Of a stretch of DNA of 64,000 nucleotides, positions 1-64,000 are shown piece after piece (within the stretch, counting starts at the first letter, position 1; every line of letters starts with the position of its first letter). The DNA comes from Chloroflexi bacterium CSP1-4 (GTDB lineage Bacteria > Chloroflexota > Limnocylindria > Limnocylindrales > CSP1-4). Under the pieces are notes generated by a model. That model was not told where the DNA came from, ran no database searches, and saw nothing but the letters and a program-made list of their open reading frames with translations. The translations under genes were made by a program, and so were the position numbers. Where the stretch lies: contig LDXM01000004.1 in NCBI GenBank assembly GCA_001443375.1, positions 75,266-139,265 on the forward strand, read 5' to 3'.

Positions 1-1366
1 CTACTGGCTGGCCCTGAGCGGCCTCTGGGCGGGCCTCGGCCTCCAGCTGCAGCCTGTCATCGGCCAGCACCTCATCTGTCCGCCGGGCGTCGAGTTCGCC
101 GTCTGCGCGACGCTGCCGGTCGAGCGGCTCATCCCCGTGGCCTTCGACATCCGCCTCCGGCCGGAGGTCGCCGTCGGTATCATCGGGCTCGTCGGTTCGA
201 TCGTCGCGTTCGTCGTCCAACCCCTCGCGGCCGCGCTCAGCGATTACACCCGCACGCGGATCGGCCGGCGGCGACCCTGGATCCTCGTCGGCACGGCGCT
301 CGACGTCGTCTTCCTCGTGGCCCTTGCGAACTCCCAGACGTTCCTCGCCTTCGCCGTCCTGATCACGCTGCTGCAGTTCTCCAGCAACCTCGCCCAAGGT
401 CCCTTTCAGGGCTACGTGCCAGACCTCGTGCCCGAGCGGCAGGTGGGCGCCGCCTCGGGCCTGGTGGGCATGATGTCGGTGGGCGGTCAGCTCGTCGGGG
501 CCGGCATCGCGGGGGCCGCGGTCGCGTTCGGGGAGATCAGCCTGGGCATCCTCGGGCTCGCCGCGCTCGAGGTGGCGACGATGCTCCCGGCCGTCTTCGG
601 CGTGGCCGATCGACCGGTCGAGATGCCTGAGCGCACCGGCTCGGGGATGGCCGCCGTCCGTGGCGCGCTGGCCGAGGCATGGGGCCATCGGAGCTTCATC
701 TGGCTCCTCGTCAGCCGCATGTTCATCCTCATGACGACCGGGACGCTCGTCGCGCTCGCCCAGTTCTTCCTGACCCGCTCGATGGGATACAGCGAGGCCG
801 AGGCGGCCGCGGCGATCATCATCCTGCTGGCCCTCACGGTCCTCACGGCTGCCGTCGTCGCCGCCTGGGCCGGGCCAGCGTCGGATCGGCTCGGGCGCCG
901 GCGCGTGATCTGGATCAGCTGCGCCATCGGTGCGGCCGGCATGCTCGCCATGGCGATCGCTCCCGCCCAGCCGGAGCTGGCCCTCGCCGGCCTGCGCTTC
1001 CCGCTGGGCGGCCTCGCTGCGGTGCCCGTCGGCATCGGGGCCGGCATGTTCATCTCCGTGGATTGGGCGCTCATGGTGGACATCGTCCCCAAGGCCACGG
1101 CCGGCCGGTACATGGGTATCAGCAACGTGGTCACGGCGACCTCGGGCGCCATCGCCGGTGCACTCGGCGGCGTCGTGATCGCCCTCGTCACCGGCGCGAC
1201 GGGCGATGCCGGGCTGGGTCCCCGGGTCGCGCTCGCCGTCACACTGGCCTTCTACGCACTGGGGGCGTGGACGCTGCGTCGCGTCGATACCCGCTCCTTC
1301 GAGGTCCAGATGGCCGAACGGCGCGGGCCGGTGGCCATCGTGCCCGAGGCGTCCGTCGAAGCGTAG
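1..1366 (+). CDS. MFS transporter (5' partial; frame open to window edge)
   Basis: No stop codon in this frame from position 2 to the listed Met at 137, so the gene enters from upstream. The product has multiple hydrophobic helices and MFS-like loops (GRRRPWILVG, DRLGRRRVIWISCAIG). Confidence 0.7.
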   Translation, partial: YWLALSGLWAGLGLQLQPVIGQHLICPPGVEFAVCATLPVERLIPVAFDIRLRPEVAVGIIGLVGSIVAFVVQPLAAALSDYTRTRIGRRRPWILVGTALDVVFLVALANSQTFLAFAVLITLLQFSSNLAQGPFQGYVPDLVPERQVGAASGLVGMMSVGGQLVGAGIAGAAVAFGEISLGILGLAALEVATMLPAVFGVADRPVEMPERTGSGMAAVRGALAEAWGHRSFIWLLVSRMFILMTTGTLVALAQFFLTRSMGYSEAEAAAAIIILLALTVLTAAVVAAWAGPASDRLGRRRVIWISCAIGAAGMLAMAIAPAQPELALAGLRFPLGGLAAVPVGIGAGMFISVDWALMVDIVPKATAGRYMGISNVVTATSGAIAGALGGVVIALVTGATGDAGLGPRVALAVTLAFYALGAWTLRRVDTRSFEVQMAERRGPVAIVPEASVEA

Positions 1367-1392
1367 GCGGGCGCCGCTGCTCGGGGCTCCTT

Positions 1393-2166
1393 CTACCCCA
1401 GCCCGAAGAACGCACGCGCTCGCGCGGCCATGCTATGGCGGGCCGCCCTCGCCGCGTCCTCGCCGCGCCAACGGCCTCGAACGCCGGCGACGGCGTCCCC
1501 GATCGCTGCCCCCATCTCGCGCAGGCCGCGCCGCTCCAGGTCGCCCAACGGCCGCGGGTGGCGCCAGAACCACGGCACCGTGCCCCACAGGAGGAGCACG
1601 TAGTCGATGCGCAGCGGCCGGGGGAAGTTCACTGCCGTCTCGATCTGCGCCAGCGTCTGCGGCCAGGTCAGCAGCGAGAACGCGATCGCCAGCGCGCCCG
1701 CGGCGAGGCCCCACAGGCGTGCTCGCGGCGGCAGGAAGATGAAGAGCAGGGCGGGGAACCACTTCATGCTCGCGGCCAGCGCCCACAGCGCCCCGCCCAG
1801 ACGTGGTCCGGTGAACTGCGCGGCCCAGACAGCCATGGCCAGGAAGAGCGTCACGTTGCCCGTGTCGAGCGTGACGGTGATCGGGACGGCCAGGAGCGCC
1901 ACGATCATGGCCGTGCGCAGGGGCCGGCGCCGATAGGCCCAGTCGATCGACAGGAGCAGGAGGATGACGTTCATGCCGCGCCAGGCGAACCAGGCCACGT
2001 TCCAGGGCAGCAGCGCCCAGGGCAGGAAGACGGGCAGCAGCCAGGGGGCATAGACGTAGGGCAGGAAAGGCCCCGAGGGGTGGTAGGGGTCGCCCCCGGC
2101 GAGCCAGATGCGGACCCCGGCCCAGTACGCCCGCGCGTCGGCGCCGGCCAGCTCGCCGCGCGCCAT
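1393..2166 (-). CDS. GT87/DUF2029-like integral membrane glycosyltransferase-family protein (start uncertain)
   Basis: C-terminal 257 aa of ORF 1393..2646 are rich in W/F/P/L helices (GDPYHPSGPFLPYVYAPWLLPVFLPWALLPWNVAWFAWRGMNVILLLLSIDWAYRRRPLRTAMIVALLAVPITV), typical of DUF2029 mannosyltransferase-like proteins. The upstream 160 codons of the ORF are D/G/A/R-rich and lie antisense to cphB. The first in-frame ATG is at 2166. No in-frame GTG/TTG was found between 2166 and 2440, so an N-terminal TM helix (LAAVALLAIAGGLVIAFL) may require a non-canonical start. Confidence 0.4.
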   Translation of the reverse strand: MARGELAGADARAYWAGVRIWLAGGDPYHPSGPFLPYVYAPWLLPVFLPWALLPWNVAWFAWRGMNVILLLLSIDWAYRRRPLRTAMIVALLAVPITVTLDTGNVTLFLAMAVWAAQFTGPRLGGALWALAASMKWFPALLFIFLPPRARLWGLAAGALAIAFSLLTWPQTLAQIETAVNFPRPLRIDYVLLLWGTVPWFWRHPRPLGDLERRGLREMGAAIGDAVAGVRGRWRGEDAARAARHSMAARARAFFGLG

Positions 2167-2439
2167 GAGGAAGGCGATGACGAGGCCGCCGGCGATGGCC
2201 AGCAGAGCGACGGCGGCGAGGCGTTCCGGGTCGCGCAGGCGCGAGATCTCGCGCCCGGCGGCGCGTCGGAGGACACCCGCGCGACGGTGTGTCGGCTGGT
2301 CGATCCGGGAGGCGTGTGGGTCCTGGGCGAGCAGTGGTCCGGCCTCGGGCGGTGGCGGCGCTCCCCTGACGGCGCCGGCCTCCGATGCTACAGCACCCCA
2401 CCAGCGTCCCGGCCAGGGACCCCCGTCTATACTCCCCGG

Positions 2440-3279
2440 ATGGCCGAAGGGCACGTCATCGTCATCGGCGGCGCCGAGGACAAGGTCCGCGAGCGGGTCA
2501 TCCTCAACCGCTTCATCGCCCTCGCCGGCGGCCCCGATGCGCGTGTCGCGGTCATCAGCACCGCCTCTGCGCTGGGCACGGCCGCGGGCGAGCTGTATCG
2601 CCGGGTCTTCACCGAGCTTGGCTGCCGCGAGGTCCGCTCGGTCCACGCCATGACCCGCGCGCAGGCCAACGACGACAGCGGCGCCCGCGTCGTGCGCGAG
2701 GCGACGGGCATCTTCCTGACCGGCGGCAACCAGCTGCGCCTCAGCGCGACGATCGGTGGGACGCGCCTAGCGCAGGCCATCCTCGAGCGCCACCGGCAGG
2801 GGGCCGTGGTGGCCGGCACGAGCGCGGGGGCCTCGGCCATGAGCTCACACATGGTGGCCTTCGGGGCCAGCGGCGGGTCGCCGCGCCAGCGCATGGCGCA
2901 GATGGCAGCGGGATTGGGCGTCCTGCCCGGCGTCATCGTCGACCAGCACTTCCAGCAGCGCAACCGGCTGGGACGTCTGCTGGCGATCATCGCCCAGAAC
3001 CCGTCGCTGCTGGGCATCGGCGTGGACGAGGATACCGCCGGCGTGGTGGGCCCGGACCAGGTGCTCGAGGTCATCGGCCGGCGCAGCGTCACCATCATCG
3101 ACGGCTCGGGCGCCGACACCGACGCCTGGGACGTGCCGGCCCATCGGCCGCTGATGATCAGCAACGTCGTCCTCCATTCGCTGCCCGCGGGCTATCGTTT
3201 CGACCTCCGGCGGCGGGTGCGACTGGCGACCCCGGCGCTGCACGCCATCCCCGGCGGGGAGTCGGTCGCTTCCAGCTAG
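2440..3279 (+). CDS. cphB: cyanophycinase (peptidase S51)
   Basis: MAEGHVIVIGGAEDKV...GIFLTGGNQLRL...VVAGTSAGASAMSSHM...GVIVDQHFQQRNRLGRL gives 279 aa with the S51 nucleophile and dimer motifs. ATG at 2440 lies 6 nt after TATACT (2428-2433), a leaderless-type promoter. It is 20 nt upstream of cphA. Confidence 0.85.
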   Translation: MAEGHVIVIGGAEDKVRERVILNRFIALAGGPDARVAVISTASALGTAAGELYRRVFTELGCREVRSVHAMTRAQANDDSGARVVREATGIFLTGGNQLRLSATIGGTRLAQAILERHRQGAVVAGTSAGASAMSSHMVAFGASGGSPRQRMAQMAAGLGVLPGVIVDQHFQQRNRLGRLLAIIAQNPSLLGIGVDEDTAGVVGPDQVLEVIGRRSVTIIDGSGADTDAWDVPAHRPLMISNVVLHSLPAGYRFDLRRRVRLATPALHAIPGGESVASS

Positions 3280-3299
3280 GCCCCGCTTCGGAGGGAACG

Positions 3300-6131
3300 G
3301 TGACCCAGACGATCGTCGCATCGGCCACCCTGTCGGGGCCGCGCCCCGAGCTGCGGATCGTCGAGACGCGGGTCCTGCGCGGCCCGAACTACTGGGCCCG
3401 CGAGCCGGTCATCCGCATGGTCGTCGACCTGGGCGTCCTCGAGGGCTTCCCCTCCGACCGGATCCCCGGCTTCACCGACCGCCTGGTGGAGCTGATGCCC
3501 ACGCTCGAGGAGCACGCCTGCTCGCTCGGGCGCCGGGGCGGCTTCATCAGCCGTCTCCGCGAGGGCACCTGGATGGGCCACATCGCCGAGCACATCGCGC
3601 TCGAGATGCAGACGCTGGCGGGGACCGAGGCGCGCCACGGCAAGACACGCTCCACGGGGGCGCACGGCCAGTACAACGTCATCTACGAGTACGGCGAGGA
3701 ACGCGTCGGCATCGAGGCCGGCAAGATCGCCGTCGCCTTCGTCAACCACCTCGTGGCGCCGGACGATCCAGCCGGCGCGGGTTTCGACTACGCCGCCGAG
3801 CAGGAGCGCCTCATCCGGCTCGCCGAGCGCCAGGCTTTCGGGCCCTCCACGCAGGCCCTCATCGACGAGGCCGTGCAGCGCGACATCCCCTGGATCCGCC
3901 TCGACCGCTTCAGCCTCATCCAGCTCGGGCAGGGCGTGCACCAGCAGCGCATCCGGGCCACCATGACCTCGCGCACGGGCGCCATCGCGGTCGACATCGC
4001 CTCCGACAAGAGCCTGACCAACCAGCTCCTGAGCGCCGCCGGCCTGCCGGTGCCGCGCTCTGAAGTGGTCGGCGAAGAGGAGGAGGCGGTGCGTGCCGCC
4101 CGGTCGATCGGCTTCCCCTGCGTGATCAAGCCGCTAGACGGCAACCACGGCCGGGGCGTCAACCTCGACCTGCGCGACGACGCCGCCGTGCGCCGGGCAT
4201 TCCCCATCGCCCTCGAGCAGTCACGCAGCGGCGACGTCGTGGTCGAGAGCTACGTCGCCGGCAACGACTACCGCTGCCTTGTCATCGGCGGGCACGTGGC
4301 CGCCATCGCCGAGCGCGTGCCGGCCAGCGTCACCGGCGATGGCGAGCGCACGGTCCGCGCGCTCGTGGAGGTCGAGAATGCGGATCCCCGCCGGGGCATC
4401 GGCCACGAGAAGGTGCTCACGAAGATCAAGGTCGACGCCGCCGCCGAAGAGCTGCTGCGGGCCCAGGGCTGGGAGCTCGACGCCGTGCCTCCCAAGGGGA
4501 CCTGGATCAAGCTCGCGCTGACCGGCAACATGTCCACCGGCGGCACGTCGATCGACCGCACCGTCGAAGCCCATCCGGAGAACGTGGAGATCGCCGAGAC
4601 GGCCGCGCGCGTGGTCGGGCTCGACGTGGCCGGCATCGACTTCATCGTGCCCGACATCGCCATCCCCGTGCGCGACCAGGGCGGCGCCATCGTCGAGGTC
4701 AACGCCGCCCCCGGCTTCCGCATGCACACGCATCCCACCGTGGGCGAGCCGCAGTACGTGGCCAGGCCGGTGCTCGACCTGCTCTTCCCGCCCGGCACGC
4801 CGGCGCGCATCCCGATCGTGGCGGTCACGGGCACGAACGGCAAGACGACCACGGTGCGCATGATCGCCCACATCCTCAAGCTCATGGGCCGGCGCGTGGG
4901 CATGACCACCACCGACGGCATCGTCATCGACGGGCGGCTCATCAAGCGCGGCGACATGTCCGGCCCGAAGTCGGCGCAGATGGTGCTGCAGAACCCGTCC
5001 GTGGACACGGCCGTCTTCGAGGTGGCGCGCGGCGGCATCCTGCGCGAGGGCCTGGGTTACGACCGCAACGACGTGGCCGTGGTCACCAACGTGACCGGCG
5101 ATCATCTCGGGCTGGGCGGCATCACCACGCTGCGCCAACTGGCCGACGTGAAGGGGGTCGTGGTGGAGGCCGTCCCCCGCTCCGGGACGGCCGTGCTCAA
5201 CGCCGACGACCCGCACGTCGCGCGCCTGGCACGGCACAGCCACGGCAAGATCGTCTACTTCTCCATGGCCACCGGCCGCGACGAGGACGGCTGGCTGCGC
5301 GTGGACAGCCACTGCGGCCGCGGCGGCGCGGCGATGGTCCTCCAGGAGACCGAGGAGGGCGAGCTGGTCGTGCTGCGCCACGGGTCGCGCACGATGCCCC
5401 TCCTGCACGCGCACCTCATGCCGGCCACGTTCGGGGGGCGGGCGCGCATGAACGTGGCCAACGCGCTCGCCGCGGCCGCGGCGGCCTGGGCGGCCGGCGC
5501 CCACCTGCACGACATCCGGCAGGGGCTGCGGACCTTCTCGACCTCCTTCTTCCAGGCGCCCGGCAGGCTCAACCTCATCGAGATGAACGGCTACAAGGTC
5601 GTCATCGACTACTGCCACAACGTGGACGGCATGCGCCGCCTGGCCGAGTTCGTGGAGCTCATGATGGCCGGCGACGAGCCGGGCCCGAAACGAGGTCGAG
5701 GGCGTACGCGGGCCGTCGAGCCGGGCGCGCGGGCCGGGCGGGCACTCGGGGTCATCGGCATCCCCGGCGACCGGCCCGACCACGACCAGCGCGAGTACGG
5801 GGCGCTCGCCGCCACCGCCTTCGATCGCCTCTACGTACGCGAGGACCACAACCTGCGCGGCCGGAAGCCTGGCGAGTCGGCGGCCAACGTGCTCGCCGGG
5901 GTCGAGACGGCGCGGAAGCACGGGCGGGCCCGCACCGAGCAGGCCGACGCCGTCCTGGGTGAGATCGAGGCGTCGCGCGTCGCGCTGCGCGAGGCACAGC
6001 CCGGCGATCTCGTCGTCATCTGCGCGGACGACGCCGCGGCCGTCTACGGGGAGGCGATGGCCCTCAACCGTGCGCCGCGCCGCGGCACGGCCATCGTCGC
6101 GCCGGGAGAGATGGCCGTCCCGGAGGGGTAG
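3300..6131 (+). CDS. cphA: cyanophycin synthetase CphA1 (N domain + ATP-grasp G domain + Mur-ligase M domain)
   Basis: GTG at 3300 follows GGAGGG (3290-3295). N-terminus has LRGPNYW. The ATP-grasp region has IKPLDGNHGRGV...VVESYVAGNDYRCLVIGG. The Mur-ligase P-loop is VAVTGTNGKTTT, with DHLGLGG and a C-terminal IGIPGDRPD. Length is 943 aa. The six-frame ORF 2385..6131 is longer only through upstream read-through. Confidence 0.9.
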   Translation: MTQTIVASATLSGPRPELRIVETRVLRGPNYWAREPVIRMVVDLGVLEGFPSDRIPGFTDRLVELMPTLEEHACSLGRRGGFISRLREGTWMGHIAEHIALEMQTLAGTEARHGKTRSTGAHGQYNVIYEYGEERVGIEAGKIAVAFVNHLVAPDDPAGAGFDYAAEQERLIRLAERQAFGPSTQALIDEAVQRDIPWIRLDRFSLIQLGQGVHQQRIRATMTSRTGAIAVDIASDKSLTNQLLSAAGLPVPRSEVVGEEEEAVRAARSIGFPCVIKPLDGNHGRGVNLDLRDDAAVRRAFPIALEQSRSGDVVVESYVAGNDYRCLVIGGHVAAIAERVPASVTGDGERTVRALVEVENADPRRGIGHEKVLTKIKVDAAAEELLRAQGWELDAVPPKGTWIKLALTGNMSTGGTSIDRTVEAHPENVEIAETAARVVGLDVAGIDFIVPDIAIPVRDQGGAIVEVNAAPGFRMHTHPTVGEPQYVARPVLDLLFPPGTPARIPIVAVTGTNGKTTTVRMIAHILKLMGRRVGMTTTDGIVIDGRLIKRGDMSGPKSAQMVLQNPSVDTAVFEVARGGILREGLGYDRNDVAVVTNVTGDHLGLGGITTLRQLADVKGVVVEAVPRSGTAVLNADDPHVARLARHSHGKIVYFSMATGRDEDGWLRVDSHCGRGGAAMVLQETEEGELVVLRHGSRTMPLLHAHLMPATFGGRARMNVANALAAAAAAWAAGAHLHDIRQGLRTFSTSFFQAPGRLNLIEMNGYKVVIDYCHNVDGMRRLAEFVELMMAGDEPGPKRGRGRTRAVEPGARAGRALGVIGIPGDRPDHDQREYGALAATAFDRLYVREDHNLRGRKPGESAANVLAGVETARKHGRARTEQADAVLGEIEASRVALREAQPGDLVVICADDAAAVYGEAMALNRAPRRGTAIVAPGEMAVPEG

Positions 6132-6149
6132 GGGCGGTCGGGCCGGCGG

Positions 6150-6245
6150 TCAGGCGCGCGGCAGGTTGGCGGAGACGATCCGGACGATCCAGAGGATCTC
6201 GAGCGCGGAGATGACGACGAGCGCGATGCCGACGATCGTTTCCAT
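6150..6245 (-). CDS. small hydrophobic membrane peptide (31 aa), METIVGIALVVISALEILWIVRIVSANLPRA
   Basis: ATG at 6245 is preceded by AGGAGG (plus-strand cctcct 6251-6256) with 5-nt spacing. It encodes a single TM helix and sits in the 215-bp convergent gap between cphA and the CphA paralog. It is the only strong-SD ORF in that gap. Confidence 0.35.
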   Translation of the reverse strand: METIVGIALVVISALEILWIVRIVSANLPRA

Positions 6246-6346
6246 CGGTTCCTCCTGCACGCCGCGGTGGGCACGGCGGTCATGGGGCATGATGCCGGGC
6301 CGCGCGAACGCGTGCAAGGCTTTCGCGCAACCGGGCGGCCCGGCCG

Positions 6347-8134
6347 TCAACGCCCCCGGTACGGCCGACCCTGCAGGCGGGGGATGAGTTCCAGGAGCTC
6401 GGCGCCGGCGTCGATCGGTCGCGCGCCCAGCTCGGCCAGGAGCTGCTGGACCCCATCGCGGTCCTCGTGGCACATCAGCGCGACGACCGCCGGCTCGTTG
6501 GCGCCGTTGCCGTTGCCGCGGGCGAGGACGGCAGCCAGGGCCGCCGTCTCGCTCTCGTGGACGGGCACGTCGGCGGCGCGCACGCCCGCCTCCGCCAGGC
6601 CGGCCCGGAACTCCCCCACGACCGACTCGCGGCTGCGGCCGCGCAGGTACGTGAGCGTCTCCTTGATGACCACGTGGCTCGCCCGGGCTCCGGCGATCCG
6701 GGCGATGCCGCGCAGGGTGTCGTCGGGCCGGTCGCCGGCGGTGCCGATGATGATGGTCACCGGACGCGCCCGGCCCGCCGCGCCCCCGGCGATCCCCTCG
6801 GCGACGTCGAGCAGGACCGCGACGCCGGCCTCGTTGTGGGCGAAGTCGACGATGACGACCCGGTTTCCCAGGCGGTACAGGTTCAGGCGCCCCGGAGCCT
6901 CCTCCACCGACGGCCGGAAGCCCTGGAGACCGGCGGCGACCTGCTCCACCGCGACCCCCAGCGCACGCGCAGCCGCCACGGCCGCGAGCGCGTTGCCGAC
7001 GTTGTGCCTGGCCAGGCCGAAGAGCGTCGCCGGCGCGTCGGCGATGGCCATCACGGGCTGCCTCGCCTGGCCCGTCGCTTCGATGATCCAGCCCGCCTCG
7101 GCGATCACGGCCCGGCCGCCCCGGGAGAGGTGCCGCCGGATGAGCGGCGCCGTCGTCCCGTGCAGCGAGAAGAGCGTCACCGGCGCGCGGGCTCGTCGCG
7201 CGATGGCGGCAACGAGGGCGTCGTCGGCGTTGAGGACGACGGTACCCGCCGGCCGCGTGATGCGCGCGATCGTCGCCTTCACCTCGGCCAGCTCCGGGAG
7301 CGTGTGGATCCCCTGCAGGTCGAGATGGTCGGAGCTGACGTTGGTGAGGACCGCGACGTCGTTGGACGCGTAGCCCACGCCGCGCAGCAGGATGCCCCCG
7401 CGGGCGGTCTCGAGGACGGCGACCTCCACGTCGGATCGGTCGAGCACCTGCTTCGCTCCACCCGGGCCCGTCCAGTCGCCAGGATCGACCATGCGTCCGT
7501 CCACGTGGACGCCGTCGGACGTCGTCATGCCCACCCGCCGCCCCGCAGCGCGGAGGATCGCGCCGATCATGCGGGTCGTGGTGCTCTTGCCGTTCGTGCC
7601 GCTGACGCTGACGATCGGTATGCGTCGGCGATCGTCGGTGAGCCAGGCCGGCGGGGTCGCACCGGCGGCGCGGATGCGGACGAGCGCGCGGGCCAGCGTA
7701 GGGCTTTTGGCGACCCGCACGGTACGCGGGTCGAGGCCGCGCTCGGTCAGGCGCCAGGCCGCGTCCGCCAGCTCCCGCGCGCGCTCGTGCTCCCGCCACG
7801 GGAAGGCCACGATCCAATGGCCCGGCTCGCTGGTGCGGTGGACGGTGATGGGCAGGGTCCGTCGAGGCCGCCCGTCGGGACTGGTTTCCCGCCCGAGCCA
7901 GGCCGCGCCACCGCTCAGGCGGTGGAGGCGGCGCACCCAGGCAGCCAGGTCGCGGATGGTCCGCGGCACCTCGCGCGCCCGGACGGGACGCCCCAGCGCG
8001 ACGACGGCGTGCGCGCCCGGGAGCCGCGCGCCGTACCACGTGCGGCGTCGGCCGACGGCCACCTCGATCTTCGCGGTGGGCTCCAGGCGGTAGAGGTTGG
8101 GGCCCTCGAGGAGCCGCACTTCGACGAGGCGCAC
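6347..8134 (-). CDS. cyanophycin-synthetase-like protein with CphA N-domain fused directly to Mur-ligase M-domain; no ATP-grasp domain
   Basis: N-terminus MRLVEVRLLEGPNLYRLEPTAKIEVAVG aligns with the CphA N-terminus LRIVETRVLRGPNYWAREPVIRMVVDLG. The Mur-ligase P-loop IPIVSVSGTNGKSTTTRMIGAIL begins at about residue 175. Further matches to the cphA M-domain: GRRVGMTTSDG, DVAVLTNVSSDHLDL, C-terminal IIGTAGDRPDD. It has no DGNHGRGV-type ATP-grasp segment. GTG start at 8134 lies 9 nt after TATACT (minus strand, plus coordinates 8144-8149). Length is 595 aa. Confidence 0.8.
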   Translation of the reverse strand: MRLVEVRLLEGPNLYRLEPTAKIEVAVGRRRTWYGARLPGAHAVVALGRPVRAREVPRTIRDLAAWVRRLHRLSGGAAWLGRETSPDGRPRRTLPITVHRTSEPGHWIVAFPWREHERARELADAAWRLTERGLDPRTVRVAKSPTLARALVRIRAAGATPPAWLTDDRRRIPIVSVSGTNGKSTTTRMIGAILRAAGRRVGMTTSDGVHVDGRMVDPGDWTGPGGAKQVLDRSDVEVAVLETARGGILLRGVGYASNDVAVLTNVSSDHLDLQGIHTLPELAEVKATIARITRPAGTVVLNADDALVAAIARRARAPVTLFSLHGTTAPLIRRHLSRGGRAVIAEAGWIIEATGQARQPVMAIADAPATLFGLARHNVGNALAAVAAARALGVAVEQVAAGLQGFRPSVEEAPGRLNLYRLGNRVVIVDFAHNEAGVAVLLDVAEGIAGGAAGRARPVTIIIGTAGDRPDDTLRGIARIAGARASHVVIKETLTYLRGRSRESVVGEFRAGLAEAGVRAADVPVHESETAALAAVLARGNGNGANEPAVVALMCHEDRDGVQQLLAELGARPIDAGAELLELIPRLQGRPYRGR

Positions 8135-8204
8135 GTTCGGCCGAGTATAGGCGGCCGGGCGGTGCCGTAGACTGCCCGCCGATGGCCCCCCGATCGAGCT
8201 GCCG

Positions 8205-9443
8205 ATGAAGAGCTACCAGCGCGCCGGCGACGTGGCCGAGTCCGAGCTGCGCGCCATGCGCGGGATCGTCGAGGAGGAGCTGCCGGCCTACCTCGAGGAC
8301 CTGGCCACGCTTGTCAACGTCGACTGTGGGAGCTACACGAAGGCCGGCGTGGACCGGGTGGGCCAGTGGACGGCCCGTTTCCTCGAGCGCCTCGGCGCGA
8401 CCGTCGCGATCCACTCGAACGAACGGCTCGGCGACACGATCGTGGGCACCTTCAGGGGCAACCCGCGCGGGCCCCGTGCCCTGCTCATCGGCCACCTCGA
8501 CACGGTCTTCGACCCGGGCACGGCGAAGGAACGGCCCTTCCGCGTCTCCGACGGCCGCGCCTACGGACCGGGCGTCACGGACATGAAGAGCGGCCTCTTG
8601 GCCGGCCTCTACGCGATCCTGGCCCTGCGGGCGGCCGCCGACGATGACGACGACTGGATGCCCTTCGAGCGCCTCGTCTTCGTGGCCAACCCCGACGAGG
8701 AGATCGGCTCGCCGGCCAGCACCGCGATCATCCGCGAGGCGGCGCTGGGATCGGACGTCGCCTTCGTCCTCGAGTGCGCCCGCGCCAATGGCGACATCGT
8801 CAGCTCGCGCAAAGGCACCGTGGACCTGCGCCTGACCATCCGTGGGCGCGCCGCCCACGCCGGCGTCGAGCCCGAGAAGGGCCGCAGCGCCATCCTCGAG
8901 GCCGCCCATCTGACGATCGCCCTCCAGGCGCTCAATGGGCGCTGGCCTGGCGTCACCTGCAACGTCGGCGTGGTGAAGGGCGGCACGCGCCCCAACGTCG
9001 TGTCCGAGCAGGCGGTCCTCGAGGTGGACGTGCGCAGCCCGGGCCGCGCCGATCTCGAGACGGCCGAGGCGGAGGTCCGGGCCATCTGCGCGGCCTCGAC
9101 GGTGCCGGACGTGACGACCACGATCGAGGAGATGGGGCGCCACTGGCCGATGGAGAAGCTGGCGGCATCGGCACGCCTGGTCGACCACGCGCAGGCGCTG
9201 GCCCGACGGCTCGGCTTCGCCGTCCGCGACGCTGAGACCGGTGGCGCCTCGGACGCGAACACCACCTCCGGACTGGGCGTGCCCACGCTCGACGGCCTCG
9301 GCCCGGTCGGCGGCGACGACCACGCCCCGGGCGAGTACCTCGAGCTCGACTCGATCGTGCCTCGCGTCACGCTCCTGGCCGCCCTGCTGCTGGCGACGGC
9401 GCGAGACGGGGTCGTGGCCACCTGGCGGCCGCACCCGGCATGA
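8205..9443 (+). CDS. M20 family metallopeptidase (ArgE/DapE/CPG2-like amidohydrolase)
   Basis: HLDTV motif, GPGVTDMKSG, the EEIGS metal-ligand region and a dimerisation-domain insert. Length is 412 aa. It is divergent from the CphA paralog and directly upstream of ridA. Confidence 0.8.
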   Translation: MKSYQRAGDVAESELRAMRGIVEEELPAYLEDLATLVNVDCGSYTKAGVDRVGQWTARFLERLGATVAIHSNERLGDTIVGTFRGNPRGPRALLIGHLDTVFDPGTAKERPFRVSDGRAYGPGVTDMKSGLLAGLYAILALRAAADDDDDWMPFERLVFVANPDEEIGSPASTAIIREAALGSDVAFVLECARANGDIVSSRKGTVDLRLTIRGRAAHAGVEPEKGRSAILEAAHLTIALQALNGRWPGVTCNVGVVKGGTRPNVVSEQAVLEVDVRSPGRADLETAEAEVRAICAASTVPDVTTTIEEMGRHWPMEKLAASARLVDHAQALARRLGFAVRDAETGGASDANTTSGLGVPTLDGLGPVGGDDHAPGEYLELDSIVPRVTLLAALLLATARDGVVATWRPHPA

Positions 9444-9467
9444 ACGCGTGAGCCGACGCGTGAACCG

Positions 9468-9860
9468 GTGAGCGTCACGAGGCGCCTGATCTCGTCGGGC
9501 GGGCCGTGGGAGGCGAGTGCCGGCTACAGCCGGGCTGTCGTCGTCGGCGACAGCTGCTGGGTCTCGGGCACGACCGACGCGGGTCCCGACGGCCGTTCGC
9601 TCCACCCCGTCGACCCCGCCGGTCAGGCGCGCGCCGCCTTCGCCATCGTCGAGCAGGCCCTCACGGAGGCTGGTTTCACGCTCGGCGACGTCGTGCGCAC
9701 GCGGATGTACGTCACGGACATGTCCCGTTCACCGGAGGTGCTGGCCGTCCACGGCGAGCTGTTCGGGGCCATCCGTCCCGCGGCGATGATCGTCGAGGTC
9801 GCTCGGCTCATCGAGCCGTCCCTGATGGTCGAGGTGGAGGTCGAGGCCCGGCGGGGTTAG
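9468..9860 (+). CDS. ridA: RidA/YjgF/TdcF family reactive-intermediate deaminase
   Basis: 130 aa. The RidA-type pattern (...VRTRMYVTDM...) is present. GTG start is 25 nt after the M20 stop. Confidence 0.75.
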   Translation: MSVTRRLISSGGPWEASAGYSRAVVVGDSCWVSGTTDAGPDGRSLHPVDPAGQARAAFAIVEQALTEAGFTLGDVVRTRMYVTDMSRSPEVLAVHGELFGAIRPAAMIVEVARLIEPSLMVEVEVEARRG

Positions 9861-9881
9861 ACCTTGGCGGCCGGCGGCGAT

Positions 9882-10214
9882 TCAGGCCGGCGCGATCGCC
9901 CGAACCAGCGCGACCAGGATGACCGCCACGGCGATGCCGAGGAAGACGTTGCGCCGCCAGCGCACGACGGCGATGCCGGCCAGTACGGCGGCGAACTCGA
10001 TCCCGATGTGCAGGGTTGGAGCCGCGCCGCCCTCGCGCACGACGAGGACGCTGACCGCCGCGAGCGCCGCCAGCACGCCGGGCCCGACGAGGCGGAGATA
10101 CTCGAGCGCGCGCGGCGGCAGCCGCTCGATCCCTGGCGCGAGGATCGGCAGCGCACGCGACGGGTAGGTGACCGCGCCCATCAACAGCGCCAGCGCCACG
10201 AGGTCGAGCGACAT
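9882..10214 (-). CDS. azlD: AzlD branched-chain amino acid transport protein (small subunit)
   Basis: 110 aa with 3-4 TM helices (MSLDLVALALLMGAVTYPSRALPIL...). ATG at 10214 is 2 nt downstream of the azlC stop (10217-10219). Confidence 0.7.
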   Translation of the reverse strand: MSLDLVALALLMGAVTYPSRALPILAPGIERLPPRALEYLRLVGPGVLAALAAVSVLVVREGGAAPTLHIGIEFAAVLAGIAVVRWRRNVFLGIAVAVILVALVRAIAPA

Positions 10215-10216
10215 CG

Positions 10217-11047
10217 TCAACCGGCCAGCCCGACCTGCGGGTCGTCGCCGTGCGGGCTGGGCTGGTCGGCCGAGCCGGCGGCTGCCGCCCCGGCATCGCC
10301 GGCGGCGCGGGCCGGCACGAGCAGGCCGGCCAACGGCCCGAGCAGGCCGCCGGCCACGATGCCCACGGCGGGCTCCAGCACGACGCCGACCCCGACCGCG
10401 ACCGCGGCGCCGACGACCGCGGCCGTCAGCTCGCGACGACCGGTCACGAGGCCCACCGCGATGCCGGCCATGGCCGCCGGGAAGACGACGTCGAGCCCGA
10501 GCCGCGCAGGATCGGGGATGCCCTGGCCCCCCACGTAGCCGACGACGTTCATGGCCATCCAGGGCAGGACGATGAGCGAGGCGGCCAGCCAGTAGCCGGG
10601 CACGTCGGCCCGTCCGATGCGCTGGAAGAGCGGCAGGGCGAGCCCGAACGCCTCGTCGGTCAGGACGTGGGCCATGGCCGCCCGCTGGAGGCGTCGGCGC
10701 CCCGCCAGCCACGGCGCGAGGGCCGCGGAGTAGAGCAGATGGCGCGCGTTGAGCAAGGCCGTCAGCAGCAGGATGGCCAACCACGGGACGCCCTGGGTGA
10801 TCAGGCCGATGGCCGCGAACTGGGCGGCGCCGGCGAGTACGAAGACGCTCATCGCGAGCATCTCGACGATGGACAGGCCGCCCTGCCGTGCCGCAAGCCC
10901 GTAGACCAGCCCGAACGCGCTCGCCGATACGACCATGCCCAGCGCATCGACGATCATGCGCCGCCGCGCGGCGCTCGGGTTCAGGTGCGCATCCGGGTCA
11001 GCGGAGGAAGGAGCGTCCGCAGCCGTCGCAGACGGTGTAGACGGCAT
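10217..11047 (-). CDS. azlC: AzlC family branched-chain amino acid permease
   Basis: Multi-TM protein with AzlC-like core (GLVYGLAARQGGLSIVEMLAMSVFVLAGAAQFAAIGL). ATG at 11047 has an AGGAG-type SD 4 nt upstream. Alternative start MIVDAL at 10957 would remove a 30-aa hydrophilic N-extension. Confidence 0.7.
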   Translation of the reverse strand: MPSTPSATAADAPSSADPDAHLNPSAARRRMIVDALGMVVSASAFGLVYGLAARQGGLSIVEMLAMSVFVLAGAAQFAAIGLITQGVPWLAILLLTALLNARHLLYSAALAPWLAGRRRLQRAAMAHVLTDEAFGLALPLFQRIGRADVPGYWLAASLIVLPWMAMNVVGYVGGQGIPDPARLGLDVVFPAAMAGIAVGLVTGRRELTAAVVGAAVAVGVGVVLEPAVGIVAGGLLGPLAGLLVPARAAGDAGAAAAGSADQPSPHGDDPQVGLAG

Positions 11048-11276
11048 GGCGCTCCTGAGCGTAGCCCGCGACGTGCAGCCGGCCGGTGAAGCCGTCGGCT
11101 GGACAGACCCAGACCCACCAGCCCTCGCCGTCGCCGGGCGCCCCGAGAGGCGTGGCCTCGGCGGCGATCCGGTCGCCGAGCCCCTCGAATTCGCTCACCG
11201 CGCGCGCCACGGCAGCGGCGCGTTCGGCCTCCGTCTCGCTGCCGTAGGGGTAGTTCTGGGCGACGTTCGAGCTCAC
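10998..11276 (-). CDS. hypothetical small Cys-containing protein (about 92 aa)
   Basis: GTG at 11276 is preceded by GGAGGA (10-nt spacing) and a TATACT hexamer about 70 nt upstream on the same strand. The product (...WVWVCPADGFTGRLHVAGYAQERHAVYTVCDGCGRSFLR) has a CxxC plus Cys pattern. It overlaps the azlC 5' end. Confidence 0.3.
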   Translation of the reverse strand: MSSNVAQNYPYGSETEAERAAAVARAVSEFEGLGDRIAAEATPLGAPGDGEGWWVWVCPADGFTGRLHVAGYAQERHAVYTVCDGCGRSFLR

Positions 11277-11361
11277 GCGGCGGGGGTCCTCCGGGCAACG
11301 GAATGGCCAGCCGCGGAGGTCGTGAGCGCGGCGCGACCGGCCGCCCGGAGTATAACGCGGC

Positions 11362-13035
11362 TCACCAGGCGCTCGGCGCACCCTCCGAGCGGGGGTCGGT
11401 GGCTGCCGCGAAGGCCGTCCGCCCGGGATCGTCGGGGGCCGCGGGATCGCGCACTAGCTCGATGGCATGGCAGTGGCCCATGCCACGGTCGAATGGCGCC
11501 GCGAGCCGCACGTCATGACCGCGGGCGCGCAGTCCGTCGGCCACCGCGGGCCGGAAGCGGGACTCCAGCCTCGTCAGCGACGGCGGGCCGTAATGCTCCT
11601 CGACGTCGGCCGCCCAGCGCGGCGCCGCGACGGCGGTGGCCACGTCGAGGCCGCCGTCCACGAGCGCGGAGACGACCTGCGCGAAGACCTGCGGCTGCAC
11701 CTCGCCGCCCATCGACCCGTGCACGACCCATGGCCGCCCGTCGCGGAAGAGCATCCCCGGTGTCAGCGTGTGCATCGTCCGCTTTCGCGGCGCGAGGACG
11801 TTCGGATGCGCCGCGTCGAGGCTGAAGAAGGCCCCACGGTCCTGGTAGGCGATGCCGGTCTCGGGATCGACGAGCCCGCTCCCGAAGCCGCGGTAGTTCG
11901 ATTCGATGAGGCTGACGACGCCGCCCCAGCGGTCGGCCGTGGCGAGGTAGACGGTGCCACCGCCGCGCGGCAGGGTCATGGGCACGGGTGGCGTCGCGCG
12001 CTCGGGGTCGATGCGGGCCGCCAGCGCGGACGCCCGGTCCGCGGAGAGGAACTCGTCGAGGGCGCCGGGTGCCATCGCCTCGGGGTCGGTCAGCAGCCGG
12101 TCGCGATCGGCCAGCGTGAGCCGGGCGGCTTCCAGCCCCAGGTGGACCCAGCGCGGATCGTCCACCCCGCGGCCGTCGAAGGCCTCGGGTGGCGGTGGGT
12201 CGAACCGCTCCAGGACGTTCAGCAGCTCCAGCGCGATGGGGCCGCAGCTGTTCGGTGGGTGGCTGGCGGCGACGACGCCGCGGTACTCGGTGCGGATGGG
12301 CTCGGTCCACGTCGAGCGATGGTCGGCCAGGTCGCCGGCGCCGAGCGGGGCGCCGCTCAGGGCCAGGTACGCCGCCGCCCGTCGAGCGAGCGAGCCGCTG
12401 TACGCCGCGTCGGGACCCTCGCCGGCGAGGCGCCGCAGTGACGCGGCCAGGCCGGTGGGCGCGACCCGTTCGCCGGGCCTCCATGGCCGGCCGTGCGGCC
12501 GGAATACCCGGGCCCAGTCGGAGTCGGTCCCGAAGACGCCCGCTGCACCCTCGATGATGGAACACCAGGCGGGACTCGCGGCGAAGCCCTCGGCCAGCTC
12601 GACCGCCGGCGCGAGCAGGTCCGGCCAGCTGAGGCGCCCGAACCTTGCGTGGGCATCCCCCCAGGAGCGGATGGCGCCGGGCACCGTGACGGTCCACGGT
12701 CCGCGCAGCGGCATCCGGTCGCCGAGCGCCGCGCGGGCGCCGGCAAGGCTGGCCGCCGCGCCGGAGCGGCCGCTGCCGTTGAGTCCGTGGAGCGCGTCGC
12801 CGTCCCAGATCAGCCAGAAGGCGTCCCCGCCGAGCCCGCAGGAGTGGGCGGCCACGACGGCCAGCGCCGCGTTCGTGGCGATCGCCGCGTCCACGGCGGT
12901 CCCGCCTGCGCGGAGCACGCCGAGGCCGGCCGCGCTGGCGAGGTGGTGCGGGCTGACGACCGCGCCGTGTCGCCCCCAGGCGGGTCGTGCCGGGACGTCG
13001 GCCGACGGGACGTCGTGGCGGCGCGGGGCGGGCAT
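11362..13035 (-). CDS. ggt: gamma-glutamyltransferase family protein (Ntn hydrolase), no signal peptide
   Basis: GGT-type pro-enzyme motifs (GGGTVYLATADRWGGVVSLIESNYRGFGSGLVDPETGI, MHTLTPGMLF). Length is 557 aa. ATG at 13035 overlaps the HK stop by 1 nt (TGATG). Confidence 0.85.
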   Translation of the reverse strand: MPAPRRHDVPSADVPARPAWGRHGAVVSPHHLASAAGLGVLRAGGTAVDAAIATNAALAVVAAHSCGLGGDAFWLIWDGDALHGLNGSGRSGAAASLAGARAALGDRMPLRGPWTVTVPGAIRSWGDAHARFGRLSWPDLLAPAVELAEGFAASPAWCSIIEGAAGVFGTDSDWARVFRPHGRPWRPGERVAPTGLAASLRRLAGEGPDAAYSGSLARRAAAYLALSGAPLGAGDLADHRSTWTEPIRTEYRGVVAASHPPNSCGPIALELLNVLERFDPPPPEAFDGRGVDDPRWVHLGLEAARLTLADRDRLLTDPEAMAPGALDEFLSADRASALAARIDPERATPPVPMTLPRGGGTVYLATADRWGGVVSLIESNYRGFGSGLVDPETGIAYQDRGAFFSLDAAHPNVLAPRKRTMHTLTPGMLFRDGRPWVVHGSMGGEVQPQVFAQVVSALVDGGLDVATAVAAPRWAADVEEHYGPPSLTRLESRFRPAVADGLRARGHDVRLAAPFDRGMGHCHAIELVRDPAAPDDPGRTAFAAATDPRSEGAPSAW

Positions 13036-14464
13036 CAGGAGGCGGCCGACGGCGGCATGGTTGGCTCCGCTGCGAGCTGCGGCGTGCGGGGCAGGACCAC
13101 TCCCACCCGTGCGCCGCCGATGGGCAGATTCTCCGCGAATGCGCGCCCGCCGTGGGCGCGTGCCAGCTCGTCCACGATGGCCAGTCCCAGGCCGCTGCCG
13201 GGCCCGGAGCGCGACGGGTCGGCGCGGTAGAAACGTTCGAAGATGCGCCCCAGCGCCGCGCCGGCGATGCCCGGCCCATCGTCGCGCACCGCGAGCAGGA
13301 CCTCGCCGCCGGGCAGGGCCGCCGCCTCCACCGTCACGTGCCCCCCGGGCCGGGGCGCGTGCGCCAGCCCGTTGGCGACGAGGTTGCCAAGGATGCGCTC
13401 GACCGCGCTGCGGTCGGCGGCGCAGGGCAGGGGACCCGCCACCGGCAGCGCGGTGAGCTCCAAGCCCTCCGCGCCCGCCCGCGGTGCGAAGCGCTCCACG
13501 GCCGCGGCCGCCAGCTCCCCGCCGTCGAGCTGCTCGACGCGCAACGGCCGGCCCGCCTCGAGATCGGCGAGGTCGCCCAGGTCGTCCACCATCCGCTCCA
13601 GGCGCGACGTCTCGTCGGCGATGGCCCGGGCCGCCCTGGCCCAATCCGGGCCGTCGGCGGTGCCGTCGAGCAGCGCCTCGGCGAAGCCGCCGATGACCGT
13701 CAGGGGCGTGCGCAGGTCGTGGCGCAGGCCGGCCAGGAGGTCGGCCTGCGCCGTGCGGGCGTGGCCGACCTCGGCGCTCATGGCGTTGAAGGCGGCGCTC
13801 GCCCGGGCGACCTCCTGCGGGCCCTCCTCGGGCAGCGGTCCCGGCAGCCGGCCGCCCGCGACGCGGCCCGCCGCCGTCGCCAACCGGTCTAGCGGCCGCG
13901 TCACGGAGCCCGAGAGCCAGACCGCGAGCGGCGCGCCGACGACGGCGACGACAAGGCCCGCCACGAACAGGGCCCGGACGAGGTCGGCCAGCGCCCGACG
14001 TCCCGCATCGTCCGGCCGGGCGAGCACGAGCGCCCACGGGCCGCTCTGGGTAAGGGCGCCGCCGAACGGGGCGGCGACGTAGACGTACGAGCCCGTGCTC
14101 GGCACGGCGAACGTGCCACGATCGATCGTCCCCCGCGCGTTCGGTGGGTCGAGGTCCACGCGGTCCACGGGCAGGTCGTCGCCCAGGTCCACCACGCGGC
14201 CGCCCTGGTCCACGAGGAAGAGGCTGATGTCGCGAGCCGCGGTCTGGGCCGTCAGCTCGCGCAGGACGTTGCGCAGGCGAACTCCCTGTTCGATCCGCAG
14301 CCGGGCCTGCGAGACGAGGGGCACCGCAAGGTCGGACAGCGCGGCACTGTTGGCCTCTGCGTGGAGGTCGCGCAGGAGGACGAAGAGGACGCCGCCCAGT
14401 GCGAAGAGGATCGCCAGCGCCAGGAGCGCGAAGGCCCCCGCCACGCGGCCGCGCAGCGTCCTCA
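13035..14464 (-). CDS. sensor histidine kinase (two TM helices, HAMP, HisKA, HATPase_c)
   Basis: N-terminal TM helix (AFALLALAILFALGGVLFVLL) and H-box LRHDLRTPLTV. G-boxes GPGIAGAAL and GSGLGLAIV. ATG (14464-14462) overlaps the RR stop (ATGA). Confidence 0.85.
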
Positions 14465-15151
14465 TACCGGTCGCTCGCGGGGCGGCGGCACGAGCCGGTA
14501 GCCGACGCCGCGGACGGTCTCGATGGGCGGGCCGTCGCCGCCGAGCTTCGTGCGCAGGGCGGCCATATGGACGTCCACGGTGCGGGTTTCGCCGGGGAAG
14601 TCGGTGCCCCAGACTGACTCGAGGAGCACGTCGCGGGTCAGGACCACGCCGGGATCCCGCGCCATGGCGGCGAGAAGGTCGAACTCGCGCGGGCGCAGCT
14701 CGAGACGTCGCGAGCCGACGTAGGCCTCCCGACGGCGCGGGTCGACGCGCAGCGGGCCCACCTCGATGGGGCGTGTCCCTCGGGCGGCGCCGCCGGTGCG
14801 GCGCAGGATGGCGCGCACGCGGGCCACCAGCTCGCGGGGGTTGAACGGCTTGACGAGGTAGTCGTCGGCCCCCAGCTCGAGGCCGACGATGCGGTCCACG
14901 TCGTCGCCGCGCGCGGTGAGCATGAGGATGGGCGTATCGCCGCGGCGGCGCAGCTCGCGCGTGACCTCCCAGCCGTCGAGCTCGGGGAGCATGAGGTCGA
15001 GCACGACCAGGTCGGGGTCGTGGCGTTCGGCGAGGCTGAGCGCCTCGCGGCCGTCGCGGGCGGCCACGACCGCGAAGCCGTCCTTCTCCAGGTACAGCTT
15101 CACCAGCTCGACGATGTTCCGTTCGTCGTCGACGACGAGGATCGTCTTCAT
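14462..15151 (-). CDS. OmpR/PhoB-family response regulator
   Basis: Receiver MKTILVVDDE...DLVVLDLMLP...LTARGD plus a winged-helix C-terminal domain (VHMAALRTKL...VRGVGYRL). Length is 229 aa. TATCCT lies 7 nt upstream of the ATG. Confidence 0.9.
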   Translation of the reverse strand: MKTILVVDDERNIVELVKLYLEKDGFAVVAARDGREALSLAERHDPDLVVLDLMLPELDGWEVTRELRRRGDTPILMLTARGDDVDRIVGLELGADDYLVKPFNPRELVARVRAILRRTGGAARGTRPIEVGPLRVDPRRREAYVGSRRLELRPREFDLLAAMARDPGVVLTRDVLLESVWGTDFPGETRTVDVHMAALRTKLGGDGPPIETVRGVGYRLVPPPRERPV

Positions 15152-15219
15152 CCTCGCGAGGATACGATGCGCGGTGCGGGCGAGGCCTTTCGCACGTAAA
15201 CGGACCGTAAGCGGAGACC

Positions 15220-16134
15220 ATGTTCGCGACCATCCTCGGCCCCTATCCCCGCCCGGCGGGCCTCGACGACGAGGCCGCCCTGGATCTCGCCCTGGCCGAC
15301 CAGCTCGACGCGAACCTCGGCATGCTCGCCGACGGACGGTCGGAACCGGACGCGGATCCCCTCGCGGCGTGGAGGGTGGCCGATGCGCGTGCCCGCTCCC
15401 TCGCCGCCGCCCGCGGCATCGACCCGCGACCGGTCAAGGCGCGTGTCCTCGGGCCGTACACGGCCGCGAGGTCACCGGCCGGGACCGCCGCCGCGCGTGA
15501 GCGGACGACGCTGGCCGCTGCGGAGGCGGGCAACTTGGTCCTTCGCTCGCTCCTGGCCGCCGGGGCGCCGGTGGTGCAGGTCGAGGAGGACGGGCTGACC
15601 GCCGTCGGTGCGGACGACGAGGCCGAGCGACGCCTGGCTGCAGATGCCCTGCGACGCCTGACCGACGGTGTCGAGGGGCACCTGTCCCTCAGCGTCGCCG
15701 GAGGCGATCCCTGTGGCGCGGGCGGCGGCGTCCTCTACGGTGCACCGTTCTCGAGTCATCTCTTCGACCTCATCCGCGGCCCGGACGGCTGGCGCGTGGC
15801 GCGCGAGGCGCCGCGCGAGCGTGGCCTGATCCTCGGCGTCGCCGACTGCCGGACCGAGGAGCCCGACGAGGAGGCGGTCACCCTGTGGGCGGCGCGCTAC
15901 GCGGCGTCCATCGGCGCCCGTGGGCTCGAGCGGGTCGCGCTGGCCCCGTCGGCCGGGCTGGAGGCGCTCACGCGGGAGGCGGCGCGAAGGAAGCTCGCGG
16001 ACCTCGCCGGCGCGGCGGTCCTCGCCGGCCTGGCGGACGCGGCCACGCTCCGCGAGGGTGTGGACTTTCGCGCGCTGACGCGGACGGCCCCACCCGGTCG
16101 AGCGCCGGCCCCGCGTCGTCGGAGGAGCCGGTGA
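15220..16134 (+). CDS. hypothetical protein (weak MetE-C-terminal/URO-D-like TIM-barrel resemblance)
   Basis: 304 aa. N-terminal ILGPYPRP and a later VLGPYTAA are reminiscent of cobalamin-independent methionine synthase-like proteins, but the Zn-ligand set is not evident. Real-protein composition. Confidence 0.4.
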   Translation: MFATILGPYPRPAGLDDEAALDLALADQLDANLGMLADGRSEPDADPLAAWRVADARARSLAAARGIDPRPVKARVLGPYTAARSPAGTAAARERTTLAAAEAGNLVLRSLLAAGAPVVQVEEDGLTAVGADDEAERRLAADALRRLTDGVEGHLSLSVAGGDPCGAGGGVLYGAPFSSHLFDLIRGPDGWRVAREAPRERGLILGVADCRTEEPDEEAVTLWAARYAASIGARGLERVALAPSAGLEALTREAARRKLADLAGAAVLAGLADAATLREGVDFRALTRTAPPGRAPAPRRRRSR

Positions 16135-16186
16135 CGCGGCAGGGCGCCATACCGGCGGCACCGGACCGGTCCGGCGAAGGCGCCTG

Positions 16187-16825
16187 ATGGAGCTGCTCCA
16201 GCGCGTCGTCGGGCCCATCGCCACGAACGTCTACGTGCTCGGCGACGAGGCCAGCCGCGAGGCGATCGCCATCGACACGGCGACGCCGTGCGTGGTGTGG
16301 CTGACGGAGCGCCTCGCCGAGCGGGGCTGGACGCTCAAGCTCATCGTGAGCACCCACCGCCACTGGGACCACATCGGGGATAACGCGGCCGTCGCGACGG
16401 CGACGGGTGCCGCGATCGCGGCCCATGCCCTCGACCGCCACGGCCTCGAGCACCCGTCGGCGGCCATGGCGCCCTTCCCGATCCCGCCGAGCGTCCCGGC
16501 CGTCGAGCTGGCCGAGGGCGGCATGGTGCGCTTCGGGGAGATCCGTCTCACCGTCCTGCACACGCCGGGGCACACCGAGGGCTCGGTGTGCCTCCTCGCC
16601 GCCGACGCCGGGCTGCTCCTCAGCGGCGACACGCTCTTCGCCGGCGGGTGGGGTCGCGTCGATCTCGAGGGCGGCTCGCCCGAGGCGATGGTGGCCTCGA
16701 TGGAGCGCCTGGCGCGCCTGGATCCGAGCCTGCGCGTGCTGCCCGGCCACGGCCCGGCCACGACGATCGAGCGAGAACATCCCTGGATGGAGCTGGTCGC
16801 CCGGGAGCGCCGACTCTTCGCCTAA
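16187..16825 (+). CDS. MBL-fold metallo-hydrolase (glyoxalase II-like)
   Basis: HRHWDHIG motif, HTPGHTEGS and SGDTLF. Length is 212 aa. Confidence 0.8.
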   Translation: MELLQRVVGPIATNVYVLGDEASREAIAIDTATPCVVWLTERLAERGWTLKLIVSTHRHWDHIGDNAAVATATGAAIAAHALDRHGLEHPSAAMAPFPIPPSVPAVELAEGGMVRFGEIRLTVLHTPGHTEGSVCLLAADAGLLLSGDTLFAGGWGRVDLEGGSPEAMVASMERLARLDPSLRVLPGHGPATTIEREHPWMELVARERRLFA

Positions 16826-17835
16826 GCGAACGGCTTCTCGTAGGCCGTCCCGCTCGTGTCGACGACGAACCCGCAGCTCTCGTAGAGGTGCAGTGCCTGG
16901 TGCGGGTTCTGCGCATCGACGCCCAGCGAGGCGCTCGTCTCGCCGTGCTCGCGCAGGGCGCGCAGGGCGCGCACGATCAGCCCGCGGGCCAGCCCGCGCC
17001 GCCGCCAGGGCCGCCGCACCGCGACCGAGTCGAGAACGCCTCGCCGGAGTCCGAAGCGGGCGTTGTCCTGCGCATGGACCGCCACGAGCACGTGGCCGGC
17101 GACCTGATCACCGTCCCAGGCCACCTGCCACAGCTCGGGGACCAGGTCCGGCTCGCCGAGGAAGCGCTGGTATGCCTCCTCTCCCTCGTCGACCTCGCCC
17201 CAGTGGTCGCGGAAGGCCTCCACGTCGGCCTCCCAGATCGGGCGCCAGTGCTGGGGGAGCACGGGCCGCACCTCGAGCCCCTCGGGCATCGCCAGCGCGG
17301 GGATCGCCTCGAGGTCCGGTCGCACCATGTCGAAGAAGTGGCGGGCGGGCCGGTAGCCCTCGCCGATCACGACCCGCTTGAGCTCGAGGTCGCTGTCCCA
17401 CAGCCACATGCGGAACCGATCGGTCGGGCCCGGCGCTCGCCCGCCGGCCTTCTGGCGCAGGCGGCGCTCCCCGTTGCGCAGCAGCGCCCGCTCGACGCCC
17501 CGACCGCCAAGTCGCGGGTGGAGGATGACTCCCGGCTCATAGACCATGCCGCCGTCGTGGCCGACCTGACATTCGACCCGGGCGTAGCCGGCGATCTCCC
17601 CGTCGAACTCGACGACGAGGCAGTCCTCGAGGGCGATCGAGCCGCTGAGGTGCGCGTAGAGGTTGTCCATCCCCTCGCGGGTGACGAGCTCCCTGACCCC
17701 GATCGACAGGCGCCAGGCGTTGTTGGCCGCGACCATCCCGTCGTGGTCCACCGGCCCGCGGTAGCGGCGAACCCGCAGCCCACGGATCGTGGGGAGGCCC
17801 AGGGCCTCGACGGTGTCGCGGTCGGGAGCGATCAC
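16822..17835 (-). CDS. tandem-GNAT N-acetyltransferase (MshD-like architecture)
   Basis: Two GNAT cores (...VGVRELVTREGMDNLYAHLSG... and ...RRGLARGLIVRALRALREHGETSASLGVDAQN...). GTG at 17835 with GGAGGG 9 nt upstream lies inside the rsgA 3' end, 2 nt after the rsgA TGA. The first 33 codons of the ORF track were trimmed. Confidence 0.7.
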   Translation of the reverse strand: MIAPDRDTVEALGLPTIRGLRVRRYRGPVDHDGMVAANNAWRLSIGVRELVTREGMDNLYAHLSGSIALEDCLVVEFDGEIAGYARVECQVGHDGGMVYEPGVILHPRLGGRGVERALLRNGERRLRQKAGGRAPGPTDRFRMWLWDSDLELKRVVIGEGYRPARHFFDMVRPDLEAIPALAMPEGLEVRPVLPQHWRPIWEADVEAFRDHWGEVDEGEEAYQRFLGEPDLVPELWQVAWDGDQVAGHVLVAVHAQDNARFGLRRGVLDSVAVRRPWRRRGLARGLIVRALRALREHGETSASLGVDAQNPHQALHLYESCGFVVDTSGTAYEKPFA

Positions 17836-17839
17836 GGGT

Positions 17840-18955
17840 TCAGCCCTCCCAGGCGCCGGCTGGCCCGCGCTTGCGAGTCCCGGCGTCATCGGCGGCCAGC
17901 TTCCTGAGGTGGCCGGATCGTCTGGCGGCCGCACGCGAGGCGGACGTCGTGCGCCGGTCGAGAGCGTGCAGCTCCCCTTCCAGCTTCCGCCGGCTCTCCA
18001 GGCGCGCCCCGGCGAGCTCGCCGGCCTCGATGGCCGACCGGACGGCGCAGCCGGGCTCGCGATCGTGGGCGCAGTCGGCGAAACGGCACGCCGCGGCCAG
18101 CGCCTCGATGTCCGCGAAGGCGCGCTCGATCCCCTCGTCGTCCCAGAGAGCGAGGGAGCGCAGGCCCGGCGTGTCGAGGATGAGGCTTCCGCCGGGAAGT
18201 TGGATCAGCTCCCTCGACGTCGTGGTGTGGCGGCCGCGCTCATCGTCCTTACGGATCGAGCGCACGAGCTGACGCTCCTCGCCGAGCAGCGCGTTGACGA
18301 GCGTCGACTTGCCCACCCCGGACGATCCCAGCAGGGCCACCGTCCGGCCCGCCGTGAGATGGGGGAGCAGGTCGGCAAGGCCGGTGCCATCGACGGCGCT
18401 GACGATGTGGATCGATACGCCGATGGCCACCGTCTCCACGCGCCGCCGAGCGGCCTCGAGGTCCGGACAGAGGTCGGCCTTGTTGAGGACGACCACCGGC
18501 AGCGCGCCGCTCGACCATGCCGCACCAAGGTAGCGCTCGAGGCGGCGCATGTTGAAGTCGCCCGGCAAGGCCATGACGATGAAGACTGTGTCGACGTTGG
18601 CCGCCAGCACCTGCACGTCGACGCCCTCGCCGGGGGCGTGGCGGACGAACGCCGTGCGTCGCTCGAGGATGGCGGCGATGCGGGGACCGGGCCCCGGCTC
18701 ATCGTCGGAGGCGGCCTCCAGCGCCACCCAGTCGCCGACCGCCGGCAGATCGCGAGCATCGGTCGCGGCACGGAGCAGGCTGGGGACGACCGTCGTCAAG
18801 CGCTCGCCGTCGGCCGAGCCGACCACGTAGGCCCCGAACGTCGCCGTCAGGACGCGACCCGGCATGCGGCCCTCAGCGGCATGTGGCGCGAAGGCCTGCG
18901 CGCGGCCGGCATCCCAGCCCCAAGCCGTGAGGTGGTGATCGGTGAGGTTCATCAC
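17840..18955 (-). CDS. rsgA: ribosome small-subunit-dependent GTPase A
   Basis: G4 motif NKADL and Walker A GSSGVGKSTLVNAL. G3 motif is DTPG. C-terminal zinc finger CRFADCAHDREPGCAV. GTG start overlaps the permease stop (GTGA). Confidence 0.85.
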   Translation of the reverse strand: MMNLTDHHLTAWGWDAGRAQAFAPHAAEGRMPGRVLTATFGAYVVGSADGERLTTVVPSLLRAATDARDLPAVGDWVALEAASDDEPGPGPRIAAILERRTAFVRHAPGEGVDVQVLAANVDTVFIVMALPGDFNMRRLERYLGAAWSSGALPVVVLNKADLCPDLEAARRRVETVAIGVSIHIVSAVDGTGLADLLPHLTAGRTVALLGSSGVGKSTLVNALLGEERQLVRSIRKDDERGRHTTTSRELIQLPGGSLILDTPGLRSLALWDDEGIERAFADIEALAAACRFADCAHDREPGCAVRSAIEAGELAGARLESRRKLEGELHALDRRTTSASRAAARRSGHLRKLAADDAGTRKRGPAGAWEG

Positions 18956-19752
18956 CCGACTCGCTTCAGCTTGCCCGTCCGCTTGGCATAGCGCTCGGCC
19001 AGGCCGAAGACGCGCACGCCCAGCGGGATGAACACGACGGCCATGACCAGCAGCGGCCAGATGTCGCCGACGAGCGATGTGACCGGCGTGCCGTCGATGA
19101 GCCCCCGGCGCACGCCGTCGAGGATGTAGGTGGCCGGCGAGAAGCGGGCCAGGACCTGCATCCAGTCGGGCAGGATCTCGACCGAGTAGTAGACGCCGCT
19201 CACGAGCAGCAGCAGCGACTGCAGGACGAAGGTCATCTGCGCGCCACGCTCCACGTAGAGCAGCGGGAGCACGGCCGCCATCATGCCGATGCCCACGAAC
19301 GAGAGCGAGCCGACGGCCATGAAGACCGCGGCCGTGAGGAAGTCAGCGTGCGACAGGTCGAGCCCGAAGAAGGCGACCAGGACGGCCAGGATGACCGCCG
19401 TGCTCACCAGCCCGTAGAGGATGGCGTAGAGCGTCGAGCCCAGGAGCTGGGAGGTGCGCCGAACGGGCGCCATCATGGTGTACTCGAGCGTGCCCTCCCA
19501 GCGCTCCCAGGCGATCGTCTCGGCGATGAAGCTGAAGACGACCGAGAGGTAGTTCCAGAAGATCGCGCCGATCATCAGCGACAGGATCAGGCGCGGGTCG
19601 CCCTGCTCCTTGCCGATGAGCGTGATCGAGAGCGCTCCGGCCAGGGCGTAGACGAGGAATGCGGCCTCCCAGCCCCAGTAGCGCTTGGTGAGGTTGAAGT
19701 TCCGTTCGACGAAGGCGTAGCTCGCCTTCAGCTCGCGGCCCATGGCGCTCAT
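18952..19752 (-). CDS. ABC-2 type transporter permease (DrrB-like)
   Basis: 266 aa with 6 TM helices and ABC-2 family topology. GGGAG SD is 7 nt upstream of the ATG. Confidence 0.8.
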   Translation of the reverse strand: MSAMGRELKASYAFVERNFNLTKRYWGWEAAFLVYALAGALSITLIGKEQGDPRLILSLMIGAIFWNYLSVVFSFIAETIAWERWEGTLEYTMMAPVRRTSQLLGSTLYAILYGLVSTAVILAVLVAFFGLDLSHADFLTAAVFMAVGSLSFVGIGMMAAVLPLLYVERGAQMTFVLQSLLLLVSGVYYSVEILPDWMQVLARFSPATYILDGVRRGLIDGTPVTSLVGDIWPLLVMAVVFIPLGVRVFGLAERYAKRTGKLKRVG

Positions 19753-19770
19753 GTCGGGTCTCCCATGCGG

Positions 19771-19959
19771 TCAGCCCGGGTCGGCCGCGAGGCGCGACCC
19801 GAGCCGGACCATCGAGTGGCCGAGGCGCCGCCGGAGAGACGGCTGCGGTCGGCTCCGGGCTTGGTGGGTGAGATGGCGCCGGGCCTCCGCGGCCCGGCGC
19901 AGGTCGTCGATGCGGCGCTCGTGGAGGCGCCGCACCAGGCGGTCGTCGTGGACGAACAC
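19771..19959 (-). CDS. small basic protein (62 aa, pI very high) between the ABC ATPase and permease genes
   Basis: GTG at 19959 with AGGAG and 7-nt spacing. It starts 18 nt after the ATPase stop and ends 19 nt before the permease ATG. Sequence VFVHDDRLVRRLHERRIDDLRRAAEARRHLTHQARSRPQPSLRRRLGHSMVRLGSRLAADPG. Confidence 0.35.
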   Translation of the reverse strand: MFVHDDRLVRRLHERRIDDLRRAAEARRHLTHQARSRPQPSLRRRLGHSMVRLGSRLAADPG

Positions 19960-19976
19960 GGTTCGGCTCCTTTCGG

Positions 19977-20894
19977 TCAGTCGTCGTCCGGCTCGGCCTC
20001 CTCGACGTCGTCGTCGAGGGAGCGGCCGGTGAAGGTCATGAAGACGCTCTGGAGCGTCGGTGGCATGCCCAGCTCGTTGGCGACCCGGGCCTTCAGCTCG
20101 GCCGGCGTGCCCTCGGCCACGACGCGTCCCCGATCGAGGATCGCGAGGTGGTCGCAGAGGCGGTCGGCCTCGTCCATGTCGTGCGTGGTGAGCACGATCG
20201 TCGCGTCGTGCGTCGATCGGAGCTCCTCGATGAAGGTCTGCACGTCGAGCTTGGAACGGGGGTCGAGCCCCGTCGTCGGCTCGTCCAGCAGGAGAAGGGT
20301 CGGGCTGGTCAGCAGCGCCCGCGCGATGGCGACCTTCTGCTGCATCCCCCGGCTCATCTGTTCGAGGGGCCGGTCGAGGCGGGTCTCGGCGATGCCGAGT
20401 CGCGCCAGGATGCGCACCGCCTCGCCGCGTGCCACGGACGGCGCGATGCCGTACAGGCGGGCGGCGTATACGAGGTTCTCGGCTGGTGAGAGCTTCTTGA
20501 AGAAGGCCGCATCCGCGCTGACGCGGTTGATCAGCCGCTTGACGGCCATCTCGTCGCGCTCGACGTCGAGACCGAAGATCTCGATGCGTCCCGCATCCAG
20601 CGTCAGCAGCGTGCTGATGAGCCGGATCAGGGTGGACTTGCCGCCGCCGTTGGCGCCGAGGATGCCCAGGATGCCACCCCGCTCCACGCGGAGCGTGACG
20701 TCGTCCACGGCCACGACGGGCCGCTTGTGGCGGCCGACGACGAAGGTCTTGGTGACGTGGTCGATGCGCAGCGCCGGTAGGCCGGAGGCGACCGCGGGGG
20801 ACGCATCGTCCGGGCCGCACTCGGCGCGGCGAGCGGCGTCCGGCGTGACGGCCGGGGCGAGCTCCGTCCGGCGGGGCTCCAGGATGATGCTCAC
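19977..20894 (-). CDS. ABC transporter ATP-binding protein (DrrA-like)
   Basis: Walker A GANGGGKST, signature MSRGMQQKV, Walker B LLLLDEPTTGLD, H-loop. GTG start with AAGGAG 8 nt upstream. Confidence 0.85.
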   Translation of the reverse strand: MSIILEPRRTELAPAVTPDAARRAECGPDDASPAVASGLPALRIDHVTKTFVVGRHKRPVVAVDDVTLRVERGGILGILGANGGGKSTLIRLISTLLTLDAGRIEIFGLDVERDEMAVKRLINRVSADAAFFKKLSPAENLVYAARLYGIAPSVARGEAVRILARLGIAETRLDRPLEQMSRGMQQKVAIARALLTSPTLLLLDEPTTGLDPRSKLDVQTFIEELRSTHDATIVLTTHDMDEADRLCDHLAILDRGRVVAEGTPAELKARVANELGMPPTLQSVFMTFTGRSLDDDVEEAEPDDD

Positions 20895-20996
20895 GGGTCG
20901 TGCTCCTTGGTGGGTGCGATCGAGTCGAACGAGGTGGACGGGCCCCCGCGAAGGCGGGACGTTCGGCTTTCGATGGCACCCCGCAGGGAGCGGGGC

Positions 20997-21033
20997 AACA
21001 AAAAAGCCGGGGGGCCGATCCGGGCCCTCCGGC
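20997..21033 (-). terminator. intrinsic terminator (minus strand) between the 33-aa ORF and the ABC operon
   Basis: Minus strand reads GCCGGAGGGCC-CGGATC-GGCCCCCCGGC (10/11 bp stem) followed by TTTTTTGTT. This is the only A/T run of that length in the region. Confidence 0.6.
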
Positions 21034-21064
21034 TCCAGCGTCCTGGCGGCTTGGCCGCCTGTCG

Positions 21065-21166
21065 CTAGGTCGTGAAGGGCACAGATCTCCCGCTGTCGGC
21101 GGCGCCGAGAGGCGCGGCCGTCCGCAGCCGGAAGGCCACGGCGCTGGAGCGGAAGTTGGGCGACAT
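21065..21166 (-). CDS. small ORF, 33 aa (MSPNFRSSAVAFRLRTAAPLGAADSGRSVPFTT); candidate leader peptide or small protein
   Basis: ATG at 21166 with AAGGAG SD (plus ctcctt 21179-21184, 12-nt spacing). A promoter lies 40 nt upstream and a terminator 30 nt downstream. It is on the same strand and directly upstream of the ABC ATPase gene. Confidence 0.4.
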   Translation of the reverse strand: MSPNFRSSAVAFRLRTAAPLGAADSGRSVPFTT

Positions 21167-21213
21167 CTGTGCTGACGACTCCTTTCCCGGCGCGCGGCTG
21201 GCGCGCCGCCGGC

Positions 21214-21243
21214 AGGATAGGTGAGCGGGCGGTCGGATGTCAA
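21214..21243 (-). promoter_or_regulatory. sigma70-type promoter TTGACA-N18-TATCCT driving the 33-aa ORF transcript
   Basis: Minus strand has TTGACA (plus 21238-21243), an 18-nt spacer, and TATCCT (plus 21214-21219). A GGCGCGC-cagcc-GCGCGCC hairpin lies at the predicted 5' end of the transcript. Confidence 0.5.
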
Positions 21244-21350
21244 CCAGCTGTGCGCATCCTTGTGGACGGCCAGCTGTGCGCATCCTGTTGATGGGCTGAG
21301 CGCATCCTGCTGTGCGCATCCTGTGCGCATCCGTGTTGGTGTGCGCATCC
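21244..21350. repeat. array of six direct repeats (A/T)GCGCATCC immediately upstream of the -35 element
   Basis: Copies at 21251-21259, 21277-21285, 21299-21307, 21313-21321, 21324-21332 and 21342-21350, all in the same orientation. The first two are embedded in a 17-bp duplication CCAGCTGTGCGCATCCT (21244-21260, 21270-21286). The nearest copy is 7 nt from the -35 hexamer. Confidence 0.6.
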
Positions 21351-21753
21351 TGTCGGATCTCGCGCCGGCGTCGCGCCGCGCTGCCGCATGCCAGCCGGTC
21401 ATGCGGGCGGCCGAACCCACGCTCATCTACGGCTCGATGAGGACCCATCGCAGGGCGGTCGAGCGCGGAATCGAGGGCTCGGATGCCCCGGGGGCATACG
21501 GCTGGCCGGGGCATACCCGGTGGTGGAGAGTGGGACAGCGGGGCGTACAACGTGCGCGGCGATCGCCCCGCTGTCCTGCCGTCGCGGGCGGACCCGGACG
21601 GGGTCAGGCCGCGCGGTGTCGGCAAGTTGACACTCCGCACGTCGGCACGGAGTCGGTATGCGCCCTGCCGATGCGCCTACACTTCGTCTCGTACCCGATC
21701 GCCACACGGCGAGGGACACATCGCCGAGCGGCGACGGACATGCGGAGACGACC

Positions 21754-22299
21754 ATGCGCGAGCAGGCCATCCAATTCGTAGGCGAGCCGGGAGCCGGCGG
21801 CATCGCCGCGACCGTCGACGCGGCCGAGGCGGAGCGCCTTCTCGCCCTGCTCGGGGGTACGGGGCAGATCGAGATCGGCCTGGCGGCCGAGGACGAAGAC
21901 GATGTCGAGGGCCACCTCTTCGGTGCCGGCGCCATCGTCAGACTCATCGTCCGCCGTCCCGACGGCGACGATGTCGAGGGGCACACCCTCACGCTGCGCT
22001 TCCCCACGGCGGCGGAAGCAGCCAGGTTCAAGACGAAGGTGCTTGCCGGCGGTCTGCTGGTCGGTACGCTCATCGCCCCGGCGGCCGGGCTGGCCGGCAC
22101 GCAGGCGCAGGCGGCGAGCCTCGCCGACGCGAACGTGGGCGAGGCGCCGGCGGCGACGGTCCAGTTCCAGGCGCCGATCTTCCACGACGACAAGCTGCAG
22201 ATCGTGCTGCCCGACGATGCGGCGAGTGGTGGCAGCGGCGAGAATAACCAGATGGGTTCGGCCGTCGCCTGGATGACGCGAACCGACAGCAGCCGCTGA
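21754..22299 (+). CDS. hypothetical protein with internal DDVEGH repeat and one predicted TM helix
   Basis: ATG at 21754 with GGAGAC 6 nt upstream. Length is 181 aa. Repeated segment DEDDVEGHLFGAGAIVRLIV / DGDDVEGHTLTLRFP. Diverse, real-looking composition. Confidence 0.5.
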   Translation: MREQAIQFVGEPGAGGIAATVDAAEAERLLALLGGTGQIEIGLAAEDEDDVEGHLFGAGAIVRLIVRRPDGDDVEGHTLTLRFPTAAEAARFKTKVLAGGLLVGTLIAPAAGLAGTQAQAASLADANVGEAPAATVQFQAPIFHDDKLQIVLPDDAASGGSGENNQMGSAVAWMTRTDSSR

Positions 22300-22352
22300 T
22301 CGGGCCTGGCCCGGTCAAGACCCCGGCACGTGCCGTACACGGCGGTCGCCTC

Positions 22353-22964
22353 GTGCGACCGCCGTTTCGCATGACCGGCTCCGTCCGCGTTCCCTCGCCC
22401 CCGCGCTCGATCGTCGGCTGGATCGCGGCCGGGGCCCTCGATGCGAACCTGGCGGCCGTCGTCTGGCTGCTCGCCGAGGGCGGGGTCCCGGTCGTCGTCG
22501 CCGGTGCGCCGGGCAGCGGCCGCTCGGCGCTACTGGGCGCCATCCGCGAGCTGGCCGGTACGCGCAGTCGGCCAGCGCTGCCATCGCGCCTGCCGGGGAT
22601 CGTCGAGGGGCGCTCGCTCGAGGAGGTCCAGGCGCACTTCGCGGAGTCACCACTCGGCGCCAGCGAGGACGAGTTGCGCGGCCTCGGCGTCGTCCTCGTG
22701 CTCGAGGTCGCGGCGACCGGGCGGCGGCACGTGGTCGCCGCACACTACGTGCGACCCATTGAGCGCGACGGCCAGGGACACGTGCAGCGCCGGCCGCCGG
22801 CGCTGCTCGCGGCGTGGGATGCGGCGCGCGACGCCTTCGACGACTACGCCTGGGGGATCGTCACCGAACTCGCCGCGCGCGTCGGCCGCGAGCCTGCCGA
22901 GTTCGACCGTGAGCGGACGCGGCGGGCGACGCATCTGGCAGGCCTCGTCGCCACCCTGCACTGA
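22353..22964 (+). CDS. hypothetical protein with degenerate Walker-A-like motif (GAPGSGRSALL; Lys replaced by Arg)
   Basis: 203 aa. VVVAGAPGSGRSALLGAIRELAG resembles a P-loop without the lysine. No other recognisable motifs. Start is uncertain (GTG at 22353 or ATG at 22371). Confidence 0.35.
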   Translation: MRPPFRMTGSVRVPSPPRSIVGWIAAGALDANLAAVVWLLAEGGVPVVVAGAPGSGRSALLGAIRELAGTRSRPALPSRLPGIVEGRSLEEVQAHFAESPLGASEDELRGLGVVLVLEVAATGRRHVVAAHYVRPIERDGQGHVQRRPPALLAAWDAARDAFDDYAWGIVTELAARVGREPAEFDRERTRRATHLAGLVATLH

Positions 22965-23046
22965 CCGGGTGCGGCCGCGGAGCGGTAGGATTCGGGCGAA
23001 GTCGATCCCGCGCCATCTCCGCGCCGCCCTCCGAGGAGGCCCTCCG

Positions 23047-24465
23047 ATGCCTCAGCCGATCGTCGCCGCCTCCGCGTCCGAGCTCCTCGGGCTCCTCAGC
23101 GGCATCGCTCACCTGGACGGGGAGCGGCTCGTCCTCGACGACGCGGCCGCGTTGCGCGGTCGTGGCATCCGCGACGTCGTCTGGACCGCGACGTTCAGCG
23201 CGGACGAGGGGGCCCGGGAGGCGGCGCGCTGGATCGTCTGGGAGGCGTCGCAAGCGCTCGGCTGCCACTCGGCGAGCATCCACGAGCTGTACATGGCGCG
23301 TGGGCGCGGCGAGGTCGGTGGCTTCACCGTGCCCGCCATCAACCTGCGCACGCAGGTCTACGACATGGCCGCCGCCATCTTCCGGGCGGCCGCCGCGCGC
23401 GAGGTCGGGACGGTCATCCTGGAGCTGGCCCGGAGCGAGCAGGAGTACACCTTCCAGCGGCCGGGCGAATACATCACCGGCGCGCTCGCCGGTGCCATCG
23501 CCGCCGGCTGGTCATCGCCCGTCTTCGTCCAGGGCGACCACTACCAGTTCAACGCCAGGAAGTACGTCGCCGACCCGGAAGCGACGACCGACGGCGTGCG
23601 GAAGCTCGCGCGCGAGGCCGTGGCCTGCGGGTACGGCAACATCGACATCGACAGCTCCACCCTCGTCGACCTCTCCTTTCCGACGGTGGACGAACAGCAG
23701 CGCGTCAACTACCAGCGCGCGGCCGAGCTCTCGGCGCTCATCCGATCCGTGGAGCCTGCAGGGCTGACCATCAGCATCGGCGGGGAGATCGGCGAGGTGG
23801 GCAAGGAGAACTCCACCGAGGCGGAGCTGCGGACCTACCTCGACGGGTACCGGCTCGAGCTCGACCGGCTCGCGGGCGCCGGCGCGATCGGCCTGAGCAA
23901 GGTCAGCGTGCAGACCGGCACGAGCCACGGCGGCATCCCGCTACCGGGCGGGGGCGTGGCCGCGGTCAAGCTCGACTTCGGGACGCTCGAGCGCCTCTCC
24001 GCGGTGGCGCGCGAGTACGGCCTCGCGGGCGCCGTGCAGCACGGTGCGTCGACGCTGCCCGACGAGCTCTTCCACCGCTTCCCGGCCGTGCAAACGGCGG
24101 AGGTGCACCTCGCCACGGGCTTCCAGAACCTGCTCTACGAGCACCCGGCCTTCCCCGCCGACCTGCACCGCGAGATCGACGGCTGGTGCGGTGCGAATTG
24201 CGCGGAGGAGCGCAGGGAGGGCGAGAGCGAGACGCAGTTCATCTACAAGACGCGCAAGAAGGCCCTCGGGCCCTACAAGCGGACGCTGTGGGAGCTGACG
24301 ACCAGGGACGAGATCATCGCTGCGCAGGAGGCCAAGATCGGCTTCCTGATGGACCAGCTCGCGGTCGGGGGCACGGCGGCGCTCGTCGCGCGCTACGTGC
24401 GGCCGCTGGCCATCTCCCGACCCCTGCCGGAGAGCCTGCGCGGCGCCTCAGTGGCGCAGGGGTGA
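23047..24465 (+). CDS. class II (metal-dependent) aldolase family protein (F_bP_aldolase/tagatose-bisphosphate aldolase-like TIM barrel)
   Basis: ATG at 23047 with GAGGAGG 7 nt upstream. Motifs FTVPAINL, ...ISIGGEIGEVG..., ...VQTGTSHGG... and ...AVQHGAST... resemble class II FBA metal and phosphate-binding loops. Length is 472 aa. Confidence 0.6.
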   Translation: MPQPIVAASASELLGLLSGIAHLDGERLVLDDAAALRGRGIRDVVWTATFSADEGAREAARWIVWEASQALGCHSASIHELYMARGRGEVGGFTVPAINLRTQVYDMAAAIFRAAAAREVGTVILELARSEQEYTFQRPGEYITGALAGAIAAGWSSPVFVQGDHYQFNARKYVADPEATTDGVRKLAREAVACGYGNIDIDSSTLVDLSFPTVDEQQRVNYQRAAELSALIRSVEPAGLTISIGGEIGEVGKENSTEAELRTYLDGYRLELDRLAGAGAIGLSKVSVQTGTSHGGIPLPGGGVAAVKLDFGTLERLSAVAREYGLAGAVQHGASTLPDELFHRFPAVQTAEVHLATGFQNLLYEHPAFPADLHREIDGWCGANCAEERREGESETQFIYKTRKKALGPYKRTLWELTTRDEIIAAQEAKIGFLMDQLAVGGTAALVARYVRPLAISRPLPESLRGASVAQG

Positions 24466-24475
24466 GCGGCCCGGG

Positions 24476-25786
24476 TCAGGCGGCCGCGGCTTCCAGCGAG
24501 TCGACGAGGATGCCCAGCGCCCGGTCCACCTCGCCCGGGGTGGTCACCAGCGGCGGGATGATCCGAACTACCTGGGCATAGGAGCCGGCCGAAAGAACGA
24601 TCAGGTCGCGCTCGAGGGCCGCCGCCAGCACGCGCTTCACGACGTCCGGATCGGGCACGCGGCCGTCGCCCTGGCCTGGCCGGACGAACTCGAGGCCGAC
24701 CATGCACCCCAGTCCCCGTACGTCGCCCAGCGAGGGGAAGCGGCCCTGGGCCGTGCGTAGGCCGTCGAGCAGCTGCCGGCCCCGAGCAGCGGCGTTGGCG
24801 ACCAGCCCCTCGTCTTCGATCACGTCGAGCGTCGCGTTGGCGGCGGCGCAGGAGACGACGTTGCCGCCGTACGTGCCGCCGTGCGCGCCCGGCGCCCAGC
24901 GCTCGAGCAGCTCACGCCGCGCGAGGATGCCGGACAACGGCAGCCCCGAGGCGATGCCCTTGGCCATGACCAGGATGTCCGGCTCGACGTCCCAGTGGCG
25001 GAGCGCGAACAGCTCGCCGGTGCGCCCGAAGCCGGTCTGCACCTCGTCGGCGATGAGCAGGATGCCGTGCCGGCGTGTGATCTCGCGCAGCCGCGGCAGG
25101 AACGTCGGGGGCGGCACGACATAGCCGCCCTCGCCCAGCACCGGCTCGACGATGACCGCCGCCACGCGCTCGGGGAAGATCAGCTGGTGGAATAGCAGAT
25201 CGAGCCCCTCCTCCCAATCGCAGTTGCAGGCCTCGATGGGGTGCGGCCCGCCGGCCGCCCGGTAGCAGTACGGGAAGTCGGCGTGGTAGACCGATCCGGG
25301 CAGCGGCTCGAAGTGGCCGCGGTAGATGTTCTTCGCGCTCGTCAGCGCCATCGTCTGCGCGGTGCGGCCGTGGAAGCCGCCGCGGAAGGCGATGATCGCG
25401 GCTCGGCCGGTGGCGACCCGCGCCAGTTTGACGGCCGCCTCGACGGCTTCCGCCCCGGAGTTGGAGAGAAAGGCGCCCCACGGCCCTCCGGGCATCAGGC
25501 TGCGCAGCCGCTCGTAGAGGCGCAGGCCCGGTTCGTGGAAGACGATGTTCTGTTGCCCGTGCAGCAGCTTCGCGGCCTGCGCCTGGACGGCGGCCACGAC
25601 GCGCGGGTGGGCGTGGCCGGTGTTCGTGACACCGATGCCCGAGCTGTAGTCGAGATAGCGGCGGCCATCCTTCGCGATGAGCCAGGAACCCTCGCCGCGC
25701 TCGACGTCGATGTGGGTCACGCGGCCCCAGACGGCGGGCACGACGCCGTGGTCGGGGAGGGCGACTGGCGTGGTGGAGAGAGTCAT
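24476..25786 (-). CDS. class III PLP-dependent aminotransferase (GabT/putrescine aminotransferase-like)
   Basis: Motifs ...DYSSGIGVTNTGHAHP..., ...LLIADEVQTGFGRTG..., ...MAKGIASGLP.... Length is 436 aa. It is downstream of the pot-like ABC importer. Confidence 0.85.
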   Translation of the reverse strand: MTLSTTPVALPDHGVVPAVWGRVTHIDVERGEGSWLIAKDGRRYLDYSSGIGVTNTGHAHPRVVAAVQAQAAKLLHGQQNIVFHEPGLRLYERLRSLMPGGPWGAFLSNSGAEAVEAAVKLARVATGRAAIIAFRGGFHGRTAQTMALTSAKNIYRGHFEPLPGSVYHADFPYCYRAAGGPHPIEACNCDWEEGLDLLFHQLIFPERVAAVIVEPVLGEGGYVVPPPTFLPRLREITRRHGILLIADEVQTGFGRTGELFALRHWDVEPDILVMAKGIASGLPLSGILARRELLERWAPGAHGGTYGGNVVSCAAANATLDVIEDEGLVANAAARGRQLLDGLRTAQGRFPSLGDVRGLGCMVGLEFVRPGQGDGRVPDPDVVKRVLAAALERDLIVLSAGSYAQVVRIIPPLVTTPGEVDRALGILVDSLEAAAA

Positions 25787-25823
25787 CGGATCACCTTGCT
25801 CCTACGTGCGGGGTCGGCGTCGA

Positions 25824-26696
25824 TCACTCCGTCACCCGGCGCGGCGCCAGCGCTTCCATCGCCCGGCGCCGGCCGAGGAAGGAGGAGATGGCGATGAGCG
25901 CGACCGGGATGATGAAGATGACCGTCCCGATGACGTTGACCTGCGGTGGCAGGTTGTTGCGGATGGTGCCCCAGATCCAGACGGGGAACGTGTTGGTCGT
26001 GCCGGACGTGAAGTTGGTCACCACGAAGTCGTCGATGGAGAGCGAGAAAGCCAGCAGGCCGCCGGCCAGGATGCCCGGGAAGATGAGCGGGAAGGTGACC
26101 CTCCAGAAGGTCGTCCATTCGTTCGCCCCGAGGTCGGCCGCGGCTTCCTCGAGGTGGCGGTCGAAGCCCTGGATACGCGCGCGCACGGTGACCACCACGA
26201 AGCTGATGTTGAACATGATGTGGGCGATGACGATCGTCCGCAGCCCGAGCGGGTAGAAGATGCCCTCGGGGATGAGGCTCTTGAACGGTTCCAGGCTGGC
26301 CGAGGCCACGAAGAGCGTCAGCAGGCTGGCCCCCAGCACGATCTCCGGCGTGGCCATGGGGATGAAGATGAAGAGGTTCGTGGCGGAGCGTGCCCGGAAC
26401 GCGTAGCGCGTCAGGGCCAGGGCGATGAGCGTCCCGAGCACCGTGGAGGCGAGGGTCGCGATGACCGCCACGAGGATGCTGTTCCCGAGTGCCACGGCGA
26501 GGCCGGGGCGAGCCAGCGGGTTGGCCCAGGCGTCGAGCGAGAACTCGTGCCAGACGAAGTTGAACTTGCCCACCGGGTCGTTGAACGAGAAGGCGATCAT
26601 GACCACGATGGGCACCATCAGGTAGGCGATGGCCAGTGCCGTGAACGCGGGCAGGATCCCGCGGTCGACAGCCTGCGCCAGCCGCCTGGCCCTCAT
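25824..26696 (-). CDS. ABC transporter permease (PotC/PotI-like)
   Basis: 290 aa with 6 TM helices. EAA-like loop (...EEAAADLGANEWTTFWRVTFPLI...). ATG overlaps the upstream permease stop (ATGA). Confidence 0.85.
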   Translation of the reverse strand: MRARRLAQAVDRGILPAFTALAIAYLMVPIVVMIAFSFNDPVGKFNFVWHEFSLDAWANPLARPGLAVALGNSILVAVIATLASTVLGTLIALALTRYAFRARSATNLFIFIPMATPEIVLGASLLTLFVASASLEPFKSLIPEGIFYPLGLRTIVIAHIMFNISFVVVTVRARIQGFDRHLEEAAADLGANEWTTFWRVTFPLIFPGILAGGLLAFSLSIDDFVVTNFTSGTTNTFPVWIWGTIRNNLPPQVNVIGTVIFIIPVALIAISSFLGRRRAMEALAPRRVTE

Positions 26697-27751
26697 GCCC
26701 GGCCCCCGGTGAGCTCCTCGGTTCCCAGCACCTTCGCGTACAGCGCGATGGCCAGCAGGATGGCGCCCATGAGGATGAACGAGAGCGCGCTCGCCACCGG
26801 GTAGTCGGTCTGGAACAGGTAGCGGTTCTGGATGACGTTGCCGATCATCTGGTTGTTCGGGCTCACGCCCAGGAGGTCGGCGTTCACGTAGTCGCCGACG
26901 GCGGGGATGAAGGTCAGGATCGAGGCGGCGAAGACGCCCGGCAGGGACAGCGGGAAGACGACCCGCACGAACGCCTCGGTCACCAGGAAGTGGGCAACGA
27001 GGCCACCGAGCAGCCCGCCCACCAGCGCGGCGCCGGCGGCGGCGACCAGGCCGGAAGGGTCGCCCGGGTCCGCATAGCGCAGCCCGACCATGAGCGCGAT
27101 GGCCAACGCGCCGCCGAGGGCGGCGCCGATGGCGGTCCCGCGCGGTCGCCAGGGACCCGCGTAGAGGTCCCGGGCCGCCTCGATGAGCCGGATGTCGACC
27201 TTCTCCAGGGACACGTAGAGCGGCAGCACCATGAAGGGCAGCAGCTGGTAGGTGAGCCCCGAGACCACGGCCAGCGGCGTGCCCATCACGCTGAAGTTCG
27301 CCGGCACGAGGTGCAGCGCGTCGCGCACGACGGCGAGGAACGGCCCGTCGTTGCCCAGGATGACCTTCCACGAGATGGTGCGGATGAGGAAGCTGGTGAA
27401 GAAGGGCGCGATGACCAGGAAGAGCAGCAGGTTCTTGTAGCGCCCGCCACGGAAGGCGATGGCGTAGGCCAGCGGGTAGCCGATGGCGAAGCAGAGGGTC
27501 GTGGCCAACGCGCCGAAGACGAGCGAGTTGCGCACGTTGTCCTGGAACTTGACCACGACCTCGGGGTAGTTGCCGATCGCCCACACGTCGGGCGGCTGGA
27601 CGATGCCCGTGTTGACCGTCCCCTCGGAGATCGAGAAGAGGATCATGGGCACCATGGGCACGACGAAGAAGGCGACGAGCCAGAGCAAGCCCGGCGCCAT
27701 CAGCACGTACGGCACGGCCCAGCGATAGCGGTGGACGAGGCGACCGATCAC
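26693..27751 (-). CDS. ABC transporter permease (PotB/PotH-like)
   Basis: 352 aa. Binding-protein-dependent transport system inner-membrane component with EAA loop (...IEAARDLYAGPWR...). Confidence 0.85.
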   Translation of the reverse strand: MIGRLVHRYRWAVPYVLMAPGLLWLVAFFVVPMVPMILFSISEGTVNTGIVQPPDVWAIGNYPEVVVKFQDNVRNSLVFGALATTLCFAIGYPLAYAIAFRGGRYKNLLLFLVIAPFFTSFLIRTISWKVILGNDGPFLAVVRDALHLVPANFSVMGTPLAVVSGLTYQLLPFMVLPLYVSLEKVDIRLIEAARDLYAGPWRPRGTAIGAALGGALAIALMVGLRYADPGDPSGLVAAAGAALVGGLLGGLVAHFLVTEAFVRVVFPLSLPGVFAASILTFIPAVGDYVNADLLGVSPNNQMIGNVIQNRYLFQTDYPVASALSFILMGAILLAIALYAKVLGTEELTGGRA

Positions 27752-27788
27752 CGCTCGTCGCTCTGGGCTCCCGGGTCGGTTCGGGCGC

Positions 27789-29021
27789 CTATGCGCCCTC
27801 GAGGTCGGAGGCGAGCTCGCTGACGGCGAGGTCGTCTTCGTCGCTCAGCGCGGGCTGGGCGTACTGCTTCTCCACCACCTGGGCCGGCGGGAAGAGGAGG
27901 GGGTTGGCGCCGGCCTCCGGATCGAGGGCGAGGATGGCCTCCTCGACGCCCGCCACCGGCGAGATGTAGTAGATCCAGTTGGCCAGGGCGGCAGCCCGGT
28001 CCACGTCGTAGACCCAGTCGATCATCGCTTCCGCGGCGCGCTTGTGGACGGCGCCCTTGGGGATGACCATGTTGTCGGTCCAGATGATCGAGCCCTCGGA
28101 GGCGTAGACGAAGCGGTCGTCCGGACCACCAGACGAAGCCAGGTCGCCCGACCAGACGATGGCCACCCAGGTGTCCCCGCTGCCGAAGTCCTGGAGATAC
28201 TCGTTGCCGGTGAAGCCGCGGATGTGGCCGCTGTCCACGTACGGCTTCAGGAAGTCGTGGATCTTCTGGGCGTCGGCGACGGTCATCTGGTCGGGCGTCG
28301 TGGTCAGCTTGCCCTGCTGGCGCAGCAGCAGGTGGATCATCGCGAACGAGTCCTGGTAGCCCGACAGGAGCGTGACCTTGCCCGCGAAGGCCGGGTCGAA
28401 CAGGTCGCCCAGCGAGGTGAGGTCGCGACCGGTGCTGACGCGGTTGTAGCCGACGCCGTCGGCGCCCGACTGCCAGGGGTAATGGAACTTCTGGTCCGGG
28501 TCCCAGGCCAGGCCACGCAGCGCGCCGCGCAGGTTCGCCGCGGCGGTGGGCACGTTGGCCGGGTCGATCTCGTCGAGCCACCCCTTGCGCACGAGCCGCG
28601 CAGCCATGTAGTCGGTCAGGACCATCAGGTCCCAGCCCGTGTCGAGGCCCGCGTCGAGTGCCTGGGTGATGGTGGCCACGAAGTCCTCGTTGGCCTGGAT
28701 GTCCTCGACGTAGTTGACTTCGATGCCGTACTCGGCCTTGAACGCCTCCAGCGTGGGTGAGCTGGTCTCGTCCTCCGTGAGGTCGATGTAGGCGGGCCAG
28801 TTGGCGAAGTTCAGGGGGCCCTCGATCGGGACCTCGGCGACCGTCGGCTCGACCGTCGGCCCGACGGTCGAGCTGCCGCCCGGCGTCGGCTCCTCGGTGG
28901 CCGTGCCGCCGCCGCCGCAGGCCGCCAGGAAGGCGGCCGCGCCCGCCACGGCCGAACCCTGCAACAGGCGCCGCCGGCTGATCGGCGCCTGCAACGCGCT
29001 CAGGGTGTTGAGTTCTTCCAT
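27789..29021 (-). CDS. ABC transporter substrate-binding lipoprotein (PotD/PotF spermidine/putrescine-binding family)
   Basis: ATG at 29021 with GAGGAGGAGG SD. Tat/lipoprotein signal RRRLLQGSAVAGAAAFLAACGG. The PotD-family fold is apparent from length and conserved W/Y/D pattern. Confidence 0.8.
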   Translation of the reverse strand: MEELNTLSALQAPISRRRLLQGSAVAGAAAFLAACGGGGTATEEPTPGGSSTVGPTVEPTVAEVPIEGPLNFANWPAYIDLTEDETSSPTLEAFKAEYGIEVNYVEDIQANEDFVATITQALDAGLDTGWDLMVLTDYMAARLVRKGWLDEIDPANVPTAAANLRGALRGLAWDPDQKFHYPWQSGADGVGYNRVSTGRDLTSLGDLFDPAFAGKVTLLSGYQDSFAMIHLLLRQQGKLTTTPDQMTVADAQKIHDFLKPYVDSGHIRGFTGNEYLQDFGSGDTWVAIVWSGDLASSGGPDDRFVYASEGSIIWTDNMVIPKGAVHKRAAEAMIDWVYDVDRAAALANWIYYISPVAGVEEAILALDPEAGANPLLFPPAQVVEKQYAQPALSDEDDLAVSELASDLEGA

Positions 29022-29055
29022 CGGATCCTCCTCCTCGCCGTCCCCGGGGTCCGGG

Positions 29056-30180
29056 CTACGACGCCTCCTCCTGGGCCGACGTCTCCCCGCCGCCGACGAC
29101 GAACGTGTGGTCAGGCGACCAGCCGAGCTGGACCGTCTCACCCTGCCGATAGAGCGAATCGTGTGCGGTGTGGCTCACATTCTGCTCGTAGACCGTGACC
29201 TTTTCTCCACCGCGCAGCTCGGCGATGTACTGCGTGCTCACCCCGAGGTAGCTGGCGTCCCGCACGACGCCTTCGACGAGGTTGCTGCCGGCCGGCGCGT
29301 CCTCGACACGCTCGAAGAGCCGGATCTTCTCGGGGCGTACCCCGATCTCGAGGCGGTTCGCGCCGGGCACCAGCGCCCGCGGGACGCGCAGCGGCGTGCG
29401 GTCGGCGAGGCGCACCACGGCGTAGCCGTCGGCGCTGCCGTCGGGATCGACCTGCAGCAGGTTGCAGATGCCCAGGAAGCTGGCCACGAAGCGGGTCCGC
29501 GGCCGCTCGTAGAGTTCCTCCGGCTGGCCCAGCTGCTCGTAGCGCCCCTTGTGCATGACGGCGATGCGATCCGACATCGTCATCGCCTCCTCCTGGTCAT
29601 GGGTCACGTAGATGAACGTGATCCCGACCTCCTGCTGGATGCGCTTGAGCTCGACCTGCATCTGCTTGCGCAGCTTCAGGTCGAGGGCGCCGAGCGGCTC
29701 GTCGAGGAGGAGCACCGCCGGCCGGTTGATGAGGGCGCGTGCTAGCGCCACGCGCTGTGCCTGGCCGCCGGAGATCTGGTTCGGCTTGCGCTTCTCGAAG
29801 CCGGGCAGCTCGACGAGCTCCAGCATCTCCGTCACGCGCTGCCTGATCGTCGCGTCGGCGACCCTGCGTCGGCGCAGGCCAAAGGCGACGTTCTCGAAGA
29901 TCGACAGGTGCGGGAAGAGGGCGTAGTTCTGGAAGACGGTGTTGACGTTGCGCTGGTAGGGCGGCAGCCAGGTCACGTCCTCGCCCTGCAGCTCGATGAG
30001 GCCGCTCGTCGGCTGCTCGAAGCCGCCGATCATGCGCAACGTCGTCGTCTTGCCACATCCCGATGGACCGAGGAGTGAGAAGAACTCCCCGTCCTGCACC
30101 TCGAGGTCGATGTGGTCGACGGCGTTGAAGTCGCCGAACGACTTGGTCACGTCGACGAGGCGGACGTCGATGGCGGACAC
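29056..30180 (-). CDS. ABC transporter ATP-binding protein (PotA-like, with C-terminal TOBE domain)
   Basis: GTG at 30180 with GAGGAG SD. Walker [10 protein letters not shown], signature [15 protein letters not shown], Walker [12 protein letters not shown]. The N-terminal 22 codons of the ORF track were trimmed because they read through the promoter. Confidence 0.85.
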
Positions 30181-30216
30181 GGCCTGCGGGGGCTCCTCTG
30201 CCGGGGGTGGTGGCGC

Positions 30217-30246
30217 AGTATACGAACGGCCCGAAACGAGTGTCAA
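30217..30246 (-). promoter_or_regulatory. sigma70-type promoter TTGACA-N18-TATACT for the potA-like operon
   Basis: Minus strand has TTGACA (plus 30241-30246), an 18-nt spacer and TATACT (plus 30217-30222). A GAGGAG SD and the GTG at 30180 lie downstream. Confidence 0.45.
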
Positions 30247-30389
30247 TTCGCGGCCTCAGGCGGCGCGAGTGTGCGAATCTCGCACGATCGGGCCTCCGGG
30301 TGATGCCGTTTCGCAGCGGGATGTCGCTCGTTCCCGCGCGACCGTGGCTTCCCGACCGGCGCGCGGCACATCCGGCCCGGGCGGATTAG

Positions 30390-30416
30390 GATTGTGACGC
30401 TCAGACCGTCACAATC
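30390..30416. promoter_or_regulatory. perfect 10-bp inverted repeat GATTGTGACG-N7-CGTCACAATC (candidate operator) in the potA/mrp divergent region
   Basis: Read directly from sequence. It is centred about 55 bp upstream of the mrp ATG and preceded by GGATTA-GGATTG. Confidence 0.4.
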
Positions 30417-30457
30417 CCCGGCCGGCCCGACCACATGATGAAGGGACTTGATCGCCC

Positions 30458-31531
30458 ATGACCGCCATCAGCGAGGCCGCCGTCCATGACGCCCTGCGCA
30501 CCGTGCAGGAGCCCGAACTCGGCGGTGATCTCGTCTCGCGCGGCATGGTCAAATCGATCGCGGTGGACGCCGACCACGTGGCGTTGACCATCGAGCTGAC
30601 CACGCCCGCCTGTCCCCTCAAGGACGAGATCACCGATCGCATCCGCGCAGCCCTGACGCCGCTGGGCGTCGGCGCCGTGGACGTGGAGTGGACCGCCGCG
30701 GTGCGCCGGGCGTCGCCCCAGGCCGCTCAGCAGCTCGTGCCGGGCGTGAAGAACATCATCGCCGTCGCATCGGGCAAGGGCGGCGTGGGCAAGACGACCG
30801 TGAGCGCCAACCTCGCCGTCGCCCTGGCCATGGAGGGGGCTTCTGTCGGCCTCCTCGACGCCGACATCACCGGGCCGAACGTGCCGCTCATGATGGGCGT
30901 GGAGGGTCAGCCGCGGGCGACCGCCGACAACAGGATCCTGCCCCTCGAGCGCTACGGCGTGAAGGTCATCTCCATCCAGTTCTTCGTGCCCGAGGGCCAG
31001 CCGATCGTGTGGCGCGGACCGCTCGTCGGCGGCGCCATCCAGCAGTTCCTGCGCGACGTGGAATGGGGCGAGCTGGACTACCTCGTCGTGGACCTGCCGC
31101 CGGGCACCTCGGACGCGCAGCTGACGCTGGCCCAGGCCGTGCCGATCAGCGGCACGCTCCTGGTGACGACGCCCCAGGACGTGGCCATCGCCGACGTCGA
31201 GAAGGCACTCGCGATGTTCAAGCGCATGAGCGTGCCCGTGCTGGGCATCGTCGAGAACATGAGCACCTTCGTCTGCGCCCACTGCGGCGAGGTGACCGAG
31301 ATCTTCGGGCGGGACGGCGGCGAGCGCTTCGCGAAGCGCCACGAGATCGAGTACTTCGGGTCCATCCCGCTCGACATCCGCGTCCGCCAGGGCGGCGACG
31401 CCGGTGTGCCGGCCGTCGCGCAGCGAGACCCGGGGCCCGCCGCGGAGGTCATGCGCCAGCTGGCGCGCACCGTGGCCGCGCGCATGAGCGTTCGCGCCGC
31501 GCGCCAGGCGCCGGTGCTCTCGATCAGCTAG
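30458..31531 (+). CDS. apbC: Mrp/ApbC/NBP35 family iron-sulfur cluster carrier ATPase
   Basis: N-terminal DUF59/MIP18-like domain followed by the deviant Walker A ASGKGGVGKTT and the CxxC motif (CAHCG). Length is 357 aa. Confidence 0.9.
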   Translation: MTAISEAAVHDALRTVQEPELGGDLVSRGMVKSIAVDADHVALTIELTTPACPLKDEITDRIRAALTPLGVGAVDVEWTAAVRRASPQAAQQLVPGVKNIIAVASGKGGVGKTTVSANLAVALAMEGASVGLLDADITGPNVPLMMGVEGQPRATADNRILPLERYGVKVISIQFFVPEGQPIVWRGPLVGGAIQQFLRDVEWGELDYLVVDLPPGTSDAQLTLAQAVPISGTLLVTTPQDVAIADVEKALAMFKRMSVPVLGIVENMSTFVCAHCGEVTEIFGRDGGERFAKRHEIEYFGSIPLDIRVRQGGDAGVPAVAQRDPGPAAEVMRQLARTVAARMSVRAARQAPVLSIS

Positions 31532-32720
31532 CGCGCCCCTTCGGCGCGCCGTCCCCGAGGCGTCGCCACAACTCGGCGGCTGCGGCCAGCGCCGCCCGGC
31601 GGCGTCCCTGGTCGCCGGTCAGGAAGGCCGTTCGCGTCGTCCGCGCCACGAGCCCCTCGATGTCCGTGGCGATCGTCACGGCCATGTCACCGGCGCGCTC
31701 GCGGGCCCGGACGGCCAGCCCGATCTCGACCCCGGCGATCTCGCGCACGCGGCGCGCGTACGCCGCCATGTCGCGGTGACGGCGGGCCAGGGGCGTGGTC
31801 GGCGCCAGCGTCTCGGCGAAGAGCAGCCACGGCGCTGCGCCGAGCAGCCCTCCCAGCTGCCCGCCGGTGCCGATCTCGACCAGCGCCAGGCTTCGGCCCG
31901 CGAGACGGGCGCCGATGGCATCGGACCAGGTCTCGTCGCCGCGGGCGAACAGGTACGGCGCGAGGAGTGGCCCCATCTCGGCGATGGCCCGGTCCACCAA
32001 CGCGGCCGCGGCCGGACCGTCGGCGGCGGTCGCGCTGACGCGCAGGTCCACCGCGTCGTGTCGCGCATAGGTCGCCACCTGCGGGTTGGCGGTCCGCAGG
32101 CGCGCCTCCCCCAGCAGGTCGGCCAGGGCCGACTCGCCGATGCCGGTCAGCCTCAGCGTCGCGGCGGCACGGTCCACGCCGACACCACGAGTGCCAAGCC
32201 GCGGCCGAGCTTCATTCCGCCACATCGGGGTCATTTCTCGCGGGGGTCCGGGGAGGGCTACCACCACCCGACCGTCCGGCCGGTCCACCCACCAGCCGGG
32301 CGCGGTGCCGACCGGGTTGGGCAGAGGCCGGGCGCTCGGGATGAGCCAGGCCTGCTTGCGGTTGCTGGGCGGCATCTCGAGGCCGCGTCGCGTGTACAGA
32401 TCGCGCAGCCAGGCCTCGAGCCCCGCATCCACGGTCGGCACCTCACCGCAGGCGGCGGCGATGGCCTCGCGGGTGAGGTCGTCCGGGGTCGGGCCGAGCC
32501 CGCCGGTCGTGACCACGATGTCGGCGGCGGCGAGGGCGTCGGAGATGCCGGCCGTTACGGCCGCCAGGTCGTCGGGCAGGGCGGCCAGACGCAGGACCTC
32601 CACGCCCAGCGCGGTCAGCTCGCGGGCAAGGTCGCCGCCGTTCGTGTCGCGCGTCTCACCGACGGTCAGCTCCGTCCCCACGGCGAGCAGGATGGCGGTC
32701 GTGAGGCGGCGCTCGGTCAT
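31524..32720 (-). CDS. cinA: CinA family competence/damage-inducible protein (MoCF-binding plus CinA C-terminal domains)
   Basis: LLAVGTELTVGETRDTNG...VVTTGGLGPTPDDLT N-terminal MoaB/MogA-like domain and a C-terminal CinA nicotinamide-nucleotide amidase-like domain. Length is 398 aa. Confidence 0.85.
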   Translation of the reverse strand: MTERRLTTAILLAVGTELTVGETRDTNGGDLARELTALGVEVLRLAALPDDLAAVTAGISDALAAADIVVTTGGLGPTPDDLTREAIAAACGEVPTVDAGLEAWLRDLYTRRGLEMPPSNRKQAWLIPSARPLPNPVGTAPGWWVDRPDGRVVVALPGPPREMTPMWRNEARPRLGTRGVGVDRAAATLRLTGIGESALADLLGEARLRTANPQVATYARHDAVDLRVSATAADGPAAAALVDRAIAEMGPLLAPYLFARGDETWSDAIGARLAGRSLALVEIGTGGQLGGLLGAAPWLLFAETLAPTTPLARRHRDMAAYARRVREIAGVEIGLAVRARERAGDMAVTIATDIEGLVARTTRTAFLTGDQGRRRAALAAAAELWRRLGDGAPKGRAS

Positions 32721-32793
32721 GCCGCTGACGGTAGCGCACCGGGGCGGGCTGGGCGACGCGGCGGTCGTTGTTGACGTCGCTCGGCCAGTGTGG

Positions 32794-32819
32794 TAGCACT
32801 CTCCTATCGAGAGTGCTAA
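32794..32819 (+). promoter_or_regulatory. CIRCE operator (HrcA binding site) upstream of groEL
   Basis: TAGCACTC-N9-GAGTGCTAA matches the CIRCE consensus TTAGCACTC-N9-GAGTGCTAA. It is 48 nt upstream of the groEL ATG, with TTGACG at 32771. Confidence 0.85.
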
Positions 32820-32866
32820 CCGCCTGACGGGCGGCCGCGAGATGGAGTCAGCCCGAGGAGGTTCCC

Positions 32867-34504
32867 ATGGCCAAGCTCATCACCTACGACGAAGAGGCGC
32901 GCCACGCGATGAAGCGGGGCATCGACGCCCTGTCCGCGGCGGTGGTCACGACGCTCGGCCCCAAGGGCCGCAATGTCGCGCTGGACAAGAAGTACGGCGC
33001 GCCCACGGTCACCCACGACGGCGTGACGGTGGCCCGCGACATCGAGCTGGACGATCCCTTCGAGAACATGGGCGCGCAGCTCCTCAAGGAGGCGGCCACC
33101 AAGACCGAGGATGATGCCGGCGACGGCACGACGACCGCCACGCTGCTGGCCCAGGCGATCATCCACGAGGGCCTCAGGAACGTCGCCGCGGGTGCCAACC
33201 CGATGCAGATGAAGACCGGCGTCGAGAAGGCGACGGCGGTCGCGGTCAAGGCCATCAAGGATGCGGCCACGCCGGTCAAGGGCCACGACGACGTGGCCCA
33301 GGTGGCCACCATCAGCGCGGCCGATGCGGAGATCGGCAACCTCATCGCCGAGGTCATGGACAAGGTCGGCAAGGATGGCGTCATCACCGTCGAAGAGTCG
33401 AAGACGCTGGCCTTCGAGACCGAGTACGTCGAGGGCATGCAGTTCGACCGGGGCTACCTCTCGCCCTACTTCGTGACCGACACCCATCGCATGGAGTCGG
33501 TCCTCGAGGAGCCCTACATCCTCATCACCGACAAGAAGATCAGCGCCATCGCGGACATCCTGCCGACGCTCGAGAAGGTCATCGGAGCCGGCAAGAAGGA
33601 GCTGCTCATCGTCGCCGAGGACGTCGACGGGGAGGCGCTGGCGACGCTCGTCGTGAACAAGCTGCGTGGCATCGTCAGCGTGCTGGCCGTGAAGGCGCCG
33701 GGCTTCGGCGATCGGCGCAAGGAGATGCTGCGCGACGTCGCCGTCCTGACCGGCGGGCAGGTCATCAGCGAGGAGCTGGGCAAGAAGCTGGACTCCGCAC
33801 AGCTGGCGGACCTCGGACAGGCGAGGCGGGTGGTGGCCACGAAGGACGAGACGACGATCGTCGAGGGCCGGGGCGCGCCGGCCGAGATCGAGGGCCGCAT
33901 GAAGCAGATCAAGGCCCAGATCGAGGAGACCACCTCCGACTACGACAAGGAGAAGCTCCAGGAGCGGCTGGCCAAGCTGGCCGGCGGGGTGGCCATCATC
34001 AAGGTCGGTGCCGGCACGGAGGTCGAGCTCAAGGAGAAGAAGCACCGGGTCGAGGACGCCCTCTCGGCCACGCGCGCCGCGGTCGAGGAGGGGATCGTGC
34101 CCGGCGGCGGGGTGGTCCTGCTCCACGCTCAGAAGGCGCTCGGAGAGCTGAAGCTCGAGGGGGACGCAGGGGTCGGCGTCAGCATCGTCCGCCGTGCGCT
34201 CGAGGAGCCGCTGCGGCAGATCGCCGAGAACGCCGGGCTGGACGGCTCGGTCGTGCTGGAGAACGTGCGCCGGCTGCAGAAGGAGCGCAAGGACCCCAAC
34301 CTCGGCTACGACGTCATGGCCGGCGAGTACGTGAACATGCTGAAGCGGGGCATCGTGGATCCGGCCAAGGTGACCCACTCGGCGCTCGAGAACGCCGCCT
34401 CGATCGCGGCCATGGTGCTGACCACCGAGGCCATGATCACGGACAAGCCGGAGCCGAAGAAGGCCGGCGCGCCGATGCCGGGCGGCGGGATGGACGACTT
34501 CTAA
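32867..34504 (+). CDS. groEL: chaperonin GroEL (Cpn60), standalone copy without groES
   Basis: Motifs [12 protein letters not shown]...TLGPKGRNV...[14 protein letters not shown]... and the C-terminal GGM-type tail (PGGGMDDF). Length is 545 aa. GAGGAGG SD. Confidence 0.95.
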
Positions 34505-34632
34505 GCGGGCGGGCCCGAGCCGCCCCCGGACGAGGCCGGACCATCGGGGGGTCGTCGACGCGTGGCGCGCAGGGCGTATGCTCGGGCCGCGCCTGGACTC
34601 GGGCGAGCGACCCGGGCCGGCGTGGAGAGCGG

Positions 34633-35280
34633 GTGCGCGCGATGACGCAGGCCTTCGAGCCGATCGGTTTCGCCGCCTTCGACCGCCTGGCGGCCCTGTT
34701 CCGCGCGACCCGCGGCGTCCTCGATGCCGCGTTCCGTGGAGCCGAGCTGCCGGCCGGCGCGGCGGACCTCATCGCCGACGCGGCCCTGCCCCACGTCGAG
34801 GCCATGGCCTCCGGCCTGCGCATCACGCTCGAGGCGGACGACGCGGACCTCGATGAGCTGCGCGACCTGTTGCTGGCCGGCGGCTTCGGCCCGTTACCCG
34901 ACGCGAGCGCGCCCGAGGCGCGGGCCGCGCTCATCGAGGCGCTCCAGGCGCGAAGCGGCGTGGGCGGCGTGCGCGAGCTCGTCCCGGCGCCGTCCGAGCC
35001 GCTCACGGCCGTCGGCCACGCCCGCCTGGTGTTCGCGTTCCTGCCGCGCACGCCGCCCGCTGCCGTCCACTTCCCGGCCGGCCGTCGCACCTACGCGGAC
35101 ATCCCCGTCCCACGCTCGGCGGGCGAGTACGCGATGCGCATCGAGGAGCTGGAGCGCGAGCTGTGGTCGGTCGCGGTGGGCCGCGGTCCGCGCGACCCGC
35201 ACGGCGCCTACCGGCGCACGTACGGCTTCTTCGACACGGCCGAGCGCCTTGCCGTGGAGGGCCTGCGGCCGACTGGGTGA
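34633..35280 (+). CDS. hypothetical protein
   Basis: 215 aa with real-protein composition and no recognisable motifs. Start is either GTG 34633 or ATG 34642. Confidence 0.4.
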   Translation: MRAMTQAFEPIGFAAFDRLAALFRATRGVLDAAFRGAELPAGAADLIADAALPHVEAMASGLRITLEADDADLDELRDLLLAGGFGPLPDASAPEARAALIEALQARSGVGGVRELVPAPSEPLTAVGHARLVFAFLPRTPPAAVHFPAGRRTYADIPVPRSAGEYAMRIEELERELWSVAVGRGPRDPHGAYRRTYGFFDTAERLAVEGLRPTG

Positions 35281-35341
35281 CGCTGCCCCGGCCGAATGGC
35301 ACTGTGAGGGGTCCCCGGCGCCGCTGGTATCCTTCGGCCGC

Positions 35342-36188
35342 CATGACCGCCCCCGAACCCGACCGCAAGCGACCCGGCCTGCGCGAGCAGATGCGGCGCA
35401 CGCGCGCGGCGGCGATGGCGCTGGCGACCGCCCACCTGGAGCTGCTCAAGGCCGAGCTGGCCGGTATCGGCGCGGAGATCAAGTGGATCGCCGCCCTCGT
35501 CGGCGGCATCGTCGCCCTCCTCCTCTTCGCCCTGAGCCTCCTCGCCATCGGGGGCGTCCTCTTCCTCGGGGAGTGGCTCTTCGGCTCGATCGGCTGGGGC
35601 ATCCTGCACGGGCTGCTGCTCTCGATCGGCGGCATCGTCGCCATGGCCCTGCTGATCCTCGACGTGCCCCGGATACTCGTGACGCGGAGCCTCCTGTGGG
35701 CGCTCGCCAGCGGCGCGTCCGTGAGCGTGGGCCTAGGGCTGAACCTTGCCCGCGAAGCCGCCACGCGCGGGGCGGACTTCGTGATCGCCAACGTGGTCGC
35801 CAACCTCGACCCCGCCTGGGCGCCGGCCGTGGTGGCCGGCGTCGCCGTCGGCGTCGTGCTGGGCATCGTCGGGGCGGTGGTCGGAGCGCGAGGCGGCGGC
35901 CGCAGGGCTGTGGGCGGACTGGTCCTCGGCCTCGTCGTCGGGGCGCTGGTCGGCGCCTTCCTCGGGGGCGTGACCTTCGAGGGGCGGGTGGGCGTGGCGC
36001 TTGGCGTGACGGTCGGCGCGGTTGCGTGGTCGGCGCTGATGGGTGTCGGGGCGGCGCGCTCGGGCATCGACCCCGCGGCGCGCTTCGGGAAGCTGTGGCC
36101 CCGTGAGACCTACGAGACGGCCCTCGGGACGAAGGCCTGGTTGGAGCAGGAATGGACGAAGCGACGACAGCGGCTCGGCGGCAGGTAG
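35342..36188 (+). CDS. Holin-X (holin superfamily III, Phage_holin_3_6)-like multi-TM membrane protein
   Basis: Amphipathic N-terminal helix (LREQMRRTRAAAMALATAHLELLKAELAGIGAEIK) followed by Gly/Ala/Val-rich TM helices. This is characteristic of the actinobacterial Holin-X family, though longer than usual at 281 aa. Confidence 0.5.
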
Positions 36189-36673
36189 ACGCGGCGCGCG
36201 CGGCCCTGCTCGTCGAGGTCGATGAGCTGGAGGCGGCGGCCCGCTCGGCCGTGGACATCCCGGCCAAGGTGCGCCGCAGCCCCGGGAAGGCGGCGGCGAC
36301 CGCCGGCGGCATCGCCTTCCTCGGCCTCGGCGGTCCGCGGCGCCTGTTGCGCGGGCTCCGGCGCGCCGTCCGCGGGGGGAAGGATCCGGTGCCGGGATCG
36401 GTCCTGCCGGAGGAGATCGAGCGGCTCGTCGACGGGCTTGGCGAGAGCGCCCCGGCCGTGCGTGCGCGCCTGGAGCGAGAGTTTGCGTCCTTCCTCGACG
36501 CCCGCAAGCGGAAGGGACGGCTGGGCGATGACGGCCCGGCCACGCTGTGGCGCGTCGTGAACGCCTTCGGGTCGGTGGCCGCCTCGAACGCCGCGCGGAA
36601 GCTCGTCGAGCGTGCCTTCGCGGCCGATCGGGACCGCCCGCCGGTCGCCCCGCCCGAGGACCGCGGGGCGTAG
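36152..36673 (+). CDS. DUF3618-like hypothetical protein (commonly partnered with Holin-X genes)
   Basis: 173 aa, helical and charged, with one short hydrophobic segment. It overlaps the upstream gene by 37 nt. The start could be later. Confidence 0.45.
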   Translation: MDEATTAARRQVDAARAALLVEVDELEAAARSAVDIPAKVRRSPGKAAATAGGIAFLGLGGPRRLLRGLRRAVRGGKDPVPGSVLPEEIERLVDGLGESAPAVRARLEREFASFLDARKRKGRLGDDGPATLWRVVNAFGSVAASNAARKLVERAFAADRDRPPVAPPEDRGA

Positions 36674-36682
36674 ACTCGCCGC

Positions 36683-36770
36683 GGGCGAGTGGCGGAATGG
36701 CAGACGCGCCGGCCTTAGGAGCCGGTGCCGCGCGAGCGGCGTGTCGGTTCGACTCCGACCTCGCCTACCA
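36683..36770 (+). tRNA. tRNA-Leu (anticodon TAG), CCA encoded
   Basis: Acceptor GGGCGAG/CTCGCCT with G-U closing pair. Anticodon stem CCGGC/GCCGG with loop CTTAGGA. Long variable arm TGCCGCGCGAGCGGCGTG. T-arm GTCGG-TTCGACT-CCGAC. Discriminator A plus CCA. TAGACT hexamer lies 6 nt upstream of the 5' end. Confidence 0.85.
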
Positions 36771-36806
36771 GCCCCGGGCAGGGCGCCGCCCTATACTTCC
36801 TCGGCC

Positions 36807-38210
36807 ATGAGAGTCACCACGTCCCCCGCCGACAGGAGCACGGTCGTGCTCGAGGTCGAGCTGCCGGCCGAACGGCTGCAGCGCTCGATCGACAGCGCCG
36901 TGCGCCACCTGGGCCGCCGCACCCGCGTGCCCGGCTTCCGCCCGGGCAAGGTGCCGCGCCCCATGCTCGAGCGTGCCCTGGGCATCCGCCGGGGCGACGA
37001 CCAGGCCACGAACCCCATCTACGACGACGCGAAGGAGCACCTCTTCGAGGCCTCCGTGGTGGAGGCGGTGGAGCAGTCCGATCTCGACATCCTGGGCATC
37101 CCGGCGCCGGAGTGGACGCGCTTCGCGGAGGGGGAGGGGGCCGCCTACCGGGTCGTGCTCCCCGTGCGCCCGGAGGTGAAGCTCGGCGCCTACGCCGACT
37201 ACCCCTTCGGTATCGAGATCGACGACGTCGACGAGACGATGGTGGACAGGGTCGTCGGGCAGGCGCGGGAGCAGCACGCGAGCCTCGTCCCGGTCGAGGA
37301 CCGCGGCGCCGAGGACGGCGACTACGCCGTCATCGGCTTCGAGGGCCGGCACGACGGAGTGCCCTTCGAGGGCGGCAAGGCAGAACGCTTCCCGCTGCGC
37401 CTCGGCTCCGAACGCATGATCCCCGGCTTCGAGGCGGCGCTGCGGGGCATGCGCGACGGCGACGAGCGCACGTTTTCCGTGACCTTCCCGGACGACTACG
37501 GGGAAGTTTCGCTGGCCGGACGACCGGTCGAGTTCACCGTGACCATGCGCGAGCTGCGCCGGCAGGAACTGCCTGCCCTGGACGACGAGTTCGCCCAATC
37601 GGTGGGCGAATACGCCGACCTCGCCGCGTTGCGCGAGGACATCCGCCTTCGGCTCCGCGCGAACGCGAAGGACCGCGCGCGCCACGTGTTCGCCGATCGG
37701 ATCATCGACTTCGCCGTCTCCAACGCCACCGTCGCGGTGCCGGACCTCCTCGTCGAGCGCGAGATCGAGGTCATGCACGACGAGCTGCGCGTGCGGCTGG
37801 CCGAGCAGAACATCGACGAGGCGACATACCTCAAGGTCATCGAGAAGACCGAGGCCCAGCTGCACGCCGAGTGGCGCGAGCCGGCCGAGAAGCGGGTCAA
37901 GACGCTGCTCGTCCTATCCGCCGTGGCGGACGCGGAGAGCGTCGAGGCGCCCGACGCGGAGATCGAGGCCGAGATCGAGCGGGCCCGCCGGCGCAACCCC
38001 GAGAATCCCAAGCTCGTGGGCTACTTCGAGTCACCGCGCGGCCGCGCCTACCTGCGCTCGACCATCCGCCGCTCGCGCGTCGTGGAACAGCTGATCGACC
38101 GCTGGCTGACCGCCCACCCCGAGGTCGGCCCCGTGCCACACCTCGAAGACGACGGACCCGCCGCAGCGGCGCCGGCCGGCCTCAGCCTCACGGAGGGAGC
38201 CCCCGCATGA
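36807..38210 (+). CDS. tig: trigger factor
   Basis: Ribosome-binding N domain, PPIase (FKBP) domain (...[40 protein letters not shown]...) and C-terminal arm. ATG is 9 nt after TATACT (36792-36797). Length is 467 aa. Confidence 0.9.
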
Positions 38211-38953
38211 CCCGACACCCGATCCCGACTCGCCGAGCGGCCCATGCCGCCGCGCGGGAGACGACGCGGGCCGCGCTGGGTGGTTCGGCCGCGCTGGCCG
38301 CTGCCTTCGAGACCCGGGCCATGCTCGTGCCCATGGTCATCGAGAGCAGCAGCCGGGGCGAGCGCGCCTACGACATCTACAGCCGGCTGCTGAAGGAGCG
38401 CATCATCTTCCTCGGCGACACCATCGAGGACCACGTCGCCAACCTCATCATCGCCCAGCTGCTCTTCCTCGAATCGGAGGACCCGGACAAGGACATCAAC
38501 CTCTACATCAACTCGCCCGGCGGCGTGGTCACCTCGGGCCTCGCCATCTACGACACGATGGAGTACCTGCGCGCGCCGGTGGCCACGATCTGCATCGGCA
38601 TGGCCGCCAGCATGGCCTCGGTGCTGCTGGCGGCAGGTGCCAAGGGCAAGCGCTACTCACTGCCCAACAGTCGGATCATGATCCATCAGGGGTCGGGCGG
38701 CTTCCGTGGCAACACGCCCGACGTGCTCATCCAGGTCAGGGAACTCGAGACGCTCAGCGAGCGACTCCACGAGATCCTCGCCCAGCACACGGGCCAGCCG
38801 GTGGAAAAGGTCAGGAGGGACACCGACCGGGACTATTTCATGAGTCCCGAACAGGCCCGGTCCTATGGCATCATCGACGAGGTGATGGCCCGGCCGGGCG
38901 TCTCGCTCATCGCCAAGGCGAAGGACGAGCGCGCCAAGGCCGGCGAAGGCTGA
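38207..38953 (+). CDS. clpP: ATP-dependent Clp protease proteolytic subunit (single copy, with about 38-aa N-terminal extension)
   Basis: Motifs [30 protein letters not shown], ...[18 protein letters not shown]..., ...MIHQ.... ATG overlaps the tig stop (ATGA) with GGAGGGAG SD. An alternative start at 38321 (MLVPMV) would give a canonical N-terminus. Confidence 0.9.
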
Positions 38954-38979
38954 CCGAGCGGAGGCCGGACGGGAGCAGC

Positions 38980-40281
<1,302 letters not shown>

Positions 40282-40294
40282 GCCCGCGGCGACC

Positions 40295-41548
40295 GTGACC
40301 GAGCGGGCGCACGCCGAGCGGCTCGACGCCGCCGACCCCCTGCGCGGCCTGCGCGCCGCCTTCGAGATCCCGGAGCCCGAGCCGATCTACCTCGACGGCA
40401 ACTCGCTGGGGCGGCTGCCGAAGGCGACGCTGGAGCGGCTGAGTGCGCTCGTGCGCGACGATTGGGGCGGGCGCGTCGTGCGCGGTTGGGACGCCTGGAT
40501 GGAGCTGCCGGTCCGCGTTGGCGATGCGCTCGCGGCCGGGTTCCTGGGAGCGCGACCGGGCGAGGTCATCGTCAGCGACTCGACGACGGTGAACCTCTAC
40601 AGGCTGGCCGTGGCCGCCCTCCAGGCGCGGCCGGGGCGGCGGGTCGTCCTTGCCGCCGCCGACGAGTTCCCCACCGACCGCTACGTGCTGGGAGGGCTGG
40701 CCGAGGCGCGCGGTCTGGAGCTGCGCCTGCTGGAGACCGACCCGGTCGAGGGCGTCGCCGTGGGTGACGTCGCGACGGCGCTCGGGCCGGATGTCGCGCT
40801 CGTCTGCCTCTCGCACGTCAACTATCGCTCCGGCGCCCTCGCCGACATGGCCGCCATCACGGCCGCTGTCCAGGGGGCCGGGGCGATGATGCTCTGGGAC
40901 CTCAGTCACGCGGTCGGCGCGGTGCCCATCGATCTCAACGGGGCCGGTGCGCAGCTGGCGGTCGGCTGCACCTACAAGTACCTCAACGGCGGTCCCGGGG
41001 CGCCGGCCTTCCTGTACGTGCGACGCGAGCTGCAGGACGTCCTGCGCCAGCCCATCCAGGGCTGGTTCGGTCAGCGTGACCAGTTCGCCATGGGCCATCC
41101 CTACGATCCCCAGCCGGGCATCGGCCATTTCCTCACCGGCACGCCGTCCGTGCTCGGGTTGGTGGCCATCGAAGCCGGCGTCGAAGTGCTGGCACGGGCG
41201 GGGATCGAGGCGCTGCGCGCCAAGAGCACGGCCCTGACAGAGCTGGTGATCGCGCTCTGGAGGGCGTGGCTCGAGCCGCTCGGTTTCACGCTGGGCTCGC
41301 CGGCCGACCCGGCGCGGCGCGGCGGCCACGTCGCGCTCCGACATCCCGACGCGTACCGCATCGATCGCGCGCTCGTCGAGCGGGCCAACGTCGTGCCCGA
41401 CTTCCGCGCGCCCGATCGCATCCGCCTGGCGCCAGTCGCGGCCTACACCCGCTTCACGGAGGTCTGGGACGCCATGGATCGCCTCCGGCGGCTGGTCGAG
41501 GCCGGCGAGCGCGTCGCGCTCGATCCGGCTCGTTCGCGCGTCACGTAG
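40295..41548 (+). CDS. kynU: kynureninase
   Basis: Motifs ...IYLDGNSLG..., ...WGGRVVRGWDAW..., ...GCTYKYLNGGPGAPAF.... Class V PLP fold of the kynureninase family. Length is 417 aa. Confidence 0.8.
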   Translation: MTERAHAERLDAADPLRGLRAAFEIPEPEPIYLDGNSLGRLPKATLERLSALVRDDWGGRVVRGWDAWMELPVRVGDALAAGFLGARPGEVIVSDSTTVNLYRLAVAALQARPGRRVVLAAADEFPTDRYVLGGLAEARGLELRLLETDPVEGVAVGDVATALGPDVALVCLSHVNYRSGALADMAAITAAVQGAGAMMLWDLSHAVGAVPIDLNGAGAQLAVGCTYKYLNGGPGAPAFLYVRRELQDVLRQPIQGWFGQRDQFAMGHPYDPQPGIGHFLTGTPSVLGLVAIEAGVEVLARAGIEALRAKSTALTELVIALWRAWLEPLGFTLGSPADPARRGGHVALRHPDAYRIDRALVERANVVPDFRAPDRIRLAPVAAYTRFTEVWDAMDRLRRLVEAGERVALDPARSRVT

Positions 41549-41572
41549 CTCGGCGCCCGGCGTCTGTCGGTC

Positions 41573-42268
41573 ATGGAGATCGCCTCCGGCGTCGACGAGG
41601 TCGAGCTTCTGGGCGCTCGCGGGTATGTGATCCTCGAAGATCGTCTGACCCTCATCGACGCTGGCCTGCCCGGATCCCGGCTGCGCCTGGCCCGCCATCT
41701 CGGCCGGATCGGCCGCTCGCTCGCCGAGCTGGAGCGGATCATCTGCACGCATGCCCACCCGGATCACGTCGGCGGCGTTCGTGAGCTCGCGAGCGACGGC
41801 GTCGAGGTGCTGATGCATCCTGCCGACATCGCGCGCGTCCAGGTGAGCCTCGGCGAGGCCGTCAGGCGCCCGTCCCGTGGCCGGTTGTTCGCGTTCGTGA
41901 CTCCGACGCCCGCCCGGCTGACACCGGTCGCGGACGGCGAGGTCCTGCCGGTGCTCGGTGGGCTGGAGGTCATCCACACGCCCGGCCACACCCCGGGCAG
42001 CATCTGCCTCTACGCGCCGCGCGAACGGCTGCTGTTCGTCGGCGACGTGCTCGAAGCGAGGCGGGGCCGGGTGACGTTCGCGAGCCCGTTCTTCAGCGAC
42101 GACGTGCGGATGGCGCGGGCGAGCGTGCAACGTCTGGCGGCCTTGAACGTCGAAACGATCGTGTTCGGCCACTATCCGCCACTGCGCCACGATGCACGCG
42201 GTGTGCTCGAGGGCCTGGCGGCGCAAGCCGCCGACGGCCGAGGAGGAGCGTCGCGATGGAGACGTTGA
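41573..42268 (+). CDS. MBL-fold metallo-hydrolase
   Basis: THAHPDHVGG, HTPGHTPGS, FVGDVL. Length is 231 aa. It overlaps the next gene by 13 nt. Confidence 0.75.
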   Translation: MEIASGVDEVELLGARGYVILEDRLTLIDAGLPGSRLRLARHLGRIGRSLAELERIICTHAHPDHVGGVRELASDGVEVLMHPADIARVQVSLGEAVRRPSRGRLFAFVTPTPARLTPVADGEVLPVLGGLEVIHTPGHTPGSICLYAPRERLLFVGDVLEARRGRVTFASPFFSDDVRMARASVQRLAALNVETIVFGHYPPLRHDARGVLEGLAAQAADGRGGASRWRR

Positions 42269-44760
42269 TCGACCTCGTGACCGAGGGCGCCGCGCGCTAT
42301 GACGACCGCCCGGCGCTGCTCATCCGGCCCAGCTTCCGCACGCGGGTCTGGCGCTACCGCGATCTGGCGGCGGTCGTGCCCCGAGCGGCCCGGGTCCTTG
42401 CGGACGCCGGGCTCAAGCCGGGCGATCGGGTCATCATCTGGGCGGTCAATCGGCCGGAGTGGGTGATCGCCTTCCTCGCCACCGCCCACGCGGGCGGTGT
42501 GACCGTCCCGCTCGACGTCCGCCACGCCCAGGAGTTCGCGGCGAAGGTCGCGGCGCAGACCGGAGCCCGCCTCGTCCTGGCCAGCCGACAGACGGCGGAC
42601 GGCGCACGATCTCTGGGGCTGCCCATCGTCTGGATCGAGTCGCTCCCCGATCAGGCCCGCCGGACGGATCCGCTCGCGGCCGCGACCATCGGACCCGACG
42701 ACCTCGCCGAGGTCGTCTTCACGAGCGGCACGACCGGCGACCCGAAGGGCGCCATGATCAGCCATCGGAATCTGCTTTCGAGCGCGAAGGGCATGGCCGC
42801 GGTCTTCCCCATCCGCCCCGCCGAGCGGCTCATCTCGGTGCTGCCGCTCTCGCATCTCTTCGAGCAGGGCATCGGCCTGATCATCCCGCTTCTCGTCGGG
42901 GCGAGCGTTGTCTACCCGGTCAGTCGCCAGCCGGCGGTCCTGTTGCGAACCTTCCGCGACTTCCAGGCGACGATGTTGCTCCTCGTCCCCCAGGGTCTGC
43001 GCCTGCTGGACAACGCCATCCTGCGCCGCGTCGACCAGGCCGGCCGGCGGTCGCTCTTCGAGTGGCTTCATCGCGTGGCCCGCGTGCTGCCGCGATCCGT
43101 GAGAAGGCTGATCTTCCGGCCGGTGCTGGCGCAGCTCGGTGGACGGCTGCACACCATCGGCGTGGGTGCGTCGGCGCTCGATCCGGCCCTCGCCACGCAC
43201 TGGACGCAGATGGGCGTGCAGGTCCTCCAGGGGTACGGCGCGACGGAGATGAGTCCGGGTATCAGCTTTACTCGTCCCACGCTGAATCGCCCGGGGACCG
43301 TGGGCCAGGCGATCCCCGGCGTGGAGATCCGCGTCGCCGACGACGGAGAGCTCCTCGTCCGCGGGCCCAACCGATTCCTCGGCTACTGGGACAACCCGGA
43401 GGCGACGGCGGCGGCCATCGATCACGAGGGCTGGTACCACACCGGCGACCTCGGCGAGCTGTCGGCCGACGGCGTCCTGACGCTGCGCGGGCGGAAGAAG
43501 GACATGCTGGCGCTGCCAGACGGCCAGAAGGTCTACCCGGATGACGTCGAGGCCGTGCTGACCCGGGATCCGCGCGTCCGTGACGCCACCGTCGTGGGCT
43601 GGCCGCTCGGCCTGGACCTCAGGGTCCACGCCGTGCTTCTGCTCGACGATCCGTCGCTGGCCGCCGCCGTCGTGCGCGACGCCAACGCCGTCCTGGGCGC
43701 CCACCAGCAGATTCGCGGCAACACCGTTTGGCCCGACGAGGACCTGCCGCGCACGCATGCGCTCAAGGTGAAGAAGCACGTCGTGCTCGAGCGGCTCGCT
43801 CAGCTGGCCGGCGCCGCCGCCGATGGGTCCCGACCGGGGGTGGCGGCATCGGCCGCGGCTTCGCAGGCGGATCCTGCGGACGCGCTCGATCCCGTCGCCG
43901 CCCTGGTCGCGCAGATCGCCCTCGTTCCCCCGTCCACGGTCACCCCGTCGGCGCGGCTGTCGAGCGACTTGAACCTCGACTCGCTCCAGCGCGTGGAGCT
44001 GCTCGGCGTGATCGAGGAGGAGTTGGGGACCTACATCGACGACGACGCCCTGGATCCGGAGGCGACGGTGGCCGACCTCTCGGCGATGGTCGCCGCGGCA
44101 GGCAGCGCGAAGCGCGAGGGCGGCATCTACGGCTGGCCGCTCAGTCCCGTATCGCGCGCCGTCGGAATGGGCCTGCAAGCCCTGGTCGTCCGTCCGTTCG
44201 TACGTCTCTTCTACCGGGTTCGCACCAGCGGGCTCGAGCGGCTCGACGGCCTCGAGGGGCCCGTCCTCTTCACTCCCAATCATTGCCTCCACCTTGACAA
44301 CGCCATCATCCTCGCGCGCCTGCCGCGCGAGTGGCGCTGGCGGCTCTCGATCGCGGCCGCGGCGGACGACATCTTCGGCAACCCGCTGCGGGGCTTCGGA
44401 GCCTCGATCCTGGCCAACGCCTTCCCGCTCGCCCGGGAGGGGGCCGTGCGACGCAGCCTCGAGCTCCTCGGCGCCCGACTCGACCGTGGCTTCAGCATCC
44501 TCATCTTCCCCGAGGGGAAGCTGACCCTGGGCGGGCCGATGCAGCCGTTCAAGGCGGGCGTCGGTCTCATCGCGGTCGAGGGCGCGACGCCCATCGTGCC
44601 CCTGAAGCTCCACATCCATCGCATGTCGCGCATCGACGGTCCCAGCCGCTGGTGGCGGGGCGACGTCGAGTTCGTCATCGGCGAGCCGCTGCGCTTCGAT
44701 GCGGACGCTGACCCGTCGGCGGCCACGACTCGCCTGGAACAGATCATGGCCGCGCTCTGA
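42256..44760 (+). CDS. tri-domain fusion: AMP-dependent fatty-acid ligase / phosphopantetheine-binding carrier domain / PlsC-type acyltransferase (LPLAT)
   Basis: AMP-binding motifs FTSGTTGDPKGAMISHRNL, GYGATE, HTGDLG, RKKDM. Carrier-domain motif DLNLDSLQRVEL at about residue 600. C-terminal acyltransferase motifs NHCLHLDNAI and FPEGK. Length is 834 aa. Confidence 0.8.
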   Translation: METLIDLVTEGAARYDDRPALLIRPSFRTRVWRYRDLAAVVPRAARVLADAGLKPGDRVIIWAVNRPEWVIAFLATAHAGGVTVPLDVRHAQEFAAKVAAQTGARLVLASRQTADGARSLGLPIVWIESLPDQARRTDPLAAATIGPDDLAEVVFTSGTTGDPKGAMISHRNLLSSAKGMAAVFPIRPAERLISVLPLSHLFEQGIGLIIPLLVGASVVYPVSRQPAVLLRTFRDFQATMLLLVPQGLRLLDNAILRRVDQAGRRSLFEWLHRVARVLPRSVRRLIFRPVLAQLGGRLHTIGVGASALDPALATHWTQMGVQVLQGYGATEMSPGISFTRPTLNRPGTVGQAIPGVEIRVADDGELLVRGPNRFLGYWDNPEATAAAIDHEGWYHTGDLGELSADGVLTLRGRKKDMLALPDGQKVYPDDVEAVLTRDPRVRDATVVGWPLGLDLRVHAVLLLDDPSLAAAVVRDANAVLGAHQQIRGNTVWPDEDLPRTHALKVKKHVVLERLAQLAGAAADGSRPGVAASAAASQADPADALDPVAALVAQIALVPPSTVTPSARLSSDLNLDSLQRVELLGVIEEELGTYIDDDALDPEATVADLSAMVAAAGSAKREGGIYGWPLSPVSRAVGMGLQALVVRPFVRLFYRVRTSGLERLDGLEGPVLFTPNHCLHLDNAIILARLPREWRWRLSIAAAADDIFGNPLRGFGASILANAFPLAREGAVRRSLELLGARLDRGFSILIFPEGKLTLGGPMQPFKAGVGLIAVEGATPIVPLKLHIHRMSRIDGPSRWWRGDVEFVIGEPLRFDADADPSAATTRLEQIMAAL

Positions 44761-44789
44761 GGACGCGTCGGGCCGTGCTACACTCCGCG

Positions 44790-45060
44790 CCTCACGGCGG
44801 GGACCGAGAGGAGTAGCGCTCCAGACGGCCGGCAGAGACCGCGGGTCAGGGCTGCGAGCCCGCGGCGGCAGGGAAGCGCGAAGGTCGCTCGCGAGTCGTG
44901 ACGGGTGGCGCCCGGTAGCGCGCCGAGAGGGCCGCGGCCCGCTCCCGACCGGGATGACCGGCCGGCGCCGCGACCGAACCAGCAGGTGGTACCACGACCC
45001 CGTTCGTCCGCTGGGACGAGCGGGGCGTTCGATTCCCGGGGCCGGAGCGGGCCCTCGGGG
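44790..45060 (+). ncRNA. T-box riboswitch leader of valS (putative GUC Val specifier)
   Basis: T-box sequence AACCAGCAGGTGGTACCACG (44977-44996). Stem I AGAGA (44834-44838). GUGA K-turn element. GAAGGUC specifier region (about 44881-44887). Competing hairpin CCCCGTTCGTC-cgctgg-GACGAGCGGGG (44998-45025) overlaps the T-box 3' end. TACACT promoter-like hexamer at 44779. SD GGAGGAGG at 45062. Confidence 0.7.
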
Positions 45061-45074
45061 CGGAGGAGGCCGGC

Positions 45075-47810
45075 GTGACCGACGGGGCGACGAAGAGCCA
45101 GGCGATGCCGAAGGCGTACGACGCGGCTGCGGCCGAGGCCGGCATCTACGCGCGCTGGCTGGCCGCCGACGTCTTCGCGCCCGACGGCGCGGGCAGCCGC
45201 GCCGACTGGTCGAAGCCGCCCTTCGTGATCATCCAGCCCCCTCCCAACATCACCGGGGCGCTCCACCTCGGCCATGCCCAGCGAACGACCGTCGAGGACG
45301 CCATGACCCGCCACGCGCGGATGACCGGACGCCCGACGCTCTGGCTGCCGGGCAAGGACCACGCCTCGATCGCCGCCCAGTTCGTGCTCGACCGGATCCT
45401 GGCCCAGGAGGGCGAGAGCCGCGAGTCGCTGGGCCGCGAGCGCTACCTGGAACGGATGCGCCGCTTCATCGACGAGACCCGCCACGTCATGACCGGGCAG
45501 CTGCAGCGCGTGGGCGCCTCGCTCGACTGGAGCCGCGAGCGCTTCACGATGGACGAGGGCTCCGCCCTGGCGGTGCGCACGGCGTTCAAGCGCCTGTACG
45601 ACGACGGCCTGGCCTACCGCGCCGAGGCGCTCGTCAACTGGTGCCCGACCTGTCGCACCAGCATCTCCGACCTGGAGACGATCGCCACCCCGGAGACGGG
45701 GACCCTGTGGACGGTCCGCTACCACCTCCTCGACGCCGCCGGGCGACCCGACCCCGACGCCTGGATCAGCGTGGCCACCACGCGCCCAGAGACGATCCTG
45801 GGCGACACGGCCGTCGCCGTCCATCCCGAGGACGAGCGCTACCGGGCCCTCGTCGGCCGGCGGGTCCTCATCCCCTTCGTCGAGCGCATCGTGCCCGTCA
45901 TCGCCGACGACATCGTGGAGCGCGGCTTCGGCACGGGTGCCGTCAAGATCACCCCCGCCCACGACACGGACGACCTCGAGACGGGTAGGCGCCATGGGTT
46001 GGCCGCCGTCACGGTCCTCGACGACGAGGCCCGCGTCAACGCCGCCGGCGGTCCCTACGCCGGCATCGACCGCTATGAAGCGCGGCAGCGGATCCTGGCC
46101 GACCTGGAAGCGATGGGCGACCTCGTGGGTTCACGGCCGCACGAGATGGTCATCGGGCGCTGCCAGCGCAGCGACGACGTGGTCGAGCCCCGTCTCAAGA
46201 CGCAGTGGTTCATCCGCGTCGCTCCGCTGTCCGCCAAGGCGCTCGCCTCCGTCCGCGAGGGCCGCGTGCGGATCCTGCCCCCCCGCTTCGAGAAGGTCTT
46301 CTTCCACTGGCTGGAGAACATCCGCGACTGGAACGTCAGCCGTCAGCTCTGGTGGGGTCATCGCATCCCGGCCTGGTACTGCCCGGACGGGCACGCCACC
46401 GTCTCCGGCCAGCTCGACGGCCCGGATGCCTGCGAGGCCTGTGGACGGCCCGCGGCCGAGCTGGTCCAGGACCCCGACATCTTCGACACGTGGTTCTCGA
46501 GCGGGCTGTGGCCCTTCTCCACGCTGGGGTGGCCGGAGCGGACGCCCGACCTGGAGCGCTTCTACCCGACCACCGTCCTCGAGACGGCCTACGAGATCCT
46601 CTTCTTCTGGGTCGCCCGGATGATGATGCTGGGTGAGTGGCTGCTCGGCGAGCCGCCGTTCGGGACCGTCTGGCTGGGTGGCCTCGTGCGGGACCCGTAC
46701 GGGGCCAAGATGTCCAAGACCAAGGGCAACGTCGAGGATCCGTTGGCGACGATCGCCGAGATCGGCGCCGACGCCCTGCGCTTCGCGCTCGTCCACGGCA
46801 TCGCCCCGGGAGCCGACGTGCGCATGAGCCGCACCAAGCTGGAGGGCGCCAGGAACTTCACCACCAAGCTCTGGAACGCGGCCCGCTTCGTGGTCGGAGC
46901 CCGACCACCCGAGGTGTCCGCGGACGCACCGCTGAGGTTGCCCACCGACGCTGATCTGGGCCCCGCCGAGCGCTGGATCCTGGGCCGCTGCGGGGCGACG
47001 ATCGAGGCCGTCTCGGCTGCCCACGAGGCCTACCAGCTGGGCGACGTGACCCGCCTGCTCTACGACGCGGTCTGGAGCGAGTACTGCGATTGGTACCTGG
47101 AGCTGGCCAAGGCTCGCCTGAGCGACGCCGACGCCACGCCGGCCGCGCGTGAGGCCACCTGGTGGACGCTCGCCTGGGTGCTCGAGCGCTACGTCCGCCT
47201 GCTTCACCCGGTGATGCCCTTCATCAGCGAGGCCGTCTGGGCGCGGCTGCCTCACGAACCGGGCGACCCCGAGTTGCTGATCGTCGCCGACTGGCCGGAC
47301 GCCGCCCGCGAGCGCGGGCTCTCCGATACGGCGACCGGGGCGGCCGTCGAGGCGCTCCTCGACCTCGTGCGCGCCGTGCGCAACGCCCGCTCCGCGGCCG
47401 AGCTGGAGGCGTCGGGCTGGTTGGAGGCGGACCTCGTGCTGCCCGACCGGGCGGTGCGCGAGGCCTACGCGGCGCTCGAAGTGCCCCTCGGCCGCCTGGC
47501 GCGGCTGCGGCCGGTGCGCGTCCATGCCGCGGCGGCGGATCTGCCGTCGGCCGCGGACGGGGGCCTGGTCGTCATCGCCGCCGCCGGTGAGGCTCGCCTC
47601 TCACGCGCCGGCGCCGACCTCGTGCGCGAGCGAGGACGCCTGGAGCGCGAGCTCGACGATGCCCGGCGGCTGCTGGCCGCGGCCGAGCACCGCGTGGCGA
47701 ACGCGGACTTCGCGGCCAAGGCGCCGCCGGCCGTCGTGGACGGAGCTCTGGCGCGCGCGACTGAGCTGCGCGAACTGGTCCGTCGCCTCGAGGAGCGCCT
47801 GCGATCATGA
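45075..47810 (+). CDS. valS: valine--tRNA ligase
   Basis: HIGH-type motif PPNITGALHLGHA, KMSKS motif KMSKTKGNV, editing domain and C-terminal coiled coil. Length is 911 aa. GTG start. Confidence 0.95.
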   Translation: MTDGATKSQAMPKAYDAAAAEAGIYARWLAADVFAPDGAGSRADWSKPPFVIIQPPPNITGALHLGHAQRTTVEDAMTRHARMTGRPTLWLPGKDHASIAAQFVLDRILAQEGESRESLGRERYLERMRRFIDETRHVMTGQLQRVGASLDWSRERFTMDEGSALAVRTAFKRLYDDGLAYRAEALVNWCPTCRTSISDLETIATPETGTLWTVRYHLLDAAGRPDPDAWISVATTRPETILGDTAVAVHPEDERYRALVGRRVLIPFVERIVPVIADDIVERGFGTGAVKITPAHDTDDLETGRRHGLAAVTVLDDEARVNAAGGPYAGIDRYEARQRILADLEAMGDLVGSRPHEMVIGRCQRSDDVVEPRLKTQWFIRVAPLSAKALASVREGRVRILPPRFEKVFFHWLENIRDWNVSRQLWWGHRIPAWYCPDGHATVSGQLDGPDACEACGRPAAELVQDPDIFDTWFSSGLWPFSTLGWPERTPDLERFYPTTVLETAYEILFFWVARMMMLGEWLLGEPPFGTVWLGGLVRDPYGAKMSKTKGNVEDPLATIAEIGADALRFALVHGIAPGADVRMSRTKLEGARNFTTKLWNAARFVVGARPPEVSADAPLRLPTDADLGPAERWILGRCGATIEAVSAAHEAYQLGDVTRLLYDAVWSEYCDWYLELAKARLSDADATPAAREATWWTLAWVLERYVRLLHPVMPFISEAVWARLPHEPGDPELLIVADWPDAARERGLSDTATGAAVEALLDLVRAVRNARSAAELEASGWLEADLVLPDRAVREAYAALEVPLGRLARLRPVRVHAAAADLPSAADGGLVVIAAAGEARLSRAGADLVRERGRLERELDDARRLLAAAEHRVANADFAAKAPPAVVDGALARATELRELVRRLEERLRS

Positions 47811-47905
47811 GGCCGCGCCCGCCCGTGGCAGCGGGGTCGAGGGCGCTGCTAGGATGGACGCGTCGGGCGAGGCCCCGACCGTCCCGATCGCGAGCTGGAG
47901 ACATC

Positions 47906-48646
47906 GTGCCCCTCGACTTCCTGAAGCGCAAAGGCCCCGACGTGAAGGCCGCCGCGCCCGCCCAGCCCGAGGCCGTCTTCGAGGAGCTCACCGCGCAGGA
48001 CTACGCGCTGAAGCTCCACTATCACGGCAAGAGCAGCGAAGGCGTGCGCATGAAGGCGGGTCCCAAGGCGCTCAACGAGCTGCCGGGCATGCTGGCCGGC
48101 CAGGCGATATCGGAGATCGAGATCATCGAGCCGCTGCCCGTGGAGTTCGCCGAGGCGACGCCCGCGATCGTGCGTCCGTCCGAGGCGATGCAGTGGCTGA
48201 ACGCCCACCACGACCTCAGTCCGATCGCCCGCCACGCATTGCTGGTGCTCGAATCGATCGGCGCGCTCGACCTCGCCTTCGACACGTTCGTCTGCGCGCT
48301 CCTGCACGGCGAGATCGATACGAGCGGCTACCCTGAGTACAACGCCATCGTGGGCGGCGTGGCCTCCCACTGGGACGAGGCGAGCGGCGACCTGATCGTG
48401 CGCGCTGTCGTCGGCTGGGGCGGGAAGGGCGTGCGCGGCGACACGGACCGCCTCGCGCAGAAGACGCTCGGCGGGCTGCTCACCAACATCCTCGCCTCCC
48501 AGTATGCCGTCGGCCTCACGCCGCTGGAGCGACCCGTCCCGGCGGCCGGTCACGGCGGCCTCGTGTGCGCCCACTGCGGTTTCGCCTCCCTGCACGATCG
48601 TGCGTTCTACTGCCCGAAGTGCGGCATGCGCTTGCTGCGCGGCTGA
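47906..48646 (+). CDS. hypothetical protein with C-terminal zinc ribbon (CAHCG...CPKCG)
   Basis: GTG at 47906 with GGAGA 4 nt upstream. Lys-containing, diverse composition, in contrast to the overlapping antisense phantom ORF. Length is 246 aa. Confidence 0.5.
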   Translation: MPLDFLKRKGPDVKAAAPAQPEAVFEELTAQDYALKLHYHGKSSEGVRMKAGPKALNELPGMLAGQAISEIEIIEPLPVEFAEATPAIVRPSEAMQWLNAHHDLSPIARHALLVLESIGALDLAFDTFVCALLHGEIDTSGYPEYNAIVGGVASHWDEASGDLIVRAVVGWGGKGVRGDTDRLAQKTLGGLLTNILASQYAVGLTPLERPVPAAGHGGLVCAHCGFASLHDRAFYCPKCGMRLLRG

Positions 48647-48662
48647 GCGGGAGCCGGAGAAC

Positions 48663-48986
48663 GTGCCCACTTACGACTACGGCTGCACCATCTGCGGTCG
48701 CGAGGTCGAGGTGATGCACGGCGTCCACGGCCCTGGGCCCGCGAGCTGCGAGCACTGCGGCGGGCCGATGCGCAAGCTTCTCTCCGCGCCGACCATCCAC
48801 TTCAAGGGCTCCGGCTGGGCGAAGAAGGACGCGCGCGACAGCGCGCGCAGCAGCAGCTCCGCCCGGACGGCCACGACGACCGAGTCGAAGACCGAGCCGA
48901 AGTCGGCGCCGACGGGGTCGACCCCCGAGGGAGCCGCGGGCTCGAAGACCTCGCCCGCCCCACCGAGCACGACGTCCGGCGCGTAG
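48663..48986 (+). CDS. FmdB-family putative regulatory zinc-ribbon protein
   Basis: MPTYDYGCTICGREVEVMHG...CEHCGG N-terminal CxxC-x(n)-CxxC of the FmdB family with an S/T/A-rich tail. GGAG SD. Length is 107 aa. Confidence 0.7.
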   Translation: MPTYDYGCTICGREVEVMHGVHGPGPASCEHCGGPMRKLLSAPTIHFKGSGWAKKDARDSARSSSSARTATTTESKTEPKSAPTGSTPEGAAGSKTSPAPPSTTSGA

Positions 48987-48990
48987 CCCG

Positions 48991-49236
48991 ATGCCGCGCC
49001 CGCCGTCGGACTGGATCACGCTGCGCGAGGCGGCCGAGATGTTCGCGGCCGCCAACATCGCCATCAGCCGCGACACGCTGGCCCGCTGGGCGAAGGGCGG
49101 CAAGCTGCAGAGCATCCGCCCCGGGCGCTACCTCTACGTCCGGCGGGCCCAGGTTCGCTCGCTGCTCACGCCCCGGCGCCGCGGCGTGCGCGTCGAGCGG
49201 CTTCAGCCGGGGCTCTTCGAGGACCTGGATGGCTGA
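48991..49236 (+). CDS. helix-turn-helix DNA-binding protein (excisionase/MerR-like small HTH)
   Basis: 81 aa. ITLREAAEMFAAANIAISRDTLARWAKGGKL fits an HTH_17-type motif. Confidence 0.55.
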   Translation: MPRPPSDWITLREAAEMFAAANIAISRDTLARWAKGGKLQSIRPGRYLYVRRAQVRSLLTPRRRGVRVERLQPGLFEDLDG

Positions 49237-49248
49237 ACCGGCACGGGG

Positions 49249-50172
49249 ATGCTCGACCGCCTGCTGAGTCACGGTCTGGCGCTCGTGGAGCGGGCGCTGC
49301 GCGTCCCCTGGATCGCCGAGGCGAGAAGCGTCGTGGCCGCCGACGCCGAGGCCGGCGGAAGCCTTCTCGCGGCCGCACTGGCGTATCGGGCCCTGTTCGG
49401 CCTCCTCTCCGGGCTCGTATGTGTGGCTGGGTTGATCGGCTGGCTCTTCGAGGACCCGACGCGACGGGCGGACGCCGTGGCGACCCTCGCGACGCTCGTG
49501 CCGGGAGTCGAACCGGTGGCCGGGATCGGGCTCGATTCCTTCGTTGCCGGCCGCGGTGCGCTCTCGATCCTGGGGCTCGTGGGCGCCGCCTGGGGCGCCA
49601 GCGCCTTCTATGACGCCCTGGACGGGGCCATCAACCGGGTGCTGCCCGGGTTGCGCGAGCGCAACCCGTTCGAGCGCCGCCTGCGCGGCATCGGCGCGGT
49701 GGTCGTGCTGGCGCTGTCCGGCGTGCTGGCCCTGGGCATCGGAGTGGCGCTGCCGACACTGCAGGACGTGGTGGGCGGCGAGCCGCTGCGCTTCCTCGTC
49801 GGGGCAGGGGAGGTCGGTCTGACCGTCGCCGTGCTGTGGGCGGGCGTCGTGACGATCTATCGCCTCGTGCCGACCGCCGCGCCATCGCTGTCCGCGGCGG
49901 GTCTGCCGGCGCTGGCCGTGGGCTGCGGCATCTGGCTCGCGGCGCAGGCCTATGCGCTGTTGACACCCCTGCTGGTGGGCGGCCTGGCCGTCTTCGGCGT
50001 CTTCGTCTCGCTGTTCGGCCTGCTCATCTGGCTCGGCTGGGTGAGCCAGCTGCTGCTCCTCGGCGCGTCATGGACGCGGGTCCGGCGCGACGGCAGCGGC
50101 GCGCTCATTCCTGGCGCGACCCGCAGCGACGGCAGAAGCGGGCCGACGCCGACAGGGGCAGGCCGCAGCTGA
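49249..50172 (+). CDS. YihY/BrkB (virulence factor BrkB / RNase BN-like) family membrane protein
   Basis: 307 aa with 6 TM helices and YihY-like topology (GGSLLAAALAYRALFGLL...). Confidence 0.8.
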   Translation: MLDRLLSHGLALVERALRVPWIAEARSVVAADAEAGGSLLAAALAYRALFGLLSGLVCVAGLIGWLFEDPTRRADAVATLATLVPGVEPVAGIGLDSFVAGRGALSILGLVGAAWGASAFYDALDGAINRVLPGLRERNPFERRLRGIGAVVVLALSGVLALGIGVALPTLQDVVGGEPLRFLVGAGEVGLTVAVLWAGVVTIYRLVPTAAPSLSAAGLPALAVGCGIWLAAQAYALLTPLLVGGLAVFGVFVSLFGLLIWLGWVSQLLLLGASWTRVRRDGSGALIPGATRSDGRSGPTPTGAGRS

Positions 50173-51151
50173 AGCAGGCCTGCACGCCCGAGCCGGGCCG
50201 GTTGATGACGCCGACGCTGGACTCCTCCCAGACGCTGGGCGTCGGCGGCAGGGCCTGGGATGCCGGTGTCGCCGGCCGCGGCCACGATGGCACCGGGGCG
50301 GCGGGCGATGGCGTCGGGCGCGGCAGGGCGGCGGGCGGTCGATAGACCGGGGCCTGGGGCGGCCAGGCCGGCGTGGGTTCCGCGGAGGGGGCATCGGGCG
50401 CGACCATCGTCCAGGCCGGCGCCACGCGCGGAGGCGCTGGCGGCACGAGAGGTGCCTCCGGCGCGGTCGGTGGCTGGACCACCCCGGCCTCCGGCTCGAC
50501 CGCCGCGGCCTCGGGCTCCGGCGCGGCGGCACCCTGGACTTCGGCCGGCTCCTCCCCCGGCAGCTCGACCGGCGTCAGCAGCTCGGGCAGGTACGCGTCG
50601 GGGGCGGCCTCGACGACGGAGTCCACCGCGGGCGCGGCCTGCGCCTCGACGACGGCTGCGGGTTCGGGCTCGGCGGCGACGGTGGCGGCCTCGACGATCG
50701 CGACCGGTGCCTCGACGGCGGGCAGGTCGATGGTCGGCCAGGCCTCCTCGCGGTCGTGCCCGTTCGCCGACGCCTCCGGCAGCGGCACCGCGATGGGCTC
50801 CAGGGTCGCCATCGCCGTCTCGATCCGGCCCGGCATGGGGGCGCAGGTCAGGCAGCGCCCGTCGACCTCGTTCCAGCAGCTCGTGCAGGTGTACTGGCGG
50901 CAGTCCATGCAGAAGTTGAAGGTGTGGTGGAAGGCCTCCATCTGCGCGGCCGCTCGACCACGCTCATCGTCGCGGCGGGCGTCGGCCAGGGCCGCCTCGA
51001 GGGGATCGTTGGACATGACGAAGTTCCTGAGCCCGCGCACGAGGACCCGCGCCTTGGCCACGGTCGGGCGCTTCGTCTGGGGCGCACCGGTCTCGAACGC
51101 ATAGCGCGTGCCACAGCGTTCGCAGAACGATTCGGTGAGGATCTCGGGCAT
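50105..51151 (-). CDS. double zinc-ribbon protein with long Pro/Ala-rich linker
   Basis: ATG at 51151. N-terminal CERCG...CMDC...CTSC...CLTC and C-terminal CFSCG...CRRCG zinc ribbons are separated by a ~150-aa low-complexity PEAPA region. TATACT lies about 56 nt upstream on the minus strand. Upstream ORF-track codons were rejected. Confidence 0.55.
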   Translation of the reverse strand: MPEILTESFCERCGTRYAFETGAPQTKRPTVAKARVLVRGLRNFVMSNDPLEAALADARRDDERGRAAAQMEAFHHTFNFCMDCRQYTCTSCWNEVDGRCLTCAPMPGRIETAMATLEPIAVPLPEASANGHDREEAWPTIDLPAVEAPVAIVEAATVAAEPEPAAVVEAQAAPAVDSVVEAAPDAYLPELLTPVELPGEEPAEVQGAAAPEPEAAAVEPEAGVVQPPTAPEAPLVPPAPPRVAPAWTMVAPDAPSAEPTPAWPPQAPVYRPPAALPRPTPSPAAPVPSWPRPATPASQALPPTPSVWEESSVGVINRPGSGVQACFSCGLPLSASARFCRRCGSRQE

Positions 51152-51301
51152 GGGTACGGGGATGGGATCGTCCTCGCGCGCGTGGCAGCCGGTGCCACGG
51201 GGGACAGAGTATAGTCCCGGCCGTCGAGCCCTCCCCCCGACGGGGGTACTCCCGGTGGCCGGGAGATGGTCCGGGGTCCCTCTGCTAGACTCGCCGACCC
51301 G

Positions 51302-52051
51302 ATGGCCCGTCCTCTCGCCGCACTCGAGCGCTTCTTCGAACGCCTCGTCGAGCGACCGATCGGCCGCCTCTTCCGCGCCCCGCTGGAGCCCGTCCAGGTC
51401 GAGCGGCGGCTCGGGCTGGCCATGGACGAGGGCCGGCGGACGGTGGCGGGCAGGACCCTCGCACCCGACCGCTACCGCGTCCAGCTCCATGCCCACGACC
51501 TCGCGTCGCTCCTGCGGGCGGATGCCAGGCTCGAGGCACGACTGGCGGAGGCGCTCCTTGCCCGCGCGCGAGCCAGAAGCTACGCGCTGCTCGACCGGCC
51601 GCGCGTGACCCTCCACGCTAACGCGGCCGTGCCGCGCGGCGACGTGGCCGTGACGGCGACGATCGTGGATCGACCCGCGGCAGGTCCGGACGCACCGTCG
51701 GGCGGTGAGGGCCTCCCCCTGGAGGCCACTGCCGTCTTCCCGGTCCCGGTTCCCACGCTGCCCCGCGCCGTCCTCGTCATGGGTGCGCCCGGGCGACCGG
51801 AGCGACGCACGCCGATCGAGAGCACGCCGATCCGCATCGGGCGCGCCACGGATAACGATGTCGTCCTGCCCGACGAACGGGTCTCGCGCCACCACGGCCT
51901 GCTGCTCCTGCGCCAGGGAGCGCTGGTCTACCGCGATCTTGGCAGCGCCAACGGCACGTTCCTCGGGGCGGCGCGCGTGAGCGAGGTGGCACTTGGATCG
52001 GGCGACGTGCTCCGCCTCGGCGAGACGACCTTGCGCGTGGAGGTCGCCTGA
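51302..52051 (+). CDS. fhaA: FhaA-like protein (DUF3662 N-domain plus C-terminal FHA domain)
   Basis: ATG at 51302 is 10 nt after TAGACT. The N-terminus ALERFFERLVERPIGRLF is FhaA-typical. The C-terminal FHA domain has IRIGRATDNDVVLPDERVSRHHGLLL...GSANGTFLG. Confidence 0.8.
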   Translation: MARPLAALERFFERLVERPIGRLFRAPLEPVQVERRLGLAMDEGRRTVAGRTLAPDRYRVQLHAHDLASLLRADARLEARLAEALLARARARSYALLDRPRVTLHANAAVPRGDVAVTATIVDRPAAGPDAPSGGEGLPLEATAVFPVPVPTLPRAVLVMGAPGRPERRTPIESTPIRIGRATDNDVVLPDERVSRHHGLLLLRQGALVYRDLGSANGTFLGAARVSEVALGSGDVLRLGETTLRVEVA

Positions 52052-52053
52052 GC

Positions 52054-52506
52054 GTGGATCCGCTGGCCATCAGCCTGTGGATCATCCGCCTGGCCTTCCT
52101 GGCCGCCCTCTACGCCTTCCTCTACCTCGTGCTGCGGGCCCTGTGGCGCGACCTGCAGGCGAATCTCCGCGGAGCCGACCGGCCCCTCGGTCGGCTCCGC
52201 GTCGTGGCCTCCCCGGACGGGATCCCTTCCGAGGGGTCGGTCTTCGCGCTCGATGCGATCAACACGCTCGGGCGCGACGTCAACAACACGGTCGTGGTGG
52301 ACGATGCCTTCGCATCGGGCCGCCACGCCGGGCTCACGTATCGTGGCCGCAGCTGGTACCTGGAGGATCTGGGCAGCACCAACGGGACCTGGTTGAACGG
52401 CGAACGCGTGGTGGCGCCCATGCTGCTCGGCTGGGGCGACGAAGTGCAGGTCGGCCGCGTGCGGTTGCGGCTGGACCGTCCCGACGTGCCCCCGGCGATC
52501 CGGTGA
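52054..52506 (+). CDS. fhaB: FhaB/FipA-like membrane-anchored FHA-domain protein
   Basis: N-terminal TM helix followed by an FHA domain (NTLGRDVNNTVVVDDAFASGRHAGL...GSTNGTWLNGERV). Length is 150 aa. Confidence 0.8.
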   Translation: MDPLAISLWIIRLAFLAALYAFLYLVLRALWRDLQANLRGADRPLGRLRVVASPDGIPSEGSVFALDAINTLGRDVNNTVVVDDAFASGRHAGLTYRGRSWYLEDLGSTNGTWLNGERVVAPMLLGWGDEVQVGRVRLRLDRPDVPPAIR

Positions 52507-53936
52507 CCGGCAGGGCAGGCATCGCCAACCGTCGCCGCCCGCGCTTCCGGCGGCGCGAGGCTCTCCTCCTCGGTGGCGTGGCCGGCGCCATCGCCTGCGG
52601 CTGGGTCAGCCTCGCCTCCACCGTCGCCGGCCGGCCGTCGGTGGGCGACCCGTCGCTGCTGCTGGCCTTCCTCGGCCTGCTCGCCGCGGCCCACGCCGTC
52701 CTGTCCCTGGCGGGGAGCCGCTGCGACGAAGTCCTGCTGCCCGTCACCGGCCTGCTGATGGGCCTCTCCCTGCTGATCATGGTGCGGCTGCCGCAGGGGC
52801 TCGTGGTGCAGGAGTTCGGGCCGCTGGAGCTGGGCCTGGCCCCCCTGCAACTGACCTTTATCGGGCTCTCGTTGACGGCGGCCACGGTCATCGCCGTCGC
52901 CCTGCGCAGCGACCTGTGGCTGCGCTCGTACAAGTACACCTGGGCGGCGGCCGGCATCGCCCTCCTCCTGCTCGTCTTTGCGTTCGGGGAGGAGACCAAC
53001 GGCGCCCGGCTGACGCTGCGCGTGGGACCCGTGGCCGGCCAGCCATCCGAGCTGCTGAAGATCCTGCTGGTCGTCTTCCTCGCCGGCTACCTGGCCGACA
53101 ACCGGGCGTTGCTGGCCGCACGGGTGACGCGGCTTGGCCCGCTCCGCCTGCCGCCGCTACCGTACCTGCTGCCGATGCTGGCGATGTGGGGGATCGCGCT
53201 CACCATCGTCGTCGTGCAGCGTGACCTCGGGGCGGCGCTGCTCTTCTACGCGGTCTTCCTGGTGCTCTTGTGGGTGGCCACGCAGCGGCTCGGGGACCTG
53301 GCCTTGGGCGTTCTCCTGTTCGTTGTCGGAGCGGTCGTCCTGTACGCGCTCTTCCCGCACGTGCGCGAGCGCGTGGAGATCTGGTTGGACCCCTTCGCCA
53401 CGGCGCAGGGCGCCGGCTTCCAGGTCGTGCGCGGCCTCTACGCCCTGGGTCGCGGCGGCGTCCTCGGCACGGGCCTCGGCGCCGGCCTGCCGGGCGTGGA
53501 CGGGCACCCCTCCATCCCCGCGGTGCACACGGACTTCGTCTTCGACGCGCTCGCCGAGGAGCTCGGCCTGGCCGGCGCACTGGTGATCCTCGCCCTCTAC
53601 GTCGTCCTCGCCGAGCGCGGGCTGCGCATCGCATCCGCGGCGCGCGACGACTTCCGCGCCCTCCTCGCAGCCGGCGTCACGCTCGTGGTCGTCGTCCAGG
53701 CGGCGATCATCGTGGCCGGCAATGCCAGGCTCATTCCGCTCACCGGGATCACGCTGCCCTTCGTCTCGTACGGCGGTTCCTCGTTGCTGGCCAACGGGAT
53801 CGTGCTCGGACTGCTCCTGTCGCTGGACGACACGCGGCTCGCGGCACCGCCACCGGCGCAGGCCATCGGCCGGCGTGAGCGGCTGCGCGACGCCGCAGGG
53901 GCCGTTGCCGGGCGCGTCGAGCGGGTCATCTCGTGA
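52503..53936 (+). CDS. rodA: SEDS-family peptidoglycan glycosyltransferase (RodA/FtsW)
   Basis: GTG overlaps the fhaB stop (GTGA). About 10 TM helices. Conserved SEDS motifs (...SELLKILLVVFLAGYL..., ...HTDFVFDALAEELG..., ...LPFVSYGGSS...). Confidence 0.85.
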   Translation: MTGRAGIANRRRPRFRRREALLLGGVAGAIACGWVSLASTVAGRPSVGDPSLLLAFLGLLAAAHAVLSLAGSRCDEVLLPVTGLLMGLSLLIMVRLPQGLVVQEFGPLELGLAPLQLTFIGLSLTAATVIAVALRSDLWLRSYKYTWAAAGIALLLLVFAFGEETNGARLTLRVGPVAGQPSELLKILLVVFLAGYLADNRALLAARVTRLGPLRLPPLPYLLPMLAMWGIALTIVVVQRDLGAALLFYAVFLVLLWVATQRLGDLALGVLLFVVGAVVLYALFPHVRERVEIWLDPFATAQGAGFQVVRGLYALGRGGVLGTGLGAGLPGVDGHPSIPAVHTDFVFDALAEELGLAGALVILALYVVLAERGLRIASAARDDFRALLAAGVTLVVVVQAAIIVAGNARLIPLTGITLPFVSYGGSSLLANGIVLGLLLSLDDTRLAAPPPAQAIGRRERLRDAAGAVAGRVERVIS

Positions 53937-55438
53937 GCGGCCTGCCCGACCTCCCGGCCCTGGGCGCACCGCCACGCATCGGGCCTGCGCTCCTGCGCGT
54001 GGCACTCGCCCTGATCGTCGTCTACGGCGCCATCGGCGCGGGCCTGAGCTGGTGGCAGGTGGTCGAGGCCGAGCGCCTCACGAGCGACCCGGGCAACCCC
54101 CTGCTGCTGGCCGCCGAGCGCGAAGGCCGCCGCGGCCGCATCGTCGACGCGCGCGGCGTCGTGCTGGCCGAGAGCGTCCCGGGGGGCGACGGCAGCTGGA
54201 CACGCCGCTACCCGCACCCGGAGGCGGCGCCCATCCTGGGCTACTTCAGTCCGGACTTCGGCTCGGCCGGCCTCGAGCGCAGCTTCGCCGCGGAGCTGCT
54301 CGGCCTCCGCTCCCTGGCGCCCGGTGGCGACCTGCTGCGCAAACTGCGGCGCGACTTGTACGACCCGCAGGACGTGCAGCTCTCGCTGGACGTGCGCCTG
54401 CAGCGTGCCGCCGTGGCGCTGCTGCGCGGCAAACGCGGCGCCATCGTCGCGATCGAGCCGGCTTCCGGGCGCATCCTGGCCCTGGCCAGCACGCCCTCCT
54501 TCGATCCGAACCGGATCGTCGATCCGGATACCGGCGCTGCCTACTTCGCCGACCTGCTCGACCGACCGGCCGAGGCGTCCGCGCTCCTCGATCGGGCCAC
54601 GATGGGCCGCTACACGCCCGGATCGGTGCTGAAGATCGCCACCGCTGTGGCCGGTCTCGGGTCGGGCGCGATCACGCCGCAGACCGTCTATCCCGAGCAG
54701 CCCGCCGAGGAGCGGACCGGCTTCCTGGTGGAGGGCTTCCGGGTGCGCGACGGTCATCACCCGCAGACCGGCCAGCGCACGCTCGATCTGACGGGGGCCA
54801 TCGAGGTCTCCTGCAACATCTGGTTCGCCCACGCCGGGCTCGACATCGGTGGCGAGCGGTTCCTCGCCTGGGGCGAGCGCATGGGGTTCGGTGCCGCCAT
54901 CCCCTTCGACGTGCCAACCGCGGCCAGCACCCTTGACGGCGGTGACGGCTTCGTCGACGACGTCGAGCTGGCGAATGCTGCCTACGGCCAGTCGGAGACG
55001 TTCGTCACGCCGCTGCAGATGGCGCTCGTGGCCGCGATCGTGGCTGACCGCGGCACGCTGATGCGGCCGCACGTCGTGGACGAGCTGCGCTCCGCGGACG
55101 GCCGGGTCCAGACCATCGCGCCGGAGGTTTGGCGACGGGTCCTCGATGCCGGGCAGGCGGAGACGATCGCGCGGGCCATGCAGCAGGCCGTGGAGGGCCG
55201 CCTGGGCCGCCGCTTCGCGGGTGCGGCGAAGGTGCCCGGCGTGCCCACCGCCGGCAAGAGCGGCACGGCCGAGCTCGGCGGCGAGCGCGAACCGCACGCC
55301 TGGTTCATTGGCTTCGCGCCCGTCGAGGCGCCGCGCATCGCCGTGGCCGTCATCGTCGAGAACGGTGGCGCGGGCAGCGCATCGGCCGTGCCGATGGGCG
55401 GCGAGCTGATGGCGGCCTGGCTCAAGCTGGCGCCCTGA
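53933..55438 (+). CDS. pbpA: penicillin-binding protein 2 (class B transpeptidase, PbpA-like)
   Basis: GTG overlaps the rodA stop (GTGA). N-terminal TM anchor. Transpeptidase motifs STPS-like (TPGSVLK), SCN (EVSCNIWF) and KSGT (GKSGTAE). Confidence 0.85.
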
Positions 55439-55541
55439 GCCGAGCCCCTGGAAACCCGCGAGGGCGGTCTGGCGTACCATCCACCGACGGTCCGGGGCGC
55501 CGCATCGCACCCCCAGGGGGAACCAGGAGGAAGCACCGCCG

Positions 55542-56513
55542 ATGGCGATCCATGAGTCGGGCGAGAAGGTCATCGCCAACGTGGAGCGGGTCATCGTGGG
55601 CAAGCACGAAGCTGTGCGCCTGGCCCTCGTGGCGCTGCTCTGCCAGGGCCACCTGCTCATCGAGGACGTGCCCGGCACCGGCAAGACCGTCCTGGCCAAG
55701 GCCATCGCGCGCAGCTTGGGCTGTAGCTTCCGGCGCATCCAGTTCACCCCGGACCTGCTGCCCTCCGATGTGACGGGCCTCTCCATCTTCAACCAGAAGA
55801 CCCAGGAGTTCGAGTTCAGGCCGGGGCCGATCATGGCCCAGATCGTGCTCGCCGACGAGATCAACCGGGCCACTCCCAAGACGCAGTCGGCGCTCCTCGA
55901 GTGCATGGAGGAGCGGCAGGCGACCATCGACGGCGTCACCCATCGGATGCCCGATCCATTCCTGGTCATCGCAACCCAGAACCCGATCGAGTACGAGGGC
56001 ACGTTCGCGCTGCCGGAGGCGCAGCTCGATCGCTTCATGCTCCGGCTCCGGCTGGGCTACCCGCAGCCCCTCGAGGAGATCGTCATCCTCGACGAGCAGA
56101 AGCGCATCCACCCCCTCGATGAGATCGGTGAGGTGCTGTCGGTCGCGGAGCTGCGCACCTTGCAGGTCGCCGTGCGCGAGATCTACGTCGACCCGTCGAT
56201 CAGCGACTACATCGTCCGCCTGGTCAACGCCACGCGGATCCACCCGGACATCTACCTCGGGGCGTCGCCGCGCGGCTCGCTCGCCCTCTACCGAGCCGGC
56301 CAGGCGTACGCGGCGCTGCACGGCCGCGACTACGTCATCCCCGACGACGTCAAGGCCGTGGCCGAGCCGGCGCTGTCGCACCGTCTGATCATCAAGACGG
56401 CGGCCACGATCCGCGACGTCGAGGCCGGCGCGACCGTGCGCGAGCTGCTCGAGACGGTGCCTATCGAGTCCCAGCCGGCCGGGCCGGACCGGCCCAGCGT
56501 GCGGCCGGCCTGA
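55542..56513 (+). CDS. MoxR-family AAA+ ATPase
   Basis: Walker A VPGTGKT, Walker [10 protein letters not shown] and MoxR-specific C-terminal lid. GGAGG SD. Length is 323 aa. Confidence 0.9.
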
Positions 56514-56531
56514 GCCGCAGGCACGCGCGCC

Positions 56532-57806
56532 ATGCTGCGACGGCTGCCGGCCATCGTGCTCGGCGGGGCGCTGGTCATCGCCGCATTCTCGACCGGCGCC
56601 GACTTCCTCTTCTTCCTCCTCTACCTGGGCCTGCTCGTGGTGGGCGGCAGCTACCTGGTGACCCGCTTCGGGCTGGCCGACCTGGAGGCCGGTTACGCGC
56701 TCGACCGGCTCAACGGCCAGGTCGGAGAGGCGCTGCGGGTGACCTACACGATCCGCAACGCCGGCCGCCTCCCCAAGCTCTGGCTGGAGGCCTTCAACCC
56801 CTCCACGCTGCCCGTGCCGCTGCCGGGTCGGGCGCTGGTCCTGGGTCCCCGCGCGGAGCGATCCTGGGCGGCACGCGTGCCGCTCGTCGCGCGCGGCCAC
56901 TTCCGCGTCGACCCGCTGGTCATCCGCACCGGGGATCCGTTCGGGCTGTTCGAGGCCTCGGCGATGGTGGGGAGCGGGGCGGGCGTGACGATCTATCCCC
57001 GGGTCGAGCCGCTGCCACGCTGGCGCCTCCCGGCAAGCACGCTGGAGGGCACCAGCGCGACCCCCGAGCGCACGTCGCAGGCCACGCCGCTCGTCACCTC
57101 CATCCGCCCCTACGCACCGGGCGACGCCTACAACCGCATCCACTGGAAGAGCTCGGCCCGTCACCAGGAGCTTCAGGTCAAGGAGTTCGATCTCGAGCAG
57201 ACGGCCGACCTGTGGATCTACCTCGACCTCGATCGCCGCGTGCAGGCCGGCGAGGGTGACGAGTCCACGCTCGAGGCGGGCGTGCGCGTCGCCGCGGCGC
57301 TGGCCGCCGAGGCCATGCTCGAGAACCGCGCCGTGGGCATCACCGCGGCCGGCCACCGGGTGGCCACGCTGCCCGCCGACCGCGGCGGGCGGCAGCACCA
57401 GAAGATCATGTCCCTGCTGGCCGCCGTCGGCGCGGACGGCTCCACGCCGCTCGTGGAAGCGCTCATCGTCGGCCTGCCGCGGCTCCGGCGCGGCATGTCC
57501 GCGGTCGTCATCACGCCGTCGCTGGAGCGGGCGTGGGTGCGGCCGCTGGGCAGCCTGCGGGCGCGCGGCATCGCCTCGGCCGTCTGCCTCCTCGACCGCG
57601 CCGGCTACGACACGCACTGGCGGCATGCGACGGGGCGTCCAGCGCAGGCCCGCGAAGTCCTCGCCGAGCAAGAGCGGGTGGCCCGCGGCATGCGCCATGC
57701 CCTCGCCGAGTACGACCTGCCCGTCTATCCGATCGTGCCCGGCCGCAAGCTCGCCGAGCTGCTCGTGTCACCCGGCGGGCAGCGCCAGACGGCGGTGCGG
57801 GCGTGA
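56532..57806 (+). CDS. DUF58 (VWA-like) domain protein, MoxR partner
   Basis: Two N-terminal TM helices followed by the DUF58 core (...GDAYNRIHWKSSARHQELQVKEFD...). Typical MoxR-DUF58-transglutaminase gene triad. Confidence 0.8.
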   Translation: MLRRLPAIVLGGALVIAAFSTGADFLFFLLYLGLLVVGGSYLVTRFGLADLEAGYALDRLNGQVGEALRVTYTIRNAGRLPKLWLEAFNPSTLPVPLPGRALVLGPRAERSWAARVPLVARGHFRVDPLVIRTGDPFGLFEASAMVGSGAGVTIYPRVEPLPRWRLPASTLEGTSATPERTSQATPLVTSIRPYAPGDAYNRIHWKSSARHQELQVKEFDLEQTADLWIYLDLDRRVQAGEGDESTLEAGVRVAAALAAEAMLENRAVGITAAGHRVATLPADRGGRQHQKIMSLLAAVGADGSTPLVEALIVGLPRLRRGMSAVVITPSLERAWVRPLGSLRARGIASAVCLLDRAGYDTHWRHATGRPAQAREVLAEQERVARGMRHALAEYDLPVYPIVPGRKLAELLVSPGGQRQTAVRA

Positions 57807-60142
57807 CGGCTCTCGGTACGGCGTCACGCTCCTCGCTGTCCTCTCCCGGGGAGCGAACGCTGGCGCCGGCCGAGGGCTGGTCCACCGTGCTGCTCCTGGC
57901 CGCGCTCCTGGCCGCGGTCGGCTTCGCCCTCGACGACGCGCGCTGGGTGGGCACCACGCCGGACGGAGAGAGCCAGACGTGGTTCGTGCCGGCAGCGATC
58001 CTGCTCGGCGCCGCATGGGGCCTGGTCGGTGCCAAGGCGCGGATGCCGGCCCTCGTGGTGCACCTCATCGGCGCCGCGATCGGAAGCGTCGTGGTCATCG
58101 TCCTGGTCGCTGGCGTCGTCTCCGGGGCGCCCGATCTGCTCGAGCGGCTGCGCGGGCTGAACGCGTCGCTGGAGGCCTTCGCCGGTGACGTCTTCGTGCG
58201 GCACCTCCGCTCGAGGGAGACGTCGGTATTCCTGCTCGTGGTCGGGCTCGTCGGGTGGGGCACGGGCGCCTTCGCCGCCTTCGCCGTCTTCCGGCGGCGT
58301 CGTCCGCTGAGCGCCATCCTCATGGCCGGCCTGCTGCTGCTGGCCAACCTGTCACTGACCTTCCAGCCCCAGTTCGTCCATCTCGTCGTCTTCGCGGCTG
58401 CGTCACTCCTGCTGCTCGTGCGCGCCAACCTCGTCGAGCAGCGGGCGGGCTGGGTGCGCCGCCGCATCGGCGATGCCGGCTACGTCTCGGGCCTCTTCAT
58501 GCGCAGCGGCCTGACCTTCGTGGCCGTGGCCATGACCGGCGCCCTCGCGCTCACCGCGTCGGCCAGTTCGGCGCCGCTGGCCGGTGCCTGGCGCGGCCTC
58601 GACGACGACCTCGTGCGCCTCGGGGACCAGCTCAACAAGATCATCGGCGGGGTCAACGCGCCGGCCCGCGGACCCAACGCCCTCTTCTCGTCCGAGCAGA
58701 CCATCCGCGGCCTGTGGGTCAGCTCGAACGAGGTCGTCTTCCGCGCCACGACGAGCGACGGCCTCGGCCACTACTGGCGCGCCGCCGTGTACGACCTCTT
58801 CGACGGCACGACCTGGCACCAGAGCGAGCGCTTCGGCGTGCGCGTGGAGGCGGCGCAGCCGCTCCTGGGCCCGACCCGCGAGATCGTTCCCGAGCTGGGA
58901 CGGCACGAGGTCGCCGCCACAGTCACTGTGGTCGGCAGCATCGGCGACATCGTCCTCACGCCCGACGCGCCCTACGTACTCGACCGGCCGGCCATTGTCT
59001 ATGGCAACGCCGAGGGCGGGCCGTTCGCCGCCGCCGAATTCGCCGACGGCCTGCGTGACGGGGAGTCCTACACCGTGCGCGCGCTGGTGCGCAACGAGCG
59101 CGAGGCCGACGGCGGGTTGACGCAGGCCCGTCTGACCGCCGCCAGCCAGGCCTATCCGGGCTGGCTGGCCCGCTACGCCCACATCGAGGAGGGGTCCGTG
59201 GGTCCGATGACCTACCAGACCGCCGAGCGCATCGTGGCCGCCCTGCCCGCCGACGAGCGCGACGCCTTCCACGTCGCCGACGCCGTCCAGCGCTTCCTCT
59301 TCGCGGGTGACTTCGAGTACCGCACCGACGTGCGCGGCCTGTGCGGCGGCAACCAGGTCGTCGACTGCTTCCTGCGCACGCGCGCCGGCTACTGCGAGTA
59401 CTTCGCGACGACGATGGTCATGCTCCTGCGGACCCAGCAGATCCCCGCCCGCCTGGCCATGGGCTACCTGCCCGGCCGCAAGCTCGCCGATGGGGCCTGG
59501 GAGGTGGACCGCGGCGCCGCCCACGCCTGGGTGGAGGTCTACTTCCCGGGCTACGGCTGGGTCACCTTCGATCCCACGCCGGGCAACACGGAGAACGGGC
59601 AGCGGCCGACCAGCCTCGAGCCGGGAGTGGCCGTCCCGAGCCCGAGCCCCGGCGGCAGTCCCGGGGGACCCGGTGGACGCCGGACTTTCGAGCCGGACGA
59701 GCCGCGCGATCGCCCGGGGGCCAGCCCGGGGGCGGGGAACGTGACCCCGCCGCCGCCCGGAGGAGCCGGCGGCGGGCTGCTGGCCGTGCTCGTCACGGCC
59801 CTCCTTGGTCTGGGCTTGCTCGTGGCCGCGCTGTCGGTCCGCGAGCGGCGCCGGCCGACCCCGGAGCCCGACGTCGTGTATCGCGGAGTGGCCAGGCTGG
59901 CCGGCCGCTTCGGCTACGGGCCGCGCCCCACGCAGACAGCCTACGAGTACGCCACCGTCCTGGGAGAGATCGTGCCGGCCGTCCGCGAGGAGCTGGCGCT
60001 CGTCGCGCGGGTCAAGGTGGAGGCCACCTACGGACGCCGACAGCCGGGCCCTGATGCGATGGCGGCGCTGCGCGCAGCCTACGGCCGGCTGCGGGTCCGG
60101 TTGCTGACGCTCGCCTTCCGCCGTCGCCCGCGCCGGCGCTAG
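57803..60142 (+). CDS. transglutaminase-like domain membrane protein (TgpA-like)
   Basis: GTG overlaps the DUF58 stop (GTGA). N-terminal multi-TM region. Transglutaminase core CEYFATTMVMLLRTQQIPARLAMGY...AHAWVEVYFPGYGWVTFDPT. C-terminal Pro/Gly-rich segment with TM. Confidence 0.8.
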   Translation: MTALGTASRSSLSSPGERTLAPAEGWSTVLLLAALLAAVGFALDDARWVGTTPDGESQTWFVPAAILLGAAWGLVGAKARMPALVVHLIGAAIGSVVVIVLVAGVVSGAPDLLERLRGLNASLEAFAGDVFVRHLRSRETSVFLLVVGLVGWGTGAFAAFAVFRRRRPLSAILMAGLLLLANLSLTFQPQFVHLVVFAAASLLLLVRANLVEQRAGWVRRRIGDAGYVSGLFMRSGLTFVAVAMTGALALTASASSAPLAGAWRGLDDDLVRLGDQLNKIIGGVNAPARGPNALFSSEQTIRGLWVSSNEVVFRATTSDGLGHYWRAAVYDLFDGTTWHQSERFGVRVEAAQPLLGPTREIVPELGRHEVAATVTVVGSIGDIVLTPDAPYVLDRPAIVYGNAEGGPFAAAEFADGLRDGESYTVRALVRNEREADGGLTQARLTAASQAYPGWLARYAHIEEGSVGPMTYQTAERIVAALPADERDAFHVADAVQRFLFAGDFEYRTDVRGLCGGNQVVDCFLRTRAGYCEYFATTMVMLLRTQQIPARLAMGYLPGRKLADGAWEVDRGAAHAWVEVYFPGYGWVTFDPTPGNTENGQRPTSLEPGVAVPSPSPGGSPGGPGGRRTFEPDEPRDRPGASPGAGNVTPPPPGGAGGGLLAVLVTALLGLGLLVAALSVRERRRPTPEPDVVYRGVARLAGRFGYGPRPTQTAYEYATVLGEIVPAVREELALVARVKVEATYGRRQPGPDAMAALRAAYGRLRVRLLTLAFRRRPRRR

Positions 60143-60180
60143 GACGTCGTGCGGCGCGAGGTGGTCGGCGTACCACGATC

Positions 60181-60259
60181 CCTCATGCGCACGTCCCCGG
60201 AACGTTAGAAGCGGCAACCCACCCGGTTCCCTTCATGCGCACGCCCCTTGGGCGCATGA
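60181..60259. repeat. direct and inverted repeats TCATGCGCACG x2 plus GCGCATGA forming a hairpin in a convergent intergenic gap
   Basis: CCTCATGCGCACGTCCCC (60181-60198) and CTTCATGCGCACGCCCC (60229-60246). TCATGCGC-N11-GCGCATGA forms an 8-bp stem. GGAGCCG-atct-CGGCTCC hairpin at 60258-60275. The core ATGCGCAC is the reverse complement of the GTGCGCAT repeat at 21250-21350. Confidence 0.5.
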
Positions 60260-60323
60260 GTGGCCTGGAGCCCGATCTCGGCTCCGGCGAGCTTCTTACG
60301 TTCCAGCCACGTTCATCTGAGGA

Positions 60324-61103
60324 TCAGGCGCGATGAGGCTCAGACGCTACGAGATGGTCGGCAAGGTTGTGGGCGCGCAGGACGGCGCGGCCGTGGCGCA
60401 GGTCCACTACGGTCACGCCGCCGAGCACGAAGGGAAAGGCCCAGAACCGCTCGAGCGGCAGGTCGAGGAGGGCCAGGAGCGCGAGGCGGAAGACGCCTTC
60501 GTGACCCACCACGATGCCCCACGGCCGCAGCGGCGGTGGCGGACCGTAGCCCGGGACCGGTGAGCGCCGCAGGTCGACCGCCACGGACCCCTGGGCCGCG
60601 CCGGCGAGCACCGGGAGGATCCCTGCCAGGGCCGTCCGGACACGACCGTCGGCCGTGGCCAGTGGCTCGCCGCCGGGGGCTTCGTTACCGACCGGCGCAC
60701 GGCGCCAGCGGGCCAGGTCGTCCGCGTAGCGCTCCACGACGTGGGTCAAGAGCAGCCCTTCCCACTCCCCCTGGCCGATCTCCGACAGCCCCGGCTCGGG
60801 CACGAGCGGCGGTCGATCCGCCGGGACCGCTGCGGCCGCGGCGATGGCCGCGGCCGTGGCCTGCGCCCGGCGCAAGGGGGAGTGCCAGATCGCCACCGGC
60901 GGCCCGGCCGGGATGGGCAGCGACCGTGGTGCCCCGGGGTCCGCGAGGCGGGCCGCGACGAGCGCCGCCTGACGTTCACCACGCGGCGAGAGCGGCGGAT
61001 CGCGGCGCCCCTGGAAGCGGTCCTCGGCGATCCAGGTGGACTCGCCGTGGCGGACGAGGACGAGGGTCGCGTCGATGGCCGGAGGGATGAGCGGCGTGGT
61101 CAC
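60324..61103 (-). CDS. histidine phosphatase family protein (dPGM-like; candidate phosphoserine phosphatase)
   Basis: LVRHGESTW...RGERQA with the catalytic RHG motif. Preferred start is GTG at 61103, overlapping the serA stop as GTGA. The ORF-track Met at 61121 is also possible. Confidence 0.7.
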   Translation of the reverse strand: MTTPLIPPAIDATLVLVRHGESTWIAEDRFQGRRDPPLSPRGERQAALVAARLADPGAPRSLPIPAGPPVAIWHSPLRRAQATAAAIAAAAAVPADRPPLVPEPGLSEIGQGEWEGLLLTHVVERYADDLARWRRAPVGNEAPGGEPLATADGRVRTALAGILPVLAGAAQGSVAVDLRRSPVPGYGPPPPLRPWGIVVGHEGVFRLALLALLDLPLERFWAFPFVLGGVTVVDLRHGRAVLRAHNLADHLVASEPHRA

Positions 61104-62659
61104 CCGAGCCGGATGACCCACAGGTCGAGGATCGCGTCGAGGGCCCGGATGCGCTCGGCGACCGCATCGGGCACCGGGTCGTCGAGGGCGAGGATCATGA
61201 AGGCGTCCTGGCGGGGCGTGCTGCGCGCAAGGTGCATGGCGCTGATGTTGACGTCCGCCTCGCCCAGGATGGTGCCCACCCGCCCGATGGTGCCGGGCCG
61301 GTCGTGGTGGCGCGTGATGAGCATCCAGTGCGCCGGCTGCATGTCCAGCCAGTGCTCGCCGAGTCGCACGATGCGCGGCTCGCCGCCGGCGGCGACGGTG
61401 CCGCCCACGGTCGTTGAGCCCTCGAGCGTCACGAGCGACGCGTAGCGGCCGGCGTCGGGGGTGCGCCGCTCGACCAGGTTGATGCCGCGAGCCCGCGCCA
61501 GGAGCGGCGCGTTGACCTGGTTGACCCGCTCCTCGGTCACCGTCTCGAGCAGGCCGCGCAGGGCCGACGCGGCGAGCGGCGCGCTGTCGTAGGCCGCCAG
61601 CTCGCCCGCCACCTCGAGCGTGAGGGCCTCGACGCTGCTCGCGATCTGGGCATAGAGCTGCCCGAGCATCTCGGCCAGCGGCAGGAATGGCCCCAGCGCC
61701 CTGGCCGTCTCGGGCGTCAGGATCGGCGCATTGACGGCGTAGCGGGCGGGCCGTCCGGCCAGGACGTCGAGGACCTGCTGGGCCGCCTCCACGGCCACGC
61801 GCACCTGTGCCTCGGCGGTGGAGGCTCCCAGGTGCGGCGTCAGGACGGTGTTTGGGGCGTCGAGAAGCGGCGAGTCGCGGGGCGGCTCTGAGGCGAACAC
61901 GTCGACGCCCGCGCCGCCCAGCCGGCCGTCGCGCAGCGCCTCGGCCAGGGCCGCCTCGTCGACGACCCCGCCGCGGGCCACGTTGAGGACGATCGCGCCC
62001 GGCCGCATCGTGGCGATGGCGGCCGCGTCGAGCAGGTTGCGCGTCGTGCGCGTGAGCGGGACGTGCAGGGTGAGCACGTCGCAGCGGGCGATCACCTCCG
62101 CACGCTCGAAGAGCGCCACGCCGTGGTTCGCCGCGGCCTCCGCGGTCACGAACGGGTCGTGGCCGATGACCTCCATCTCCATCGCCCGGGCGCGGTCGGC
62201 GATGGCCATGCCGATCTTGCCCAGGCCCACGATGCCCAGGGTCTTGCCGCGCAACTCAACACCGGTGAAGGCGCCACGCTTCCACTCGCCGCGCCGGAGC
62301 GAGGCATCGGCGGCGGCGATGCGGCGGGCCACCGCGTACAGCAGCGCCAGCGTGTGCTCGGCGGCCGCGATCGTGTTGCCGGTCGGCGCGTTGACGACGG
62401 TGACGCCCGCACGTGTCGCGGCCTCGAGATCGACGTTGTCCACGCCGACGCCGGCGCGACCGACGACGATCAGCCGGGTCGCGGCCGCCAGGGCCGGGGC
62501 GTCGAGCTGCACCTGGCTGCGCACGAGGATCGCGTCGTAGTCGGGAACGGCGGCCAGAAAGGCCTCGCGCGAGAGGCCCGTGCGGACGTCCACCTCGTGC
62601 TCGGCACGGAGGAGGTCCAGGCCCTCCGCGGCGAGCGGCTCGGCGACGAGGACCCTCAC
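61100..62659 (-). CDS. serA: D-3-phosphoglycerate dehydrogenase (long form with ASB and ACT domains)
   Basis: GTG at 62659 with GGGAG 6 nt upstream; it overlaps the upstream aminotransferase stop (GTGA). NAD-binding GIVGLGKIGMAIA. Catalytic ...VARGGVVDE..., ...HLGAST.... C-terminal ACT. Length is 519 aa. Upstream ORF-track codons were rejected. Confidence 0.9.
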   Translation of the reverse strand: MRVLVAEPLAAEGLDLLRAEHEVDVRTGLSREAFLAAVPDYDAILVRSQVQLDAPALAAATRLIVVGRAGVGVDNVDLEAATRAGVTVVNAPTGNTIAAAEHTLALLYAVARRIAAADASLRRGEWKRGAFTGVELRGKTLGIVGLGKIGMAIADRARAMEMEVIGHDPFVTAEAAANHGVALFERAEVIARCDVLTLHVPLTRTTRNLLDAAAIATMRPGAIVLNVARGGVVDEAALAEALRDGRLGGAGVDVFASEPPRDSPLLDAPNTVLTPHLGASTAEAQVRVAVEAAQQVLDVLAGRPARYAVNAPILTPETARALGPFLPLAEMLGQLYAQIASSVEALTLEVAGELAAYDSAPLAASALRGLLETVTEERVNQVNAPLLARARGINLVERRTPDAGRYASLVTLEGSTTVGGTVAAGGEPRIVRLGEHWLDMQPAHWMLITRHHDRPGTIGRVGTILGEADVNISAMHLARSTPRQDAFMILALDDPVPDAVAERIRALDAILDLWVIRLG

Positions 62660-63849
62660 ACGGCGCTCCCGGCGGGGACCTGGGCCGACGCGTCGGCCGC
62701 ACGCACGGCCTCCACCAGCGCCGCACCGCGTTCGCCGGGAGGGAGCCCGAGGGCGATGAGCGCATCCTCGATGATGGCCAGGGCGGCCAGCACGTCGTTG
62801 ACCGTCACGGCACCGAGGTGCCCGAGGCGGAGGATGTGGCCGGCGAGCTTGCCCTGGCCGCCGGCGAGGATCAGGCCGCGCGCCTTCAGGGCGCCGTTGA
62901 GGGCGGACCATTCGAGGCCGTCGGGGACGTATGCCGCGGTGACCGTGTCCGAGGCGTGCGCCGGGTCGGCGAAGAGCGTGAAGCCGAGCGCCCGGAGGCC
63001 CGCCCGGGCGGCTGCCCCGCAGGCCCGGTGACGCGCGAAGATGGCCTCGTAGCCCTCCGCCTCGAGGAGTGCGATGGCGACGTCGAGGGCGAAGCAGACG
63101 CCGACCGCCGGCGTCCAGGGCGTCTCGCCGGTGGCCGCGCTCTTGCGATGCGCGGCGAGGTCGAAATAGAAGCGCGGCATGGTCGCTCGTTCCGCCGCCG
63201 CCCAGGCCCGCTCGGACACGCTCACCATGGCCAGTCCGGGCGGCACCATCCAGCTCTTCTGGCTGCCCGTGACGACCACGTCGACACCCCAGGCGTCCGT
63301 CTCGAAGGGGACCGCGCCCAGGCCGCTGATGGCGTCCACGATGACCAGCACGTCGGGCACGACGGTGCGGGCGGCGGCGGCCAGCTCGGCGACCGGGTTG
63401 GTGACGCCGGTGCTCGTCTCGTTATGCGTCAGCAGCACCGCCGCCGGCGCTCGTCCCCGGGCGGCCATCTCGCGTGCCGCGGCAGCCACGTCACCCGCCT
63501 CGGCCGCGCGGCCCCACTCCATCGCGAGTCGGGTCACGTCGGCCCCGTAGGTCGTGGCGATCTTCGCGAAGCGGTCGCCGAAGGCGCCGATGGTGACGGC
63601 CAGGACGGGGTCGCCCGGGGAGAGGTGGTTGACCACCGCCGCTTCGAGACCACCGGTCCCCGACGAGCTCAGCACGAGGATCGTGTCATGCGTGCGGAAA
63701 GCGCGCCCCAGTCCGGCCGTGACGCGCCCCAGCAGTGCCTTGAACTCGGGCCCGCGGTGGTTGACCATCTGTCGGGCGCCCGCCTCGCGGACGGCGTCGG
63801 GCAGCGGTGTCGGACCGGGGACGTGCAGGCGGATCGGCAACGGGCTCAC
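62656..63849 (-). CDS. class V PLP-dependent aminotransferase (SerC-like phosphoserine / serine-glyoxylate aminotransferase family)
   Basis: GTG at 63849 with GGAG 6 nt upstream. Motifs ...VVTGSQKSWMVPPGLAMVSVS... (Schiff-base Lys) and ...LLTHNETSTGV.... Length is 397 aa. First gene of an apparent serine-biosynthesis operon. Confidence 0.8.
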   Translation of the reverse strand: MSPLPIRLHVPGPTPLPDAVREAGARQMVNHRGPEFKALLGRVTAGLGRAFRTHDTILVLSSSGTGGLEAAVVNHLSPGDPVLAVTIGAFGDRFAKIATTYGADVTRLAMEWGRAAEAGDVAAAAREMAARGRAPAAVLLTHNETSTGVTNPVAELAAAARTVVPDVLVIVDAISGLGAVPFETDAWGVDVVVTGSQKSWMVPPGLAMVSVSERAWAAAERATMPRFYFDLAAHRKSAATGETPWTPAVGVCFALDVAIALLEAEGYEAIFARHRACGAAARAGLRALGFTLFADPAHASDTVTAAYVPDGLEWSALNGALKARGLILAGGQGKLAGHILRLGHLGAVTVNDVLAALAIIEDALIALGLPPGERGAALVEAVRAADASAQVPAGSAV

Positions 63850-64000
63850 GGCGGTCTCCAGGACTCGGACGGGGCGCTCCGCGACCGGGGCGGGTCGCCC
63901 GCCGATGGTACCCCGAGTCCCGCCACGGGCGCGTCCGCCGGGTCCCGGGTAGCATGACCAGCCACGAGACAGGAGGCCCACGCCGTTCCGATGACGTCCT

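Follow-up and report, generated by a model that had tools for sequence, protein, structure and literature searches.

A cyanophycin synthetase-related protein with an N domain joined directly to the Mur-ligase M domain: a candidate side-chain ligase of Limnocylindria and Actinomycetota

According to our analysis, a gene lying tail to tail with cphA1 in the window (the whole stretch of 64,000 nucleotides from contig LDXM01000004.1 of Chloroflexi bacterium CSP1-4 that was analyzed here) encodes a protein, designated here N+M, in which a reduced N domain of the cyanophycin synthetase type is joined directly to a complete M domain consisting of the subdomains Mcore and Mlid. Such an enzyme would derive from the cyanophycin synthetase lineage and would amount to the complete side-chain-ligating unit of CphA1 minus the backbone-elongating ATP-grasp (G) domain. 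With moderate confidence we propose that N+M is a stand-alone, catalytically competent Mur-type ATP-dependent side-chain ligase that acts in trans on cyanophycin chains. It would bind the cyanophycin-type chains made by the neighboring CphA1, convert a free Asp beta-carboxylate to the acyl-phosphate, and then ligate an amino acid in trans to the activated Asp through an isopeptide bond. Whereas the architecture, the intact catalytic residues, the conservation of the family, and the synteny are shown here, acceptor, donor, and physiological role are inferred. The described enzymes of cyanophycin metabolism are of three kinds: the synthetases CphA1 and CphA2, the cyanophycinases, and the dipeptidases, and the proposed function, if it holds, would add a new step to this metabolism, e.g., repair, finishing, or polymer modification. 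The relevant features are collected in Table 1.

Table 1. Features of the N+M gene and its surroundings, numbered from the first nucleotide of the window
Feature	Position	Strand	Remarks
cphB, cyanophycinase, 279 aa	2440..3279	+	directly upstream of cphA1
Canonical cphA1, 943 aa, N+G+M	3300..6131	+	has Cx19HxxEH; convergent with the N+M gene
Hydrophobic 31-aa ORF	6150..6245	-	directly 3' of the N+M gene, same strand
N+M gene (CphA paralog without G/ATP-grasp domain)	6347..8134	-	595-aa ORF, GTG start
Mlid, Mur-ligase C-terminal domain	6380..6901 (residues 412-585)	-	PF02875 E 3e-5
Mcore, Mur-ligase central ATPase domain	6902..7633 (residues 168-411)	-	PF08245 E 8e-22
P-loop GTNGKST	7580-7600 (residues 179-185)	-	in Mcore
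N-domain part, reduced CphA type	7655..8134 (residues 1-160)	-	GPN motif at residues 11-13; HxxEH site absent
TATACT, -10-like hexamer	8144..8149	-	9 nt 5' of the GTG start
M20 metallopeptidase gene, glutamate-carboxypeptidase-like	8205..9443	+	divergent from the N+M gene; PF01546, PF07687
RidA-family gene	9468..9860	+	downstream of the M20 gene; PF01042 E 5e-23

The first-pass annotation had described this open reading frame as joining N to M with no remnant of the G domain, next to a canonical cphA with all three domains, and each of these points was borne out. When the CphA1 G domain was compared by tblastn with positions 6100 to 8300 in all frames, nothing better than E 2.9 was found, and the protein has no ATP-grasp match in Pfam; since this domain is absent, extension of the Asp backbone is not possible for N+M. 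The neighboring CphA1 scores 1132 bits against the cyanophycin synthetase model TIGR02068 (cutoff 850), with PF18921, the ATP-grasp domain, and the Mur ligase domains all detected, whereas N+M reaches 381 bits through a match limited to its residues 167 to 540 (model positions 474 to 838) and is thus not a full-length member. That the gene might be a decayed cphA copy, as the annotation had allowed, is ruled out by the lack of G remnants together with the existence of a large and conserved full-length family. Full-length homologs number in the thousands, with relatives at 60 to 76% identity to the 595-aa protein and an identical protein (P0001) on seven metagenome contigs, and in nearly all of the 120 homologs listed the P-loop lies at residues 164 to 208 and not near residue 500. 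The hosts are Limnocylindria and Actinomycetota (e.g., Kribbella, Nocardioides, and Terrabacter), and many soil Chloroflexota and Actinomycetota carry this type of protein. The sequences are already present in databases as "Mur ligase family protein" or, wrongly, as "cyanophycin synthetase", so that the novelty is the recognition of the architecture and not the sequences themselves. Neither a description of the family in the searched open-access literature nor, in that literature and the databases, a characterized homolog was found; the latter had been named as a possible refutation. In CphA2, the N domain and an active G domain are kept and the M domain is truncated and inactive (PMC10273328). 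Compared with the CphA2 structures 7TA5 and 8FXH, N+M is therefore reduced in the opposite way, with a full M domain and no G domain, in agreement with the annotation.

The M domain, complete and of the CphA1 type, spans residues 168 to 585 and is 42% identical to the neighboring CphA1. In Pfam, Mur_ligase_M (PF08245) is matched at residues 177 to 389 with 78.6 bits (cutoff 24), and Mur_ligase_C (PF02875) at residues 415 to 535 with 25.3 bits, which falls slightly short of the 28.4 bits required; with its central P-loop ATPase and C-terminal domain the protein falls within the Mur ligase superfamily. Its best match in the PDB is CphA1 (7lg5; E 1e-67, residues 169 to 518). In an alignment of 70 CphA1 M domains, 73 columns reach a conservation of at least 90%; 51 of them are identical in 24 N+M members, including K183, E242, D269-H270, N302, D305, R416, H433-N434, GDR 467-469, and RGR 498-500. 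Mcore carries S206, E242, and D269-H270; the positions matching TeCphA1 K499, T500, T522, and E558 are conserved in it, the Mg ligands S184 and S206 representing conservative T-to-S changes according to the motif alignment. Mlid carries R416 and H433-N434, of which R416 and H433 are the equivalents of TeCphA1 R731 and H748, as well as GDR 467-469 and Y496-L-R-G-R500. The roles of the equivalent TeCphA1 residues have been described (PMC9427784), and, as judged from the alignment, N+M retains the full set of ATP/Mg catalytic residues reported for CphA1. The catalytic-residue check suggested by the annotation thus found the site intact, and the GTNGKST, DHLDL, and GDRPDD motifs that it had read from the sequence are present at residues 179 to 185, 269 to 273, and 467 to 472, respectively.

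The amino-acid site presents a different picture. The annotation had called the C-terminal GTAGDRPDD region complete-looking, and although the motif is indeed present, two nearly invariant acids of CphA1 are lost nearby: D829 and D849 correspond to T473 and T493 in the 595-aa protein, and across the family T, A, K, or a hydrophobic residue stands in their place. In the alignment, D849 falls on the leading Asp of the DNPR motif of MurE. Since both acidic residues lie near the incoming-amino-acid site, the added residue may not be arginine, and plain re-arginylation is less secure than had been assumed. Three positions invariant in CphA1 are also switched (S558G, R582L, and F841A), which together with the lost acids suggests that N+M differs from CphA1 in the pocket for the donor and perhaps also in that for the acceptor; Y496, preceded by a one-residue insertion, and E435 are newly invariant. 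R469 and R498 are kept and align with the carboxylate-binding Arg residues of MurE (DNPR and GDR motifs, PDB 1E8C), and the donor is thus still likely to be an alpha-amino acid, be it arginine or a different residue.

The same substitutions at the amino-acid site, with R469 and R498 in place, would suit an enzyme that ligates a non-Arg residue to Asp beta-carboxylates or to the free alpha-carboxylate of Arg side chains, giving a modified cyanophycin. We regard this as possible but rather unlikely. It would account for the divergent operon with the glutamate-carboxypeptidase-like M20 gene, whose product would remove the added residue in Limnocylindria. This gene (its product scores 294 bits against NF004788, below the cutoff of 349) is conserved beside the N+M gene in the Limnocylindria loci L001 and L081 to L085, as is the RidA-family gene; in the Actinomycetota loci no M20 match exceeded 50 bits, and the M20 neighbor is thus conserved in Limnocylindria only. 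Moreover, that D829 and D849 take part in Arg binding is deduced by analogy with MurE, no statement to this effect on CphA1 was found, the guanidinium could equally be bound by E435 and Y496, and modified cyanophycin from taxa carrying N+M is not reported in the searched open-access literature. A wider and still unlikely view is that N+M represents a fourth type of cyanophycin enzyme, devoted to non-Arg decoration or side-chain extension, which may also preserve a three-domain Mur-like architecture older than CphA1, the ATP-grasp domain having perhaps been inserted into such a ligase later. Should decoration prove true, Kribbella, Nocardioides, Terrabacter, and Limnocylindria would make a chemically distinct cyanophycin.

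The N domain of N+M is of the CphA type, reduced and highly diverged. PF18921 gave no match to residues 1 to 175 even at E 10, nor to the N regions of three Actinomycetota members. An HMM built from 20 N regions did not reach CphA1 among the PDB sequences (its sole match was a chance-level one to RuBisCO, E 0.12), and an HMM built from 22 N regions retrieved 191 matches from 1.84 billion representative proteins, all of them family members or fragments and none of them CphA1. Since sequence-profile searches fail in this way, the assignment rests on profile-profile and fold comparison. With hhalign, 33 N regions aligned with 32 CphA1 N domains at 97% probability (E 8.8e-11, 126 columns), and the best 12 Foldseek matches of the N-domain model were all CphA1 or CphA2. 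The AlphaFold model of the full protein (pLDDT 86.8, pTM 0.88) superposes on CphA1 7lgj/7lg5 over both N and M, leaving G as a gap, with a TM score of 0.73 to 0.75 normalized to the query. The CphA N domain claimed by the annotation therefore stands, but it is not "diagnostic" at the sequence level, where Pfam is silent. Across the family, 32 N-domain columns are invariant, which like the thousands of full-length homologs speaks for selection, and the Cx19HxxEH peptidase site is lacking. Where CphA1 has the chain-binding helix alpha-a, the Limnocylindria members have a loop modeled with low confidence (pLDDT <50 at residues 34 to 43), and judging from this model their N domain may have lost polymer anchoring, which counts against the proposed ligase. 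Taken against the CphA1 structures 7LG5, 7LGJ, and 7WAE, N+M thus has in common the N-domain fold, a complete Mcore and Mlid, all ATP/Mg residues, and, in the model, the same relative placement of N and M, as well as a neighborhood with cphB, and it differs in the switched or lost residues listed above, the missing G domain and peptidase motif, and the smaller N domain.

The arrangement of the genes links the family to cyanophycin. Of 12 species-level loci, which come from two phyla, 9 have the N+M gene convergent with cphA1, and a tenth has a partial cphA1 at the locus edge; five further Limnocylindria contigs show the same order, some with genes inserted between. Wherever the flank reaches, cphB is found upstream of cphA1. 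The assignment of cphB in the window is based on locus L083, where the gene at the equivalent position encodes a 279-aa Peptidase_S51 protein; the cphB of the window is 75% identical to the L001 copy. The co-occurrence survey proposed by the annotation was therefore positive, with the tail-to-tail arrangement with cphB-cphA1 present in both Chloroflexota and Actinomycetota. Against the cyanophycin link counts the Sphaerobacteraceae member (L006), for which no cphA1 was found within 8 kb downstream.

The partner CphA1s form one clade (100 of 100 bootstraps) whose split between Limnocylindria and Actinomycetota mirrors the broad split of the N+M tree. The N+M family itself groups with this clade in 0 of 100 bootstraps, and a recent duplication of the neighboring cphA1 was rejected. 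The partners are fully canonical and keep 119 of 121 conserved M-domain columns, by which we also rejected the view of N+M as a replacement for a defective partner M domain; with no obvious deficit to complement, this counts against the side-chain ligase that we propose. The CphA1 G domain depends on the last unit bearing its Arg side chain (PMC9427784), so that chains leaving CphA1 with a bare C-terminal Asp, which would be the most obvious substrate of N+M, are dead ends for the G domain and provide a rationale for a finishing enzyme.

Co-inheritance with one specific CphA1 clade could also mean that N+M uses its N domain to dock on the CphA1 oligomer as a structural or regulatory partner, adding M-site capacity or sensing ATP or amino acids rather than acting independently as an enzyme. 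Residue 485 is Q in 9 of 9 CphA1s of the partner clade but R in 61 of 61 others, an R-to-Q change unique to this clade; Terrabacter-type members have a TPR_5 protein-interaction domain, and PMC9427784 describes the N domain of CphA1 as an oligomerization interface. However, the ATP/Mg catalytic residues are fully conserved in both phyla, which favors catalysis, and we consider docking improbable. The assignment of a low probability also applies to N+M as a primer-making enzyme, which would use free amino acids to build beta-Asp-Arg dipeptides or short oligomers as primers or precursors for CphA1. Such joining is possible in principle by the chemistry of the CphA1 M domain, its slow first steps have been proposed to limit priming (PMC9262961), and S558G and R582L on the acceptor side could reflect a smaller acceptor. 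Yet the Cx19HxxEH motif is the N-domain peptidase motif that makes CphA1 primer independent (PMC9262961), and as all nine partner CphA1s keep it, no external primer source is needed; besides, the N+M loci showed no gene for the dipeptide polymerase CphA2, and a small-molecule ligase would not obviously require the retained N domain.

Like MurE (1E8C) and the other Mur ligases (MurC to MurF), N+M is built in three parts, with the acceptor-side domain at the N terminus, the P-loop ATPase in the middle, and the amino-acid-binding domain at the C terminus; its GDR and R motifs can be aligned to MurE, and the acyl-phosphate chemistry is presumably alike. It would seem very unlikely, however, that N+M is an unrelated Mur-type ligase of a cell-wall, cofactor, or other polymer substrate whose adjacency to cphA1 is historical. 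In Actinomycetota the gene directly follows a fabG-inhA-like housekeeping pair, so that the synteny there could in part reflect an inherited order of genes and not a functional link, L006 would fit as well, and in trees rooted with E. coli MurC to MurF the deep position relative to CphA1 is weakly supported (monophyly of N+M 55 to 63%, of CphA1 18 to 33%). On the other hand, the nearest relatives by far are the CphA1 M domains (E 1e-67, against 1e-13 to 7e-20 for MurE and other Mur ligases and about 1e-20 for structural matches of the model to MurE), all MurC to MurF equivalog scores lie far below the cutoffs, and the gene is found outside the cell-wall (dcw) context. The N-terminal domain is of the CphA type, otherwise known only from CphA1 and CphA2, and not a UDP-binding Rossmann-like domain, and the convergent arrangement persists across phyla and local insertions.

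The protein bears on the evolutionary assembly of the three-domain CphA1 machine. It could also serve as a tool for tailored cyanophycins, which interest industry because their solubility is set by the composition of the side chains, and Kribbella flavida DSM 17836 and Terrabacter species are cultured hosts.

The TATACT-N9-GTG arrangement pointed out in the annotation is present upstream of the gene, and a TAT(A/C)CT-N9/10-GTG layout recurs in two of three diverged relatives (TATCCT-N10-GTG in loci L001 and L082). A generic sigma-70 scan of this upstream region gave no full promoter with a -35/-10 pair; the spacing of the hexamer to the GTG suggests that the mRNA is leaderless or has a very short leader. 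Small peptides similar to the hydrophobic 31-aa ORF are encoded 3' of the N+M gene in loci L081 and L001, and an ORF of this type is among the predicted genes of L081 and L083 to L085; it is possibly cotranscribed with the N+M gene.

According to our analysis, the window (GC content of ~72-75%, closest protein matches bearing names from Candidatus Limnocylindrales/Limnocylindria, phylum Chloroflexota) encodes a canonical CphA1 next to a CphA paralog, here called the N+M protein, which has an N domain and an M domain of the side-chain-ligating type and lacks the ATP-grasp G domain. The CphA1 scores 1132 bits against TIGR02068 (cutoff, 850), has Pfam matches to the N domain (PF18921), to ATP-grasp, and to Mur ligase, and carries Cx19HxxEH, the N-domain peptidase-site motif defined in PMC9262961.

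Genes of the cyanophycin region and their positions in the window
Gene	Position	Strand	Product
cphB	2440-3279	+	279 aa
cphA1	3300-6131	+	943 aa
31-codon ORF	6150-6245	-	
N+M gene	6347-8134	-	595 aa
M20 peptidase	8205-9443	+	
RidA-family gene	9468-9860	+	

The G-less architecture proposed in the first-pass annotation is confirmed. Pfam places Mur_ligase_M at residues 177-389 and, slightly under cutoff, Mur_ligase_C at 415-535, the match to the cyanophycin synthetase model is confined to residues 167-540 (model positions 474-838), and tblastn of the CphA1 G domain against positions 6100-8300 in any frame gave nothing better than E 2.9. Among solved structures, CphA1s come first (7lg5, residues 169-518 against 485-825, E 1e-67), followed by MurE-like proteins at E 7e-20 or weaker, and we deem it very improbable that this is an unrelated ligase. 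The protein is clearly of CphA1 lineage, yet its missing G domain and its score under the model cutoff place it outside CphA1 membership. The missing G remnant and the conserved full-length family rule out a pseudogene, including the decayed cphA copy that the annotation had considered: 7 contigs from several samples encode this exact protein, more than 100 cluster representatives, 580-620 aa long, match it end to end at 60-76% identity, the P-loop lies at residue positions 164-208 in nearly all of 120 homologs among the matches listed, and 32 N-domain columns are invariant across 22 members whose identity to the window protein is 52-72%. CphA2, which retains N and an active G domain while its M domain is truncated and inactive (PMC10273328), is reduced in the opposite way, as previously suggested. 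In the openly accessible literature on CphA1, CphA2, and their bioinformatics, we came across no account of a CphA paralog without a G domain, no characterized homolog, and no function given for "Mur ligase family" proteins of this type.

The N domain escaped Pfam, which did not detect PF18921, and the N-region family HMM, which reached no CphA1 in the PDB or among 1.84 billion representative proteins; the single BLAST link to CphA1 is a 40-residue segment of 38% identity (residues 1-40 against CphA1 18-57). The case for a CphA-type N domain nevertheless has independent support, including hhalign of 33 N regions from Limnocylindria and Actinomycetota against 32 CphA1 N domains (97% probability, E 8.8e-11, 126 columns) and the full-length model (pLDDT 86.8, pTM 0.88), which aligns with SuCphA1 (7lgj, 7lg5) over ~905 columns (TM 0.73-0.75, normalized to query), with both N and M superposed and the G domain as a gap. 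The domain is reduced, having no active-site Cys or HxxEH residues in the stretch that holds them in CphA1, and residues 34-43 are modeled with low confidence. A weak match of the N-region HMM to the form III RuBisCO N-terminal domain (E 0.12; window 7739-7870, minus strand; residues 89-132), through a common G.W...PW.e.ER stretch, is regarded as chance.

The M domain, 42% identical to that of the neighboring CphA1, bears out, in its catalytic residues, its earlier description as complete-looking. When 24 family members were aligned with 70 CphA1 M domains from the fetched loci, 51 of the 73 columns at least 90% conserved in CphA1 were identical in the N+M family. All TeCphA1 residues described as contacting ATP or Mg (PMC9427784) have kept equivalents (P-loop K183; Mg ligands S184, S206, and E242; Mlid R416 and H433), and the DH, N..D, GDR, and RGR motifs are also conserved, so that, judging from sequence, the protein should be catalytically active. 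The amino-acid site predicted from MurE is kept in part: R469 and R498 align in the Mlid region with both carboxylate-binding Arg of E. coli MurE, while D829 (66 of 70 CphA1s) is replaced by T in Limnocylindria and by A, M, L, or V in Actinomycetota, and D849 (acidic in 68 of 70), aligned with the first Asp of MurE DNPR, by T and by K, A, L, or T, respectively; Y496 and E435 are newly invariant. The roles of these amino-acid-binding motifs are presumably those of E. coli MurE (PDB 1E8C), and by this analogy the site points to an alpha-amino acid donor whose side chain would be recognized otherwise than Arg in CphA1. Donor specificity is thus in doubt, and the donor may not be arginine, since both acidic residues are replaced and two others newly fixed while the carboxylate-binding Arg are kept. 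A role as a modifying ligase was also weighed here and seems unlikely to us.

Scanning one genome per GTDB species, we found full-length matches at 12 loci, hosted by one Chloroflexia and one Sphaerobacteraceae MAG and, for the remainder, by Kribbella (two species), Nocardioides, Terrabacter (two species), and several Actinomycetota MAGs. A protein search with a Kribbella query detected the gene across the genus Kribbella, K. flavida DSM 17836 included, and in Nocardioides and an Acidimicrobiales MAG, under the annotations "Mur ligase family protein" or "cyanophycin synthetase." The pairing with cphA1 recurs across two phyla: in 9 of the 12 loci the opposite strand carries a complete cphA1 downstream of the N+M gene, the end of one is visible at the edge of a tenth, a contig end cuts off another, and the Sphaerobacteraceae locus has no cphA1 within 8 kb. 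cphB lies beyond cphA1 in all six loci with a long enough fetched flank. Five further Limnocylindria contigs show the identical arrangement, with 2-3 unrelated genes between the pair in two of them.

The CphA1s encoded beside N+M genes form a single well-supported clade (100/100) which groups with N+M proteins in 0/100, and we therefore reject a recent duplication of the neighboring cphA1; the two genes were apparently inherited or transferred as a pair. Of 121 columns that are conserved among other CphA1s, these partners retain 119, and all have the primer-generating peptidase motif. We give little chance to the N+M protein being a dipeptide or primer synthase, and equally little to its being a docking partner of CphA1. 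Residue 485 of CphA1 (~nt 4752-4754 in the window), in the G-x-P-R motif at the G-domain end, is Gln in 9/9 N+M-partnered CphA1s and Arg in 61/61 others; the Gln may be a clade marker or may be tied to working with the N+M protein.

In CphA1, the M domain ligates Arg onto the C-terminal Asp at its beta-carboxylate, and the G domain cannot continue without an Arg side chain on the last unit (PMC9427784). The N+M protein would be a self-contained side-chain-ligating unit and, being free-standing, would work in trans on chains that contain unmodified Asp, for which we see about even chances; the clearest candidate acceptor would be a released chain whose C-terminal Asp is still bare. The putative side-chain-only ligase put forward in the first-pass annotation is a plausible reading, and the synteny seen in two phyla strengthens it.

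The flanks differ between lineages. In Limnocylindria, the N+M gene is divergent from the M20-RidA pair, with AzlC/AzlD and gamma-glutamyltranspeptidase farther out, a conserved block covering 8205-9860 (plus strand) and on to ~14037 in the window; the M20 peptidase is glutamate-carboxypeptidase-like, under the NCBIfam cutoff. M20 matches above 50 bits were absent from the Actinomycetota loci, where a fabG-inhA-like pair (short-chain dehydrogenases named from N-terminal motifs only) directly precedes the N+M gene and a MoaA-like gene lies further upstream (L002, L003, L007, L035). An extra C-terminal domain of ~170 aa is present on the protein in three Terrabacter and Actinomycetales MAG loci (L007, 2372-4633; L017; L019); in L007 it matches TPR_5 (PF12688, E 1e-24), a hint of protein-protein interaction.

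The TATACT-N9-GTG element noted earlier is present (8144-8149, minus strand, 9 nt 5' of the GTG start), and TATCCT-N10-GTG occupies the equivalent site in 2 of 3 diverged relatives. Its leaderless reading is a consensus match only, a placement consistent with a leader that is very short or missing, and a generic sigma-70 scan reported nothing. ARAGORN and Rfam both identify a tRNA-Leu (36683-36770, plus strand), the sole RNA gene that turned up in the window; every other Rfam family stayed below its gathering score. The 31-codon ORF, which shares the N+M gene's strand and lies ~100 nt 3' of it, encodes one hydrophobic helix (METIVGIALVVISALEILWIVRIVSANLPRA) and probably a real small membrane protein; similar peptides occur 3' of the N+M gene in two further loci (L081, L001) whose N+M proteins show only ~57-62% identity. 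A TAGACT hexamer (8168-8173, plus strand) lies 5' of the M20 gene within the motif CAGTCTACG, which is shared with L082, a further locus with an N+M gene.

Follow-up and report, generated by a model that had tools for sequence, protein, structure and literature searches.

A conserved leader, probably a ribosome-mediated transcription attenuator, precedes an ABC exporter, RsgA and GNAT operon in Limnocylindria

Organization of the locus

The window analyzed here is a stretch of 64,000 nucleotides from Chloroflexi bacterium CSP1-4 (contig LDXM01000004.1), and all features of the operon and its upstream region described below lie on its minus strand (-). The operon starts with a gene for a DrrA-like ABC ATPase of 305 amino acids (20894-19977; TIGR01188, PF00005), with a GTG start at 20894 and an AAGGAG Shine-Dalgarno (SD) sequence at 20908-20903. 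There follow an Arg-rich protein of 62 amino acids (19771..19959), an ABC-2 permease (19752-18952), the GTPase RsgA (18955-17840; TIGR00157, 159 bits with the cut-off at 100) and a tandem-GNAT acetyltransferase (17835-16822), with the permease, RsgA and GNAT genes (16822..19752) closely packed on one strand. The initial annotation had given this gene content and this ribosome-binding site and start codon from the letters alone, and gene calls together with Pfam and NCBIfam domain matches bear it out. The DrrA and DrrB models of NCBIfam are both matched in the operon with scores under their curated cut-offs (228 bits under 312 for the ATPase against TIGR01188 drrA). The 62-amino-acid protein is called as a gene and has no Pfam or NCBIfam match; an open reading frame (ORF) is present at this position, between the ATPase and permease genes, in 73 examined loci, and most of these small proteins share the C-terminal motif RRxxGRxxVRxGxRLAAEP...ARSR.

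Upstream of the ATPase gene lies a sigma-70-type promoter, TTGACA-N18-TATCCT (21214..21243; -35 box at 21243-21238, -10 box at 21219-21214), which is present as the initial annotation described it and is the sole promoter-like site in 1.7 kb (shuffle mean, 0.1). Its position suggests a transcript start near 21207, about 7 nt past the TATCCT box. The G+C hairpin that had been placed at the transcript 5' end is also there (21188..21208; -17.4 kcal/mol, z only -1.5), with a stem of 8 bp instead of the 7 bp first given; it is not alignable between species. An AAGGAG SD sequence (21179..21184) stands 12 nt before the ATG of a leader ORF of 33 codons plus TAG (21065..21166), which encodes MSPNFRSSAVAFRLRTAAPLGAADSGRSVPFTT.

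About 30 nt downstream of the leader stop codon is an intrinsic terminator (21000..21035), consisting of a 12-bp stem with one A-C mismatch (21035-21004), the loop CGGAUC and a U6 tract (21005-21000), with a folding energy of -24.7 kcal/mol (z -2.8) in the window. A simple consensus terminator scan returned 0 sites, the mismatch within the stem being the presumed cause, and the terminator was seen by direct folding instead. The ATPase gene is thus preceded by an SD-led ORF, which lies between the promoter and this first gene, and by a predicted intrinsic terminator.

Conservation across Limnocylindria

A covariance model (R1) was built from the leader, with an alignment of 82 leader copies. 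In 80 of 80 species-representative Limnocylindria genomes the model located the leader directly ahead of the gene orthologous to the DrrA-like ABC ATPase, with scores of 47-133 bits. The conserved core in CSP1-4 (20997..21122; 104.5 bits, E 2.5e-23) is the only R1 match in the 64-kb window, and the model had 0 matches in 442 kb of unrelated metagenomic DNA used as a negative control (80 loci from a repeat-word scan). The neighbouring genes are also retained at the orthologous loci: the permease in 78/80, the GNAT in 64/80 and RsgA in 56/80. A promoter of the form TTGAC[AG]-N17/18-TANNNT precedes 81 of the 82 leader copies, 98-153 nt upstream of an invariant Gly codon in the ORF. The arrangement far exceeds chance, as 80 orthologous loci share the promoter, the frame of the ORF, the position of its stop and the terminator. 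The genomes examined are from uncultured Chloroflexota of soil, the Limnocylindria being uncultured bacteria of soil and fresh water.

The leader matches no curated RNA family: a scan of Rfam 15 at E<=10 gave noise only (best E 0.14, all far under gathering scores), and no description of it was found in Rfam or in the literature searched. Judged from these sequence comparisons, the leader is real; it belongs to a well-known type of gene switch but had not been described before.

The leader peptide

The initial annotation had proposed looking for the peptide in relatives. There, tblastn matches lie at the equivalent position, and the ORF (27-33 codons), its SD and start, and the position of its stop are conserved. 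Several patterns in these leaders point to translation. The stop lies exactly 8 codons past the invariant Gly codon (GGG) in 67 of 70 copies, and the stop column alternates between TAG (46 copies), TGA (21) and TAA (3), with the stops of the other two frames scattered. ATG or GTG starts preceded by an SD are in frame in 39 cases and out of frame in 5. Synonymous codons are exchanged at conserved residues: all four Gly codons are used for Gly(-8), which is present in 77/77 distinct peptides, Arg(-19) is specified by four different codons, and Ser(-2) is encoded by TCG or AGC. An open frame by itself says little about translation, since in 58 of 79 leaders one alternative frame is open over these same 27 codons too. 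The 12-nt spacing between SD and ATG in the window is long; most relatives have a GGAGG- or AGGAG-type SD 10-12 nt ahead of the leader start.

Before the stop, the peptides end in the conserved motif G-R-S-V/A-P-x-S-S/R, in which Pro(-4) is present in 76 of 77 peptides at a fixed distance of three codons from the stop. On the evidence of these alignments, the leader peptide is constrained at the amino-acid level, and part of its conservation is imposed by RNA pairing, in the codons AGA-UCU-GUG-CCC described below. Peptide-level and RNA-level constraints coincide on 15 nucleotides, which makes the leader a compact test case for both.

The N-terminal part of the peptide is variable, and Arg is its commonest residue (15%). 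A basic patch is nevertheless conserved in the peptides; in the window it is R-L-R, at -21 to -19. R or K occupies -19 or -20 in 54/77 peptides, and the +x+ motif (R/K-x-R/K) occurs in 23 of the 77, being absent from most; at the -21 to -19 position it was observed 19 times, with 4.6 expected from shuffles. These basic residues raise the question of an arginine-supply sensor of the trp/his-leader kind, in which uncharged tRNA-Arg would stall the ribosome at -21 to -19 and cause read-through; the ensembles presented below would allow this, as a stall there leaves the antiterminator free. However, the leaders contain one to three Arg codons with no run, the codons are the common CGC, CGG and CGA, and Arg is abundant in any high-G+C proteome. 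The exporter, RsgA and GNAT are also unrelated to arginine metabolism, and we give an arginine sensor very little credence.

Alternative RNA folds

The terminator hairpin and U tract predicted by the initial annotation are conserved and covarying: in the covariance-model alignment of 82 copies the hairpin is 89.6% paired with compensatory changes in 4 pairs, and in most relatives in the alignment the stem is followed by a T-rich tract (T4-T6). This alignment was used because terminator columns of the MAFFT alignment were out of register between clades, for which reason RNAalifold on the latter recovered almost nothing (8 pairs).

A search for antiterminators covering the 3' end of the ORF, also suggested at the outset, revealed a covarying helix between 21087-21077 and 21027-21017. 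Its 5' strand, GAUCUGUGCCC (21077..21087, 'region 2'), consists of the codons (A)GA-UCU-GUG-CCC for R-S-V-P, which are codons -7 to -4 of the ORF, and its 3' strand, GGGCCCGGAUC (21017..21027), is made up of the top of the terminator 5' arm and its loop. In the predicted structures, therefore, antiterminator and terminator are mutually exclusive folds. Pairing of the antiterminator reaches 95.6% in an unfitted alignment made by MAFFT and 93.4% in one to which the terminator form alone was fitted, against 20-68% for slid controls. On four of five measures 0/500 shuffles reached the observed values, a statistic that overstates independence because the sequences are phylogenetically related. The duplex energy of cognate strands was -14.8 kcal/mol as compared to -12.6 kcal/mol for non-cognate strands, with -16.3 kcal/mol for the window. 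Compensatory changes across species are found in 4-5 pairs of the helix, and lineage-specific co-changes (GAGGUG/CCACC, GCAGUG/CACUG, CAUCUG/CAGAUG, GGACCG/CGGUC, GAUCCG/CGGAUC) keep the pairing. In one leader (L026), a triple covariation of U46, A115 and U130, identified by reading of alignment A4, links this 3' strand at one position to both its antiterminator and its terminator partner.

Two further hairpins are conserved. P1 (GCGCC-UCUC-GGCGC, 21102..21115) lies inside the codons A-P-L-G-A; 70-74% of its cells are paired, and compensatory changes occur in each of the 5 pairs, as in GCACC/GGUGC, where both changes are at synonymous sites. P2 (GGCGGC-CAA-GCCGCC, 21045..21059; -11.9 kcal/mol, z -2.65) begins a few nt after the stop and is 94% paired, with compensatory changes in 6/6 pairs. 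A helix P3 (CUCG:CGAG) enclosing P2 is not claimed, as its register varies by clade and the helix was judged by eye only.

An anti-antiterminator, as in classical models, is only weakly supported. Pairing of the antiterminator strand with the whole 5' leader was not clearly better than with shuffles (mean z -0.38); for the translation-initiation region z was -0.65, with p<=0.05 in 29% of leaders. The best upstream partner is often at the start codon (for example, GCACAGAUG in the group that includes the window and GUGCGCGAUCU in a second clade).

The conservation of both alternative helices, P1 and P2 as RNA might be taken to indicate a translation-independent switch (a riboswitch or an RNA recognized by a binding protein) that would stabilise the terminator or the antiterminator, and in which the ORF would be incidental to a G+C-rich RNA. 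The open alternative frame and the conserved Arg-rich small protein of the operon would agree with this. Yet no Rfam match appears even at E<=10, and the alternation of TAG, TGA and TAA, the in-frame SD and start, and the synonymous codons favour translation. As loops and linkers vary in both sequence and length, there is no conserved core resembling a ligand pocket, and the conserved nucleotides are explained by the two helices, an SD-like GGGAG and the codons. We therefore consider a translation-independent switch very unlikely.

It is also conceivable that promoter, ORF and terminator form an independent gene, with its own discrete RNA of about 205 nt, for a trans-acting small RNA or for a conserved peptide that is exported or modified; trans functions are possible for attenuator RNAs and leader peptides (peTrpL). 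However, an antiterminator that covaries against the terminator makes sense only if read-through matters, and no promoter-like site for the operon was detected between the terminator and the ABC start, either in the window or in 60 relatives. The initial annotation had considered a secreted or modified peptide exported by the adjacent transporter. Against this, neither a maturation enzyme nor a peptidase-domain transporter was found among the genes of the operon and those next to it, the exporter belongs to the ABC-2 type, and the peptide is without a signal-like or double-glycine leader; an independent gene is, in our view, hardly probable at all.

Ribosome position and the choice of fold

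Nascent-RNA ensembles were computed with and without a ribosome footprint. With no ribosome the antiterminator probability was 0.78 (0.95 in the window), and it was 0.82-0.90 for all P-site positions between the start codon and Gly(-13). It fell to 0.24 with the P site at -10 and to 0.00-0.02 at -8 or the last codon; the footprint results are partly a consequence of the masking assumption. If there is no anti-antiterminator, the default state of an untranslated leader would be ON.

These findings suggest that the proximal ~350 nt of the intergenic region are probably a ribosome-mediated leader-peptide transcription attenuator of the ABC exporter/small protein/RsgA/GNAT operon. The proposal of such an attenuator in the initial annotation gains from the conserved ORF, from the covarying terminator and antiterminator, and from the absence of a separate promoter-like site in the window and 60 relatives on which the operon could depend instead. 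In the mechanism that we envisage, RNA polymerase would start about 7 nt past the TATCCT box and the 33-codon leader would then be translated. The fold would be chosen by the position of the ribosome as the terminator 5' arm emerges. With no ribosome on the leader, or with one held up before the last third of the ORF, the antiterminator strand would stay free, so that GAUCUGUGCCC, which ends three codons before the stop, could pair with GGGCCCGGAUC and RNA polymerase would read through into the operon (ON). This strand would be masked by a ribosome that has reached the final third of the ORF (its last ~10 codons) or sits at the stop; the 5' arm of the terminator would then pair with its 3' arm, and hairpin and U6 tract would end the transcript at ~21000 (OFF). 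Actual termination, read-through and footprint logic are inferred from these folding models.

Our best guess is that the signal is slowed or arrested translation of the leader, as might be caused by ribosome-targeting antibiotics acting at the basic patch (R-L-R), and stalling on the leader induced by translation inhibitors seems plausible. Such a stress or antibiotic reading, similar to that of bmrB, fits both the footprint geometry and the R-L-R of the window peptide. Induction would raise the exporter, a 30S-maturation GTPase and an acetyltransferase together.

The invariant C-terminal motif of the peptide is left unexplained by a simple 'stall early' model. In TnaC and SpeFL, release is blocked at the stop codon and a Rho entry site is hidden as a result. 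The leader peptides resemble these in being short and in having conserved residues, including a Pro, near the stop at a fixed spacing from it, and G-R-S-V/A-P-x-S-S/R-stop could be an arrest sequence of this type, with a molecule or cell state setting the dwell time of the ribosome near the stop; the sensor would then be the peptide in the exit tunnel and not the general speed of translation. The amino-acid conservation (Gly(-8), Pro(-4), the two codon types of Ser(-2) and the fixed Pro-stop spacing) does exceed what the RNA needs, and in the modelled ensembles the antiterminator is lost when the ribosome is at the last codon. As a ribosome at the stop covers GUGCCC, a long arrest would lead to termination, and rapid release to read-through. 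However, AGA-UCU-GUG-CCC is constrained by the helix as well, so that selection on the peptide and on the RNA is not fully separable. Known arrest at stop codons acts on Rho-dependent termination, whereas the leader has an intrinsic terminator and a base-paired antiterminator; it has no sequence similarity to TnaC or SpeFL, and the operon content suggests no candidate ligand. For these reasons we consider an arrest peptide of this kind unlikely.

A more speculative suggestion, to which we attach a low but appreciable probability, is that the invariant C terminus and the basic patch together form a new nascent-chain sensor for a small molecule or for a ribosome state (an immature or drug-bound 30S or 50S subunit). 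Such a sensor would set the duration of ribosome shielding over the antiterminator. If so, Limnocylindria would have a feedback loop from the quality of translation to the expression of RsgA, the exporter and the acetyltransferase.

Comparison with known systems

The closest parallel to the proposed attenuator is bmrB-bmrCD of Bacillus subtilis, where ribosome-mediated transcriptional attenuation of an ABC multidrug exporter and its induction by antibiotics were shown (PMC4191407). As in that system (PMC4191407), a short translated ORF lies directly upstream of ABC exporter genes. In both, terminator/antiterminator structures overlap with the ORF, and slow progress of ribosomes along the leader is proposed to promote the antiterminator. 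There is, however, no sequence relationship, and BmrB has ~53 amino acids as compared to the 27-33 codons of the Limnocylindria leaders. The bmrB terminator is inside the ORF, whereas here only the antiterminator 5' strand is inside and the terminator follows the stop by about 30 nt. BmrCD is a heterodimeric type-I exporter, as opposed to a DrrAB-like ABC-2 system that shares its operon with RsgA and GNAT. Induction by drugs was shown for bmrB; for the Limnocylindria leader it is a conjecture.

In Listeria monocytogenes, the leader-peptide attenuator rli80-hflXr has a 14-codon ORF with RLR, the motif being described for that system (PMC6310831). Like rli80, the present leader would control a ribosome-associated GTPase, and it has R-L-R upstream of the switch in the window. 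HflXr splits ribosomes whereas RsgA is a GTPase of 30S maturation, RLR/+x+ is restricted to 23/77 peptides, and the G-R-S-V-P-x-S-S C terminus has no counterpart in rli80.

The classical trp, his, leu and phe leaders, which follow the Yanofsky model, consist of a promoter, a leader ORF, alternative hairpins and a U-tract terminator, with the position of the ribosome choosing the fold. Attenuation of amino-acid operons of this type is summarised in PMC4191407. The Limnocylindria leader has the same order of promoter, ORF, alternative hairpins and U-tract terminator. Unlike amino-acid leaders, it has no run of regulatory codons and its downstream genes are not biosynthetic; in addition, the antiterminator strand lies within the ORF and not beyond its end, and a region 1:2 pairing is not clear.

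Leader-peptide attenuation is not new as a principle. To our knowledge, few other cis-regulatory RNA elements of Limnocylindria are well supported. The leader links a DrrAB-like exporter, RsgA and GNAT in one unit that apparently responds to translation of a short ORF, and it is a testable lead on the sensing of translation stress or antibiotics in these bacteria. The covariance model and the 82-sequence alignment can be used for genome annotation.

Flanking features

Six direct repeats with the core GGATGCGCACA and the consensus CAGGATGCGCACAG (21249..21354) end 5 nt upstream of the -35 box. Allowing <=1 mismatch, GGATGCGCACA occurs 10 times in the window as compared to 2.4 expected, with six of the occurrences clustered at 21249-21354. 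The repeats listed in the initial annotation are therefore present, but they do not belong to the conserved unit: they were not found in the closest relatives (L007, L008) nor at any other locus, and on this comparison they are specific to the species and separate from the leader. Most likely they would serve as binding sites for a transcription factor that acts on the promoter of the leader. An OmpR-type response regulator is encoded at 14462-15151 of the window. A metagenome scan for GGATGCGCACA-N(0-30)-GGATGCGCACA gave 94 unrelated stretches, none from the CSP1-4 organism, and is thus uninformative on any regulon. The box TACGTCATCTG(T/A)CGC of relatives is absent from the intergenic region of the window. 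One strain contig (L002) is without one 11-bp repeat unit, leaving five copies in that strain.

The spacer between the terminator and the ABC gene (20900..20995) is also structured, with a fold of -41.4 kcal/mol (z -3.4) in the window. Every polymorphism among the strain contigs L001-L006 is in the distal half of this spacer; these contigs are too similar to inform on selection. In relatives, one hairpin of the spacer directly follows the U tract, and a second, long one, GAGCCGCG...CGCGGCUC, has 7 conserved outer pairs, 3 of them with compensatory changes. In the predicted fold of the window spacer, CUCCCU pairs with the SD sequence of the ABC gene.

Organization of the leader and its operon

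The leader preceding the gene for a DrrA-like ABC ATPase belongs to a class-wide family of leader-peptide transcription attenuators not described before. The main interpretation of the initial annotation, a leader-peptide attenuator, holds, as the leader is conserved, carries coding signatures and contains a covarying antiterminator that competes with a terminator. All of the elements named initially were located on the minus strand: six direct repeats, GGATGCGCACA(G) (21249-21354); a sigma-70-like promoter, TTGACA-N18-TATCCT, the sole match within 1.7 kb (21243-21214); a G+C hairpin where the transcript is predicted to begin (21208-21188), which has 8 bp and not the 7 bp claimed; an AAGGAG (21184-21179) before a leader ORF of 33 codons (21166-21065; product MSPNFRSSAVAFRLRTAAPLGAADSGRSVPFTT); and a terminator hairpin of 12 bp that contains one mismatch and leads into U6 (21035-21000; fold, -24.7 kcal/mol). 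Just past the leader stop is a further small hairpin, P2 (GGCGGC-CAA-GCCGCC, 21059-21045). The AAGGAG and GTG (20894) of the ATPase gene lie about 100 nt past the terminator on the same strand. The terminator hairpin was missed by a simple scan for terminators, presumably because of an A-C mismatch within the folded stem, though the fold is clear.

Tightly packed on the same strand 3' of the leader are genes for the ATPase, a 62-aa Arg-rich protein, an ABC-2 permease, RsgA (TIGR00157, 159 bits; cut-off, 100) and a tandem-GNAT protein, gene calls and family matches agreeing with the operon first described. The order of ATPase, short gap, permease, RsgA and GNAT is largely kept among 80 orthologous loci of relatives, of which 78 have the permease, 64 the GNAT and 56 RsgA. 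The 62-aa ORF (19771-19959, minus strand), between ATPase and permease, belongs to a conserved family of small proteins of about 65-100 aa (e.g., L086:6846-7043 and L079:6808-7005 in relatives) with a common C-terminal motif like RRxxGRxxVRxGxRLAAEPxLxPARSR, for which Pfam and NCBIfam give no match.

Conservation and coding signatures

The exact ATPase sequence is present on 21 contigs from soil-type metagenome assemblies in ENA, and six of these strain-level contigs have a mean column identity of 98% with the window. All substitutions and indels among the six are confined to the distal half of the spacer (21360-21753), while the sequence from the repeats through the ABC start is identical apart from one contig with five repeats. 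The 80 orthologous loci, obtained by a scan with one genome per species (64-82% protein identity), come nearly all from Limnocylindria or other Chloroflexota MAGs. Searches with the window leader by blastn and tblastn gave a match at the same position 5' of the ATPase gene in 70 of the 80, and a covariance model built on an alignment of 70 sequences found the leader in all 80 (47-133 bits), with a single match in the window (20997-21122, 104.5 bits) and none in 442 kb of unrelated metagenomic DNA. The leader has no Rfam match, and literature searches returned no description of it.

Conservation of the leader peptide, which the initial annotation had proposed as a check, is evident in its stop, start and residues. 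In the frame of the window ORF the stop lies exactly 8 codons past the invariant Gly codon (GGG) in 67 of 70 sequences (stop codons, TAG 46, TGA 21 and TAA 3), and in the remaining two frames the position of the first stop is scattered. An in-frame ATG (GTG in one clade) is found 17-26 codons upstream, usually 10-12 nt past GGAGG or AGGAG; SD-preceded starts number 39 in frame versus 5 out of frame. In DNA this G+C-rich, an open frame by itself says little, since one alternative frame is also open in 58 of 79 leaders. Taken together, the coding signatures indicate that the leader ORF is translated; beside them, a translation-independent RNA switch is a less likely reading of the leader.

The peptide is 27-33 residues long in most copies and, counting back from the stop, consists of a hydrophobic stretch, R at -20/-19, A-P-x-G at -16 to -13, and G(-8) R S V/A P(-4) x S S/R. 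Several residues are kept through unrelated codons (Arg(-19) by CGC, CGG, CGA and CGT; Gly(-8) by all four Gly codons; Arg(-7) by AGA, CGA, AGG and CGG; Ser(-2) by TCG or AGC), which argues that the peptide itself is under selection in addition to the RNA.

Competing RNA helices

Conservation is highest at GGGAGAUCUGYGCCC, which encodes G-R-S-V/A-P, and GAUCUG(Y)GCCC is complementary to GGGC-CAGAUC at the top of the terminator 5' arm and loop. In the window, the strands of this antiterminator are 21087-21077 and 21027-21017 (duplex energy, -16.3 kcal/mol). Since the terminator stem also needs GGGC, the two structures are mutually exclusive. An antiterminator over the 3' end of the ORF, whose prediction had been suggested initially, is present, with its 5' strand at codons -7 to -4, and it covaries. 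In an unfitted MAFFT alignment its pairing reaches 95.6%, and 4 pairs have changed on both sides; in the same run, with P1 (a hairpin inside the ORF), P2 and the antiterminator scored jointly, slid controls gave 28-52% paired cells. When the alignment was fitted to the terminator form only, the antiterminator was 93.4% paired with 5 compensatory pairs, and on four of five measures the observed values were not matched by any of 500 shuffles. Co-changes, with locus names taken by reading alignments, include GAGGUG with CCACC in about eleven sequences, GAUCCG with CGGAUC in several, GCAGUG with CACUG in L071, CAUCUG with CAGAUG in L033 and GGACCG with CGGUC in L019. One terminator-arm position in L026, also read from the alignment, has changed jointly with both its antiterminator and its terminator partner. 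For the terminator, pairing is 89.6% and 4 pairs are compensatory; for P2 it is 94%, with compensatory changes in 6 of 6 pairs, and for P1, within the A-P-x-G-A codons, 74%, with such changes in 5 of 5 pairs, partly via paired synonymous changes. A classical anti-antiterminator is only weakly supported.

A second conserved structured segment lies between the terminator and the ABC start (window 20900-20995, minus strand; L086:5848-5935, L068:5887-5974 and others). Relatives have a hairpin GAUGCC...GGCAUC directly past the U tract and then a long hairpin, GAGCCGCG...CGCGGCUC, with a 5' arm similar to the one in the first terminator; a pyrimidine-rich tail comes after it. The corresponding 90 nt of the window fold strongly (z -3.4), with CUCCCU paired with the SD of the ABC gene. 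The segment may serve as a second terminator, in translational control or as a stabiliser.

Proposed mechanism and signal

The 5' strand of the antiterminator ends three codons before the stop, and its partner emerges about 55-70 nt later. We modelled 77 distinct leaders as nascent RNA reaching as far as the terminator loop and let the ribosome cover -12 to +14 nt about the P site. Mean antiterminator pair probability was 0.78 without a ribosome (window, 0.95), 0.82-0.90 with the P site anywhere between the start codon and Gly(-13), 0.24 at -10 and about zero (0.00-0.02) at -8 or the last codon. From this drop and the footprint we infer that a ribosome in the last third of the ORF, or waiting at the stop, would favour the terminator, while a delayed or missing ribosome would favour read-through. 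Conservation, covariation and coding signatures are observed; termination and read-through are predicted. The same logic has been proposed for bmrB-bmrCD (PMC4191407) and rli80-hflXr (PMC6310831). The principle of leader-peptide attenuation is itself familiar; the points of interest here are the overlapping constraints on peptide and RNA and the tie to RsgA.

The window peptide has R-L-R at -21 to -19. Of 77 distinct peptides, 23 have an R/K-x-R/K motif, with a concentration at these positions (19 observed versus 4.6 expected from shuffles), and RLR is a described signature of macrolide-responsive leader peptides (PMC6310831). A stall at R-L-R would leave the antiterminator free. This, with the operon content (an exporter, a 30S-maturation GTPase and an acetyltransferase), makes a response to translation inhibitors our best guess, and only a guess. 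A sensor of arginine supply is a less likely reading of these residues. We also keep open nascent-chain arrest at or near the leader stop codon, as the invariant C-terminal motif is left unexplained by a translation-inhibitor stall.

Promoter and flanking sequences

The promoter claimed for the window has an equivalent, TTGAC[AG]-N17/18-TANNNT, in 81 of 82 leader copies, 98-153 nt 5' of the invariant Gly codon. As to whether the ABC operon might have only a promoter of its own, no promoter-like site was found between terminator and ABC gene in the window or in 60 distinct scorable relatives.

The repeat word occurs 10 times in the window versus 2.4 expected, with six copies clustered at 21249-21354. 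The six repeats are present as claimed, but they are not part of the conserved leader, since they are absent from the closest species (L007 and L008) and every other locus. Their number differs among strains (five GGATGCGCACAG units in strain contig L002:5090-6010 versus six in the window, 21322-21332 region). At the equivalent place, 19 of 81 distinct upstream regions of relatives (including L084, L081, L055, L061 and L064) carry a different box, either TACGTCATCTG(T/A)CGC, which is partly palindromic (CGTCA-TC-TGACG), or, in another clade, TACGTCGTTTGTC. In most of the 19 the box ends 48 or 61 nt 5' of where transcription is predicted to start. It is found 0 times in coding controls and is absent from the window spacer, where the six GGATGCGCACAG repeats fill that space. 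Repeats and box both resemble operators through which transcription factors would act on the same promoter.

The distal ~390 nt (21360-21753) have no conserved feature. They hold a perfect 13-bp inverted repeat, GGACAGCGGGGCG / CGCCCCGCTGTCC (21533-21545 and 21564-21576, 18-nt spacing), which is not kept even between strains and is probably non-functional, because its left arm differs in other strains. Beyond the intergenic region, two genes are divergent, at 21754-22299 (181 aa) and 22353-22964 (203 aa) on the plus strand; neither protein has a family match at curated cut-off, and the 203-aa protein recurs 5' of the operon in 36 of 80 relatives.

On two long-read MAG contigs the leader is included in tandem duplications, 98% and 94% identical (L047:4044-5887 and 10963-12807; L077:368-4384 and 4398-8413). 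Matches to the upstream ABC gene copy of L077 are fragmented, as if frameshifted, and these duplications may be an assembly artefact or recent. A few kb 3' of the operon, on the same strand, are genes for an OmpR-type response regulator (14462-15151, minus strand) and a histidine kinase (13035-14465, minus strand). The regulator is a candidate for binding to the direct repeats and is close to the operon in six relatives as well.

Follow-up and report, generated by a model that had tools for sequence, protein, structure and literature searches.

A species-specific, structurally polymorphic array of direct repeats upstream of a conserved exporter promoter in Limnocylindrales

Introduction

Why should six short repeats, all in the same orientation, be packed immediately upstream of a bacterial promoter? 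The question is raised by a 64-kb stretch of DNA from Chloroflexi bacterium CSP1-4, the whole of which was analysed and is called the window below (G+C content 72.6%). An initial annotation, made from the letters alone, had noticed such an array next to a -35 element and had likened it to the binding sites of an OmpR/PhoB-type activator or to iterons. Here we describe the array, the promoter and the transcribed leader that adjoin it, and we compare the locus with contigs of the same species and with its counterparts in other species of Limnocylindrales. The array belongs to a known general kind: it is a tract of direct repeats, specific to one species and polymorphic in its structure. We favour the reading that it is young, arose by serial local duplications and has a neutral or at most modulatory effect, a reading in which our belief and our doubt are about evenly balanced.

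Materials and Methods

Contigs of the same species were found by looking up exact matches to two proteins encoded at the locus, the 33-aa peptide and the 181-aa protein, together with a metagenome scan with a 22-mer made of the proximal repeat (u1) plus the -35 element, which a single contig, L126, matched. The contigs of this species include ena:ERZ27254795:k141_2429733 and jgi Ga0209640_10000133, and its variants come from JGI samples 3300025324, 3300002149 and 3300002120, the ENA ERZ272548xx series and ERZ4902948. The orthologous locus was compared in eight other species (L121-L123, L125 and L127-L130), whose ATPases are 76-87% identical to that of the window by best local alignment, in some cases over only 82-88% of the query. 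The closest other species, P0002 (86% identity), was left out of the locus comparison.

Results

On the plus strand the motif WGCGCATCC starts at 21251, 21277, 21299 (the A variant), 21313, 21324 and 21342, in exact agreement with the six same-orientation copies of the initial annotation. These same-strand copies of (T/A)GCGCATCC, named u1 to u6 from the promoter outwards, form the sole cluster of this kind in the window (Table 1). The motif extends to 12-16 nt (CTGTGCGCATCC), and CCAG precedes two of the copies. Start-to-start spacings are 26, 22, 14, 11 and 18 bp, which places the copy centres at about -46, -72, -94, -108, -119 and -137 if transcription starts near 21207, as the promoter described below would predict. 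Copies u3-u5 run head to tail (TRF periods 14 and 11, 93-100% match), unlike u1, u2 and u6, which are set apart by spacers of 7-14 nt; all non-empty spacers that follow a copy open with TG(T). The 17-bp duplication reported earlier is real, CCAGCTGTGCGCATCCT being present at 21244 and again at 21270.

Table 1. Coordinates of the array, the adjoining promoter and leader, the operon and the insertion (window positions unless a contig is named)
Feature	Position	Strand	Remarks
Array of six direct repeats	21248..21350	-	Minus-strand reading GGATGCGCACAG; about -41 to -143 from the predicted start site
12-mers u1, u2, u3	21248-21259, 21274-21285, 21296-21307 (CTGAGCGCATCC)	+	
12-mers u4, u5, u6	21310-21321, 21321-21332, 21339-21350 (GTGTGCGCATCC)	+	
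16-bp unit CCAGCTGTGCGCATCC	21244..21259	.	Identical copy at 21270-21285
Predicted sigma-70-type promoter	21214..21243	-	TTGACA 21243-21238, 18-nt spacer, TATCCT 21219-21214
33-codon leader ORF MSPNFRSSAVAFRLRTAAPLGAADSGRSVPFTT	21065..21166	-	AAAGGAG in front; ATG and TAG invariant
Hairpin GGCGGC-caa-GCCGCC	21045-21059		Directly upstream of the terminator
Intrinsic terminator AGCCGGAGGGCC-CGGATC-GGCCCCCCGGCT, then TTTTTT	21000..21034	-	Nearly invariant across species
DrrA-like ABC transporter ATP-binding protein	19977..20894	-	First large gene of the operon
62-aa ORF	19771-19959	-	Between the ABC ATPase and permease genes
ABC-2 permease	18952-19752	-	Operon, after the 62-aa ORF
RsgA GTPase	17840-18955	-	Operon, after the ABC-2 permease
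GNAT protein	16822-17835	-	Operon, after RsgA
Rest of the 859-nt divergent intergenic region	21353..21753	.	
IS1202-family insertion	L126 9862-9938; L140, L134 1-1013		Insertion point at window 21259/21260

How unusual is this arrangement for the genome segment? WGCGCATCC has 15 matches in the window against 2.9 +/- 1.7 in shuffled sequence, and at least 15 matches were reached in 0 of 100 shuffles. With at most one mismatch, the 14-mer CTGTGCGCATCCTG is found in the window in the array and otherwise at one coding site alone (20406-20419), where it supplies V-R-I-L codons of the ABC ATPase gene. When all 9-mers were scanned, the array emerged as the top same-strand cluster of the window, and just one other cluster of at least four copies was present, at 50607 inside a predicted gene (50105-51895). 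Local direct repeats of at least 10 nt occur in two of the 18 other intergenic regions (each at least 80 nt long), so a general tendency to duplication is insufficient by itself to explain the array.

Elsewhere in the window, the convergent intergenic region at 60181-60259 carries TCATGCGCACG twice, 50 nt apart, with an inverted copy that can pair into a hairpin of some 10 bp, a candidate for either a recurrent short element or a terminator lacking the T tract. The repeat at 60183/60233 has an 8-mer, ATGCGCAC, in common with the array motif, a hint that the motif is recurrent.

The claim that the copies abut a -35 element stands for the minus strand, on which TTGACA-18-TATCCT lies 4 nt from the proximal copy (minus-strand reading), and fails for the plus strand, on which no promoter was found in 20800-21900. 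The minus-strand promoter is the one sigma-70-like site in that interval (0.0 expected) and agrees with the consensus at 10 of 12 positions. The array is bracketed by two strings, GAGATCCGAC on its distal side (21353-21362) and GACATCCGAC within the -35 element and spacer (21231-21240, minus strand).

The same gene order was found at the locus in all eight other species, and the drrAB-like ABC-2 exporter/rsgA operon is conserved behind the promoter in each. The -35 hexamer is invariant in all eight aligned sequences and the -10 region is conserved. Since TTGACA is the consensus hexamer and stays invariant in eight species that are devoid of the array, the promoter is unlikely to need an activator. 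Downstream, the small ORF, the terminator and the 5' UTR are conserved as well, in large part as nucleotide sequence. Between species the indels of the leader ORF are multiples of three only, and the ORF is annotated as a gene in L123, L125, L131 and L132. The 317-nt leader folds far better than shuffled sequence (z = -4.45), and in the RNAalifold structure the terminator's 5' arm and loop are base-paired with the 3' end of the small ORF. The region varies so little across the aligned species that compensatory changes in this pairing are absent, which leaves attenuation as something that we infer. On this modelled fold, the leader would act by ribosome-dependent attenuation, the alternative pairing letting the position of the ribosome decide termination. 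The leader unit (20895-21207, minus strand) has no counterpart in Rfam. Further into the operon, the 62-aa ORF matched no Pfam or NCBIfam family; most related loci have a counterpart, 62-71 aa long, that is annotated as a gene.

On the other side of the array, a divergent plus-strand gene begins at 21754 and closes an intergenic region of 859 nt. Upstream of the array this region contains the hairpin CCGCATG-N9-CATGCGG (21386-21407), which is kept in L125 (83% identity), where it occurs twice, at 1426-1444 and 1521-1539, 95 nt apart. At 21698-21758 two overlapping short tandem duplications of about two copies each (periods 22 and 14) lie directly upstream of the gene for the 181-aa protein and run into its start. 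The divergent 181-aa and 197-aa proteins (21754-22964, plus strand) are kept beside an aldolase-like gene in relatives; neither received a family assignment, except for a weak FlaI-like P-loop match of the 197-aa protein.

The array itself behaves otherwise than the leader. Upstream of the orthologous promoter, WGCGCATCC occurs in zero copies in the eight species (listed: L122, L123, L125, L127-L130), which sets the array outside the conserved architecture of the promoter. The regulatory information that is conserved would lie downstream of the start site. L125, the closest of these species, has only a degenerate ACATTCGCACAG-N4-TTGACA at the position of u1. Different short tandem duplications lie upstream of the orthologous promoter in L122 (11 nt, twice) and L127 (19 nt, twice), and in L125 a stretch of 30 nt from the -35 region is duplicated (1570-1615). 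Taken with the strings that bracket the array, the duplication in L125 suggests that the DNA upstream of the promoter may have begun as a duplicate of the core promoter. Control of the operon that is conserved would most likely reside in the leader, not upstream of the -35 element.

A scan of contigs with the pattern GTGCGCATCC-N(1-20)-GTGCGCATCC found pairs of GTGCGCATCC no more than 20 nt apart at 120 loci or more (at least), from many phyla. Among the matches listed, nearly all have two or three copies, mostly at spacings that are multiples of three (15, 21, 24, 27, 30), and none has a relative of the ABC operon nearby. These loci may be tandem repeats within coding sequence; the matches are apparently due to chance, and the loci bear no relation to the array of the window.

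Within the species, the flanks of the contigs are 99.5-100% identical to the window and the array differs in structure. Ten contigs from different samples carry the six-copy allele (the window, L131, L133, L135-L139, L141 and L142). Among these there are no SNPs in the 111 nt of the array and about eight polymorphic sites in the adjacent 400 nt or so, all of them within 21353..21753; the SNP-free array is a weak sign of constraint (P about 0.1). In L132, a contig that breaks inside the array, exactly one 26-nt unit is missing, and the end-points of the deletion are marked by the 16-bp unit CCAGCTGTGCGCATCC. In L124, which represents a slightly more divergent strain, there are three copies, the middle one decayed to GGATGCTTTCAC; u3 is joined straight to the distal flank TGTCGGA and u4-u6 are missing. 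Between near-identical flanks, then, the copy number is six, five or three, or the array is split by an insertion sequence, and in both L132 and L124 the end-points of the variation coincide with repeat units, as in a VNTR. The middle copy of L124 (u2) has acquired 4-5 changes in 26 nt, against about four in some 2.6 kb of flank, which argues that no purifying selection acts on it. The 17-nt cores of u1 and u2 are identical in the window's lineage, with spacers next to them that have diverged; the identity of the cores could reflect selection or gene conversion.

The split alleles are found in L126 and L140, which come from one JGI sample, and in L134, so that at least two samples are involved. 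An element of about 1.5 kb lies between u1 and the other five copies, which it parts from the promoter, and the contigs break at the element. Its junctions were each seen on a contig of their own, both from one sample, the full element being unseen in one piece. The 16-bp CCAGCTGTGCGCATCC stands at both junctions as the target-site duplication, and it equals exactly one repeat unit. The element encodes a transposase of 444 aa, which matches the NCBIfam ISNCY model NF033594 through its C-terminal 321 aa, with 256 bits (cut-off 250); in its segment GRVERLWGTKQ, the Q follows the catalytic E by seven residues. The left end reads TGTCGGAGGACAGCGATTCTGTCC..GGACAGCGACTTTGTCACC and the right end ..GGTCAGAATCCCTGTCCCTCGACA, giving TGT..ACA ends with a 52-nt imperfect terminal inverted repeat (83% identity) of which a second, internal copy is present. 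The distal flank of the array, TGTCGGA, is identical to the first 7 nt of the left end. Members of the IS1202 family have a TnsB-like DDE transposase of 394-507 aa with Q at E+7, TGT..ACA ends, imperfect terminal inverted repeats of which the inner repeat has a second, internal copy, and target duplications of either 3-5 bp or 16-28 bp (PMC10132070). Typically, one subgroup makes long duplications of 16-17 bp with no known target preference, and short-duplication members insert 5 bp from XerC arms, a dif-like target that was not found for long-duplication members (Harmer, Pong & Hall 2023, PMC10132070). Judged by these features, all of those tested being present, the inserted element is a member of the IS1202 family and of its long-duplication subgroup. 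The simplest history is an insertion into the five-copy allele of L132, the duplication restoring a sixth copy.

Discussion

Based on these observations, we propose that duplications of DNA just upstream of a constitutive-looking consensus promoter would have built the array. Its presence in one species only, its variability between strains and its interruption by a transposon give it the look of a young local duplication and not of a conserved regulator site. The likely mechanism, inferred from the arrangement of the copies, is slipped-strand mispairing or unequal recombination between short repeats. An older part, u1-u3, with units of 22-26 nt, would be common to the window and the divergent strain L124, and a younger part, u3-u6, with units of 11-18 nt of which u3-u5 are contiguous, would have arisen in the lineage of the window. 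As u4-u6 are missing from L124 and u3-u5 stand head to tail, u4-u6 look like products of recent slippage; the identical cores of u3-u5 need no selection, since tandem copies of this sort are what recent slippage is expected to leave. The repeats may in turn destabilise the site, through whole-unit deletions and through the IS1202-family insertion, which would add a copy by its 16-bp duplication. The array is probably neutral, at most modulating the strength of the promoter, and would seem to lack an essential regulatory role.

The best surviving alternative, which we consider possible though unlikely, is a lineage-specific platform for protein binding: a protein seated on the GGATGCGCACAG units from -41 upstream would tune the exporter promoter, and changes in copy number would tune occupancy. 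Candidates would be a transcription factor, a response regulator or a nucleoid-associated protein. The copies share one orientation throughout and the proximal one lies 4 nt from the -35 element; a core of 11-12 nt is nearly invariant while the spacers of u1, u2 and u6 differ; and the spacings of 11 and 22 bp correspond to one and two helical turns, against which those of 26, 14 and 18 bp are off-phase. The six-copy allele is free of SNPs in ten contigs and the array is exceptional for this genome segment, yet it is missing from eight orthologous promoters, all of which have the consensus -35 element. L125 does retain GCACAG-N4-TTGACA at the matching place. In the window the 8-mer GTGCGCAT exceeds expectation (13 copies, 3.7 expected), three of its eight copies outside the array are intergenic, and of the two other intergenic repeats one (60183/60233) contains it. 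Against a binding protein speak the decayed middle copy of L124 and the persistence of the split alleles. Nor is there a DNA-binding gene adjacent, the 181-aa and 197-aa genes being without a Pfam or NCBIfam DNA-binding domain, a motif near the window's only response regulator, or a second array in the 64 kb.

A tie between the array and the IS1202-family element is an improbable explanation. The unit, or a protein bound to it, would be a preferred target of the element, or else the units would stem from successive 16-bp duplications, each followed by loss of the element. In L126/L140 and in L134, CCAGCTGTGCGCATCC flanks the element on both sides between u1 and the remaining array. The duplicated 16-mer matches the perfect duplication of u1 and u2 in the six-copy allele to within 1 nt, a coincidence whose chance we estimate at about 0.3% for random insertion in the 859-nt spacer, and such long duplications, of 16-17 bp, are typical of one IS1202 subgroup (PMC10132070). 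The opening TG(T) of the non-empty spacers and the distal TGTCGGA, which equals the first 7 nt of the left end, point the same way. Set against this, a single insertion site is known; unit lengths of 11, 14, 18 and 22 do not fit a duplication of 16 bp; the split allele derives most simply from the five-copy allele of L132; and the repeat to which the transposase would bind, GGACAGCGAYTYTGTC, is unrelated to the array motif. The spacer between u1 and u2 was also considered as the scar of an excised element and rejected: none of the spacer strings tested occurs in the IS sequence at hand, and since L124 has the spacer too and it resembles that between u2 and u3, it predates the insertion. It is hardly probable that the 16-bp unit, or a protein bound to it, is a specific target of the element, each insertion duplicating the unit, so that the array would be in part a record of the element and a landing pad for it; if true, this would be the first target specificity for the long-duplication subgroup.

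Two further readings have very little probability in our estimation. In one, the array would act at the level of RNA, as a structured UTR or as a sponge of the CsrB/RsmZ kind with repeated CAGGAUG on the minus strand. CAGGATG is the repeat of CsrB; it is present on the minus strand in four of the six copies, and their irregular spacing is as in CsrB/RsmZ-like sRNAs. Sponges of this type, however, have a promoter and terminator of their own around GGA repeats that hairpin loops present. The conserved start site is downstream of the array, a position on which we reject a CsrA sponge, and there is no promoter upstream of the array on either strand. Its fold differs little from expectation (minus strand, z = -2.0; plus strand, z = -0.7), the GGA motifs fall in loops only inconsistently, related species are without the array, and an Rfam search of the array gave no match at gathering or E-value thresholds. 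In the other reading, to which we lend equally scant credence, the units would be half-sites of Xer/dif type or of another tyrosine recombinase, and this would account for the presence of an IS1202-family element. GTGCGCAT is shared by TGTGCGCATCC and the XerC arms of enterobacteria, (A/G)GTGCGCATAA; the right end of the element lies 5 bp from TGTGCGCATCC, comparable to the short-duplication members (PMC10132070). In a dif or pdif site, an 11-bp XerC arm ending in ATAA is separated by a 6-bp spacer from a XerD arm, TTATGTnAAnT (PMC10132070). The array lacks an inner ATAA, has no TTATG XerD arm after a 6-bp spacer and is not palindromic; the matching orientation falls at the wrong end of the element, and for long-duplication members dif-like targets were not found (PMC10132070). 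As a dif site, TGTGCGCATCC-TGTTGA-TGGGCTGAGCG was rejected, matching only in the outer GTGCGCAT and having no XerD arm.

The original proposal of an OmpR/PhoB-type array or of iterons fails on every feature that we compared, given irregular spacing, a consensus -35 element, no orthologous copies, polymorphism and no adjacent rep or par genes. The phasing of about 10-11 or 21-22 bp expected of OmpR/PhoB-type sites fits only two of the five spacings; a weak or absent -35 element is expected at such promoters and a perfect TTGACA is present; and the sites recur neither at orthologous promoters nor elsewhere in the 64-kb window. The OmpR-family regulator at 14462-15151, 6 kb away, matched the MtrA, PhoB and YycF models only below their cut-offs; no motif lies near it, and no link between it and the repeats was found. 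Iterons are regularly spaced repeats beside a rep or par gene on a replicon or mobile element. The array, in contrast, is irregularly spaced and adjoins genes for an ABC transporter, RsgA, a GNAT protein and an aldolase-like protein, in a gene order common to eight other species, with no rep or par gene adjacent. DnaA boxes are dismissed, the motif being unlike TTGTCCACA and the window offering no dnaA/dnaN context.

What are the implications of a young array at this promoter? If it is only a recent duplication, it counsels caution: tidy repeats that abut a -35 element do not suffice as evidence of an activator site, a question that a look at a few related contigs settles quickly. The alleles also form a natural series of one, three, five and six copies beside a strong conserved promoter in uncultured soil Limnocylindrales, which could be used to test the effects of upstream repeats. 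Two by-products of the analysis may prove of greater use than the array itself. The unit of leader ORF and terminator probably controls the DrrAB-like exporter/RsgA operon across the order, and the coincidence of the 16-bp duplication with a repeat unit bears on target choice in the long-duplication IS1202 subgroup.

Several known systems resemble parts of the locus. With the direct-repeat boxes of the OmpR/PhoB family, such as Pho boxes, the array shares short same-orientation repeats by the -35 element and one pair 11 bp apart; it differs in that Pho-type boxes keep a strict phasing of 11 bp (or 21-22 bp), usually replace a poor -35 element and are kept together with their regulon. Repeat arrays that overlap promoters are also known as iterons or centromere-like sites, among them the Rep iterons of plasmids, ParR/parC and the heptad arrays of omega protein. 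Like the array, they comprise several same-orientation short repeats by a promoter, in copy numbers that vary between sites; here, in contrast, the context is core chromosomal (groEL, tig, clpPX, valS) with no rep or par gene nearby. The likeness to the long-duplication IS1202 subgroup concerns the inserted element, through its ends, its transposase and its 16-bp duplication, and not the array. A target preference is unreported for that subgroup and the site in the array is not dif-like. The order IS end, 5 bp and an 11-mer with a GTGCGCAT core echoes the XerC-arm targeting of the short-duplication subgroup.

Leader-peptide attenuators govern operons of drug exporters, for example bmrB-bmrCD of Bacillus subtilis. 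The leader of the window, as distinct from the repeats, has the same succession of promoter, short ORF, terminator and ABC exporter, with alternative pairing between ORF and terminator; sequence similarity is lacking, as is compensatory covariation in the leader. For the array, a counterpart lies among variable-number repeats associated with promoters, as in contingency-type loci, of which Neisseria nadA with its upstream TAAA tract is an example. The units of the array are 11-26 nt in length, only partly contiguous and separated by heterogeneous spacers, and one allele dominates most samples with no sign of rapid on/off switching. In both cases, a tract upstream of the core promoter gains and loses whole units between strains.
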